Of a DNA stretch of 64,000 nt, positions 1 through 64,000 are shown piece by piece (positions within the stretch are counted from its first letter, which is position 1; each line of letters begins with the position of its first letter). The stretch comes from Podarcis cretensis. Lineage: Eukaryota. The notes under the pieces were generated by a model that worked only from the letters and a program-made list of their open reading frames with translations, had not been told where the DNA came from and ran no database searches. The position numbers were made by a program, and so were the translations under genes. Where the stretch lies: positions 2,790,001 through 2,854,000 of the forward strand of contig OX638150.1 in NCBI GenBank assembly GCA_951804945.1. The letters are read 5' to 3'.

Positions 1-163
1 GCACATCTGGAGCTGGACCAACAGTCTGTGTAGGCCTCCTCTTCCCCCAAAGGCCAGGCAGATGCTGGAGGAGGCAGGTTCACAAGAAAGACACAATGGT
101 GATGTTCACACCTAACTCAGCATCTGGTCGTCAGACACATGTGACATTCGAACACTGAGGATG

Positions 164-305
164 TAGAATCATAGAACTGTAGAGTGGAAAGGGACCACGA
201 GGGTCATCTAGTGCAACCCCTGCAATGCAGGAATCCTTTGCCAAACGTGAGGTTCAAACCCACAACTCTGAGAATAAGTCTCATTTTCTACCAACTGAGC
301 TAACC
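164..305 (-). mobile_element. tRNA-derived SINE with CR1-type 3' tail
   Basis: Minus strand reads tagctcagttggtaga...ggtttgaacctcacgtttggc (tRNA-like head), then a CR1-like end ...ctacagttctatgattcta. Confidence 0.65.
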
Positions 306-707
306 CAGCCATTGTGTTCAGCTGCCAGTAAGTCATACATACTAAGTTTTAAAAATTATATGCTAGTAGTTGTTACAAATCGCTGGCAAAATGAGTTGCA
401 TAGTTCATCATGCATTCTGTAAAAAAGTACTTGTTTCTTTGTCTTAAAAAAGCTGTTAACAATATCAGCACCTGTGTGTTCTCAAGGTGAGAGTGAGTCC
501 ATTGCACAAGCAAACCTCATTCTGTGCACACAAGCTCAGTCGAATCCCACCCTTCACTTCCCCCCTCTTTGTTAGCTTTCCCCTTTTTCTTGTTAAATGT
601 GCAAATAAAACATTAAAAAGAGATTTGTCATAAACTGTTTGCATGTAAAGCACAATGAAGCACTGAGAAAACAGAGCAAGTGAGATAAATTGGTTCCATT
701 AAAAGTA

Positions 708-713
708 TTTATT
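708..713 (-). terminator. Candidate NCKAP1L polyadenylation signal (AATAAA); alternatives at 843-848 and 1282-1287
   Basis: AATAAA on the minus strand followed by U/GU-rich sequence. I cannot tell from sequence which hexamer is used. Confidence 0.3.
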
Positions 714-1916
714 ATTTCTTAAAACCAAGTGACTTTAAATGCATTTTCATATTTGAAAATGTCCAAAGGAAAAAATAAAGTCATATATGATAAAGGTATT
801 TCAGAAAAAAAGATACAAAAGGGTTTAGACAAGGACCATTAGTTTATTTTTGCCCAAAAGAATCAGGCTGGACTTGATGAGCAAGGACTCTTCCAACTCA
901 AAGGCTCAATGATTCTAAGTTATACAACTCTCTCACACCGCTGCCAGCTGGTCTGGCGATAAGGAGAGTGGAGCCACTTTTTGCCTCACCCTGCAGGGCT
1001 CAGCATGGCACCTGAGTAAGCCCTGCTACTCACAAAAACGCAGGCCTTACCTGTCAGCCACACTTCCCCTGGTGGGGCTGCTTATTTGGCTCCATCTCAC
1101 CTCATTGCCACTGAATGGTCCCCATGAAAAGCAAGTGTGCAGCAGAAGAAGAGTATTTTCCAGCTGTCACAAAGTTGCAATTCCCAGGATTTTTCATAAG
1201 GAAGGCATGACAGGAAAGCCAGCTTAAATTTCTGGCATGTGTATGTCTCAATACATTTTTGAGGAGTTGTTGTTGTTATTGTTTATTGACATAGAGCTAC
1301 TGAAGTTTGTGACACTTTGCAGAATGTAAGCTTTAATTTATGTTTTAAAGTTGCGTTTTTGCTGCTAAGGAGCTTACAATCTAAATTTTGACAGGAGGAA
1401 GACAGAAGCAAGAGGAAGATAAGAAGAATGTGAGCAGATATCTTTACTTAGGCTTTGTTGCAGGGGCAACTACTAAGCCAAAAGTGATGGCATGGGCAGT
1501 CCTGGGTTAAATGGGATCTCAACACTGGCAAATGAAATGTGGCATATTTTTAATAAAACCATGAAAGCCGCAAATGGCAGAGCCTGTGGCATCTCTGGCG
1601 CTAATAAGCAGCCTGACAGGGGCTGGCAACTGTCATGCAAGTGGCATACAAAATTAGCATGTTGCTGCCCACTGCTCAGCTTTGTGAACAAGCAATTATC
1701 TAAGCCAAAGCAAGCTCACCAGCAGCTCTTTTGCAGAAACATCTAGAAGTTCGACACTCTTGCCATTAGATCGTAACTTAAGGCACGTAAGAGAAGCACC
1801 AATTCTAACTATCCTCTGCTACCCTGCTTATCTTTTCTAAGGTAGTTCTGCATTTATGTGGTGGTGGGCAGCTGCAGCCTGTGACCTTCTGAGTTATCAG
1901 TGAAGGGAAAAGGTTG

Positions 1917-2042
1917 TCAATGTGTAGGAAGCCGGCTCAAGGCTGAGCTCCTGGAGATCTCTCGGTACGCATTGCGCAGCAGCACGTAAGGGAAGCAGGT
2001 CTCCAGCATATCAGTGGTCAAGAAGGACGACTCCTCCACAAG
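1917..2042 (-). CDS. NCKAP1L: NCKAP1L terminal exon 31, coding part
   Basis: [41 protein letters not shown] then TGA (1919-1917); acceptor ctctttttcag. Confidence 0.93.
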
Positions 2043-5000
2043 CTGAAAAAGAGGCAGGGAAAATGTGTACGTGGTTACCTCGTACTGCCAGCTCGCTTAA
2101 GGGCCGCGGCATGATGCATACTGGGTGCAGAGGATATCCAGATTCTGTACCCCCAAATATATTTTGGATGTTGCCTAATGATACCACCCCAGCCCACCCC
2201 AGAGAGCAGAAGGCAGTTTAAAGGAGGGCTTGTGATATGCACACTCTTCCTGTTTTCATATTTGCTGAACAGGTTTTGGCAGTTTTTGGCAGAGTTTTTG
2301 GCAGAGTTGACACAGCAGGGCAAAAAATGTAGCAAAAGGGAAATGAAACCTGTGTCAAACCACTTTCAACAGTCCTAAAAACTATGGTAAACTCTGCAGT
2401 CTTGCTGTGTTATGATATCTGTTTCTATGACAATTCCACAGGTCCAATGGAAAAACCCCGGAGCCTTGGCTAGGGGCTGGCCAGCTGACATCCTGCAGCT
2501 TGACACCAAGGAGGCAGGTTTCTGAGAGAGGCAAAGTGGGTGGGGAGAGACATCCCATCCCATGATGTGACCACACGTTTCTTCTGATGCACTTTCTTCT
2601 CTCCTTGTACAGATTACACTACTGGTTTATCAGAGGAAAAAGAGGTAAGAGTGTATATACACCACAAGCAGAAAGTCCTCTTTCAAACCTGCCTTCAACT
2701 CTGGAGAGAGGGGAAACCACCATAATATGATCTGCCTTTAGCCCAGGATGTTCAGGTTCTGAATTCCAAATAAATAACACAATGTTTACATTCCCACCTC
2801 TCACTGATATTACAAAAAAAGGTGCTCTTAGTTTGGACAGAATGTCAAACCTCAGGTCTGGCTGCTTTGAGAATCTGGAGTGGTAAGTTGCAACCTCTCA
2901 ACTCCTTGTGATAGGTAGAGAACAAAAAATCAGGGCACATAGAGAGCCCTTTGCATGTGGGAATAAAGCAATGAAGGTATCAGATAACTAGAAGTGCTCA
3001 TGCAGGTCAAATCATCTAACTCCACACCTCAAGGCATCCTGATCGAGGCCTGTCTGGCCTTTTTGTGAAAAGCTCCAAGGAAAACAGATGCCAAAACCTT
3101 CCATGGCAGGCAGATACGTATTGCAATAGCTATCTGCCTGCAATGGGAGGTTGGGGAATCTGTTTTCCCTGGAGCTTTTCACAAAAAGGCCAAGCAGGTT
3201 TGTGCTCTGTGGAATCACTTTCCCCACTTTGAACAGGTCAGAAGCTGGGACACCACTGACCTGCATTTCCAACACATCCCAGCTATCAGCCAAGAACCGC
3301 ATTCCCCCCCCCCCCATCCTGCTAGCAAGCCAAAAGGCAGCAAGGTTCTGCCTAAGCCAGTGTCAGAGGAGCAGCCATCCCAGCCCTCCAATTGGGACAG
3401 AGAGTGAACGCCATGCTGGCCAGCTCCTTCGCAAGCTCCAGATTGAAACATTTGCATTTAAATTGCTTTGCCGCAAAAGCAGTTCGCCTGGCGAATATCA
3501 ATCCCTCCGGGGAATCCAGGCACTCCCTAGCTGAGACGTCTCCTACCATCAGTAGAAGAATCAATAACCATCTCCTGCTGCCACGGGAGCTCCTAATGGA
3601 GATGCATCACCTGCGCTGCTTCAGGTACCAGTGTGTCCTCTTGCTTCTACAGATTGGATCTCTTCACCTGGCCTGAAACCACTAGGCTCTCTCCTCACTG
3701 GAGGCTCCCCTTCAATGGACTACATCTGTGCTGCCAGTTTGCAACAAAAAGCCAACACCACTGGCCTTCGCAAAATGAACGGGCCCACCTGTTCTCCACA
3801 AAATCTTGAGGGTCCTACATCTATCAGCCACTTTCAAAACTGCACCCCACCCATGCCACATGGCTTGGCCCCCTTGCTTGAGCCATGGCAGTTGGCAAAC
3901 TAGCAAGGCATATATTGGATCTGCTCCTTCACCTCCACCATGGTCCTCATCCAGCTGTAGCCTCAGCTTGCCCCCTCTGCTTGGAGGAGTCTGGCTTCCA
4001 GTGTCCAAGAGAATATTACCAGGCATACATTGCCTCACCTACACCTGAGCACGTCAGATAGGTTACCTACAGCATAGTCCTTCTCCGCAGCCTCCGCTAT
4101 ATAACCAGGGCCTTCACCTTTCCATCACCCCTCCTGGGCAGCAGACTTGTCTATTTCTTTAAAATGTAGTTTGCAGCGTTGTGCAAAAGAGAAGGAAATA
4201 TAGAAGAGAAAGGAACAGAAAGTTTGCACCAAGGAGGCTTAATGTTCCCACTAGATGGTTATAGCAGGATGTGTTGTGAGCATTATGGAGGCAAGGCTGG
4301 CTCAGAAGACACTTTGCACATGCACATAAGCAAGAGAGGTGGAAATCATGGGGCTCCATAATGAGAGAAAGAAGCATATTTCAAACATTGAGGCTAAATC
4401 CAGAGTAGGTATCATGATTTCTGCTTGTGGGTGTTAAAATCTTGTGTGTGTCATCCTCATTTATGTGTCATTTAATATGTTTTAAAACCCTACTTATAAC
4501 GCAGTTTAATTTTGTCCTTTTATCAAAGCAGCTCTGTCCCTAGCCAGCCTTGGAAGCAGGGCAAGCCCTGATCTGCTGCCTCTTTGCAAAGCAGCTCCTC
4601 CTCACAGGCTGGAGAAGGGAGCTAGAGGACTTTCCTGCTTCTGGGGCCCCATTTATGCATCCAGACGACTTCCTGCAGACTGATAAAATAAGCTTCAATC
4701 AAGAAAATACTTATCTTCCACCCCTCAAAGCAGCAAAGCACGGTGATGACAGAGATGCAAAGTAAAAAGAGCTCAGCCTAGGCAGCCCTTGGCTGTCGCT
4801 TTGCTACTGAAGAGCCAGCCAGCCTGAGGGGGGCAGAAAAAGCAGGGGAGCCAGGAGCAAGGGAGAGATGGAGAAGCCGCTGTTTCTGCCAGACCATTAT
4901 TATTTTATTTTTAAAGCATGGTGGCAGTTGTTTTTTAAGGCGAAGGGTGTGAGGGGAAAGGGGACACACAGACACACACCTCAGGGGAAAGCAGGAAAAT

Positions 5001-5369
5001 AAAGGGGACGGAAGGAGAGGGCAAGTGGGGAACGAGGGTGGGGGGTATGGACAGGAAACACCCCCCCCCCCAGAAGCGGATCCTGGAGCCTGACCTGCAG
5101 CTACTGTAAATCAAAGCCCTTCCAATATTGAAACATCAATCCCACATTGGCCAACACCTTAAGACACAAGTGAGCAGCAGATCCCGGGGGGGGGGGGGCG
5201 GAGAGGAAGGGAGACAGGCAGACAGACAGGCAGACAGACAGACAGACGGGGGGGGGAGGGAGGGAGGTGAGCAGCAAGATGGAAGGATGCGAAGGCAGGC
5301 AGCAAACCTGGACAGGAGAGGCGGTGGCAGCTGAAGGCCCAATAGCCAACCTGACAGCTGGCAAAGAGA

Positions 5370-5411
<42 letters not shown>

Positions 5412-8400
5412 TATATATATGGAGAGAGAGTTTCTTCCTAGAAAAAAGGTGCTGTACTGTGTACTGTTGTGTACCACCAGAAAAAAAGCACAGGCACCAA
5501 TGTCTATAAAGCATTTTTTAAACATGAAGTGTTTAAAAATAAAGCTATTATTGTTTTTTGCAACATTCACTGATAATTAATTCCATTTTAAAGGTAGAGA
5601 AGGAGAGGACTGAGGTGTTGTCAGGGCGGGACTATGAAGCAGAATGAGCAAGAACACACACACACCAAAAAAGATTTGCATGTTGATTCCTATATGGAAA
5701 GATGCAAGGATTTGAAGCTGCTGCAGGCCCTTCAATCCAGGACCCAAGGATTGCCAGGTGGGCATTCAGGTGGTTTGCTCCTACCCACCTCCAGCCAAAG
5801 GAGGGAACTCTGGGGCCATTTCTAAAGAGCTTTAAGTGTTGTGCAGAAATTAAAAACCAAGGCTGTTAGTACCCATTGGCTCACAATGTAAGGGACACAA
5901 TTCAGAAGGGAAAAGGAAGAAGGGAGAGGGAAAATAGGACAGAGTGGGCTAGCTGATGCTCCCTGATCCTTATAAAAGTTTCTAGATCATCATCAGGCTT
6001 TGCTTGCTTGTCCAACAAGTCTGTGCTCTTTGAAGCTTCTGTTGCTGGACACACACCTGCCTTACTTTGAACTCTAAAGGAGCTGGAACTGAAAAATTAT
6101 ATATGAGTATTCTCATAGGAGGCCCTCTTTTTTCTCATATGAGTGCAATTCAGAGGCAGGGGCGGAGCAGTGTGGGAGCAGGGCTAGTCGCCCGCGCGGT
6201 GAGCTTCCCTAGCCGCCTGCTGCCCGCACGGGGAGGGGCGCCGCTAGCCACCCGCGGCTGCATCGTCCCTAGTGGCCCGCCACCTGCACAGCGAGTGGGG
6301 GGGGGTAATACGGCGATGTCACCCGCCCTCACGGCTGACACCCAGTGCACACCGCACCCCCCGCACCTGCCTTCCTCCGCCAGTGTTCAGAGGAAGCCCC
6401 CCTCCTGTTCAAACTCCTTCCCCTATAGGATACTGACCAAGTGCATGAGGAGTGAAATGGATTCTCTGTTCTTGGTTTTCAGCCGGTCAGCTTCTTGTCC
6501 CAGCTGTAAGAGGCTAACAGAGGCCAGCTAGGAAGACAGGAAAAAGACAATAAAAGCCAAGTCAAACCGCCTGTGGTCAACAGCAGCTAGAGATGGAAAA
6601 TCTTTCTCTAACATAAGCTAGCACAGTTGCAGGCAACCACTTTTTAAAAAAAATTATTTTAATGAAAAGCAGTGGGGGAGGCTGCATTCAAAAAAGAGGA
6701 AGTCCAAAGGTATTGAGATTAGATGCTTAACCCCTGGAGCCATTTTTTTCTGCTGAAAATTGCCTTCCTCAATCTGTTTTTCTCCCCACTAGGAAAAAAA
6801 TTAATTCCACGTGTGGTAAAGCAACTTGGGAGAGAGCATGGGCACAGCCAGAATTTTTGTTAGGGTGGGAGCAGGACTTTTCGGGGGGGGGGCAGAACCC
6901 ACGTAACTGGTCAGTTAGTTAAGTATTTCTATTGTTTTACTTGATGGGGGCAGCTGCTAGTAGCATGCTTAGCTTTGCAAAGGCCCCTCCCTCCTCTACA
7001 GCCAGCATGAAAACACAGGCCGCTAGCCTTCTAAGCAAGTAAAAAGAGTGGGTGCTTACTCCTAGCCAAGGGGGTTGGTGGGTGAGGCATGGATCACTCC
7101 GTTCTGCCTCTGAGAGCACATTGGGCTTTCCATGCTTGTGGTGGTGGAAGAGACTTTTCTTCCTCCACAGCTAAGATGGAAACCAAACTGTCTGGCAGAG
7201 CTGAAATGGAGTGGGCCTGTCTTCTGCCAGCCCTCTCTCTTGCCTGCATGCAGTTCTGGGTCACCTATGACTACCAGATGAGTTGTTAAATACAGGGCTG
7301 ATTTAAAAACAGATTTAAAACAAACAACAGTCAAATGCAGCAACCAAAGAGGTGCATATGCCTCCCCATCCCACCAGATGTGATTAAAATAATGAAAATG
7401 GCTTTTCTTTCTTTAAAACAAAGAACCCTTTAAAAAAATCCCACTGTATTACATGCCAAACAGAAACTGTCGTTTTTCTTCAGAATCTTCATAAAAGCAC
7501 ATTTCTTTTGTGCAGTATGTAAATTTAATCAGCTCCAGTTAAAAGCTAGGGTATCTTTAATTGGTTCACAATCTCAGCAGGAGCACATCTAATTCTATAT
7601 GCCAGAGCTAGTTGCAAAAAGAACATATCTTCCAGGTATTTTTTTGCCATTCCTGTTCTGATAGATCTCCTACACAACAGGCAGAAATTCAAAGAGTGAA
7701 ATGCTTCTCCATCTTTTCACCTCCAGGCCATGGGAAAAGCTATCCTTGTTGAATTTCTGCTTGCTGGGGGAGAGGGGAGGTGACATTCTCCAGGTGCCAG
7801 TCCCCTAACTTCCAATGCACCAGACTGCCTACTATGGGATTTCTGCTGAAATGAGCTGAAAGGAAACGTTTCACCTGGTGTGATGGTGCCAGAAACATGA
7901 TCTGCCATTGCAGCTAATCAACAGATAAATCATACCAACTCCTACAGGCCAGAAATAAGAAAGTGATCATGCTTAGCAGTCCCTCTATCCATCACCCACA
8001 GCCAGCGGGATTGACTCTTCTCATACTGCCAGCCATGGGATAATACAGTTGCGTGATACACGAGCAGCCTTAAATGTTAGCAGGAAGAAAGCTATCTGTT
8101 GGCATCTGCAAGGCCTTGGGATCCATCCCCAATTGAGCACACAGGCAGTTAAAGTCCATGGAGGAGCCAGCAGTAAATTGCAATCATATTCAATCTGGTG
8201 TCTCAGTGCTCCTGGGAGCAATGTATGTGTTGTCTGCCAACTCTGGAAAAATCCTAAGTAGATAATTTGGTCACACCTGTGAATTCGCAGACTGCTTTTT
8301 CCCTTTTTCCTTTTGCACCAAGTGGCAGCCCAGATTATGGGCATTCTCTGTTTCTGGCCAATAGGAGGCAAGAGGCTTGAGACCCTGCTTGCAAGGATAA

Positions 8401-11400
8401 GAAGGCAACAAGCTTTGTGTCTGGCTGTGGCAATGCCCAAGTGGGGTTTCCAGCAGGCCAAAGGGGAAGCGAAGAATGGTCTGTCAAGACCCCAGCAGAT
8501 GTGACAGGTGAGTGGCAATGGATTTTCAGACACACACACACCACAATCAGACCCATATGTAACATTTCCATGGTGACCACAATGGAAGAATACTGTATAA
8601 TTAAAATCAACCAGGAGACTTCAGATCTGCCCACCATGTATAAGTCCACATAGTCTCAGTGTTTTTTCAGCAAATGAAAATGAAATTAAAAAGAAACTGC
8701 TTCTCAGTAATCAACAACTCCTCACTAGCAAGCAAAATTTCAATTTTCAGTAGGCTGAACAGCAAAAGCAAGGAAATATTTTTGTCTTATTATTAGGGCA
8801 TTGAAAAAGACAGGTGGGGGGATCATCTAGTATACCACCTGTACCACAAATGCAGCATATTTAGCTGAATGGCACATTCCTGAGCATTTGTTCAGAACAG
8901 CAGAAGGCATCTGTTGCAAATGCTCCCCTTATCAGGACTCTCAAAAGCCAGGCAAGCAACATTTTTATCGTGCAGTCCCAGGGTGAGTGCTTTTCAAAGC
9001 CTGATAAAAAAGAGACAGATCTTACAGTATGAAAGAAATCCTTGCATCTGATTTTTAAGTTTAGTTCACATGACACAGAGTTCCAGCTTGCACAGGAGCA
9101 TGCCGCTGGAGAGGAAGACGGCAGCTTTTGTTAAAGAGGCAATGATATAACACATTCAGATGTTCAGTGTTCAAAGCATTTCACCTGTATTACCATATTA
9201 ATCCTTACAACAGCGCTGTGAGGTAATCCAGTATGAATAAAGGTAGAGGTAAAGGGACCCCTGACCATTAGGTCCAGTCATGACCGACTCTGGGGTTGCG
9301 GCACTCATCTCGCTTTATTGGCCGAGGGAGCCGGCGTACAGCTTCCGGGTTATGTGGCCAGCATGATTAAGCTGCTTCTGGCGAACCAGAGCAGCGCACA
9401 GAAACGCCGTTTGCCTTCCCACCGGAGCAGTACCTATTTATCTACTTGCACTTTGACGTGCTTTCGAACTGCTAGGTTGGCAGGAGCAGGGACCGAGCAA
9501 CTGGAGCTCACCCCGTCGCAGGGATTCGAACCGCTGACCTTCTGATCGGCAAGTCCTAGGCTCTGTGGTTTAACCCACAGCACCACCCGCGTGCCAGTAT
9601 TGCCCCTTTAATACTGCAGATGAGAATGCTGAGGCTTGTTTAAGACTGCAATCTCATATCCACTTCCCTGGGAGTGTGTGCCATTGAGCACAATGGGCCT
9701 TACTTCTGTGTAGACATGTTATAGGATGGTACTGCAAAGGAGTCTGCAATTAAGCTGAGACTCGAATCAGAAGCTTCTAACATAGTCCATTCTTTTAACT
9801 GTTATGCTACACAAGCTTCTCTCCAGGCTTACTACTTTTGTCTTTGTTTATACAGCACGTCTCATAATTGCAAGCAGTAACATACTGATCGGGACGCAGG
9901 TGGCGCTGTGGGTTAAAGTCTCAGCGCCTAGGACTTGCCGATCGAAAGGTCGCCGGTTCGAATCCCTGCGGCGGGGTGCGCTCCCGCTGCTCGGTCCCAG
10001 CGCCTGCCAACCTAGCAGTTCGAAAGCACCTCCGGGTGCAAGTAGATAAATAGGGACCGCTTACCAGCGGGAAGGTAAACGGCATTTCCGTGTGCGGCTC
10101 TGGCTTGCCAGAGCAGCGATGTCACGCTGGCCACGTGACCCGGAAGTGTCTCCGGACAGCGCTGGCCCCTGGCCTCTTAAGTGAGATGGGCGCACAACCC
10201 CAGAGTCTGTCAAGACTGGCCCGTACGGGCAGGGGTACCTTTACCTTTACCTAGCATACTGATCAAGGTTGAAGGGTTTGTCTGTGGATAGATAACCCCA
10301 ACTATGCTGGGCCCCCAAAGCTCTACATGGTGGTGTTCAATGCATGTTATCGCCCAGAGAAAATCAAGAGCTTCACTTACCATCAGGAATTCCTTGAGAT
10401 GAGTCTCAATGTTCTTGTTGTAGATTGTAAAGAGGGCAGCCGATACTTGGATGATGGCTTTGGCTAGGCAGTGGATGTTGTTGATGAAGCCTATGCGCAC
10501 ACACGGGGGGGGGGGGAGAAACTTACACCAATTCCAAACTTTTTGAGCAGCTAAATGGACCTGGAGACTGGCACTTGTCTATGGAGGTAAGTGCTAGCCT
10601 TGCCCCTCTCAGTTAAGCACTGCCTTGAAGGTGGACACACAACAGAATGGACTGATGCAAACCAGATCCCTTTTCTCCCTGTTACATTCAGGTCTCCACC
10701 TCTCCCACTTTCCTGTGTGGCTCCTATTAAATGTTCCTGGTACCTATGCTTTTGAAACATCAGTCTGGGCTGCTATAAACTGTAGTGTGTGGAGCTATCT
10801 TTAAAGATGGTCCAGAAGCTTAAAGTGGTGCAAAATGCAGCCGTGCTGGCTGATTGGAGCTGTGGCCCAGAGCTGTCTGAAGTTCACTTGTGGGCTACCC
10901 CTGCATTAGGATGAGGGACTTCCTGCCCTGCCCTTTTATCTTGCATAGCCTTATCCTGAGTTCTTCTTTGTGATGAAATGCCGGCCTCCATAGAGATGCA
11001 GACAATGATAGCATTATATCGCAAATCACTAAGCAAAAGGAGGTGCTGATCAGGAAGCTATCACCGCCTGCAGTCACTGTGACTAATACTTGGCAGGCAT
11101 CTCTGGCTTGCAGATTTTCCATGAGTGAGTGGATCAATACCGGAGGTTTGGGGAGGGAGTTGTAAGCCTGCACCTTGCTTCTTACCGTCTATCTCGGTGG
11201 TGTAGACTGAGGAAGGGTCCGTGGCCAGCAGCGGCAGAGACACGGCTACGAAGACCAGCAGCAAGCAGGCAGCCTTGTAGTCCTCCTCTGAGGAAGAGCT
11301 GTCTATCAGGGAGGCAAAAGGAATGATGTATAGGAAGAGATTTCAGTAATAAGCCTGATTTACACTGTTGGTTCCTCTCTCCCCCCAGCTTGGTTGCTCA

Positions 11401-14400
11401 ACAGACTTGACAAAGAAAAAAAAGCCCTAGCAGAAAAAAGGGTGGTGGTTTTTTAGAATTGCAGCAGCTGTGACAGGCCAATAAATTATCTGATGGATGG
11501 AGCTGGTGAGCTGAACAGAACTGACACGGCTTGGCTCCGCTTGAATCGACACGTGTGTGTCGGTGAGACATAGAAGAAGAAACTAAGAGGAAAAGTTCAG
11601 CACTGGCAGTGGTGTGTGGGTGTGGGTGTGTGCAGGGACTCTGGACTACTGCACCTTAGCAGCCAGGAGCTCCCAGCAGCATGGACCATTGAGCGTCTGC
11701 GTCTGACTTGCTTGGATTCGGAGCCTAAGAAACGCCAGCCCACCCCTCTTCCAGCCAGGGAGGATCAGGACAGCACTACTCTTTGACAGCAGCCCTCTTG
11801 CATGGAGAGTAGCCTGGGCTGGCGGGGCAGGAGTGGCGGGGGGAGATATGGTACAACAATTGCCCTGGAAATGTAGCCAGTGACTAAGAGGTAGACTAGC
11901 TGCAGCCACAGAACTATGGCCTCCCAAGGCAGCAAGAAAAACAGTAAGCAAGATTTTTGAGAGGCTGGCCAGCCTTGTGAAAAACCTCTTTTACCAAGAC
12001 AGGTTCTACAGAAGGGAGACTCAGGCCAAGGTTAGAAATGCGCCCCCTCCTGGCATCTCTATTCAGCCCTCCAGACTCTCCCCCAGCCCCTCCCCTCCCA
12101 CCAGTCCTCCTTGAGTACTTTTGCCTTCTTGGAATGGCTCCTTGAGCTGTGAAAATGCTTCTCCCTCGCCTGGATGGAGAGATGTTCCTATTTGTGGACT
12201 CTGCCTTTTCCCTGGCTGCAAAAAGCTGCAGGTCATATCCACTACTAATCCCACTTTTGATTGTAGCCCCACTCATAGCATGCCTGCACCTCTCAAAAGG
12301 ATTCAGACAAGGAAATGCCCCCCCCCCCAGCCTGGTCCTAGAGCATGTTAGGGGATAGCACAGGCTCAGTTTGAGGCCAGCACTGCAGGGAGGCAATTGC
12401 TTGGTTTTGCCCCAGCTAAAAACAAAACTCTGGAACAGACTCCCATGAGAGGTGGGGACTCTCTTTCCTTGAAAGTTTTTAAGCAGGGGTTGAATGGCCA
12501 TCTGTCATGGATGATCTAGTTGAGATTCCTGCATCGCAGGGGGTTGAACTAGATGATCTCAGGGTCCCTTCCAACTCTACAATTCTATGATCCTTAGTGA
12601 TTGTAGATGCAAAGCTGGGAAGAGAAGAGGAGTGAAAGCAGAAACTACAAGCAACCAAAGACTGGAGTTGAGAGCGATGATACTTCCGGGTTAGCACCTT
12701 CGGCAATAGCGGAATTCCCCTGATCGGGAGGAACTTGCTCTGTGGAATTCAGGNNNNNNNNNNNNNNNNNNNNNNNNNNNNNNNNNNNNNNNNNNNNNNN
12801 NNNNNNNNNNNNNNNNNNNNNNNNNNNNNNNNNNNNNNNNNNNNNNNNNNNNNNNNNNNNNNNNNNNNNNNNNNNNNNNNNNNNNNNNNNNAGACCCACT
12901 AAAAATCGCAGGCAGGAGAAGCCTGTGAACGTGGGATTCAGCTGCCACCTTTTGCGCCTCCCCTACTCGCGGGGAGACCCGGTTTCGGGGATCTGGAGCG
13001 ATGTGGGATGAGCGGCGCAGTGCTTTGAATTGACTGCTTCTTTCACGGAGTGAAGCCGCATTGCTGTTGCCGGAGAGCGCTGACTTTTTCCTGTGGACAA
13101 TTTGATTCTAAACAACTACCCGTGAGTAGAACGGAAAATTGGATTATTAAACGTCTTAATTTGGCACCGAAACGGGGAGGCTTCAAACAGGAAGTCCGCC
13201 TTCCCCTTTTGTAAATAGATTGAAGCAAAGAATTTGCAAGCTAAAGTCTTGGAAAGTCCTATGTAAAGGATTAAACTTCCATCGGCTAAAATAGTTAAAC
13301 ACCCCTTGGAGGCAGGAGAAGAGGGGGGAAATTTGGGATCGCGTAAGCCTGCAGGAGAGTGAAGAAAGTTGGATCACCACCGCTCTGAACCTGGAAATGG
13401 ACTGCTAGTAAGACTGACGTTTTTGGGAAAGTTCATTGACTGTGACAGTTAGTTAAATAAGAGAAATACATTGCTTTCATTGTCTCCTTCTGCGTTTAAA
13501 AAGGAGTAAAAGTAGCTGAAAATTGAAACTAATTTTACTGCTTGAACTGTGCTTAAAAGGATTGATACAAACAGAAATTGTTTCCCTCTAGAGGGAGCCT
13601 TTGAAATTGTTACAAGAGTTGGGCTGGTGGAATCTCCAGCTGCAAGAGAAAACCGTGAGATTGACCTTGGATTGCTTGAGAATGTCGACAGAAGAAGCCT
13701 TAGTGATTGCACTATGCAAAATAAGTGAGTCATTGGAACAGCTCCATAAGAAGACGGATGCGATGAATATTAAAATTGATATTTTGGGACAAAAAGTGAC
13801 TAATTTGGGACAAAAAGTGAACATCTACACAGAAACTATTCAGGAATCGATACAGGAATCTACTTTGACATGCCAAATGGTGGAGAAAGCGAGGGAGAAA
13901 GTTGTGGTTGTTGAACCTAAAGTAATACAAGTGGAGAGGGAGAGAGCTCCAGCCTTACAGAGGCAACTTGATGATTACAAGTTGTTGCCCTCTATGATTG
14001 AATTCAGAGAAAGTCAGATTGGAACACTGCTTGGACTGGAGAAGGAAAGTTGGACAGATCACCTCATGCAGGGATTTACTGACCTTTGGGATCTGGACCT
14101 GGGTCAGGAGGAGATTGGAGTTGTGGGGACCTGCAAATTTGGAGGGACTTTGAAACACGTCCTGAAATATCTTTTGGATTTTAGTTTTAACCACGGAGAT
14201 GTGGATGACATGTCAAGAAGGAATAAAAACATTGTTAGGTTGGAGCTCCCCCGAGACCTACTCTTCAGCATCAAACAAAGGAAATTAAGAACAAGATCAG
14301 CAGAAGACAAAGTAAAGTGTATGTATAAATACGAAGATGATTTGCAGAAGGGACCTGGAAAAGAGTTAAGAGCCTCGGACAGAAGATCACCAGGTTGATG

Positions 14401-17400
14401 GACTATATGGAATTGACGGAAATGACTGGCAGAATCCGAGACCAGGGAGAAGAGACGGTGGAAGAAGATTGGGAAAAGTTTAAAGTTTATTTATAGAAAT
14501 AGGGTAAAATTAATGAGTGTTAGAAAAATGTTGGAATGAAATTATATGGCCTTAGTAGAAGTGTTATAAGGAGTTAAGCATAAGTATTATAGTTTTTATG
14601 GAAATAAGGTTAAAATAAGTTAAGATATTTATATGACAGAAAATAGTGAAAGATGGAAAGAATTTGCTGAAACAATTAATAGAAGTGGAATACAAAAAGG
14701 GAGGTGAGAGGAAGTCGATGAAACAAGGGAATGAAAGATAAGGCATTGAAATGGTATGATGTATGTTTTTAAATTGTTTTTGTTCTGTTTTGTTTAGTTT
14801 AATGCATTAATGTTGTGTGGTGTATTGTTTATATATTGTATTGTATTGTTTTTTCTTTTTTTTTCTTTTTTTTTCTTTTTTTTCTTTTTTCTCCTTTTCT
14901 TTTTCTTCTTGTTTGTAAGGTTTAAAAGTAATAAATATTATTATTATTTTTTTAAAAAAAGACTGGAGTTGAGAGTGAACTAAAGAATGGAAGCCTCAAA
15001 CCCCCATGATCTCAAGTCCCTGTGTCAGTTAAAACAGGGAGATTAAGCTACTGCTGTTCTTTGCTTTGCCATCATGCTGGGAAGAAACACAGCTGCATTC
15101 TGATGCATGAAAAATGGCACTGATTTAGACAAGAAAGTTATGGGGCAGGGGCTGGAGAAATTTTTTAAGTCTCAGGTACCAACAAGAGTCTCAAAAGGGT
15201 AGAGAGGGAAGGGCTAGACTGGGGCACATGGGCCACTATTATTGCTGCTGCCAATACAACACCAGCAAACCTATGACTGGCTAGCTGTGCTCTAGTGCTC
15301 CCAGGGCTCTGGCAATCTGCACCGGTGAAGGTGGTGAGGTGGCAAACTTGTTTGTTTATTCCTGCATTCATATTCCCACCTTTTCTCCAAGGAGCTCAAG
15401 GTGTCTTAGATGGCTCTCTCCCTCTCCATTCTATCCTCACAACAACCCGCTTACAAGCTGGGAACAGGTCCAAGGTTACCCAATGAGCTTCATGGCCAAG
15501 TGGGTATTTGAACACTGGTCTCCCAAGTCCTTGTCTGAGCTCCACTCTGGGTTTCTGTGTCTCTTGTCCATGTTGTGGTAAAGGAAGAAGAGAGACGGTT
15601 GCCCTGAAGGCAATGGAGCACAGGATATCTCATCAGAGAAGCTCAGGAAAGGACCACACTTCACCTGCAGAAGGTCTCGAGTTCAATACCTGGCATCTCT
15701 AAGTAAGTCTGGCAAAGACTTTGGTCTGAAACCCGGAGGCCCCTGCACAATGACTGCAGACAGCACTGAGCTAGACAGGCTAATGGTCTGACTCAGTATA
15801 AGACTGCTTCCTCTGATTCTGGTCTGCTATTTTAAGAGAAGGACAGACTTCTAGGTTCCAGAAGAGGAGCTTTAGCTACTACAGTCACTTGGGATTATTC
15901 AAGGCCTCAATGCCTTTAGGAGGACAATGTCACACACAGATACCATCTGCCAAAACCAGGGCTGAGACACTTATTTGGCCCAGTGGGCCAGATTCTCCCA
16001 CCTTCACCTCATAGGCCAATTTTGATAGATGGGCAGGGCCACCCACCTGTCAATTACCCAATAGGCCAACCAGATTCCCCACCCCTGGGTTTTGGCAGGT
16101 GGTACCAGCGTGATGTTATCCTTGTGTAGGCCTTGAGTAATCCCAGGCACTAGGTCACTGGGGAGAGAGCGGCTAAGCAAGAATGAGCTTCCTGTGCATC
16201 AGCTGACACACAGTGAGTTCAATCCTGCTTTGCCCAACTGCATCTCTACCTGCTGCATACTAGACATCACATATGATATTAGGCATTGGGCAGGTTGGCG
16301 TGGTTTGGGGGAAATGGCCTGGCAGGCCACAGCCCACCCTAGGCCTAAACTATCTGGATTTCGGGTCCAATGTGAAGAAAAGGAAGCAGCAGCACAGAGA
16401 AGCAAAGCTCTGGAGGAAGACAAATTGCATCAATTGTGTCTGTGGCCTGAAGCTATTAAATACATGAGTGTTTTCCAGGTAAGGGGATAGCATTCAGCCC
16501 ACTGGTGAGATGCAGCTGTGCAAATGGCTGTGCATATGTACTGGAAGATCAAAAGCTTGCCACTGCCAACTGGGAAAGGCACAAAGCAAAATTCAGGAAA
16601 GCTGAGATTCTTGGCTGAAGCCTGGGAGTGGGCCTTTTAAAACACAAACAAACCCGTGACAGCATCCAAGCAGAGACAGCCTCCTAGAGACAGAGTTAAA
16701 TATTTATCAGTGCTGAGATGATGCACCACCTGGCAAGATTCCCTGTGCAGCTCCTTTGAAAGCGGAGCTTTCCTGATACCAGGAATGCTTGCCTTCTGGG
16801 ATCTCTTGCCTAGTAGATAAAGGGACGGCATTTCATACAGCTAAGTCTTATCGCAACAGTACATGGAAACATGGGCAAGCCTTGGCTCTTACCTTTCTTG
16901 AGGCTGGAAAGGGCGGATACTAAGGCTGGGTCAATGTCGCAAGGGACCCCTGCAGCTGTGGCTAGTTCAAAGATGCTCAAGGTCACCTAAAGAGAAGGAT
17001 GAAAGGGCAGAACCAGGTGTTAGTAATGCTGCTGCTGGGCCTTGGTCTCTTGGTCTCACCGCAACATATCAGACCTGGTTGGCACATGCACACACACACA
17101 CACACACAAATTAGGCTTGAATTTAATTAATTTTATAATGAATGATTTTAGAGTGTTGTCTGTGCTGTACATTTGTACTGTTTTACTGTTGTTAGCTGCC
17201 CTGAGCCCGGCTTCGGCTGGGGAGGGCGGGATATAAATAATTTTTTTTTTAAAAAAAAAGGTGGTATTGATTACAATACCAATAAAGGATACAATATAAC
17301 ACATCTCTTAACATAATTTTCTTAACTTCTTTGGACTCCCTCACATCTCCCGCTCCTGCGTTCCTGTCTATATAATTTTTATCCAGCAAATTTATCCCCT

Positions 17401-20400
17401 TATTTCTATTCTTATTATCTAATTTTCCAATGTTATATCTCTAATTTTAGATATCCTTTATTCAAATCTTAAAAAATTAAATATAACCTGAAACTTCCAA
17501 AAATTTATCTTTTCTTGAATTTAACTTATCTTCATAATTCACTTCATCTAGCTTAATGGTGCCTAGTTGTTTGTACTCTAGCATCCTTCTTAACATTCAT
17601 ACAATTTACAATATTTTTGTAAGTAAGTCTTAAATTTCTTCCAGTCTTCTTCCACCGTCTCTTCTCCCAGGTCTCGGATTCTGCCAGTCATTTCAGCCAG
17701 TTCCATATAGTCTATCAGTTGCGTCTGCCATTCTTCCAATGTGGGTAAATCTTGGGTTTTCCAATGCTTAGCAACGAGTATCCTTGCTGCTGTTGTTGCG
17801 TACATAAAGAATGTTCGGTCTTTCTTTAACACCTTCTGGCCGACAATGCCCAGCAGGAAGGCCTCTGGTTTCTTGGGGAAGGTATACTTAAATACCTTTT
17901 TCAGTTCATTATATATCATTTCCCAAAAAGCCTTCACTCTAGGGCAAATCCACCAGAGGTGAAAGAATGTTCCTTCATTTTCTTTACATTTCCAACATTT
18001 GTTATCAGACAAGTGGTATATTTTTGCAAGTTTGACTGGGGTCATATACCATCTATATATCATTTTCATAACATTTTCTTTCAAAGCATTACATGCAGTA
18101 AAATTCAGCCCAGTAGTCCACAACCTCTCCCAGTCCTCAAACATGATGTTATATCCAATATCCTGTGCCCACTTTACCATAGCTGATTTAACCGTTTCAT
18201 CTTGTGTATTCCATTTTAACAGCAAGTTATACATTTTTGAAAGCACCTTAGTCTTAGGCTCTAACAATTCCATTTCTAGCTTCGATTTTTCCACCTGGAA
18301 TCCTAACTTTTTGTCATGTTTAAAAACTTCTTTAATCTGAGCATAGTGTAACCAATCTCGCACTTTGTCTTTCATTTTCTCCTGACTCTGCAATTTCCAA
18401 TTATCTCCATCTTTTTCTAATATTTCCCAATACTTCGGCCAATTGGCCTCCATATTGAGTCTTTTCTGCAGGTGGGGAATATAACCTTTTACTGCTCTCC
18501 ATGTTTTATAAAACAAAACTGTGCACTTAAAAAAAGGAGGCAGCACACATAATGGAGAAAGGGTAGTACAGTGGTACCTCGGGTTACAGACGCTTCAGGT
18601 TACAGACTCTGCTAACCCAGAAATAGTACCTTGGGTTGAGAACTTTGCTTCAGGATGAGAACAAAAATCGTGCAGCAGCAGGAGGCCCCATTAGTTAAAG
18701 TGGTGTCTCAGGTTAAGACCAGTTTCAGGTTAAGAACAGACCTCCGGAACGAATTAAGTTCTAAACCTGAGGTACCACTGTACTTTCCTGCTATACTAGT
18801 TTACTAAGGAGGGCAAACAAAAAATCTTACAGGAGGACTCACGCAAGAGACAAAGGTAGCTAAGACATGGCATTTCACCTAGAGTGTCTGTATTATGGAG
18901 TGGTTCATAAAAGAGGAGATGCTCCTTGTTTTATTCTGGGCCTGGGCCATTTGGGACTTTTCTTTTGAAGTGTGCCTATGTATGCATATGCAATACTGCA
19001 AGGAAAAATGGCGTCTGGGATCCAGCAGTCACCGCAAGTACCAGGGACAAGAGTAAAAAGAATAAGTAGAGGCCTTGAACAGTGGTCAGAGAAGGCTGCC
19101 AGGTGCAATCTTGTCCAGAAGGCACTAAATTTAGGGTCCTCCAATTCCTTGCACTAGGCAAATGTGCTGACATAAAAATCTAGCTGAGAAAAATGCTAGG
19201 GAAGCAGGCATGATGACACTCCCTTCCTCTCACACTAGGATCTTTTTGACAGCTCTTCACCCCTATCATGCTTCCCTGGATCTGAGCAGTCAGACAACCG
19301 AAGGCCTTGTCCTTGATTTCACTACAATCTCCGAATCCCCCTTTCAGGAATTTTAATTCACCTTCCTGAGAAACAACCTTTACTCCCTTTGCCATCTCTA
19401 GCACATCTCTACTGTTCACTGAAAAACCCTGCTCTCTCTCCTTTCCTGTGAATCATTTTGTATAGCTTATAAGTCCTCTGGGCATGGAGGTGGGATGCAT
19501 CAACAACACCTACTGCACCACTGGCACAAAGGGAACTGCTAGACTGGTGTTTTTAGGCAAGTGTATCCTGCAATATGTTCTTCACACAATTATAGTGCAC
19601 CAGTGGTGGATTTGTTTTGCTTTATTATCTGTTCTAAGGTGCTTCCCCAATGCTACCACATCATGGCTGTCTTCAGCAGCTATAGCAGCACACCAAGGGG
19701 GGGGGAGAGAATGTTTGTGGTATGAAAAGTTACACGATTTCAGCAGGAAGTTACAGGATATGCTCTAGTTAGAAATTAAGCAGTATGACGGCTCCAAAAC
19801 TTTTGCAGATGTGAATAGTATTCTGCTGAATTATTTGGCTGGTGAGTCTCTGCATGTTTTACGGCAGGCACACTGACATAATGTAACATGCATTGCAGCG
19901 TGCTTCATGCAGAAGCCCTCCAGTGTGTAAACCCAAGTTGCATGACCTCCTTTCTATAAGGAGGAAGAACCATGTGACTCAGTCCTCTGTGTGTATCGGT
20001 TGATGCATGGCAGGCACACTTCACGTGTGGAGACAGGGGAGGTGGGGCCCATGACTGCTCCTGTATCACATAAATTGGGCCGCAGTACTAGCCCTGTAAA
20101 CTTATGAAATGGAACTGCATTTCTAGCTGCTTCCAGAAGAGAGGGAGTTGTGGGGAAAGAGAGAAGAGAAATTAACTAAATGTGAAAGGCTTCTGCAGAT
20201 TTCATGTAAGTTGGCACAGTAGGCAGTTGGGGGTTGGAAAAAGTTTTAAAACATTTATAGTTGTTAAAAGCAGAAGCGACCAGCTACCGCTGCCTCGAGC
20301 CCACTCTTGTGCGCTATCTGAAGCATCTCAATGAAACACACTTCTCATCTTGATTCAAGAGGCTGTGAATGACAGAGCACCCACCCCCCTCCTTGGGCAG

Positions 20401-23229
20401 CCTGTGCCAATTAATCACCCTTGTGGTTAAACATTGCAACTTATTTCTAAATATTTTTCTAACTCTTAATTCCTGGCTGTTGCTTCACATTCTGTCTTCT
20501 CCAGCTAGTGAAAGATCAGAGAACTCTGCCGAGTGAAAAGGAAACTCACTGACGAGGCTTGAAAACAAGTCTATCTGGGTGTCCCTCCATCTTCCTGGAA
20601 GACAAATTTCTGGGGAGCAAGGCTAGCCCTACACAGCAGGGTTACAAAATGTGCAACTGGCCAAGTCCTTCTAGCCATGTTTGGTTTTGGAATCAGCCAA
20701 ACAAAATGGGGACTGAGAAAGGAGAGACACTGTCTCCTTCCTGCTGGGCACTGTAAATCAGACCTTTGCAAGCTCCAGTTCCATATAGATGCTCAGTGGC
20801 CGATTTCCTGCATTGGCCTCAGTGTTCCAATCTCATGCATATGCAGCAGGCATCCCCATTCCCCAAAGCACATGCTGCATGGCTTGGCCTGATCTGTCAC
20901 TTTTCACCTATGTGTGGCAGGAAATGTGTCCTGAGGGCATGGCAAATTAACAACAGCAAAAACAACCTGCATAGTGTCCGTGCCATTACCCTCCCTGCTG
21001 GTCCATCTCAATGCTATTTGTATGCAAATAGCACACGCATGCGCACGCACACGTAAGCAACCAGAAGGCCTTACATGGGCAGATCTCCCACTGATCATTC
21101 CCCAACCCCCAGCTCCTCCCACCAAAAAGTAGCTTGGGCTCCCTTCCAATTTGATCCAGAGCCCATTTGAGGGAACTTGCCTGTTCCTACTTCTTCTTAA
21201 GGCCTGGCAAGGCAAAGGGGAGAGCACCCATGTCTTTGCTCCCAAAGGCATTTGCTTGTGTGGATGGTGATGAGGAATTAAGAGAGATGTGTGAAACAGC
21301 ACCACCTAGTGACACCAGGATAAGCCAGGAAATACTCCTTTAAGATGCACACAAACGGCTTTTAAAAAGCTCTGTGGGACGTGGCCTTTTTCATTAGTGC
21401 AACAGTTGAGACTCTGCTGCCATTGCTTTTTCTTTATCAAAAAGGTGGAGGAGGGAAGGAACATTAGAAAAAGCTTACTCTTCAAAGGGAAAGAGAAACC
21501 TACAGTGCCAGCTCTGCCCACCTCCCCTGGAGAAATGCTGCTTTGAAAGAAACCCAGAGAAGAGCTGATGTCTCTAAGCAGTTGAAAAGAGGCCGGTGGC
21601 AGCAGAACTGCAGGGAAGCTAAGCAGGGCTACATGTAGCTATGCAACAAGGGCAGCAGTTCCTTTCAGCTGGATTCCTGCACTCAGCCAGCGAAGCCTGC
21701 CTTGGGGACACCTGAGGCTGCAACAGCAGCAAGGATACAGCCTCCCGGAAGCCTCAGATGATGCTGAGCTGGTCCTTGTCAGTACGGAGCTGGTCCTTGT
21801 CAGTAACAGCAAAACACACACACCTCTAAGTTCAAGCAGCATAGCCGTTGCCAAGTAGTACATTCTAAATTTAGGCAGTTGCAGGCTGCCCGAAGTCAGC
21901 AGGTGTGCAGAACTGCAAGTTCCAAAAAAACCTCTTTCGATTCCAGCACAAACACAAAACATGCAATAGAAATCAGACACCCTCGTGCATGTGGTGCTGT
22001 ATTTGGGTAATGAAACTTTGTGCAGGCTCTTGTGAGAAGAATTTGTAAAGGAGGAAGGAGCTATGTACTGGACAGTAGGAATAATAGAAGTTAAAAACTG
22101 GGCAGGGAGCGACAAAAGCAGGATACCCCAAAAGTCCCCCAGGCTAGATACAACACTGGGATGCCTAATCTCTGAGAAGGTAGCCCTCAAGATCAAGCCC
22201 ACCTGAAGCAACACCCCTTTGGAATGGAAGCCCTTGCATGCATACATACGTGTGTGAGCACATGTATGGTTCCTACAGGTCAGTTACTTAGGGGTAAGGA
22301 AAGAGGTAATATCTTATTTAAAATTCCTTTGCACAGCCCCAGATTGAGTCTTGGCATTAGAAGCCATGTTTTTTAATCTAAACACAGCACACTGAAGATC
22401 TTGCAAAGAGAGAGAGCTCGCATCTGTAGATACATAATCGTGATGACCAAGCTGTGGCTTGTGCATGTGCAGGAGTGATTAAGAACCACAGAAAATTAAT
22501 CACTTTGTGTTCGTCCTTTTCCTGGAGCTTTTCACATCACCAGTGCTTGAACTTTGGGGTGTGTGCGTGTATTAATGAAGTCCCTTTGCCTCCCTCCCTC
22601 CAGTTTTAGCCAAATCATGCCCTCCCAAGGGGGGCTAAGACTCCATTGCCCCGCTCTCCCAATTCAAGTACTGCACAGCAGCACACAGGTTCTCCACTTC
22701 CCCATTCTTTCCAGTCACTTGGCCATGTCCTTCTCACACTAGTCAGCTTGGAATCAGTGGAGGCTTCCCACCAACCCCCCCCCCCCCAGCCTGTAACAGT
22801 TGGCCCTGGTCTTGCATAAAGGGCCTTCCATGTCTGCTGGAACCAACTCCTAAGGAAACAACCTGATCCTGATTCTGGTTTCCCACAAGCCTGTGTCTCT
22901 CTTGTTCTGGATGGCTCCAGACAGAGACTGATCGGTGCCCCCGCTGTCATTCTGCTCAGGAGAGATGTTCACCATCTCTCTGATACAATCCAAAATACCA
23001 TTTCCCTGCAAGTGGCTGGGGATGCAAATCAGTCTTCTCTATTCATCCACAGGGCCTCACCACTAATAATAGTTGTAATTAACTTTCAGGCTGCATTGCG
23101 GGGCGGGGCGGGGGGGGGGAGTTGGGTAGGTAGAGAGCCCTAACTGCCGTGCATAGGAACTCATCAGCCTCCTCATGGACATTCTCCACACACATCCTGG
23201 CCTCACTATTGCTCTTGTTGAGGTAGCTT

Positions 23230-23279
<50 letters not shown>

Positions 23280-26200
23280 TATTTATTTATACCCCACCAT
23301 TCCTGTTTCAGAAAACCAGGCTCAGGGCGGCTAACAACAAATTTAAAACACTTAATTGTGATACAACAAAAAAACAGTATAAAAGCATGAATAACAATAA
23401 ATTCAAAGTTCAAAAATCAATTTAGGGGAAAATCCATCCAATAAAAATCAGGTGATCACCAGGGCTAGCCGGCTAAATTAGTCCTATTTGGGCCAGCAAG
23501 GAAGCCAGGAGAGAATTAGCTGTGGGATCCCAGAGCGGGTAATCTTCATTAAAAGGGGAGGGGGAGGCTAAATTCAAATTGAAAGCCAGGCAGAATAGCT
23601 CTGTCTTACAGGCCCTGTAGAAGGAGATTAAATCCTGCAGGGCCCTAGTTTCATGGGATAGAGCACTCCACCAGGTCAGAGCCATCACTGAGAAGGCCCT
23701 GGCCCTGGTGGAGGATAATCTGACTTTCTTAGGGCCCGGGACCTCTAAAGTATAGTTATTCATGGACCTTAGGGACAGGGATGGCACAGGAGCCAAATAC
23801 TCTGGTGAACAGATGCCCCTACTGGCAGGACCCAGAACAAACTTCATATTCAATGCAGGCAAGCAGGTGTGTTTGTGGAATTCATTAAGTTCAGCAATTC
23901 CACAGTAGGGGAATTCAAACTGCCAGAACTCCTGGCATGGTCATCTGTACACCGAGACACAAGGCAGCAAGAGAAATCTGGGTATAAAGTTCGTAAGCAA
24001 ATGATTAAGAAGTAGTTTTCAACCATACCGTTGCTTTTCTGCATCCAGCGCCTCCATAAAACATGAGCTGCATGGCCTTTAGCAGGAGCATGCAGGAGCA
24101 TGCATGCTAGAGTCCAAATCTCATCCTTCTGAGCCCACATGACCAACGGCCAGGGTTGATGGGAAATGCTGTCCAACAACATCTAGAGGAGCACAGGTGA
24201 GGCTCCCCATTCCAGCTTTAGTACATACTTCAATGCTCCTTGCGATTTCCAGAGGTTCCAATTACCTCTAGAATTTCATGCAGCCCAGATAAAGCTACCC
24301 ATGAAATTTTCACCCATAAAAGGAACTGCAGTTTTGCAACCTGGATTGCCCTAAACCTAGGCCTTTTACTCAGTCCTTGTTTTCCTGGAGCTGTATCCAA
24401 CCAACTTATACTCTGAGTAGACCCACCTGTTAGTCATGCCCATTAATTTCAATTGGTTTACTCAAGCACAGTTTGCACTGATCAAAGGAAATCCAACCTT
24501 GGTAAATGTTGTGCTCCTTGACCTTCCCACCCCTTGGAGAAACAGGGCAAGTTCAACAATGAGAGCTGCAGTCCAAAGCATCCTGAAGGCACCCGGTTTG
24601 TGAAGCCTTATACAGCTCCTATTGTTGTAAACTGGCTCATAGACAACACCACTGTCATCAAATTATAGCAGGTATCAGACAGAGAGAGAGAGACCTCTGC
24701 CTGTGGCCTTCAAGAGTCAGAGAAGACAAACCTGGACTAGGATTGACAAGCATTGGCATATGACACTCACCTATGTTCCTTTGTTCCACTTGCACCTTGC
24801 AACTGCTAGAAGCACAATAACAGCAGAACCAGCCAGAAAGGAGCATACTGGCTATTCTTGCAGCCCCAACCCTGCAGCTGGGCCGCAAGCGGACCAATTT
24901 GCTCATCCGACACCCAAAGACCTCCACAAGTACCCCTGCTCTGCAGTGGGGTGGAGGGGTCTGCAACTGACGTATCACACACCAAGATGACACTCTCTGC
25001 GGGAGCCTCTCAAGGTTGCAACCTCAATGCCATGACGCAATCAACCATGAATGAGATGCTTAAGTCAGGACATGTCAAAGGATACTCCGCACCATGGGAG
25101 ATCAGAGCTTCTAGGAGGGGAGGACAACCAGTCCCCACAGTGGCATATAGATAAATGAAATGGAACAGAGATACACCCTTGCCTCAAATGAAGACAGAGG
25201 AGGACTCAAACAGTTTGACTAATGCAGAGAGATGAGCTTATGTCCTCTGCTCCCCATCCCCTCCCTACTATTTGCAGCAATGGCTTTCAATGTAAACTGT
25301 TCAGCCATGCAGAGTATGTGGAACTGGAATGATGGCACAGCATGAATCCTAAACCTTGAGCCTTCAGAACTGGGCTGAAATTATCTAAGGCAATGGATCC
25401 ACCGGACTCCTGTGCAGGGCCTCCAATGGAATCATATTAGGTCACCCAAGCTTAATTGGCAAGCTCCACACCATAGCGCTTCCCAGTGCCATTCACTTCA
25501 TGCCAACATTATTACATTTTGATTAGGAGGCCTGTAACGCTGTGCCACTTTTTAAACAAATTACAATTCACACTCTACCCCTTTTTATTGAGGAGGAGGA
25601 GGAGGAAGGTGCCACAGACCAATGAAGAAAGTCTGGGGACTCAGCATAATTTAGGAACTTCCATCATTTTGTTAGAGCACATTTAAGTTTGTAAGGAAAG
25701 AGGGATGCAGCTGGAGATCATGCAGAGTAGCCCAGCTGTACCTTAGTTGTGTGCTTTAGCACATGTGCCAGGCAGGAAAATAGAATGCTACATCTGTCTC
25801 TTTATGAAGTCTGTTTTGGCAGCAAGCAGCTTTTCCCATCGTACTCAGCAATGACTTCACTTCATTTAGTCTTTCAATCCTCAAATTAATTTTCGCTCCC
25901 CCTTCTTAGATTGGGAAGGGGGAGCTTCAGACCCCAACTGTGGCTCCCGAAGCCTCTTTATCTGGCTCTCGGGACACTCCTGAGGCCACACCCCTTATCA
26001 GCCCTCTTCTGCATCTTCCTTGGGTGTTTATGCCTGGCTAGAATGTGTCCTCAAGCTCTGATCATGCTTCTTGCTTGCCTGGGTGGAGGATAGAGAGGAA
26101 TGGGCGACTGTGCATAGACACAAGCCTCCCCAAAAGTGGTAAAAAAATACATTTATTGTTCCACTGCCATGTGGGCCCCAGAAGGCTCACCAAAAAGGAA

Positions 26201-29200
26201 TGCAGTCCTAGGGGTGATAATGGTTCCCTACCTCCACCCAGGATAATGCCACATGTGAACCCACCATCTGAACACTATTTGGGGCCAGGTAGAGGCTGAA
26301 GAGAAACAGCTTAGACATGCTAAGCCCGGGAATGTGGGATTCAAAGAACCAAGGCTACTGTCACAGGAGCATTCTGGAAGCACGCAGGAGAACTGACTCA
26401 CCTGGCAGAAGCTAAGTTATATAACAGACTCTTCCCAGGCATTTTTAATACCAAATAGAGTTAAATTCACCTTTATGTCCATGTCAGGATCGACAAATTC
26501 CTTCAGGCACTCGATGGGGCCCATCAGAAAAGGGCAGTGATTGGTGAACACCTGCCAAGAGTCAGAATGCAAGAAGTGATGCAACAGAAAAGTGCTGATT
26601 CTTCTTGCTTGCTATAATGCTGTATTGCCTGCCCTTCCCATAAGTCCTGCTGCATAAAACCATTATACTTTATCATCCAGCATGATCAAAAGGAAATCAA
26701 GGAGCAGGAATGAATGCTTTTGCTCTGGGTGTGGCTGGGAATATATGCACAATTTGCGATCACTCACCTCTTGAAGGCCCTCTTGTGCCAGGGACCTGAA
26801 CCACAGAATCTCCCCAATTATGGTCATCCTCTTCAGAACATTTTCGGCGGCTGTGGAGAGCACATGGTTATTGGTCCCAATTTTCTAGCAGCCACAGAAT
26901 TCCTGGATGTGCATAACTTGCTTGGTTAATTCTATGGAAAACAGTGCAGTCCAACCCACTTTAGGACAGAAACCCCAGTAGGGAGGTGTAATGTGGTTTC
27001 ATTATTTGGATCTTTGAGCAGGCATTCTTACAGCGCTACATCTTCTGGAGTGTTTTCTGAACTTTGCTGAGTTATACAAACCTACATTCATGAGAATTCC
27101 TTTGCCTATTTGCAATGGATTTTTAAAAATCGCTGCTCACAAGCAGCAAAGGACTATTTCAGCTATTGCTTCACTCCAAATTTAGCCATTCAGGTGGCTG
27201 CGTGGTGGCTTCTGGAGCAGAGAACAGAAGAACTGAGGCCGTACGTAACCTTTGCCTGTCACCTACCAGTTAGGCGGGGTAGCAGTGCGGCCATCTGCTC
27301 TGGCTGGTAGAAGTTAGATCGGATCTGAACCAGTACATCCATATTCTCTGTCACTAGTTTCTAAAAAGAAGAAAATAAAGTTCTATCATACAGACTTTGA
27401 AAACTGGCCATACAGATGATGTCCTGACAGGGCAGCTCAGCACCAACCATGGTCCTGATGTTGTGCATGAGTTCAAGAAATACCCCACCACCCCACACTA
27501 AGGTGGTGGTGAGAGGTGGCAAGAGAGGGTGGAAGGGGAAAGAGATAGGGGCTGAGCCCAAGGGGCCAACCATGAAGGAACAGCAGCCCAGTCAGAGAGG
27601 CGATGGACACCTGTGTCTTCCCTGGCTGTCAACCCACAGGGAAGGAACTTGATGCTGCCACCCTTGTGGCCCCAAACACTCCCCAGCCAAGAGAAGGGAC
27701 TATGGTCTGCTTGGCTGTAAAGGCCCACTCACAGGAAACAGGAAATGGGTGTGGCTATACAAGAGGATGACATGCTGAGGAAGAAGGATCTCCAGAGCTT
27801 GTTTCAGAGTCAGAAACTAGGATGAGAAGGCACATGGTTGATAGACAACATAGTTGATAGACAACCTTCTGAGGCCTTGAGCAATTGGTTGACAACAAAG
27901 GATAGCCTTGAGTGTTCAACTGAGTGGTGCCTGATGCACCACCCTGAACACCAGGATTGTACTCTCATCAGTGGGTGACCAACTCCCTCAACCCTGTGGA
28001 TCAGTCGCACAGGAGAACTCAGCGGCAGCACAGCAAACAGCAAATCAGTTGGTTCCACTGATGCATGTGAATCAACAGAGGCACAGACATAAGGAATATC
28101 CTTTTGACAAAAGCAGTCCAGCTCCAACCTGCCCATTCCTTCCCACAAAGCACAAGGACATTTATAACACTCAGATGCTCTGTTTTAATCAGTGCCCCTG
28201 AACCACTGTTCACACGATATGGCAGAGCTGAGTTGCAGGACAGCAAATTGCAGCAAGCTCCCTTCTCCTCCTGGCCTCCTACCTTCAGCTCCACCATCTG
28301 TGAGGTGATGTGCCACATGAGGTTATCACTTAGGAACTTCATTCCGTAGGGCCCAAGGAGTTCTGCCAGGGCTCGCATCTCTGCAGAGGGAGGAAAAGGT
28401 AACAGCATACTTTGCAGACTAGCAGCAGGCACAGTGTGACCAATTCTTTATTGCTGTTCCCTGTGGATGTCTGCCAAGTGCTGGTTCCTCTCTTAGAATC
28501 ATAGAATCATAGAGTTGGAAGAGACCACAAGGGCCATCGAGTCCAACCCCCTGCCAAGCAGGAAACACCATCAGGGCACTCCTGACATATGGTTGTCAAG
28601 CCTCTGCTTAAAGACCTCCAAAGAAGGAGACTCCACCACACTCCTTGGCAGCAAATTCCACTGTCGAACAGCTCTTACTGTCAGGAAGTTCTTCCTAATG
28701 TTTAGGTGGAATCTTTTTTCTTGTAGTTTGGAACCATTGCTTCCATGTCCGCTTCTCTGGAGCAGCAGAAAACAACCTTGCTCCCTCCTCTATGTGACAT
28801 CCTTTTATATATTTGAACATGGCTATCATATCACCCCTTAACCTCCTCTTCTCCAGGCTAAACATGCCCAGCTCCCTTAGCCGTTCCTCATAAGGCATCG
28901 TTTCCAGGCCTTTGACCATTTTGTGTTTTTTTTTAAATGATATTTATTAAAGTTTCGAATAAAAACATATAATCACAGACAACAATAAAAACATACATAA
29001 ACCAACAAACCAAAAACAAGTATAAATTCAAACCTTATTTTCTAAACCTAATTTCCCCGACCTCCTCACACCTCCCCCTTCTGTATTCTAATCTCATTTT
29101 TCTTGTCAGCAAATCCATTCCCATGTTTCCCATAGTTTTTAATAATTCTATTCTTTTTCCTTAATCAACGCCCCTGCAAACCACTAATTTTTATCGTTGG

Positions 29201-32200
29201 TTGCCCTCCTCTGGACGCGTTCCAGTTTGTCAGTGTCCTTCTTGAACTGTGGTGCCCAGAACTGGACACAGTACTCCAGGTGAGGTCTGACCAGAGCAGA
29301 ATACAGTGGCACTATTACTTCCCTAGATCTAGATGCTATACTCCTATTGATGCAGCCCAGAATTGCACTGGCTTTTTTAGCTGCCGCATCACACTGTTGG
29401 CTCATGTCAAGTCTGATTATGCAGGCAGCAACAGAGGCCTACGCCAGCTGGACAAACTGAGAGGCCTTGCCCACCTTTCTCTGCATTGTGCAGGACATCT
29501 CAAGCTCTCATTGGCTCCTCTAAGCCCCGTCTTCCGTTTGGCTGAACACTCCTTTCAGGACAGGTCAAATCCTAACCATGAATATTTTGGCAGCCAGATA
29601 AGGATTACTCTCTGCTTCCTCCAACTTCCTGAGCTCCAGCTTCTATACTCCTTTACTTGCTTCTCCACACCTTACTATGGATTGCTTCTTCAGTTTTGAA
29701 CATCCACTATAATCCACATGACTGTTTGCCCAAGATAATAAAATGGGCTTGCTAATGGATTTTGATAGATAGATAGATAGATTCTTTATTGTCATTACAC
29801 AAGTGCAACATTGCACAAGTGCAACGAAATTGGATGCCATCCCTTAAAAACAACAAAAGCAAAACAACAACAACAACCAAACAAACCACATTCCATTTTT
29901 TTAATGGCGGCGCGCAGAGACGCTGCGGCTCAGTGCTCTCCTTTTGTTTTCAGCGTTTTGTTTTGTTTTCAGTGTTTTGTTTTCATTATTTTTACTTGTT
30001 CTGAGTATGTTTGGCCGGGCAAGAAAGATTTATAGCAGGCAGGAACTTCTGAAGGTCGGGTTACAGTGTGAACAAGCTGTGAGAGCTGATTATTTTCGCC
30101 CAGATAACGCTCCTGTGGGAGTAGCCAGGCCACCGGGCTCTCCATGGATTACTATGCCTCCAGGGAGGAGGCGAAGGCGGCGTAGAGACAGGAGGCAAAG
30201 GCGGGGTTGTCGGGCCGGCGTCCTGGTAAGATTGCAGAGGAGTCCATCTAAACCACCACTCCCTAGCATATTTCTTGCTAATGTGAGATCTCTTGCCAAC
30301 AAGATGGATGAATTGAGGCTGCTGGCAGCAAAGAACAGTCTCGTAAAAGATTGCTGCGTCTTATTTGTCATTGAGACATGGCTTCAACCGTCCATACCAG
30401 ACACGGCTATTCAGTTGGAAGGCTGTGTGGTACATCGTCATGACCGAGGCATGACCTTCGGAAAAACCAAAGGAGGGGGGCTGTGTGTATATGTGAACAA
30501 ATGCTGGTCCAATAATTCTAAGACCGTGGGCAGTTACTGTTCACCGGATTTGGAATATGTGGCTGTTAAATGCAGACCAGCCTATCTCCCTAGGGAGTTT
30601 ACAGCTGTTATGCTAACTGGTGTGTACGTGCCACCAGATGCCAATGCCAACTTGGCTCTGGGATGCCTGCAGAGCCTTATCAGCAGCCAGCAAGACAAGC
30701 ATCCTGAAGCTGTGCACATCATTGCGGGAGACTTCAATCATGTTGAACTTAAAACAGTGCTCCCAACGCTCTATCAGCATGTGAAATGTCCCACAAGGGG
30801 GGACAAGACACTGGATAAAGTTTATTCGAATGTAAATCACGGCTATAGGGCCTTACAGCTGCCACATTTGGGCCAGTCCGACCATATGTCTCTGTTCCTG
30901 GTACCAGCATATATCCCACTCAGGAAACGGGCTCCCACAATATCAAGGACTGTTAAAATCTGGCCTGAAGGCGCTATCCACCAGCTGCAGGACTGTTTTG
31001 AGAGAACCAATTGGGATATTTTCGATCGTTCAGACCTGGAGGAGCACACGGCGGCAGTTCTGTGCTATATCAATCACTGCACAGATACTGTCACAGTAAA
31101 TAAATCTATCCGGTTTTATCCCAATCAGAAACCCTGGATGAATAGAGAGGTCCAGTGCCTGTTGCGGGAAAGGAATAGGGCTTTCAGGTCGGGCGAGGTG
31201 CAGCTTTACAGTGTGGCAAGAGCAAACTTGAAGAGGGGTATTCGACGGGCAAAACTGGTCTATAGGCAGAGGATTGAGGATAATTTAAGGAGTAACAACA
31301 CAAGACAGATGTGGCAGGGGATTCAGCATATTACCAACTACAAACCTAACCTTGGTGCTGTCGATGGTGACCCTTTGCTGGCGGAGGAGCTTAACTTTTT
31401 CTTTGCTCGCTTCGAGAAGGAGCCACCTGAGACGCCGGTATTACAGCCACCAGCCCATAGGGGCCCCTCATTCACTGTAGAGGAGCATGAGGTGAGACAG
31501 GTATTGAGGATGGTGAATCCGAGGAAGGCTGCTGGACCTGATGGCATCACGGGAAAGGTGTTGAAGGGCTGTGCGGATCAGCTGGCGAAGGTCTTTACTA
31601 AGATCTTCAACAAGTCCTTACACCAGTCTATTGTCCCACCCTGCCTGAAGTCGTCAACTATTGTTCCTCTGCCTAAAAAATCTACAATCAGTAGTTTGAA
31701 CGACTACAGACCAGTTGCACTGACTCCAATCATCATGAAGTGTTTTGAGAAACTGGTGCGCCGTCATATAATTTCCTGTCTTCCATCAACTTTTGACAAC
31801 TACCAGTTTGCATACAGGGCAAATAGATCCACGGAAGACGCTATCACTATCACTCTCCATGCTGCTCTGTCCCATCTGGAGCAGCCGGGGAGTTATGTGA
31901 GGCTGCTGTTTGTGGATTTTAGCTCTGCTTTTAACACTATCCTCCCCCATAGACTGGTGTCCAAGCTAGAGGCGATTGGACTCTCCAACTCCACCTGTCT
32001 CTGGGTTTTGGATTTTTTGTCAGAACGTTCTCAGAGGGTTAGAGTGGGGTCACATATGTCCACAGCCCTTAGCCTTAACACCGGCTCACCACAGGGTTGT
32101 GTGTTGAGTCCCCTGCTCTATACTCTCTATACGTATGATTGTACAGCCATCTATCCCAGCAACAAAATCATCAAGTTTGCTGATGACACTACGGTGGTGG

Positions 32201-35200
32201 GGCTCATTTCAGGAGGGGATGAGTCCGCCTATCGGGACGAGGTGGAGCGGCTTTGTGTTTGGTGTGGAGAGAACAATCTGGCTCTTAATACGGCTAAGAC
32301 CAAGGAATTGGTGGTGGATTACAGGAAAAAAAAGGCGGACATTCAGCCCTTGTATATCAAAGGGGAACGGGTGGAGAGGGTGGCGGAATTCAGGTTTTTG
32401 GGAGTGACTATCGATCAGGGCATGACTTGGAGCGCAAATACCACTGCTCTGGTGAAGAAGGCCCAGCAGAGAATTTATTTCCTCAGACTTTTAAAGAAGA
32501 ACAATCTGAGTGAGAGACTGCTGGTGTCCTTCTACCGAGGCTCCATAGAGAGCATTCTCACATACTGTATTTGTGCCTGGTTCTCCAGTTGTACAGCTAG
32601 GAAGAGGAAGGTGCTCCAGAAGGTCATAACCACAGCCCAAAGGATTATTGGTCATCCTCTCCCATCTTTGGAAGAACTGTACGGTTCCCGTTGTCTTAGG
32701 AAAGCAAACAACATCCTGCAGGATGCATCTCACCCGGGATACAGTCTGTTTGCACTACTGCCTTCTGGCAGGAGATATAGAAACATCAAGTCAAGGACAA
32801 ATAGACTGAAAAATAGTTTCTATCCAAGAGCTGTGGCCTTTTTAAATGCTGTAACTCGATAGTGTGACCTGGGAGTTTGATGGGTGTGGGTGTGGGTGTG
32901 GCTGGAATGTGGTTTGTTTGGTTGTTGTTGTTGTTTTGCTTTTGTTGTTTTTAAGGGATGGCATCCAATTTCGTTGCACTTGTGCAATGTTGCACTTGTG
33001 TAATGACAATAAAGAATCTATCTATCTAACACAACCCAGTTCATTCTTAAGATATTTTTCCTTAATCTTTTTCCTTAATCAACGCCCCTGCAAACCACTA
33101 ATTTTTATCGTTGGTTGCCCTCCTCTGGACGCGTTCCAGTTTGTCAGTGTCCTTCTTGAACTGTGGTGCCCAGAACTGGACACAGTACTCCAGGTGAGGT
33201 CTGACCAGAGCAGAATACAGTGGCACTATTACTTCCCTAGATCTAGATGCTATACTCCTATTGATGCAGCCCAGAATTGCACTGGCTTTTTTAGCTGCCG
33301 CATCACACTGTTGGCTCATGTCAAGTCTGATTATGCAGGCAGCAACAGAGGCCTACGCCAGCTGGACAAACTGAGAGGCCTTGCCCACCTTTCTCTGCAT
33401 TGTGCAGGACATCTCAAGCTCTCATTGGCTCCTCTAAGCCCCGTCTTCCGTTTGGCTGAACACTCCTTTCAGGACAGGTCAAATCCTAACCATGAATATT
33501 TTGGCAGCCAGATAAGGATTACTCTCTGCTTCCTCCAACTTCCTGAGCTCCAGCTTCTATACTCCTTTACTTGCTTCTCCACACCTTACTATGGATTGCT
33601 TCTTCAGTTTTGAACATCCACTATAATCCACATGACTGTTTGCCCAAGATAATAAAATGGGCTTGCTAATGGATTTTGTGACTTCTACTGAGTAGCAAAG
33701 TCACAGAACCATACAATTGGAGGGGCACTCATAGACAGTTCAGTCCAACCACTGTCACAATGCAGGAATGCAAGAGCATCATAAACAAATGCAAGAGCAT
33801 CATAAACAGATGCCTGTCCAAAGGAGCAAGGGAGAGCCTATCACCAATGGGTCCACTGTCCTGATGGCTAGGGCGGGAAAGAACAAGTCTTTGCTATGTG
33901 ACAGGCACTTGGGTATTTGAAGAGTGAGATCATGACCCCACCCCTCTCCATTCCTGGACGAATAACCACTCATCGTGGCATCACTGTGGTCAGTCTTGTT
34001 GCCAAATTCAGCTCAAGAACCACTACTGCAACTAAGCCTTGGGTGCTCCAGACTGCGTGTGTGAGCACCTACCTGAAACATCAGAAAACTCTTCAGCACT
34101 GAAGGTCTGTTCCCCTTCTTTGGGTATACTGACAAAGGTCTGCATTGATGGGGAAAGGACAATGGAGCCCATGCTGGCTTGGCGCAATAGTGACTCCAGG
34201 TACCTGGGAGTGACAGCAAAGGAAACATGATATAATTTAGCTCAACAAAATGCTGCTGGAGGAGTCAGCTGATTAGGAGGTGGGGGAGGGGAGCCATGCC
34301 TATGGGAAAACCTCCTTAAACAGGACTTTGGCCCAGAGTAACAACTACCTGACACCTACCTGCCTCTCTTACTACTGCTACTGACCTTTTTTCAAAGGAG
34401 AGAGACAGAGATGACAAAGTTGAGCCATATCTGCTGAGCCTTTGTTTCCATATGCATGAGTGAGGCTGCTCAGTGCTTAGGGAAATCTCTCTGCGTATAC
34501 TTAGGAGAACTCTCTTCATTAATATCTGAAATATTGGCATTTAAAGCAGATTCAGGGGCTCGTCCTGGGGGGTCTTGAAACAAATTATGTCCTGCCTACT
34601 ATGACAGTATAATGCCCCAACCAGCCCCTCCATTTTCCCAGCCCCATACCAGTTGGTATAGAGTGTGGTGAGGGTCTGTTCCCCACTTGCATCCAGGGGC
34701 TGGGTCTGCTGCAGAAGTACGTTGCGGAGGAGGCGCCCAGTATCCAGACCTATGCGATGCATCAGTGAAACCAGGAAAGTGGTATAGGCCTGCACACCTG
34801 CCAACGCTTCTGAGGGACGTGCCAGTTCTGGGGAGCTTGGGTTTGGCTTTGCCAGCCGCACCAGAGACCTGGGGGTGGGGATGTGAATGGTTAGTGGATG
34901 TGCATTGGCCAAAAGAAAAAAGCACCCAAACACCCCAGCCCCTACACAGTTGGCAGCTTGATGTTCATCCCTCTGCCTACCTCTCAAGCTAAAGTTTCCC
35001 AATATGTAGTGGTATCTTGAATAGCTTGTTTTCTTAATGAGCACTGAGGATCAGGTGATGTTCCAGGCAAGGAAGACAGGTCATATCTACTTGGATGATT
35101 GGGACTGAAATCCGTGCTCTACTGGCAGCAGCGGGGGGTGAGGTAGATGGCAGCACGAGAAAAACATAAATGTAGCCAGTGAAGGAGACACAAGCCTGAG

Positions 35201-38200
35201 TTTTCCAGCTGGCTGCCAAGAAGCAGCCATGGGGAGAACTGCAAGGACTGAATGCTGTTGCTTTGGGGGAAACAGTGGTCCTTTGAAAATTAGCAAAGTT
35301 TGAGCATCTGCTCCCCATTGCTCACTAATGAGCCCAGCCCAGCTCCTGTCAGGGTGATGAGACTATCAAGTGCTTCGCTGTGATCCTGCCAGCTCTGTTC
35401 TGGGACTTTAATCTTTGCAGCAATCACTTGATTTGCTGACTCCTCTTTCTCCATACAGTTAGCCATAAGCACTTTGCCACAAAGAATGACGAAACAAAAA
35501 TTAAAATATGAAAACACCTACAATACATTGTTACCCATAATATTTTCACAAAGACAAATCAAGGGAGTTTCACAACAGATACATGATTCTTTAAAAAAGC
35601 CCTCACTATCAAAATAACTGTGTCATTACTAAGGGGAAGAGAGCAACCTAGTAGGTGTTGGTAACTGAATGGGCATTTTAAAAGAGTAGAAGACAGTCCC
35701 CAGAGGAAACACCCTTTGGCTTAGATGGTAAATGGCAAAAATTCTCGCCTCTGGCATGGCAGTCAAAGCCTGCTGTCAGAACCTGCTGCAAAACCTAACC
35801 TCAACAGCTTTGCCGATTAAGTTAAGTTTTGCTAAATACGAGGTCAGCTAGCTCAAATTGTGAAATCTACCAACACATGTTCAGGAGATGCAGTCACCAG
35901 GACTGAAGCACTAAGCCAACAGAAGCAAGTGCATGGGACAGAGGACAGCAGCAGCACTTTGGGGGCAGCCAACTTAATTACACATCAGTGTAATTACACT
36001 TCAGTGTAATTAAGCAAGACTCAAGTGTTCATATCTAACAAATCCACCCCACTGCCACCTTCCTGCCTCTCCCACATAATCGGCACTACTGAGCAAAAGC
36101 TGTAGCACATGCACCATAGCTGTGTACTTCTATGGCTTCTCTCGAGAACAGACCCATAATCAATAGTGCCACATCACTTCCTGCTGCGCCCCTCACGTCC
36201 TGTACCTGCTAAGGCGTGTCTCCAGCTGGCTGCTGAGGTACTCTGCTGGAGTCACGGTGTGCTCAAAGACAGCAAAACTGGTCACGTTGTTCAGGCTCCA
36301 GCAGATCTCAGTCAGCGTCAGGTGCAGCTTGTCCAGACTGGAAGTGGGGGTGGGGAGAAGATGATAGTGGGTTAGAGCAATTGATACCGACTGCCTGGTT
36401 TGCAGGAGGCAGAGAAGTACTGGCCAGGCGAGAACCACATCAGTCCAACTCCAGAAGCACTTCGCAACCAAGGACAGAAGGAGGGGCAGTAGGACACACT
36501 GTCTTCCCATCCCCTGCTCTTCTGATCATGTCTGTTTACACACACACACAATATACATATGAAAATGCAACCTATTATAACCAAAATGCCCTATCTCTGG
36601 TCAAACAGGCCCAATTATATTGAATATTCAACATGTAGCAGGTCATTTAAAGCATAAAATGCCATTAGTTTTATCGATCACCCACTCTCCCAAGCCTGCA
36701 CTCCACCCCAAAAACACAGAGTGTAGCTGGTTTGGGTCCTCCCATTCATTCCGTCCTCTGGTTCCCTAAGGACACCAGAATCACATCTTGCTGCCACCAT
36801 TCTAGTTCTCCCTTCAGGGAAGCACCCCACCCCACAAATACACATTAGGAACAATGGATGTTCGCAGTGTCAGACTCACTGCTGGGAAAATTGGAGCTCA
36901 TTCATTCCACCTCTGACTGGCAAGTCTCTAGTTCAAGAGGCCCTGCAATGGCCCCACCCTGCAGTGTTTTGTGGGAGAATATTCCAGATTTTTTTGGGTG
37001 GGGGGCAGGATAGCTATAGGCAAGCTTTCTGCCACGGGCAGGGGAAACATTGCCCACCTCTGGCTGCTTTAGCCTTATTTACAACTAAAGGGCAAAATAA
37101 GACGTGACTGATCTTCTGACTTTAAAACAAACTTCAAAAAGAAGCTGGGGTGGGGGCCAGGAATGCTCCAATTTTGATTGGAGCAGCAGTTTTGGAGGGC
37201 CCCTCCCACATGCCCTGCATAGGAAAGTGGGCAGGAAGGAACTAGGGATGTCATCCTTTCACCCTGGGTGGAAACAGTAGCCTAATTTGCAGAGTCCTGC
37301 AACAACCCATTTGAGGATCCCTCCTCCACTGCAGAAAAATAACCCTTCCCCCTGTACTGTTTTCCTGACCAAGCTTCGCCTCTCCAAAGCTGCTATTAGC
37401 CCTGCTGGGCAGGAAATACATATACCATATTATGCCTGTCTTATTTCTGAAATTATGAATAGCTTCGGGTCAGCGAGCAATTTCAGCCAGGGAAAAATGG
37501 TGGGAAGTTTAAACATCCCCTCTCTTGCAGCCATTGCTTCAATAAAAAAATGGAACTGCCATGACTGCTTTTTAAGTTAAAACTCCAGAACATAAGGAGA
37601 TGTGAGAGCATGCATCTTCCATACAACATTTGTTTTGACCCGCCCCCTAGTTGGAGCCATAGAAACACCTTGCAAAACACCTAGGATTAATGGCATTTTC
37701 CATGCTAACCACCAGACAGATCTTTGCATGCTTGACTGGTGAGGTGGTATCATTTTAAGTGCACCCTCGGTCCTGTTTTAACCATATGGCAGTGTTTCTC
37801 AAACTTGGGTCTCTAGCTGTTGTTGGACTACAACTCCCATCATCCCTAGCTAGCAGGACCAGTGGTTAGGGATGATGGAAGTTGTAGTCCAACAACAGTT
37901 GGAGACCCAAGTTTGAGAAACACTGCCGTAAGGCTTCAATCGTGCTGGTATGAAGAAGTTTAACGTTGCCCATGACGTGCTGCACGGGTTCATTGTGGCC
38001 TTACTTGGTGACCAGGCTGCGGTCTTTCCGGTGGCTCTCTGCACCAGGCTTGTCCCTCTCTGGCTCTCCCTTCTTGGATGATGCTTTTTGGGTCCTCTTG
38101 TTCCGAGCCTTGCTGATGGTGGCAGCACAGTGCTTGGGTAAGAGCTGGGAGACATAAAAGAGGCGAGGGGGTTATGGGTGGGTGGGTGTATTAAGAAAGG

Positions 38201-41200
38201 GTCTGCTGCAAATCACAAGGTGTGTTGAACCAAAGGGGAAATGTTCTGGAAGGCCTGCAAACACCATCTTGGTAGTCAAGATGACCCCCAATATAATTGG
38301 TAGTTGCTGAAATAATGAGCTTGTCTATATTTACGTTTCCTTGCTTTGATATATGCCAATTGGCTTGCTTTGATGCTGTGCTTATCTTTGGCCTTGCTTG
38401 GGATGCTGGGCTCTAAGCCAAGAGAGGGGAGAAACTTTGGATAGCTGTCATCTATGGCCTCACCAGCCGTGTGTGATGGGAGGTTCTGGGGAAACTGACA
38501 TATGCTGCTTTGCGCAAAAGGCCTGTTTGCTTGGGCGCAGACATGTCATGAGGACCTCTCACTGTTGTGGTGCCCCTCTCGTGTCTGCAAAGCCAGTGAG
38601 GCCCTGCACGCTGTGTTATAAGTTTACATCTTTCCTTAATAAAGTGCTAGAACTGGCTATTCTGGCATTCTAGGCATCCATTTTTGGTAACCCTGCACCA
38701 AATCACTTGCACAAGGCTTCCTTGGGGTCTGTGGTTCAGAACACAAGGGTAGCGGGGTCAGGTGGGGGAGGAGAAAAATTATTCCCTGGGGAAACCTTGC
38801 TTCAACAGCCAGGCATGGTCCCTGGTTACCAGGAATCTGGACAAGGCAGTTATTCTGATAAATCCTTTGCAGACTCCTCACTCCGGCTGCCCCCTTTTCT
38901 GCATTCTGCCTACAGCCACAGTGAACTCCTCTTGCATGTGGGAGTGTTCGCTCAGTGCCAGAGAAGTGTGCAGTTTTTGCTCCTTCCCAAACTATCCAAG
39001 ACTTAACAGGAGCCCTGAGAACTGAGTGAACCTCTTTCATCATAGCTACACAGCCTCATTGGCATAACTTCACCCTGGGTTCCATTCCATTAAAAGTGTG
39101 GAGGATCTCATTGCCTGGGAGAGTGCTGCCTGCTGCACTGACAGAAGATGGAAGCACTTTCCCAGAGAGAAGATGTCATCTGTCACAGGGCTTGTGCTCT
39201 GCAGCTCTTTCCGATATTTTGATTTACAGTGGTACCTCGGGTTACATACATTTCAGGTTACAGACTCCGCTAACCCAGAAATAGTACCTTGGGTTAAGAA
39301 CTTTGCTTCAGGATGAGAACAGAAATCGTGCTCCAGTAGCGCGGCGGCAGCAGGAGGCCCTATTAGCTAAAGTGGTGCTTCAGGTTAAGAACAGTTTCAG
39401 GTTAAGAACGGACCTCTGGAACGAATTAAGTACGTAACCAGAGGTACCACTGTACCCTGACAGTATTGAATTGAATTAATTGTTTTAATGAATTTGTTGC
39501 TGTTGTTGTTTGCTTCGTTCATATGCAACTGTGTTTGATAATACAGTGATTGCAATGTTATGATGATTACTCTGAGCTCAACATTTGTTATTGGAAAAGT
39601 GGAATATCAAATCAAATCCTATCATTCCTTTGTCCTGCCCAACAGACTGCAACCAGGATTGTAAGATTTTAACTCTGCTTTTGATGCTTATTTGAATGTG
39701 TTCTAGAAGAGATTGGATTATCAACCTGCTATGCCAGTAAGATTCTTTGCACATCAATGCTCATTCTGCAGATCAGCCAAGAACAAGTACACAACACAGG
39801 CCTCATGCAGAGAGGAAGAACAAACCAGATTCATCAAGCCAACAATCCATGCAGTTTTTTTGTTTTTATCTGCTCTCATATGATTTTGATTTTTATACCA
39901 TTTTATTGTAGTTTTGCCTCTTTATGAGACATTGGATTTTACCGTGAGCTGCATTGGGTGGGAAATAAATGTAACACAATAATAAAACAGGAGGATTCAA
40001 ACTTGTCATTCAAAGTGCAAGATATCTTCAAGTTTCCAAATCAGATTTTATCTACCTGGGTTTCCCTCTTTCATTCCATTTTGGCCAACCATCATTTCTG
40101 AGTTCAACATGCCCAGGAAATGTCTGGCAAGCTGAATTAGTCATACATTCTGCCCGATCTTCCCCTGTCCCCTGCCCCATATGCTCCAATCACAGAATAG
40201 TGATTGCGCTATCCTATGCTGCACAGAACTCCACTAGAATACTGCCACTTTCCCCACTCTCTTCATGCCAGTCCCAGATCTGCCTCCAATGCCCATTGCC
40301 CAGCGTCCATAAAGGAGTTGGCTTCCTACCTGCTCACTCAGGTTGCGCTGTTCAGCAGAGGCATCCAGGATACAAGTGCAAGCCTGTTTAGCCATCTCTT
40401 CCAGGAAATTGTTGCACAGACCCAAGGCACAGCTCTGCAGATGAGGATACTGAACCAGGAAAAGAAAGAAGCACCTGAGATCTACAAGGGAGCTTTAGGT
40501 GCCATGCTTGCTGCAAGTCTCTGCTGGCTGCCCCTCTCAGAGGCCGTGAGTGGGCACTTTCCTTGTTCATTGTCACAAGACAGGGTTAAAAGAATGGGGC
40601 TCCAAAGGCCTGCTGTCACTGTAGCCTCCAGGAGAGCAAAGCTCTCTGTCCACTGACAGTGCGATTTATTCTTGAGTAAAGTGAGCATAAATCTGCAGGC
40701 CTACCAGCTTAATCCTATGCATTTTTTAATCCAAAGAAAGGTCTGCCGTGTTCAGTAAGGCTTACTTCCTAGAAAGTTGCAGCTTAAATTAAACAAAAGT
40801 AAGGGTGGAATTCAGGGTGGGACGCAGGTGGCGCTGTGGGTTAAAGCCTCAGCGCCTAGGGCTTGCCGATCGAAAGGTCGGCGGTTCGAATCCCTGCGGC
40901 GGGGTGCGCTCCCGCTGCTCGGTCCCAGCGCCTGCCAACCTAGCAGTTCGAAAGCACCTCCGGGTGCAAGTAGATAAATAGGGACCGCTTACCAGCGGGA
41001 AGGTAAACGGCGTTTCCGTGTGCGGCTCTGGCTCTGGCCAGAGCAGCGATGTCACGCTGGCCACGTGACCCGGAAGTGTCTCCGGACAGCGCTGGCCCCT
41101 GGCCTCTTAAGTGAGATGGGCGCACAACCCCAGAGTCTGTCAAGACTGGCCCGTACGGGCAGGGGTACCTTTACCTTTACCTTTACCTAAGGGTGGAATT

Positions 41201-44200
41201 CAGCGCCCCACAATTATGATCCTTCCGTCTGCAAAAGCATTTCGGCTTGCCAGATGGAACCATTTCCCCTCCCCTCCCCATGCTATTTGGGGTTCTCCTG
41301 ACCCTCTGGAGGAAATGTGAGAGTCCCATTGCTTTCATGGGAGTCCTTGTACTAGTACACCAGGTTACTTGAATCTGGCCCTGTATTTTCAAACCCACAC
41401 AGAATAAATTATTCAAATAATAAGCTTCATTTACATAAATGAATACAGTGGACAAAGTTCTGCTTTTCTGGTTATCTTGGTGCAGGATTTGACATTTGTA
41501 TCTCAAAGTAGACCCGGCTCTGACTACAAGGCAGAGGCATGAAAGCCGAACTCATATAAGCCCAGTAAGGGCACTCTCAATGATTTGACACTTGGCGTCT
41601 TTGCTCTTTCAGCTCCAGCTGCTTCTCCTTGCCCTCCCCATCCCATGCATACGCACCTCCTCGGGGCACAATGGATGGGAGGCATGGCTGAAGTCGGCAC
41701 ACAGAAGCGGGAAAGCAATGGAATAGCGCAACATTGATGGCTCCTCCATGGTGGATGCAAAGAGTTTCTCCAAGAGGCGCACATAGAAACTGTTAAAGGA
41801 AGTGAGACGTCATGAACCGGGGCAAGTGGGAGCAATCAAGGGCACACATGAAGTTGCCTTACGCAGAGTAAGTCCATCAAGCTCAGCACTGCATATAAAT
41901 ATTTTGGGGTGGGGAAGGAGTGTTTCCAAAAATTATGTACAAAGTAAGTACTGTAAATAATTAAAAGTCACAAAATTTCAATCCATCAGAAAACTCAAAT
42001 AATTAAGGAAGCCAGGTTCAAAGTGTGTGTATGGAATGTCAAAGTTAGCTAAAGGGGGTCATGGGTTTTTAAAAGTTGAGAAACCATGGTAGGGGGGTAG
42101 GAGAGCTGGGGGGGGAATTCATGTCTGAAAACCAATGCACCCCTTTAGTTTCAGATAGCACATGGATAGACGAGTGTAAAAAGCCCAACGCACAAAATTT
42201 CACAGCTCTCTAGCAGATACATGGCTCATTTACCAGAGGTAAGGTATTTAACTCTGGAAGTGTATACAGTGGTACCTCAGGTTACATACGCTTCAGGTTA
42301 CATATGCTTCAGGTTACAGACTCTGATAACCCAGAAATAGTACCTCGGGTTAAGAACTTTGCTTCAGGATGAGAATAGAAATCGTGCTCTGGCGGCGTGG
42401 CAGCAGCGGGAGGCCCCATTAGCTAAAGTGGTGCTTCAGGTTAAGAACAGTTTCAGGTTAAGAAAGGACCTCCGGAATAAATTAAGTACTTAACCCGAGG
42501 TACCACTGTACTCGATTCTGACCAAACTAAGCCTTCTAGGAGGCTTTTCCCTAAACACATTACTTCTGGTAAATAAACTACCATAGTCGCTAGAGGGCTG
42601 TGAAAATTTGTGACCTGGGCTTTTTAGACTCGTCTACCCAAGTACTATCTGAACCCAAAGGGGCACTTTGGTTGCCAGATGTGAAATATCTTGGCTCATT
42701 CACACTTCCACTTCTCCCATGCCTAGAAAGCAAGGGTCTGGGCAGTTTCTGCTTGACCCATGCTTCCTAAGCATGGGTCTGAGTGGTTTTCCCAGGCCCT
42801 GCTCCTTTCCCAGGGAAAATCCGCCCTTTAATGTTAATCCAGAGATCACTCAAATTGCCCTTTGCTCCAACTGAGTGCCATAGAGTGGGTTTTCCCACGG
42901 AAAAGCAGCAGGAGAAGAGGAAGTGTGGATAAGCCTTGACTAGAGCAGGTCAACAGAATTTCATAGGTCATTCCCAGCCATACCTGGAGATGCCAGAGAC
43001 TGAACCAGAGACCTTCTACAAGCAAGGTGGATGGTCTACCACTGAGCTATGGTTGTTCCCCATAGAAGAATAGGTGCATCTATATGCACCAGTTTTCACC
43101 TTCATCCCCATGTCCATGCCTCCTCCTCCCACTCCTTTTGTGCAACCCCTCTTCCACACACACCTACAACCTTGTGCTGCAACTATGAAGCACCCTTTTC
43201 CCCTTCTGCCCAATGATGAAGCCACCATTCTCTCCAATTCTGCAGACCCTTTCATATCCCTGCTTTCATCCCCAATACCATTCCCATGCCTCCTACTCCC
43301 TCCTTTTTTGCAAACCCCTTTGCACCACCATTTTCATCTTTATCTCCTTTTTCTTAGTCCCTCCTCATTTTTCTCAACTCACACACCCATTTCACACACT
43401 TGCTCATCACCTCCTTAGCACAATCTGAGCCGGCAACAAACAGTACCACACTGCAGTCAGGATGGCTGTGTGAATTGGCACCCTCTTTTCTTCATTCTTT
43501 ATACCCAAAGAACCTGCCTATGTTGGGGCCTTTATTTTCTAACCTTCCCTTCAAAAAAACCCCCCAACATTTGCCACGTAAAACCAAACCAGACAACTAT
43601 GCAAATTAACTGCATTGACTGCATTTATGCCAGGATGCATGTGTACTGGTAGCCGACATACTCCACCCTGTGTGCCCCAAATCTGCTCTGCTGTCACTAT
43701 TCCCTTCCTCCATGCCATATACACACCAGAATATAGAGAGGTCCGATGTCTCGACCATCAAGTCCTCCACAGAGTCCAGCATCTTAGTGTGAAAGACGAT
43801 GAGATTCATCACCTTGGCAATGTCATGATTCTCCCGCAGTTGCAAGGGAGCCTTACTAACACTGGCGTATGCCTAGTGGAAGAGGAAAAAAGATATTCCT
43901 TGGGAGAAAGAACCCATGCTCTCTGACACTTCACCCTAAGCACTGAAAAGTAGTACGTTGCTGTTGTTGGCATCCCTCTGTCTCGAGACAACGGGGTGTT
44001 TTTCCAGGAGCGAAGCCAAACTGCTAGAGAATCACAGCACCTGCTGTGGCTGTAGAGACCAGCAACCTGTAATTGCTGCCTTCCACATTACTTTTGTTGC
44101 GTTAGCAACACTGAAGTGACCTTTCCAGGGCGCAAGCCTGGGCAGCGTGTGTAGAGGTCCTGGACTGCCCAGACCACAAGACCTCTTGGCCTCACTGATA

Positions 44201-47200
44201 CAGTCCAAAGGAAAGCAGAGTAATACATTTGGTACCAGCTGGACTGTAGGAGTTGCTGGAAGGAGGCATACAAAAGGCCATCCAAACATCTTAGGGAGTC
44301 AAGATTTGTGTAGAGTTTACTCCTGAGTCTTTGCTTCTCCCAAACATGTCCCACAAGGCAGTGGGTACAGATTTTTCCTTGGGGAATCTTCTTCCAGGAT
44401 TTTTCCTTGGGGTTTACTCCCAAAGCCTTTCTCATGAATGAGTATAGCCGCTGGGCAGCAGAGGTTTAGGATCAGAGTTTTTCTTCTCCTGGATGGGCTA
44501 CTTTCCCAGGTTGACAAGCCCCAACAGCAAGATTGCTCTAAATTACAGAGTGACAGGGCCAATTCACATACACATGTACATCATTTGATCACACACTTGA
44601 CTCTTCTCAACTGAACATTAGGAAGAACTTCCTGACAGTAAGAGCTGTTCGACAGTGGAATTTGCTGCCAAGGAGTGTGGTGGAGTCTCCTTCTTTGGAG
44701 GTCTTTAAGCAGAGGCTTGACAACCATATGTCAGGAGTGCTCTCATGGTGTTTCCTGCTTGGCAGGGGGTTGGACTCGATGGCCCTTGTGGTCTCTTCCA
44801 ACTCTATGATTCTATGATTCTATGAACATGTGACTGTCTCAAATGAGCAATATTACATTTTGAGTGTTAATCAAAAAACAGTAAAATTGTACGTGTATCT
44901 GTGATGGCTCATTTACACACACACGCTAATGCTGGATTCAGTCATTATGGAATATGCAGGTTCAGTCCTCAGGAATGTGGAATCTACTTTTGTTATTCAC
45001 TAGAGCCTTGAGATCCACCAACAAGAGGCAGGTCCAAAACAGCGACTTAGCCAGGCAAACACATGTTAAGTGTTAAAGAACAGGATGCCTCTGGGCCCAT
45101 GCTCATCCCAGGAATTTGTGATCAGTTCCCCAACCAAGCTCACAAGTGCTATGCAGGGGACTCCCCACTTCCATGGAGGCTTCTGCATACATAAGTGGAA
45201 TCATGTGAAGTGGGGAGCGCCCTCTACACACCCTCTCTGCCGCTCTGTCTCCAATACATACCAAAAATACTGCATCCAAAAATATCCACAACTAGAACTG
45301 AAGCTCTGGGGCCGGCAGGAGGCCGGTGGACATGCAGGAAAGCAGTGGCGGCTGCGCTACCCTGCACATCAGCGGTCAGGCAGGGAGGCTGGGCAGCCTG
45401 AGCAAAGCCCCGCTGCACCCCCAGTCTCTTCAGGGCTTCCTCCAGCCTCACTGACATCCTCTTTGGGCCAACTAACAACAACTGGATCCTTTAGATGGAG
45501 AATGAATGACACCCTATTCAAGGATGAAGAGATCCACAAGAAGGCCCTTAAAACATTAAAAGATTACTTTGAGATCAACAGGAAAACAGATGTGGAAAAA
45601 AGAATAATCTGGGACGCAAGTAAAGCCGTGATGCGAGGTTTCCTAATTCAACAAAATTCTATAAAGAGGAAGCAACAAAATGAGAAGAAGGAAAAAATTC
45701 TAGAAAAAATAAAAGAAGGAGAGAAGAAGTTGAGGTCCAAACCAAAGTCCCATGAGATTTTGAGAGAAATAAAGTTTTATCAGATGCAGTACATGGAGCT
45801 CATGAACCAACAAATAGAATGGAAGATAAAGCAAATGAGACAAAGAACTTTTGAATCAGCGGATAAATGTGGGAAACTTCTGTCATGGCAATTGAAAAAA
45901 AGGCAGAAAATGAATACTGTAACAAGTCTAGAAATGGATGGAAAAATTATCCACAAACCCAATGAGATAAACAATTGTTTTCAAAGTTTTTTTAAGAAAT
46001 TATACGCACAAGGGCCAATCAACGAACAAGAAATAGAAGAATTCATCAGAAAATACGGTTTACCAAAAATTTCAGAACAAAGTAAAAGGATCTTAAATGA
46101 GGAAATAACAGAACAAGAAATAGAGGGTGCCATTCAAAATATGAAATTGGGAAAATCACCAGGACCAGACGGCCTGACGGCCAAATACTACAAAATGTTG
46201 AAAGAACGGCTGATACAACCATTGAAGGAAGTTTGCAATGAAATTTTGAAGGGGAAAAAGGCACCTGAATCGTGGAAAGAGGCTTTCATCTCACTTATAC
46301 CGAAAACAGAGACTGAGAAGAACCAGGTCAAAAACTACCGCCCTATTTCTTTACTTAATGTGGATTACAAAATTTTTGCAGACATTTTGGCAAAAAGATT
46401 GAAAAGAGTGTTGGCAGAAGAGATTCATAAGGACCAAACAGGCTTTCTCCCAGGTAGACATATGTCAGACAATGTGAGGAACATTATAGACATTTTGGAG
46501 CTGCTGGACGTTGACATTAACAGGAAAGCAGTTTTGATTTTTGTGGATGCGGAGAAAGCCTTTGACAACATTTGTTGGACTTTTATGAAAAAGAATCTCC
46601 AAGGGATGGGGGTAGGCCAAGGTTTTGAAAACGGTATAGGTGCAATATATTCTCAACAAAAGGCCAAATTAATTGTAAATAACGTGGTAACAGAAGAAAT
46701 ACCTATAGAAAAAGGTACACGACAGGGTTGCCCAATATCCCCTCTGCTTTTTATATCAGTCCTGGAGGTTTTGTTAAATATGATCAGAAAGGACCAGTTG
46801 GTTAAAGGAGTTCAGGTCGGAGTTAGACATTATAAATTAAGAGCATTTGCAGATGATCTAGTATTGACCTTGCAACAGCCAGACACCAGTACTAAAAGAG
46901 TATTAGAATTAATTGAAATATTTGGTCGAGTAGCAGGTTTTAAATTGAATAGACAAAAAACGAAAGTGTTGGAAAAAAATTTAACAATGGAAGAAAGAGA
47001 GAGTTTTCAGAATGAAACAGGCTTGGAAATAACAAAAAGGGTAAAATACCTGGGGGTAAACTTAACATCCAAGAATGTGAACTTATTTAAGGATAATTAT
47101 GAAAAATGTTGGTCAGAAGTTAAAAAGGATCTGGAAATATGGTCAAGGTTGAAACTTTCCTTGTTAGGCCGAATCGCTACTATTAAGATGAATGTATTGC

Positions 47201-49493
47201 CTAGAATGCTGTTCTTATTCCAGACGTTGCAGATTGTGGACAAGATGGACTGTTTCAAGAAGTGGCAGAAAGACATATCAAAATTTGTCTGGCAGGGCAA
47301 AAAGCCCAGAATTAAATTTAAGATTTTAACTGATGCAAAGGATAGAGGGGGGTTTGCCCTGCCGGACTTAAGACTTTATTATGAATCAGCAGCTTTCTGC
47401 TGGTTGAAACACTGGCTACTTCTTGAGAACACTGACATTTTGGATCTGGAAGGGTACGATAATAGTTTTGGTTGGCATGCATACTTATGGTACGACAAGG
47501 TAAAGGTGTATAAAAGCTTTAAAAACCATATTGTAAGGAAAGCATTGTATAACGTTTGGATTAGATACAAAGATTTGTTGGAAAGTAAAACCCCTAGGTG
47601 GGTGTCACCAATGGAAGCTAGGGAAGTAAAAAAGCTTAATATGGATTCTAAATGGCCAAAATATCATGAGATTTTAGAATATGATGGCGAAAGGGTGAAA
47701 CTTCAGAGTTATGAGAAACTAAAGCCTAAGGTTCGAGACTGGTTGCACTACCATCAGATAAATGAGACGTTTAAACAGGACAGGAAAATAGGATTTCAGA
47801 AAGAGAAGTCAAAACTAGAAACAGAATTGTTGGAACCCAATACTAAGAACTTATCAAAAATGTATAACTTGCTGTTAAAATGGAATACACAGGATGAAAT
47901 GGTGAAATCAGCTATGATTAAATGGGCACAAGATATCGGTCATGATATTATGTTTGCTGACTGGGAACAGTTATGGACCACCGGTATTAAATTTACTGCA
48001 TGTAATGCCTTAAAAGAAAATATTATGAAAATGATCTACCGGTGGTACATGACCCCAGTCAAGCTTGCAAAAATATACCATTTGCCTAATAATAAGTGTT
48101 GGAAATGTAATGAGACTGAAGGCACTTTCTACCACCTTTGGTGGACCTGCCCAAAGGTTAAAGCTTTCTGGGAAATGATCTATAATGAAATTAAGAAGGT
48201 TCTTAAGTGGACTTTTCCTAAGAAACCAGAGGCTTTCCTCTTGGGCATGGTGGGCCAAGTGGTGTCAAGGAAGGACAGGATTTTCTTTATGTATGCCACT
48301 ACAGCAGCAAGAATTCTACTGGCAAAGTATTGGAAGACGCAAGAACTACCTACTCTGGAAGAATGGCAAACAAAGGTGATTGACTTCATGGGACTGGCCG
48401 AGATGACGGGCAGAATTCGGGACCAGGGGAAAGAGACAATGGAAGAGGACTGGAAGAAATTTAAAATATATCTTAAAAATAACTGTAAAATTGAGGAGTG
48501 TTAAGATGTCAGGGGGTAAGAAGTAAAGAATTGCAGCAGTAAACAGAAAATTTAAGAATTTTTTTATGAAAGGGAATTAGGACAATGGACCTAAGGGTTG
48601 CTAAAGAACCATTAAACAAGGATGCAGGGATGGGGAGGTATGGGGAAGTCAAAGAAAGAAGGGCATGAACTGATGAGCTTGAAGTTGTACTGCTTTATAT
48701 TGTTCTTTATTATTTGTGTGGAAAATTAATAAAAATTATTATAAAAAAAAAAAAAAAAGACATCCTCTTTGGGCCTCGGGGTGGGTCTCCTCATAAGTTA
48801 TGAGGACTCTCCAGCTTTCTCCCACCATTTGTGGGTTTGAATTGAATTATTTTTTTATTTCCCGATGCCGCACATTCCTTTGACTGCACATAAGTTGCGG
48901 GGCACCTGAGGTGTACTGTACCACTCCTTTGGATACCCCCCAAAGCATTCTTTTTTGGCAACTGAATTTAGGAAAAACTGGAGGTTTTTTAATTGTTGCC
49001 ACTGTTAAGACAATGGCAGAAGTCAGAAAGCCAATCCACTACCATAGATGTACCAGATAAATCAGAATACACAAACAGAGAGAGAAACAGACTGACAGAC
49101 AGAACTTTAGCTAAAGCATCAAGAAATGCTTCTTGATGACAGGAACAGCATTTGTCAATAGAAAGGCCACCTGAGGTCTTCAAACAAAGGCTGGGCAGCC
49201 TTGATGCACCTAAGAGGGATGTATATTGAAGCTGGCAAAGGCTGAAGGGCCAACAACTTAGACTTTGCATGGTTACATGTCTTTAGCCCCACGTGAAAGC
49301 CTTCCTCTTTACACAGGCCTTTGGTCATTAAATAATCTATGGCCTGTTAGATGTGGGGGGGGGCTGTTATTTGGATTGTTATTATTATGCTATCTATTAT
49401 TATGCTCTGTATTACTTTTTTTAAAATGCTCTGTAAATTATGTTCTTAATGCTCTACACCGTCCTGGCTTCTTTAGATAAAGGGTGGTATATA

Positions 49494-49524
<31 letters not shown>

Positions 49525-52500
49525 TAAATAAATAAATAAAAAATAAAATTATGTATTTCCAGGCTAGCAGCACAGGCAAAAGGCTCTTTAGCCCCTACTT
49601 CCTCAGTGTGTGAACTGCAACACAGGGTTTGTCATGTGAGAGAGATTCACAGTTATACCTCATTCGGAGCCCTCCCACATGAAAGCAGCCTGGCTCCATG
49701 GGGTATCTGCAGTCTCCCAGCACCAACAACAGAGAAACAGGAAAAGGGGAAGGAGGAGACTTGGGCAGCTTGTTTTGTCTGTTGTTTACCTCTTCATACC
49801 TCTCTCCTTAAGCAGCTAATTTTCCCTGCTTCTCCTCCTCCCAACTTCTAGGGAAAAATAGATTTCAAGTGGGGATAAACAAGACCAGCCAGCACTTCCC
49901 TATGTGTTTGACTGTGATCCCCTCCAGATGCCCCAGTCCCTCGGCCAAGCAGGCAGCATGCAAAGTCCTAAGAGGCAGCAAGGGCTCCCACTGCACAGGA
50001 GTCCGTCTCCTCCGGCATGTTGTTGGCGCAGAAGAGGAAGAGGAGCAAATCCTGGCAAGGAATCTTACCTGCAGCCTGAACCAGTCCAGCCGCAGCCCAG
50101 AAAATTCAAATTTCTTCTTCTCCTCAACTGCAAAGAAGAAAAGTATTTAACAGAGGCAAAGCTGCTAGAAAGAGCCACAGGGGTCTCTCCCACCATTCAA
50201 AGGCCTTACAGATGAGAAAATTGCAGTGGGAAGACAGGCCTCCTCCTAGACAAATGATTTGCCCCCCGACAGCCCTTTCTAGAGGAGTTTATAAGGAGTT
50301 TAAGTACCATCCCTTTGTTCCTGGATGAAGTGGGTTCCGTTTTTACTTGCACCTACAACCTGTCCTTATGGGACGCAGGTGGTGCTGTGGTCTAAACCAC
50401 AGAGCCTCTAAGGCTTGCTGATCGGAAGGTCAGTGGTTTGAATCCCCCGTGACGGGGTGAGCTCCCGTTGCTCGGTCCCTGCTCCTGCCCACCTAGCACG
50501 TCAAAGTGCAAGTAGATAAATAGGTATCGCTCCGGCGGGAAGGTAAACGGCGTTTCCGTGCGCTGCTCTGGTTCTCCAGAAGCGGCTTAGTCATGCTGGC
50601 CACATGACCCGGAAGCTGTCTGCAGACAAATGCCGGCTCCCCCAGCCTATAGAGCGAGATGAGCGCCGCAACCCCAGAGTCATCCATGACTGGACCTCAC
50701 GGTCAGGGGTCCCCTTTACCTTTTACAACTTGTCCTTACACCAAACGCCAACAGCTTTCCTCTAGGCATCAGGACCCTGTCAACTCCTCGTTAGTACAGT
50801 GATAAGTATCCCCGCTTGTCACATGGGAGACCAGGGTTCATTCCCCAATGGGGAGACCATTGACCTTTATGACTCACCAGGAACCCTGTCAAATCATAGC
50901 CTTGAATGTGGGTCAGCCTCCGGGTTCAACTCTCAGAAGCCAAAGCCGGCAGAGCTTCCTTCAGTCAGAAAGATTTTCCCCACCCCACTGCTAACATAAG
51001 CAGGATTCATACAAAACCACACAAATTATGCACAACTTGCCAAATATATTCCAATCACAAAGCCTAACCCTCCCTTGGACTCAATTTGAGTTACTCTTGT
51101 ACAGGAAGGGTTAAAATGCCCACATCCATCCATAGCACCCTCCAGCTGACACAATAATTACCTTGCTTGATGGTTAGGGATGAGAGTGAGTTCACAAAGG
51201 ATGACATAATCACAGACTCCTCTTCAGGGCACACAGTCAGGTCCTGCAAGAGGCAATAGGGCTCAGAGACAGGGCCAGTGCTTTATTTGCATTTATATAC
51301 AGTAGCTTGTTTGCAATGGATTTCAATGAACGTGATTATTTAATGAACTGATGTGCCAGTTTTAAACCTGTACATCCCTTGAGTGTCTTTGGGCAGTGAG
51401 GCTACTCATAAACTCAAGAAATGATGGCCTCAGGACAAGGATATAATCCCAGAGTGCCCCCTTTGTTCTCTTGTATAATTTCTGGCTTGTGAATTGTGGG
51501 GAGGCCTGGGATTTTTGTCTCTGTAGGCAAAACGTGTTGCCCCCACTCCCAGCAGATCTGGCACCTCTCCCTGCACCACCGTTGTGTCCACACTGCCACC
51601 ATGATACAATGGCAGGGGTGAGGGCGTGTTAGTGCTGAGGGCAAGGGCACTGTGGTGGCAGCAACAGTGGCACAGGTGAAGCTGTGGCATGGCTGTTAGC
51701 GGTGCAACACCAGGGGCAGGGGTTGCACTGCCCACCCAGGGCAAATTGCTTCACCCTACTTCATGCAAGCACCCGCCTTGTGAACAGGATTCTGTTCTAC
51801 AGCATCACAGCAGACTGTGTCAAGCTGCTTTATACCATGCCAGCCTGCTGGTCCATTTCAGCCTTGCCCAGCCTGATGCCCCCCAGAATAGATGTTCTTG
51901 GACTAACACCCATCATCGCTTAAGGGAGCTGTAATTCAAAATATCTGTAGGGGACTGGGTTGAGAAAAGCTGCTCTTTTTTGCATTGTGAAGGTTCGACT
52001 AGATGAGGCTTTTGGACCCTTCCAACTCTACAACTCTTAGATTTGTCGACTCTCACTAGCAGTCTGCTCTAGTATCTGCGATCTGGGAATCTGGAGATTG
52101 ACAGGGACTATTTGCATGAAGGGACGCGGGTGGCGCTGTGGGCAAAACCTCAGCGCCTAGGACTTGCCGATCGTATGGTCGGTGGTTCGAATCCCCGCAG
52201 CAGGGTGAGCTCCCATCGCTCGGTCCCAGCTCCTGCCCACCTAGCAGTTCGAAAGCACTCTTAAGTGCAAGTAGATAAATAGGTACCGCTTTATAGCGGG
52301 AAGGTAAACGGCGTTTCCGTGTGCTGCTCTGGTGCTGGCTCGCCAGAGCAGCTTCGTCACGCTGGCCACGTGACCCGGAAGTGTCTGCAGACAGCGCTGG
52401 TCCCCAGCCTCTTAAGTGAGATGGGCGCACAACCCTAGAGTCGGACACGACTGGCCCGTACGGGCAGGGGTACCTTTTACCTTTACCTTTATTTGCATGC

Positions 52501-55500
52501 AAAGCATGCACCCCTAACACTGATAGATGCCTAATTTGCAGCATTTTTATCATTCTCTGTCCATTCTCTCCTTTCTCACATCTGTTTGGTACTAAGGAAT
52601 CTCACTGGAATTGGGAGCTCCTAGAGACTACCACACATAATCCCACCAACCACACGTCTTCCTCCTTCCATGCAGCACCCATACCTGGATAATGTTGCTG
52701 AGCACCTGGGCATCAAAGTGTGACAAGTACTGTACATGGTAGCGCTGGAGGATATTTTGGTGCCGTCGGACGAGGCGACGGAGCTTTTCCATCAGAAAAA
52801 GCAGCTCAGCCAGGTAGCTATTGGTGAGAAGCAGGACAGAACGTTTGTTTGCTTATTTAAAACATTTGGAACCCCACCTTTCCTTATAAAAAGGCAGCTG
52901 ACGAATTTTTAAAAAATGAACACAAAAAATAGTGGGGTAAGGAAGAATACACAGTCCCACAGTACACCTACAGAATCATTTCAGCAGATTAATAAACCAA
53001 TACAATAAATAAAGCAGTTAACTACAACCCAAATGCCTTCTTTAAAAAGGAGATTAAGACTAACTTTCAGAATGCCACTGAAGTCTCATACATGAAACTT
53101 TGGATGAACTATAGGGAGAGGGTAGCTCGGTTGGTTAAGAGTGTGGTGCTGGTAACGCCAGTGTTGCAGGCTTGATCTCCATATGGGCAGCTGCAAATAA
53201 ACCTGCATTGCAGGGGGTTAGACTCAATGATCCCCAGGGTCCCTTTCAACTCAACAGTTTTGTGATTCTATGAACTAGGTGTCCTAGTATGCTGTATGTG
53301 TGAGGTTCCCTTGGCTGTTAACACCCACAAAGACACACCTCTGACCTGCCAGCCTGGATACAATACTCCCCAAGTTCATGCCAGAGGAATTTTACCTAAT
53401 TCTGACAAGCATTAGCTTCTTCCCTTCCCTCCATTCTCACACGGCACTGCCCCAAAATGTGAGACCAAGGAGAACAGTTGTAATCCCCCCTTCTAGCCAG
53501 CTCTTAGGGGTACAGAAGCTGCATCCTCCTTTTCACGGGTTAACTTTGCGCTACATGGTCAAGAACTGGAGGGGGGACAAGATCCATCTGTGCTCAACAT
53601 GCTGGGACCCATCTCCACCACCACCACCACCCCCATTCTTGGAACCCACCCAATCAGTACATGTCATAAAAAGATTTGTGGGAAAGAAAAAAGTCACACA
53701 AAGAGACATTTCAGGGGCAGGAACATTCTAGAACAGATGCAGACATAGAACTTTTTAATATCAGAATGAAATTATGATTTGTGTATTGGTTTTGTGTTTC
53801 AGGGTCACGTGTATATATGATGATTATTCATAAATAGTTTAAGCAAAAAAACACCCAAATCAGTACCTGTCAGTGAATTCCTCTGGGTTCTTGCTCTTGC
53901 TAACATGTTCACTGTGTCGGCAAAGCCAGGTTACCTCATCACGGCAGAACGACAAGGCCATGAAGACATAAACAGCCTGTTGTGGGGGAAAGAGGGAGAA
54001 GGGACTTTATGAGAAAAATATTCCCTCCCTTCAAATCAGTAAGGCCAGCTCAAGAAAGGGACGTTCAATATGGCCCAGCACTGCACATTAACTTTTTAAA
54101 AAGCTATTCTATTCTACTTAGCCAATGTCCTTGAATTGTGTATTGCATAATGAGAAGCCTAAAACGGGTGGGGGGTGGGGAGGAGATCCATCATGCAAAT
54201 TAATGGCATTTGTTGATTGCAGCTTGTCCTGGCTTATGTTTTCCTGTGCTTCAAATTTTCCTTTTGCTACAATAGTGATGAAGGAGAAAGGGAACATGGA
54301 ATAGGAGAGACCTGAGAGGACCATCAATATGCAAAGATGAGAAAAGCAGAAGGGTAAAAACTGGAAACATAAATACTTATGCATGGAATAGATCTACATA
54401 GATCTATAAATACATAAATGTTCCTATACAGGATTTCTTTCCTCACACACGCAACACACACACCCTCCTGGAAACTCTCAGTGCCATTTTCCCTCAAGCT
54501 CTGCCTGACTGGAAGAAAACCTGCTGGAAGGAAGAGAAGCAGTGGGGAGGGGAGCTGCCTTTGCTATTTAAATCGCACTTTTCATTTTACTCATGACTGG
54601 AGCAGCCGGTGGTTAAAAGATGCAACCCGCTGCATACAGTTTGGCTTGTAGTGACTGCTGCAGATGCCCTCAGGACTGCTCAGATACATTATAAAGATAA
54701 AGCAACCAGGAAAGCTGGAAATAGGATGGTTTGTTTTTAGTAAAGGCTTTGATTCTCAAGAGGCAGAAACTACATGAATTTCAGGATAAAAACAGGCACT
54801 GCTTTTTGGACAACCCTTCCTACCCTACCCCTTTCTACTGTGGTTTTGTATGATGTCAAAAAATAAGCCACTATAGGTAAGGACCACATTCGTATCAAGT
54901 CAGACTCGAATACAAGGTCAACACAGCATTTGGCAGCAACATGGGGTAAAGGGTCCTCAGTGCTGGTGCCCCAGCTTTGGGACAGTTTCCCTGCTATGAC
55001 AGGGGTCAAGATTGATGAGTTATCAGCGTCAGCTGAAGACTTGGCTGTTCACCCAGGCTTTGCTGGAGTTTAACGTCAGGTGCATGGTTGTGATTATTCA
55101 GATTGAAATTCACCTTATCTGGTTATGCACTGTTTTTATGCTGTGGTTTTATGTTAACATTTCATTATTTTAATTTGAAAATCGATCTATAATTGCTTGT
55201 TTTCAATTAACAGGTAATAAATATGTATACACACCCTTACATTTGGCTTCCTCTTCCCAGGCACACTTACACAGGCAAATGCATAGAGGCGCGCGCGCGC
55301 ACACACACACACACACGTGTTTGCCCACTTGCCCAACTCAAACACATCATGCATGCAAGACTGTCTTCTCCCACATTCCCAGCTCTTGTCTACTTGCCTT
55401 TGGCCCCAAAAGCCCTGGCTCGTTGGCCAGAATGGTCTCCATCTCCCGTACAGCATTCCTCAGGAAATGGCGCCGACCTCGATGCAGCTGCCCACTGTCA

Positions 55501-58500
55501 AGACACCGCTGGAAGGTTCACACATGAAGATGACAGCTGCCCCATGCCCATCTGACACACCACAAGCAGCAGCAAATGACAATGCCCAGCTACTCAGTCA
55601 AGGTACATAGTACCCAAAGCTGGTCAAGTTATTTTGGAACTAGAGGCAGAAAATTGCAATAAAAGCACCATCATCTATTAAATGACGAACAACTGGATGC
55701 CCTCGCATGATGCCTAGAATTGTCCACCAAATGCTCAGGCTGGGCAGACTCCTAGATGTGCTGTGCAATAGATGAGGGAGCAGGTGGATGGCAGGACCTC
55801 AGAGGGAACATGCAGGAGGAGCTGCAGAAAAGTGGGGCTACCTTTCCCCCTTCTCCAAAGGAGATTTAGGGTGCAATCCTTTACATGTCTATTCAGGAAT
55901 TAGTCCTACTAACTTCAGTGGGGCTTCAAAGTGGGAGCAAGTGCATACAACAGTGGTGGCTAACCCCTGTTTTGGAAGTCTGATCCAGTCCTCCAAGCAG
56001 ATTTTACAAGCCCTCCAAGAACCGGTTGATTTTGGTAGTGGTGGCAGAAACATACGGTATATAACAAAGCAGACACAGCTAGAGGGTGGGCAGAGTTCAG
56101 TTTTTCCAATGGGGAGTCAAACTGTCCCCTTCCTGGCCACTAGACCCATCACTGGATGAGGTGAGCAGAGAGGGAGCTTGGGTCTTAACAGCTTCTTTGC
56201 ACAGATAGCTGATGTGGGCAAGTGTCTGTGTGTGCCTGAGCGTGTGGGATGGATACACCAAGTTTTAGCCACCCCTGCCCCTGGCCTGCTCCCCCACCCA
56301 GAAGGTTGGCCATGGCTGAAAGCAGCGAGATGCCAAAACAGGTTAGTCACCCCTGATGTACAGGACCACAGTCTTAACGGAGGACATCTAGTTTATACGG
56401 CAAAAGGTGGCAACTTCAGTAACAAAGGGCAGCTGCTGGAATACTATGAAGAAATAGGGATGATGGGGACATTGGTCAAATGGGGCTGGGAAGCAAATTT
56501 CAGACATGAGGGGAAAGGTAAAGCTAGTGAGGCAAAGTATTAAGCAGAAAAGACCTGGTTATCTACTAGGAAAACCATGGAGCAGACAAAGTGCAGACTT
56601 AGGCAGTAACACGGCAGACAAAGCAATGAGCAAGAAAGCAAAGGTCATTCCTACCTGTTTGCTACAGCGTGCTCTTTGCATTCTTTGATATCAGCTATGC
56701 GTTTTCCATAACTGTGCAGAGAGAGAGAGAGACACTGAGATCACAGCCAAACCCCTCCAAAACATTATGTTGTGTTCTGTTGCTTCGTCCATCCAAGCAA
56801 AGCCAACTTTGTGCAAGGACAAGTTTTCTAAAAAACTGAATGATTTTTAAAATCCAGTGGCACACTGGCAAACCCTTCACTTTAAAATGGCTACACCAAA
56901 GCTTCCTTGTCTCTTGTGATATTTTCCAGGGCAAGCTACAGCTCAGGAGCAGAGAACATACTGTACATGCAGAAGGTCACAAGTTCAATCCAGGGCATTT
57001 GCAGATAAAGATGTCAGGAAGAAAGTATGGGAAAGGCCTGCATTTGACTCTCTGGACAGCAACTGCCAGTCACAATCAGCAGTACTGGCCACGAAGGACA
57101 GAAGGTGTGACTCAATGGATGGCAGTTTCATGTATACAGAGGGTGAACAAATACAAAACAGGAGGATGCTCCCACTCATAAGCACATTTATAACTTGCCT
57201 TTCCTCCAAGGAGCTCAAGGTGGTATGCACAGCACTTCATCAACCCTCACCCCCATTTTATCCTCACAACAACCCTGTCAGGTAGGTTAGTCTAAGAGTT
57301 GGCAATTTACCCAAGCCTCACCCAAGTGAGCTTCATGGTCAAGTGGGAATTTGGATCCAGGTCTTCCCAGTCATAGTCTTCACAACTGCACCACTCCTGT
57401 GCTTCTAAGATTAGTGTAAAAGAGGGGATTCAAACCTGCCAAAATGTGCCTGTGGGTCTATCTCACCTCTACAGGTCTCTTACCCTTTGATGCTGCTGAA
57501 GGCCTCCTCCGCCACTTTGTGAACAGAAAGCACTTCATCCCGTACTAGAGCAACGTAGAGAGAGCCACGGAGAGCTGCCCGCCACAGATCCAGACAGCTT
57601 TGGGTAGAGCCCAGGCAGCTGTGGCACAGCAAGAACCCAACTGCAGGGGTAGAAGATGGTCAAAGGCAAGGATAAGGAAGCAATGGACACCAACCCTCCC
57701 TGCTCCGTACAGCAGCTAGCCCCTCCCTGCCACCCACTTCCAGGAGCAAAATGAATTGTGCAAATCAAGCAAATGCATTACAAACCATAGCGTTTCTTGC
57801 CCTAGAATTTACCTGGGTGCTAAGTTTGTGAGGCAGGGGGTGGGGAACCCAGAGCGCAAGCATATGTCTGCCTATGCCCACTGCGGCCAATGAAGATGTT
57901 CTTGGACAATTTCTGCACCTTTTGGCTATGATTATCCAGCTCTGGATAAGATTTCTTGCTATACTGAGTCAAGGTTCCAGGTTGACCATCCAGCCTGGAT
58001 CCTCCCCAGCCTACCAGATCAGCAAAGAACAATGTGGCAACTTACTCACAATCCATCGCTCAAGAACCTCCAGAGAAAGGTATTCACAGGCCATCTGGGA
58101 ACAGGAAAGAAATATGAGTTTTCTGCCTACAGAAATCTGGTATCATCATCTTCCTTCCTAAATACTCAGTGCCTCTACTAAGGTTTTTTAGCGTGTGCAG
58201 CATCATTTTCTACGAGGTCTGGAGTAGCAAGGCCTCACTGGGTGCACATGGGAACCATTTGGTAGAACAGCCAGCATTACAGTCTGCTGCAGCAGTTCAC
58301 TCTCTTGCTTAGAGGTGGGGGGAACTCAGGCCTGCAGCGCTCCAGACTCCCTTTTTGCAGCCTCTGGGACTCTCCCCAAGCCATATCTCTTCCCAAGGCC
58401 AAACCCCTTCTCTCTAGGTCACCCCCTTCACTGTCCCTGCTTCAGGCCTTTTTCAAGTGCCCGGAACCATGGAAATACCTCTTGCTTGCCCACATAGAAC

Positions 58501-61500
58501 CTTAACTTGTCTATAGGTGGAAAGTAGCCCACTGTACAAACTGAAGATTCACATCCATTACCGTGCTCTCTTTTCTGTCTCTGTGGCCTCACCCTCTGGT
58601 GGCCTCATGATTGAGGGGGCCGTGGCCGTGTTTGAGAGGGCCAGGGCCATGCAACATCAGCGCACCCTACAACATGCACACATGACGCCAGTGCCCTCTT
58701 GCAGCCTGCACAAGTGATGATGTGTCGTGGGGACACCCCGCGGCTTACTCCTGTGACATGAGCACACCCCACAGTGTGTGTGCACGGCTGCTGCAGAACT
58801 TTGAGGGGCCCAGCCCCTTCACTGAAAATCCCTTGGTGCACCTGGGTGGCATGTGCTCACCCCCACCCCGCAGGCTGCCCACAAAGCGCTGCCATCAAAC
58901 TGGTTCCGCATCCCTGTTCTAGCTCAACTGCCAATAGTAACAGAACTTGTCAGCATTATAGCCTTAATGACATCACAATCAGTTTGCACTGCATGCTGGG
59001 AAACAGTGACTTGTCTCACTGAAGTCCGTTGAAACTCAAGAAACATCTACAAGAGGGCAGAGCCTGCATATATGAGCTCTGTAAAAGGTAGCACTGCTGA
59101 TCCAAAATGCAGGCCTCTGATTTTAAGATGCTCCAGAAAGCCTGAGTTTGGGCTGTGCTGGAGAGGTAGCAAAAGTGTCACTGTCTCTATACACGGACAC
59201 GCTCACCGTGTCTGAACTGGCAGGAGCTAGCATGTTCGCGGGGTTGCTGATCAGACTGAAGAGTTGGTCACTTCGCCACTGATCAGCTGAGTGGTTTCTA
59301 CGGGCGAAGAGGAAGTGCAACGAAAGAAGTGCATTGCTCACAGCCTGGAAAGAGAACTCTGTTAGCAGCAGAAAATGACAAAACGCAGAGAGACAGAGAG
59401 AGAGAGGGGGGGGGGGGAGCAGAACTACATGTTACCCTTTGGCACACATGACATGAAGAAGCATCAAGCAGGTGGGAGGAGCACTTAAATCTTCCCATAC
59501 TTGCTTTTTCTCTCTTGCAAATGCTCCCCTGGAGGAATTTCCCCCACAGCTCAGCTTCAGCCAGATTTACAGGTATTTACAAGGGAAAGTTAAGTATCCA
59601 CTGATCACCCACTACTTCTCCCCTACAAGTGCCCCACACTTATGTGTTTTCCTCAACTTGTACTCTACCCACAGATGGAAAACTATCATCCAAATATTAA
59701 CCGAAATTTTTAACTCTATTGACCAATTCTGAAACACAGACACATTCACCTAGCTCCTGCTTGCTTTGGGATCATCCAGTGTTTGTTCAAAAGCTGAATA
59801 AATTTGTCCTCCTTCCTCCCCAATCCCTTCTCTACCCCGCCCCGCCCCCCTCCAGCATGTGGATGACTTGATTATTATTTTGCAGTTTACCTACTTCCCT
59901 CTTTTTTACTTCCTGTTCCAGTCACGGCTGCCACCAAAACTCCCCACACATTTCTCAAAATGTTATTTGTATATACTTGTGAAGCAGCAAAAGAAAAGGG
60001 AAGAAGCTCACAATAAGAATTGTAACTGGCCTACCTCCAGCCAACACCATGAGAAATTGGAGCAAAGAATGTTCATTCTCTCCAACTACAGAACCACATT
60101 CACCTCCAAGGAACCACAATTCAGAGGTACAGCACATGCTTTGCACACATCACTTCCCAGGTTCTGAGGTGGTGGGCTCTCCTTCCTTGGGGATTTTTAA
60201 GCAGAGGTTGGATGGCCATTTGTCATGGGTGCTTTAGTTGAGATCCTGCATTGCAGGGGTTTGGAATAGATCCCTTCCAACTCTACCATTCTATGATTCG
60301 ACAAGGTGTGACCGGAAAGTTTGGTGAATGGTCACAGAAATCGGGCAGCAATAAATATTTGAACATACATACGTTACAGGCCTTCAAAGTAGGCCCCCTC
60401 TGATACAATGCACCATTGACAACATTCATAGAACTGTTAGAAACTTCTGGAGGAGTCCTCTTTTCGTATGGCTTTCAGTTCCCTCGTCACAGCAGCTTGG
60501 ACATGTGAAATGTTGGAAAATCTGTGCCCTTTCATAGCAGATTTCAGTTTTGGAAAAAGAAAGAGATCTGAAAGGGCCAGATGGGGAGAATATGGAGGGT
60601 GGGACAACTCAGTAACCATTTCACATGGAATATGCAATTCTTCCATCATCATTCGGATGGACAAACGCTGATCCCACTTCAATAACTCCCGAACTCTGTC
60701 AACATTTGCCGTCGTTCTGCTCATCAACCATCTGCCAGACCAAGGGTCATCTTCAATGGTTGCCTCCCTTCATGGAAACACTTAAACCACTCATACACTG
60801 GCTTTTGAGTTACAGCTTCATCTCCGTACACAATTGTGAGCATTTCGTGGGTTTCCGATGCCGACTGTATATTTGAATATTTCTTGCTCTCCAATTTCTA
60901 TGACCACTCTTCGAACTTTCCAGTCACACCTTGTATGTTCAATTCCTCACATCTCTAACAAAAGGTATCTCACAGGACCAAGCACTGGGAAAGATCTCCA
61001 AGATGTTGGAGAGCCACTGCCAGTCAGACTCTACAATTTGACAAGACTAGATGAGCCACTGGTCTGATTCAGGACAAAGCAGCTTAAAGATACTGCATAG
61101 AAACCAACACTCCCATTCTTGAGAACACAGCAACACACGCAGGAAGAATGCATGTTACAAAATCATAATGTGAATCTGGATGTGCTAAGAAGTTAATGGA
61201 GATAGAGTCTAATGCTGAGACCACAACGCCAGGCCTGTGGGCACCACACTGTCCTCATACACTTTCCTTTGGTGCCTCCCAAGCCTCCCACTTCATTCTT
61301 TATTTTAATCTCACCTTGGTATGGGGCCCAAACTCTTCCATCAGCTTGCGCAAGGGATTCTCATACTCCAGTATCATCTGACCCAACCGAGGGAAACTAG
61401 CATCACTATAGCCAGATAAGGAATGAGTCAGAGGTGTTTGCCAGCAACAGAAGCCCTCCTCCATCACTGACACTGCCCACCCATTTCACTGCAAAACATG

Positions 61501-62524
61501 ACAAGAGTGCTCCAATGACAGAAGCCCTGGGCTCCAGAGAACCTTATTGGGCCGATCCAGGCAACAACACAAAATACAGGAGAATGCAACACCTGGTCTC
61601 CAAAAGTGTGGGAGGGTGGCCTTGCAGGACAAGGGATTCTCATGCTGTGGTGATTACAGGATTATGGGGTGGGGTTGGCCTATTTCACTGCTTTTTTCTT
61701 TCTTTCTTTCCTTCTTGAAGAAGATGTGTGCTCCCATACTGGCGGTGGGGTGAGGGGAATAAAGAAAAGCAAGGGGATTGCTGAGGAGGAGGTGGAAGCC
61801 TGGCTGCTGTTTCTCCTCCAGGATAAGAGACGACTTGAGTGCTGCTGGTGGAAAGTGGCATCATAGAGTGCCCTGTTTCTAGAAAATTTGCAGAAACAAA
61901 TCAAAAGCATTGTTTTGTAAATTTCTCAAAAGGGTGAAGGCATGGCAGAATGAAATGTGTGGGTCACCACCAACAGCGGTGTCACAGGTATCTGTGACAT
62001 TTGCACAAGGACATTCCACGCAATCCTCTTGCTAAGGAGGAAAGCAGAGGGAGGAACTGTGTTTTCCATATCAAAATACTGGTGTTTAATGAACTTACCT
62101 TTCAATAGATGGGCTAGCTTGGGGGGCATAGGAGTGGGGGGGGAGTGATTTGTTTGAGAAAATGGTAGGTTTCAGCTACAGATGGCATATTTAGGTTAAA
62201 AGTTAGGAATGGTCTTTTAACTAGAATAGCATACAATAGCAAAATAGCTGTTGGGGTGGGGGGAGTGTTCCCTCCTCCTCAATACTTGTCAAGAGAAGGC
62301 CAGACATCCACCTGTTAGGGATTGCTATTGGCATTAGGAATGCACTATTGGGCCAAGGGAGTGGAATATATGGACACTGACCCTGATCCATGGATCATCT
62401 CATGGGCACACTGGTACAGGCCAATCAGGGCTTTGCGGTCATCAATACGAGAAAGGAGTAAGATGGCAGATGCATAGGTGACAATCAGGTCAAGGTAATT
62501 CTTGGTGAAGTCATAGTTTAGATG
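1917..62524 (-). CDS. NCKAP1L: NCK-associated protein 1-like (Hem-1), spliced CDS, exons 5-31 (5' part outside window)
   Basis: 27 exons with AG acceptors and GT donors (one GC) join in frame to 3030 nt (1009 aa + TGA). The peptides match recalled human NCKAP1L exon by exon (e.g. [46 protein letters not shown]) and look closer to NCKAP1L than to NCKAP1. Exon numbering is by analogy to human. Confidence 0.95.
5095..5157 (-). pseudogene. CUX1: Decayed copy of CUX-family first coding exon (CUX1/CASP-like)
   Basis: 63 nt translate [20 protein letters not shown] versus recalled CUX1 N-terminus [21 protein letters not shown]. It is followed by the donor gtcagg. ATG is changed to GTG and there is an in-frame TAG. 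Confidence 0.85.
5372..5408. repeat. (CA)n microsatellite
   Basis: Direct reading. Confidence 0.95.
6157..6385. mobile_element. hAT-type MITE, CpG-rich
   Basis: Imperfect TIRs caggggcggag / ctccgccagtg; exact 8-bp TSD ttcagagg at 6149-6156 and 6386-6393. Confidence 0.8.
6438..6527 (-). CDS. NCKAP1L: NCKAP1L exon 30 (90 bp)
   Basis: [30 protein letters not shown]; AG/gtcagt. Confidence 0.92.
9239..9595 (-). mobile_element. Sauria SINE
   Basis: Reverse complement of the g(g)gacgcgggtggtgctgtgggttaaacc head with a cctttacc-type tail. Confidence 0.85.
9891..10252 (+). mobile_element. Sauria SINE
   Basis: gggacgcaggtggcgctgtgggttaaa head with A/B boxes, (taccttt)n tail, flanking repeat catactgatc; nearly identical to the copy at 40819. 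Confidence 0.88.
10381..10490 (-). CDS. NCKAP1L: NCKAP1L exon 29 (110 bp)
   Basis: [37 protein letters not shown]; AG/gtaagt. Confidence 0.93.
11186..11302 (-). CDS. NCKAP1L: NCKAP1L exon 28 (117 bp)
   Basis: [37 protein letters not shown]; AG/gtaaga. Confidence 0.92.
12438..12592 (+). mobile_element. CR1 LINE 3' end
   Basis: ...gggttgaactagatgatctcagggtcccttccaactctacaattctatga. Confidence 0.75.
12754..12891. other. Assembly gap (138 N)
   Basis: Run of N. Confidence 1.
13682..14398 (+). CDS. ORF1-like coiled-coil protein of the HAL1-like element (238 aa from ATG)
   Basis: Open frame at the ORF1 position. The N-terminal half is heptad-like with a 21-nt tandem duplication (LGQKV twice). 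Homology to ORF1 is inferred from position and composition only. Confidence 0.55.
   Translation: MSTEEALVIALCKISESLEQLHKKTDAMNIKIDILGQKVTNLGQKVNIYTETIQESIQESTLTCQMVEKAREKVVVVEPKVIQVERERAPALQRQLDDYKLLPSMIEFRESQIGTLLGLEKESWTDHLMQGFTDLWDLDLGQEEIGVVGTCKFGGTLKHVLKYLLDFSFNHGDVDDMSRRNKNIVRLELPRDLLFSIKQRKLRTRSAEDKVKCMYKYEDDLQKGPGKELRASDRRSPG
15942..16104. mobile_element. Small inverted-repeat element (MITE-like)
   Basis: accatctgccaaaaccaggg ... ccctgggttttggcaggtggt imperfect inverted ends. Confidence 0.5.
16893..16986 (-). CDS. NCKAP1L: NCKAP1L exon 27 (94 bp)
   Basis: [31 protein letters not shown]; AG/gtaaga. Confidence 0.92.
17265..18469 (-). mobile_element. 5'-truncated L1 (ORF2 C-terminus with CCHC motif + 3'UTR)
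   Basis: ORF 17590.. encodes [18 protein letters not shown]...[18 protein letters not shown], closely similar to the C-terminus of the L1 at 45470-48758. Confidence 0.9.
18569..18780. mobile_element. Tc1/mariner-pogo superfamily MITE
   Basis: TIRs cagtggtacctc / gaggtaccactg with TA on both sides; same family at 39227 and 42267. Confidence 0.88.
23229..23775 (-). mobile_element. L2 LINE 3' fragment with (TTA)n tail
   Basis: Peptide [21 protein letters not shown]...[10 protein letters not shown] resembles the L2 ORF2 end; (taa)n run at about 23238-23278. Confidence 0.75.
26471..26551 (-). CDS. NCKAP1L: NCKAP1L exon 26 (81 bp)
   Basis: [27 protein letters not shown]; AG/gtgaat. Confidence 0.92.
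26768..26850 (-). CDS. NCKAP1L: NCKAP1L exon 25 (83 bp)
   Basis: [27 protein letters not shown]; AG/gtgagt. Confidence 0.92.
27267..27360 (-). CDS. NCKAP1L: NCKAP1L exon 24 (94 bp)
   Basis: [31 protein letters not shown]; AG/gtaggt. Confidence 0.92.
28283..28380 (-). CDS. NCKAP1L: NCKAP1L exon 23 (98 bp)
   Basis: [33 protein letters not shown]; AG/gtagga. Confidence 0.93.
28494..29415 (-). mobile_element. Young CR1 LINE 3' part, interrupted by an L1 tail
   Basis: (ATTCTATG)n tail at 28494. Peptides [20 protein letters not shown] and [14 protein letters not shown] are CR1 RT C-terminal; the element is split between 28923 and 29197. Confidence 0.9.
28924..29196 (-). mobile_element. L1-like 3'UTR/polyA fragment nested in CR1
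   Basis: Poly-T then tttatt on plus; resembles the 3'UTRs of the other L1 copies (ggggaggtg..gaggtcgggg purine block). Confidence 0.65.
29152..29764 (+). repeat. 613-bp direct repeat, left copy (right copy 33066-33678)
   Basis: Offset 3914; no mismatch seen by eye; identical ORF translations at 29184/33098. Confidence 0.93.
29765..29895 (-). mobile_element. Inverted copy of the Rex1 3' terminus
   Basis: 29770-29895 is the exact reverse complement of 32903-33028, including aataaag and the (ATCT)n tail. Confidence 0.93.
29896..33028 (+). mobile_element. Full-length Rex1/Babar-type non-LTR retrotransposon
   Basis: Short 5'UTR starting near aatggcggcg, single APE+RT ORF, 3'UTR with hairpin (ttgcacttgtgcaa) and (ATCT)n tail. 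Confidence 0.85.
30007..32862 (+). CDS. Rex1-type endonuclease/reverse transcriptase (951 aa from ATG), intact
   Basis: Arg-rich N-terminus; APE motifs LANVRSL, IETW, YVPP, GDFN, TLD, SDH; RT motifs PQGCVLSP and KFADD; no stops or frameshifts. Confidence 0.92.
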   Translation: MFGRARKIYSRQELLKVGLQCEQAVRADYFRPDNAPVGVARPPGSPWITMPPGRRRRRRRDRRQRRGCRAGVLVRLQRSPSKPPLPSIFLANVRSLANKMDELRLLAAKNSLVKDCCVLFVIETWLQPSIPDTAIQLEGCVVHRHDRGMTFGKTKGGGLCVYVNKCWSNNSKTVGSYCSPDLEYVAVKCRPAYLPREFTAVMLTGVYVPPDANANLALGCLQSLISSQQDKHPEAVHIIAGDFNHVELKTVLPTLYQHVKCPTRGDKTLDKVYSNVNHGYRALQLPHLGQSDHMSLFLVPAYIPLRKRAPTISRTVKIWPEGAIHQLQDCFERTNWDIFDRSDLEEHTAAVLCYINHCTDTVTVNKSIRFYPNQKPWMNREVQCLLRERNRAFRSGEVQLYSVARANLKRGIRRAKLVYRQRIEDNLRSNNTRQMWQGIQHITNYKPNLGAVDGDPLLAEELNFFFARFEKEPPETPVLQPPAHRGPSFTVEEHEVRQVLRMVNPRKAAGPDGITGKVLKGCADQLAKVFTKIFNKSLHQSIVPPCLKSSTIVPLPKKSTISSLNDYRPVALTPIIMKCFEKLVRRHIISCLPSTFDNYQFAYRANRSTEDAITITLHAALSHLEQPGSYVRLLFVDFSSAFNTILPHRLVSKLEAIGLSNSTCLWVLDFLSERSQRVRVGSHMSTALSLNTGSPQGCVLSPLLYTLYTYDCTAIYPSNKIIKFADDTTVVGLISGGDESAYRDEVERLCVWCGENNLALNTAKTKELVVDYRKKKADIQPLYIKGERVERVAEFRFLGVTIDQGMTWSANTTALVKKAQQRIYFLRLLKKNNLSERLLVSFYRGSIESILTYCICAWFSSCTARKRKVLQKVITTAQRIIGHPLPSLEELYGSRCLRKANNILQDASHPGYSLFALLPSGRRYRNIKSRTNRLKNSFYPRAVAFLNAVTR
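33066..33678 (+). repeat. 613-bp direct repeat, right copy (contains duplicated CR1 piece)
   Basis: Matches 29152-29764. Confidence 0.93.
34073..34203 (-). CDS. NCKAP1L: NCKAP1L exon 22 (131 bp)
   Basis: [43 protein letters not shown]; AG/gtaggt. Confidence 0.92.
34650..34868 (-). CDS. NCKAP1L: NCKAP1L exon 21 (219 bp)
   Basis: SLVRLAKP...[12 protein letters not shown]...[25 protein letters not shown]; AG/gtatgg. Confidence 0.92.
36206..36337 (-). CDS. NCKAP1L: NCKAP1L exon 20 (132 bp)
   Basis: [43 protein letters not shown]; AG/gtacag. Confidence 0.92.
37790..37925. mobile_element. Palindromic hAT-type MITE
   Basis: cagtgtttctcaaacttgggtctc / gagacccaagtttgagaaacactg; degenerate 8-bp flanks ccatatgg / ccgtaagg. 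Confidence 0.82.
38005..38144 (-). CDS. NCKAP1L: NCKAP1L exon 19 (140 bp)
   Basis: [46 protein letters not shown]; AG/gtaagg. Confidence 0.92.
39227..39452. mobile_element. Tc1/mariner-pogo superfamily MITE
   Basis: cagtggtacctc TIRs, TA flanks. Confidence 0.88.
40330..40449 (-). CDS. NCKAP1L: NCKAP1L exon 18 (120 bp)
   Basis: [40 protein letters not shown]; AG/gtagga. Confidence 0.92.
40819..41187 (+). mobile_element. Sauria SINE
   Basis: Same head and tail; 16-bp TSD taagggtggaattcag (40800-40815, 41188-41203). Confidence 0.9.
41657..41789 (-). CDS. NCKAP1L: NCKAP1L exon 17 (133 bp)
   Basis: [44 protein letters not shown]; AG/gtgcgt. Confidence 0.92.
42116..42687. mobile_element. Older foldback/MITE with ~135-bp imperfect inverted arms, hosting a younger MITE
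   Basis: 42116-42250 is complementary to 42552-42687 (tagacgagtgtaaaaagccc / gggctttttagactcgtcta). Confidence 0.7.
42267..42508. mobile_element. Tc1/mariner-pogo superfamily MITE (nested)
   Basis: cagtggtacctc TIRs, TA flanks. Confidence 0.88.
42693..42935. mobile_element. MITE (PIF/Harbinger-like ends)
   Basis: ggctcattcacacttcc / ggaagtgtggataagcc inverted ends. Confidence 0.5.
43727..43872 (-). CDS. NCKAP1L: NCKAP1L exon 16 (146 bp)
   Basis: [48 protein letters not shown]; AG/gtgtgt. Confidence 0.92.
43950..44522. mobile_element. Probable RTE-related retroelement fragment
   Basis: Resembles an interspersed squamate repeat I recall (tccaaaggaaagcagag...; gatgggctac..cccaggttgac); family uncertain. 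Confidence 0.35.
44610..44825 (+). mobile_element. CR1 LINE 3' end
   Basis: Near-identical (reverse) to 28494-28700; (ATTCTATG)n tail. Confidence 0.9.
45470..48758 (+). mobile_element. 5'-truncated L1 with open ORF2 (RT + CCHC), polyA and 17-bp TSD
   Basis: TSD gacatcctctttgggcc at 45453-45469 and 48759-48775; motifs [34 protein letters not shown]; stop at 48504; endonuclease domain absent. Confidence 0.93.
49400..49548 (+). repeat. L2-like 3' end with (ATCA)n(AATA)n tail
   Basis: ...aaagggtggtatataaat followed by tetranucleotide repeats. Confidence 0.55.
50069..50127 (-). CDS. NCKAP1L: NCKAP1L exon 15 (59 bp)
   Basis: [20 protein letters not shown]; AG/gtaaga. Confidence 0.92.
50370..50724 (+). 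mobile_element. Sauria SINE
   Basis: gggacgcaggtggtgctgtggtctaaacc head, cctttacc tail, flanks tacaac(c/t)tgtcctta. Confidence 0.85.
50785..50855 (+). pseudogene. tRNA-Asp(GTC) pseudogene, probably retroposed
   Basis: Full-length match to recalled vertebrate tRNA-Asp (tcctcgttagta...cccgc.tgtcac..gggagacc.gggttc.attcccc.a.ggggag), mostly CpG transitions, one base lost in the T-loop. Confidence 0.85.
51162..51243 (-). CDS. NCKAP1L: NCKAP1L exon 14 (82 bp)
   Basis: [27 protein letters not shown]; AG/gtaatt. Confidence 0.92.
52121..52489 (+). mobile_element. Sauria SINE
   Basis: Head and tail as above; flanking repeat tatttgcatg. Confidence 0.88.
52685..52817 (-). CDS. NCKAP1L: NCKAP1L exon 13 (133 bp)
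   Basis: [44 protein letters not shown]; AG/gtatgg. Confidence 0.92.
53114..53273 (+). mobile_element. tRNA-derived SINE with CR1-type tail
   Basis: gtagctcggttggttaagag A-box head; ...gggtccctttcaactc...gattctatga tail. Confidence 0.65.
53867..53976 (-). CDS. NCKAP1L: NCKAP1L exon 12 (110 bp)
   Basis: [36 protein letters not shown]; AG/gtactg. Confidence 0.92.
55398..55494 (-). CDS. NCKAP1L: NCKAP1L exon 11 (97 bp, GC donor)
   Basis: [32 protein letters not shown]; donor AAG/gcaagt is required to keep frame. Confidence 0.9.
56655..56711 (-). CDS. NCKAP1L: NCKAP1L exon 10 (57 bp)
   Basis: [19 protein letters not shown]; AG/gtagga. Confidence 0.92.
57185..57395 (-). mobile_element. MIR/CORE-like SINE (related copy ~15350-15545)
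   Basis: ccattttatcctcacaacaaccctgt.aggtagg...gagcttcatgg.caagtggg shared by both copies. Confidence 0.6.
57484..57640 (-). CDS. NCKAP1L: NCKAP1L exon 9 (157 bp)
   Basis: [52 protein letters not shown]; AG/gtaaga. Confidence 0.92.
58046..58094 (-). CDS. NCKAP1L: NCKAP1L exon 8 (49 bp)
   Basis: [16 protein letters not shown]; AG/gtaagt. Confidence 0.92.
59207..59344 (-). CDS. NCKAP1L: NCKAP1L exon 7 (138 bp)
   Basis: [46 protein letters not shown]; AG/gtgagc. Confidence 0.93.
60165..60298 (+). mobile_element. CR1 3' end
   Basis: gtgggctctccttccttgg...cccttccaactct...ttctatgattc. Confidence 0.75.
60302..60933 (-). mobile_element. Internally deleted mariner transposon
   Basis: ~43-bp imperfect TIRs (caaggtgtgac.ggaaagtt), TA at right. 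Remnants are the N-terminal HTH (ETHEML..VYGDEA..VYEWFK) and [20 protein letters not shown] (YSPDLAPSD motif). Confidence 0.85.
61315..61405 (-). CDS. NCKAP1L: NCKAP1L exon 6 (91 bp)
   Basis: [30 protein letters not shown]; AG/gtgaga. Confidence 0.93.
62382..62524 (-). CDS. NCKAP1L: NCKAP1L exon 5 (143 bp)
   Basis: [48 protein letters not shown]; ctgcag acceptor, gtcagt donor. Confidence 0.93.
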
Positions 62525-63433
62525 CTGCAGAAGGAAAGAAAAAAATCAGTTTTATTTATCTGATAAAAAGGGAAATGTATTGACATCTTCATCAACTCTG
62601 GGCAGATTCTGACTCCTGGCAGCAGCACTTTTCTTAGAATCTCAGCACAATCTGCTCAGATAAGGAATGGTGGACTTGTGGCTCTCAAGATGTTATCGGG
62701 ACTATAATTCCCATTATTCCCAGCTACTGGCGATATGGAGTTATAGTCTCAACAACACCTGGAAGTTCACAGGCTCCCCATCCCTTATCTAAGCAGATTG
62801 TGATGGGATTGTAAGGCGTTCCTCATTCCCTGTCTTAGACAATGGCTTACTTTGTGTGAGTCTCCAAGCCATGTTGGAGGATTGTAAATGAGCCTAAAGG
62901 CTGCATGAACCCCCCTCCTCTCTGACACACAGCTTCTCCCTTACTTTCCTTTTTTAGCAGTAGCCCTCGTTTGCCACAATGTACCAAGTGTCAATCACAA
63001 TTAGTATTTGCCTTCCACTGCCAGAATCAAGAATGCATTTAAATTCTAGTTTCCAATTCTGTTCCGGAGGAAAAACACTAAGCCATAATTTGCCAGTTCA
63101 GACACTGGGGCAAACTATGGTTAGCACTAAACAGGCACTAGGTGGAGTCCTGCTTCCGGCTGATGAATTAAGTGCTGCTTTGAGGGCTACAAAAGTTAGT
63201 TAGTTGTGAAGAACTGGCAATTCAAAATTCAAAATACTTTTCTTTTATGGCAGAAGGAAGAGGAGACCAATCCCTCCCAATGAGTGCAAGACTAGATGAA
63301 AGGGGAAGGTGGAGCTCTGCTAAGTCTAGAGGGGGAACTTCTATGCTGCAAGATCAGTTCAGAAACGGACTTGAGAGGTAATGAAATGAAAATCTCCTTA
63401 CTTGGACATTTTAAAAAAATGTACTAGAGAACA

Positions 63434-63870
63434 AAATAAAAAAATTCCTTCCAGTAGCACTTTAAAGACCAACTAAGTTAGTTCTTGGTATGAGCTTTCG
63501 TGTGCATGCACACTTCTTCAGATACACTGAAACAGAAGTCACCAGACCCTTCTATATAGTGAGAAGGTGGGGAGGGGTATTACTCAGAAGGGTGGTGGGA
63601 TTGGGTGATTGGCAGATAGCTGTGATGAGCCTGTTGATGACTCTTAATGACTGCAATAGGTCTTACAGGAAAAAGCAAGGGGTGAGAAGGTGAAAAATGG
63701 CTTTGTCATGTATAATGAGATAAGAATCCAATGTCTTTGTTCAGACCAGGTCTCTCCATGGTTTTAAGCCATTTTTCACCTTCTCACCCCTTGCTTTTTC
63801 CTGTAAGACCTATTGCAGTCATTAAGAGTTTTGACTATGGCAGACCAACACGGCTACCTATCTGTAACTG
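63434..63870. mobile_element. Penelope-like element fragment with inverted part and 13-bp TSD
   Basis: gtactagagaaca at 63421-63433 and 63871-63883; 64-bp perfect inverted repeat 63640-63703 / 63766-63829; hammerhead motif. Confidence 0.78.
63488..63525 (-). ncRNA. Minimal type I hammerhead ribozyme motif (Penelope-associated)
   Basis: Minus strand GUAU-CUGAAGA-A-GUGUG-caug-CACAC-GAAA-GC-UC-AUAC: stem I, catalytic core, stem II and a palindromic mini stem III. Confidence 0.75.
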
Positions 63871-64000
63871 GTACTAGAGAACATTTATTCATCTCCTTGC
63901 CCAGCCCTTCCAAACCTATGATTCATGGAAAAAAGACACAGTTCCTCAAGCATTCATGTGTTAGATGAATCATACTGACAGTTCAGTTAGCAAACTGTCA

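Follow-up and report, generated by a model that had tools for sequence, protein, structure and literature searches.

A full-length Rex1-type LINE in the genome of the lizard Podarcis cretensis lies head-to-head with an inverted copy of its own 3' end, between two identical copies of a 613-bp block of host DNA. We propose that this locus arose by one recent, aberrant retrotransposition with two starts of reverse transcription ("dual priming"), at 3' ends on opposite strands that were some 0.61 kb from each other, and with head-to-head joining of the two cDNAs. We give this explanation an even chance of being right. Coordinates are positions in the window, which is the entire 64,000-nt stretch that we analyzed (GCA_951804945.1, OX638150.1, 2,790,001-2,854,000, forward strand). 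The features of the locus are:

29152-29764, no strand: left copy of the host block, 613 bp, identical to 33066-33678
29765-29782, minus strand: inverted microsatellite tail, which reads (ATCT)4.5 in the minus-strand sense and directly adjoins the end of the left block
29783-29895, minus strand: inverted perfect copy of the element's last 113 nt of 3' UTR, terminal hairpin included (part of the 126-nt inverted repeat, 100%)
29896-29902, no strand: filler of T7 between the two head-to-head parts (the first-strand cDNA would have A7 here), read from the sequence
29903-33028, plus strand: full-length LINE, classified as Rex1-type (CR1 superfamily) from protein matches and from alignment of its 5' UTR and 3' UTR to a distant Rex1 relative, L001
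30007-32862, plus strand: intact ORF, 951 aa long and uninterrupted by stops, with a weak match to APE-type endonucleases, a reverse transcriptase (RT), and a PF09004-like C-terminal motif
32971-33006, plus strand: stem-loop predicted in the 3' UTR, immediately before the tail; the direct copy and the inverted copy each have it
33016-33028, plus strand: 3' microsatellite tail of the full-length copy, (ATCT)3.25, read from the sequence
33029-33054, no strand: orphan sequence of 26 nt at the 3' junction, with no match in the window
33055-33067, no strand: additional copy, in tandem, of the 13 nt that begin the block, TTTTTCCTTAATC; its final 2 nt are also the first 2 nt of the perfect repeat
33066-33678, no strand: right copy of the host block, 613 bp, identical to 29152-29764

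Comparison of the window to itself confirmed, to the base, the order of block, inverted tail, T7, full-length Rex1, and second block that the initial annotation had described. The two copies of the block form a direct repeat (613/613 identical, 0 mismatches); past its upstream edge there is one mismatch, followed by 2 further matching bases. The inverted arms (29770-29895 and 32903-33028) are 100% complementary over 126 nt. Neither the block, nor the arms, nor the element occurs again in the 64-kb window, and 0 matches are expected for the repeats of this locus in shuffled sequence. With 0 differences across 613 + 126 bp and an intact ORF, the locus points to a single young event.

The block itself contains an old fragment of a CR1-like ORF2 (left copy, minus strand, around 29190-29330). 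This frame matches a repeat that is exonised in a gene model from Zootoca. A protein search with a mechanical ORF of 249 aa that spans the right junction had this same Zootoca gene model, with its exonised CR1-like repeat, as its sole match. The match covers the CR1-like repeat inside the block and is uninformative about the right junction.

The 951-aa protein is about 97% identical to a cluster of 27 members, and the 14 named members that are listed are all from Podarcis muralis. In a further protein comparison, the best matches were proteins from fish and metagenomes, at 50-69% identity. The initial annotation had assigned the element an APE-type endonuclease and an RT. The RT is clear (RVT_1, E = 1.3e-28 in a profile search), but the endonuclease was detected only weakly: the match to PF03372 covers the whole profile yet falls below threshold (E = 1.2e-4, 22.4 bits versus a cut-off of 24.5). 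Relatives of this protein do have precomputed matches to PF03372. In the 5' UTR, the motif TGGCGGCGCG at 29905 aligns with L001, and so do the terminal 3' UTR and the oligonucleotide tail, which is (ATTCT)n in L001 and (ATCT)n here. As in Rex1/Babar elements, we found a single ORF with an AP-type endonuclease (the sub-threshold match) and RT, and a conserved 3' UTR that is followed by oligonucleotide tandem repeats. Judging by its domains and by the similarity of its 3' UTR and tail, the element is a Rex1-type LINE of the CR1 superfamily.

Both (ATCT)n tails point outward, as the initial annotation had noted, and the inverted part begins at the 3' terminus of the element, as dual priming predicts. 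But only the left tail touches the block (the right one is 37 nt away), and the two tails are unequal: the left one has 18 nt of (ATCT)n and the right one 13 nt. Because it is 5 nt longer, the left tail is not a plain DNA copy of the right tail. Outward tails of unequal length, and an inverted piece that is the 3' terminus of the element itself, hairpin included, fit two separate initiations of reverse transcription. As far as the sequence goes, the 126/126 identity and the unequal tails would fit either two RNAs from one source or one RNA that was used again. Just upstream of the tail, the RNA of 32903-33028 is predicted to fold at -30.9 kcal/mol (z = -2.7), and by analogy with CR1/L2-type LINEs, we presume that the predicted stem-loop is the module that RT recognizes. 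At the inner junction, the direct copy reaches the conserved start of the 5' UTR, so this junction corresponds to the 5' end of the RNA. T7 is not found upstream of the conserved 5'-UTR start in L001, and it is typical of homopolymer filler from untemplated addition.

The two outer junctions are quite different. On the left, the tail joins the block directly; on the right, 37 extra nt separate them, which comprise the 26-nt orphan and 11 nt of the extra 13-nt tandem copy. We found no match for the orphan on either strand of the window at up to 3 mismatches or with words of at least 12 nt. The right junction also has two microhomologies (T5 and TC) and a stutter (33055-33080). The orphan and stutter look like the result of template switching, a processed end, or a bridge between sister chromatids.

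Under dual priming, a plus-strand 3' end at the block's right edge, where 29764 would have adjoined the present 33679, would prime reverse transcription on the microsatellite tail of a Rex1 RNA, and synthesis would halt after 131 nt. A minus-strand 3' end at the left edge of the block, about 611-613 nt upstream, would first gain about 37 nt of filler and would then prime reverse transcription on a second Rex1 RNA tail, from the same source copy or an identical one. This second cDNA would extend to the 5' end of its RNA and then by about 7 untemplated A residues. Its joining to the short cDNA, by a template jump or by end joining, would leave the element and the inverted copy of its tail in head-to-head orientation. 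Because the overhangs of both 3' ends would span one and the same block of 0.6 kb, this block would be copied twice by fill-in or displacement synthesis, which would leave the 613-bp direct repeat. The proposal builds on what we observe, which is the anatomy, the perfect identities, the unequal tails, and a clean left junction with a messy right one. We infer the order of the steps, the use of two RNAs, the enzymes that made the breaks, and whether one duplex or sister chromatids were involved.

Dual priming would account for both oddities of the locus, the inverted tail and the long duplication, in a single event, and the 3' overhangs that it requires have the ordinary geometry of target site duplications (TSDs), only longer. 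It also fits the clean left junction, where the end of the block is followed by the complement of the tail, as at the 3' junction of target-primed reverse transcription (TPRT). Furthermore, the inverted piece has its start precisely at the element's terminus, and with the tail and the 3'-UTR hairpin it includes the place where a 3'-end-specific RT would begin. On the other side, the 26-nt orphan and the 13-nt stutter mean that the right junction falls short of a clean TPRT joint, and its T5 and TC microhomologies fit synthesis of the plus strand rather than extension of a minus-strand primer. The two break sites at this locus share no obvious motif. The case for dual priming rests on a single locus. 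The initial annotation had proposed TPRT from both ends; two starts of reverse transcription joined head-to-head fit the unequal outward tails and the inverted 3' terminus with its hairpin, but because of the orphan, the stutter, and the microhomologies, two endonuclease nicks 0.6 kb apart on one duplex are not established.

We also considered that only the left junction is a true TPRT site, with no second nick at 29152. The plus strand would jump onto a full-length Rex1 cDNA that was primed at another locus, or onto a read-through RNA; it would copy that cDNA along with 26 nt of its primer or flank, re-enter the original locus or invade the sister chromatid at a point about 0.6 kb upstream, and stutter over 13 nt, which would create the duplication. 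This would explain why the orphan has no local template in the window, and it explains the extra 13-mer base for base, by entry at T5, fall-off, and re-annealing at TC, all in the plus-strand direction. There are also precedents: bridging of sister chromatids by L1 cDNA is a published model for L1 tandem duplications (PMC7058536), and templated insertions and template switches are documented at L1 junctions. However, RT would have to switch from an internal position in the RNA onto the end of a foreign cDNA, and two concurrent events at different loci would be needed, with more steps than in dual priming. We consider this route unlikely. Replication-based rearrangements generally combine a duplication, an inverted segment, short microhomologies, and a small orphan insert. 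Since this locus has all of these features, along with the stutter at 33055-33080, one or more ordinary Rex1 insertions might have been followed by a FoSTeS/MMBIR-like rearrangement at the DNA level in which the block was duplicated and part of the element became inverted. But then a DNA breakpoint must hit the outer end of the microsatellite exactly and the tail must lengthen by 5 nt; also, the direct copy starts at the natural 5' end of the element, and the copies show no differences. So a stepwise origin seems quite improbable.

Another explanation is that the source copy in the lizard lineage already carried the inverted tail and was copied via RNA, with the duplication as an unrelated long TSD. 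This is very unlikely: the start of the RNA would have to coincide exactly with the inverted microsatellite's outer end, a perfect 126-bp panhandle would impede both translation and reverse transcription, and two independent oddities would be required. Also, although L001 is just one distant Rex1 relative, it shares the 5'-UTR start and the 3' UTR and has no inverted repeat. An assembly artefact, by false duplication or a chimeric join at a heterozygous insertion, would also yield perfectly identical copies, and the assembly does have gaps (138 N at 12754-12891). However, that nearest run of N is 16 kb away, there is no gap or contig end nearby, and at only 4.5 kb the entire unit fits within one long read. 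The exact placement of the tail at the end of the block, the unequal tails, T7, the orphan, and the stutter are biological signatures that an assembler would not make, and we regard an artefact as very improbable. We rejected three other ideas. If the element had inserted into a tandem duplication that was already there, it would have had to hit the joint exactly, and a short TSD is absent. Campbell-type integration of a circle presupposes the same junctions. And 3' transduction primed by the 13-nt homology would leave one copy of the 13-mer, not two.

If dual priming is correct, then the locus preserves, in unusually readable form, a natural LINE integration for which each target strand served as a primer of reverse transcription at the RNA's 3' end; it can be read since the inverted piece includes 113 nt of specific sequence. 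It would also extend LINE-made tandem duplication from human tumours to the reptile germline and to a non-L1 clade. The right junction suggests that repair-type template switching may help to resolve such intermediates. In LINEs whose RT is specific for the 3' end ("stringent" LINEs such as Rex1, CR1, and L2), RT starts only at the element's own tail, so any priming by the second target strand should yield an inverted tail. Dual-primed integration might even be a regular, if rare, pathway of these LINEs, which we think is rather unlikely; if so, widely staggered breaks would routinely lead to sub-kb tandem duplications and to LINE copies with terminal inverted repeats. At this locus, the perfect 613-bp direct repeats permit clean loss of the element by homologous recombination, and any transcript of the region could fold into a long dsRNA stem through the perfect 126-nt inverted repeats, which lie 3 kb from each other.

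Dual priming was proposed in 2010 as a possibility for L1 (Meyer, Srikanta, Conlin, and Batzer, Mob DNA, PMC2837659); we found it named nowhere else in the papers that we could search. As in our proposal, both target 3' ends prime on the 3' tails of RNAs, and the tails face outward inside a target duplication. But those L1 loci have a 5' poly(T) without visible element-specific inverted sequence, and their TSDs are short. Because poly(A) carries no information, dual priming and twin priming could not be told apart at those loci. Here, in contrast, the inversion covers 113 nt of specific 3' UTR, and it concerns a microsatellite-tailed LINE of the CR1 superfamily with a full-length direct copy and a duplication of 613 bp.

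In L1 twin priming, as outlined in PMC2837659 and PMC11702581 (after Ostertag and Kazazian 2001), a second primer anneals inside the same RNA. As described there, the second target strand also primes reverse transcription, and two cDNAs also end up head-to-head inside the TSD. But what is inverted there comes from upstream of a direct part that is truncated at its 5' end, and such an insertion has a single tail and a TSD of 12-18 bp. At the lizard locus, it is the 3' terminus that is inverted, complete with a tail, and the same sequence is found a second time in the full-length direct copy. So we agree with the initial annotation that twin priming of the L1 type does not fit.

The Rex1/Babar elements of fishes (Volff et al. 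2000, as described in PMC6274825) have a single ORF with an AP-endonuclease and RT. Like the element described here, whose host is a lizard instead, they have a 3' UTR that is conserved and a tail of oligonucleotide repeats that varies in length. The passages of that article on target sites, truncation, and tandem repeats do not mention an inverted 3' end or a long TSD.

Finally, tandem duplications mediated by L1 and two-tailed L1 bridges have been reported from tumours and cell models (PMC7058536; PMC11702581; bioRxiv 10.1101/2024.08.27.596794). In these, LINE cDNA also spans two distant 3' ends, but the events are somatic and mostly range from kb to Mb or are interchromosomal. Our case is in an assembled lizard genome, so it is presumably germline, and it involves a non-L1 LINE, a sub-kb distance, and one locus. 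The initial annotation's suggestion that a LINE creating duplications would be new was overstated, as L1-mediated tandem duplications are already published (PMC7058536, PMC11702581). The Rex1 locus is a variation on that theme and is not new in kind.

Sequence comparison within the window confirmed the anatomy described in the initial annotation: a Rex1-type LINE is preceded by an inverted copy of its own 3' end, and the pair is flanked by a duplicated block of host DNA. The two copies of the block (29152-29764 and 33066-33678) match at all 613 bp, and the 126-nt inverted arms (29770-29895 and 32903-33028) pair without a mismatch. Between the left block and the start of the right block are these features:

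29896-29902: T7 spacer, between the inverted piece and the element
29903-33028 (+): Rex1-type element
30007-32862: ORF of 951 amino acids, with 0 internal stops
33055-33067: additional tandem copy of the first 13 nt of the block, TTTTTCCTTAATC

The block, the arms, and the pieces of the element do not occur again in the 64-kb window, and shuffling gives an expectation of 0 matches, so chance is excluded. As far as the given sequence goes, the insertion feature is real. Its duplicated parts show 0 differences over 739 bp and the ORF is intact, which indicates a very recent event; the insertion is possibly still polymorphic.

The ORF has a strong reverse transcriptase (RT) domain as well as a PF09004-like motif, which is common in CR1-type LINEs. 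In its N-terminal third, the endonuclease/exonuclease/phosphatase profile aligns from end to end, with a score just below the cut-off. The nearest relatives of the ORF form a cluster of 27 members (~97% identity, none identical); 14 named members are listed, every one of them a protein of Podarcis muralis, a species in which the family is young and multi-copy. The next relatives are fish or fish-associated metagenome proteins (50–69% identity); identity to fish-type Rex1 proteins is 65–69%. How such a fish-like lineage arose in lacertids may merit separate study. Rex1 elements are described as combining an AP endonuclease and RT with a conserved 3' UTR and a tail of oligonucleotide repeats (PMC6274825). 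Similarly, the lizard element has RT, the endonuclease-type match, a 3' UTR, and an oligonucleotide tail. In alignments to L001, a fish-like metagenome contig that carries a distant Rex1 relative, the 5'-UTR motif TGGCGGCGCG (window 29905) is shared, and so is the terminal 3' UTR, which in L001 is followed by an (ATTCT)n tail. Because both ends are shared, the lizard copy is full length, or a few bases off. We found no inverted repeat in L001, which, as one distant relative, is weak evidence that Rex1 elements do not generally have an inverted tail.

The window contains other repeats. Within the left block, on the minus strand (29190-29330), is an old C-terminal fragment of a CR1-like ORF2, repeated at 33104-33244. 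This repeat also forms part of the translated Zootoca vivipara gene model P0135 ("ribose-phosphate pyrophosphokinase 1-like"), which probably reflects either an error of annotation or a repeat that was exonised. A 218-nt inverted pair (28491-28708 / 44608-44825, 98% complementarity), with its first copy ~450 bp before the left edge of the duplicated block, is evidently two young interspersed-repeat copies. An 878-nt inverted pair (17588-18465 / 47629-48506, 77% complementarity) is probably two old copies of one transposable element. A SINE-like repeat of ~220 nt has three copies (18567-18784, 39225-39456, and 42281-42512; 80–92%), two of them in the same orientation at a spacing of 3056 bp. 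There is also a hairpin (37782-37848 / 37867-37933; 67-nt arms, 93% complementary, 18-nt spacer) and an assembly gap (138 N, 12754-12891).

At the left junction, the last base of the block is 29764, and the complemented tail starts without any gap. The (ATCT)n tail is 18 nt in the inverted piece versus 13 nt in the direct copy. An inverted duplication made simply at the DNA level would not extend the microsatellite; a separate start of synthesis on an RNA tail would. A terminal stem-loop is also predicted within the inverted piece (fold z = -2.7; 32971-33006 in the direct copy); in CR1/L2-type LINEs, such a stem-loop is the recognition module for RT. At the inner junction, the antisense piece stops after 113 nt of UTR and is followed by T7 and the element's natural 5' end, as would be expected if a cDNA of full length had gained a few untemplated A's and was joined to a second cDNA.

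The right junction is not clean: the tail is followed by a 26-nt orphan (33029-33054), for which we found no template in the window, and then by the extra 13-mer. The last 2 bases of the 13-mer coincide with the TC that precedes it in the left copy. Read in the + strand direction, this looks like a stutter: synthesis would have entered the block template on a T-run, copied 13 nt, fallen off, re-annealed on the TC, and resumed. We found no equivalent microhomology at this junction for extension of a - strand primer.

The initial annotation proposed double-ended target-primed reverse transcription from two nicks, and the analysis supports this in part. We agree that a single event, in which RT started twice on Rex1 RNA tails, is the most economical explanation, and we give it about an even chance. 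Given the messy right junction, we do not accept a second endonuclease nick at 29152 as shown; that end may be a pre-existing or processed break. The two initiating 3' ends would be ~0.61 kb apart on opposite strands, with the geometry of an ordinary target-site duplication (3' overhangs over the block) but ~40 times longer. Once the cDNAs were joined, each 3' end could be extended through the block by displacement synthesis, so the 0.6-kb duplex need not melt on its own.

We also considered that the growing + strand used a cDNA primed elsewhere as its template before re-invading upstream, which we think is unlikely. A history in several steps, in which a replication-based rearrangement came later, seems less likely still, as a breakpoint must fall exactly at the microsatellite's outer end. 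If the inverted tail were inherited, then the RNA must start exactly at that outer end, and a separate long target-site duplication (TSD) is also required; this seems very improbable. We view an assembly artefact as just as improbable: it is hard to reconcile with the junction signatures, and there is no gap nearby.

As for known LINE events, in classical twin priming of L1 the inverted segment is internal and belongs to a 5'-truncated copy, there is a single tail, and the TSD is 12–18 bp (PMC2837659, PMC11702581). This locus does not match those expectations, and we rejected twin priming for it. Two initiations in the lizard would correspond to dual priming, in which both target-strand 3' ends start reverse transcription on RNA 3' tails. 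Meyer et al. proposed this for L1 loci with 5' poly(T), where it was inseparable from variants of twin priming (PMC2837659). In the literature we searched, the term appears in no other paper. Tandem duplications mediated by L1 are already published (PMC7058536, PMC11702581), so a LINE-made duplication is not new in principle. The novelty lies in the combination: the LINE is tail-specific and not an L1, the event presumably took place in the germline, the direct copy is full length, and the inverted 3' terminus is unambiguous.
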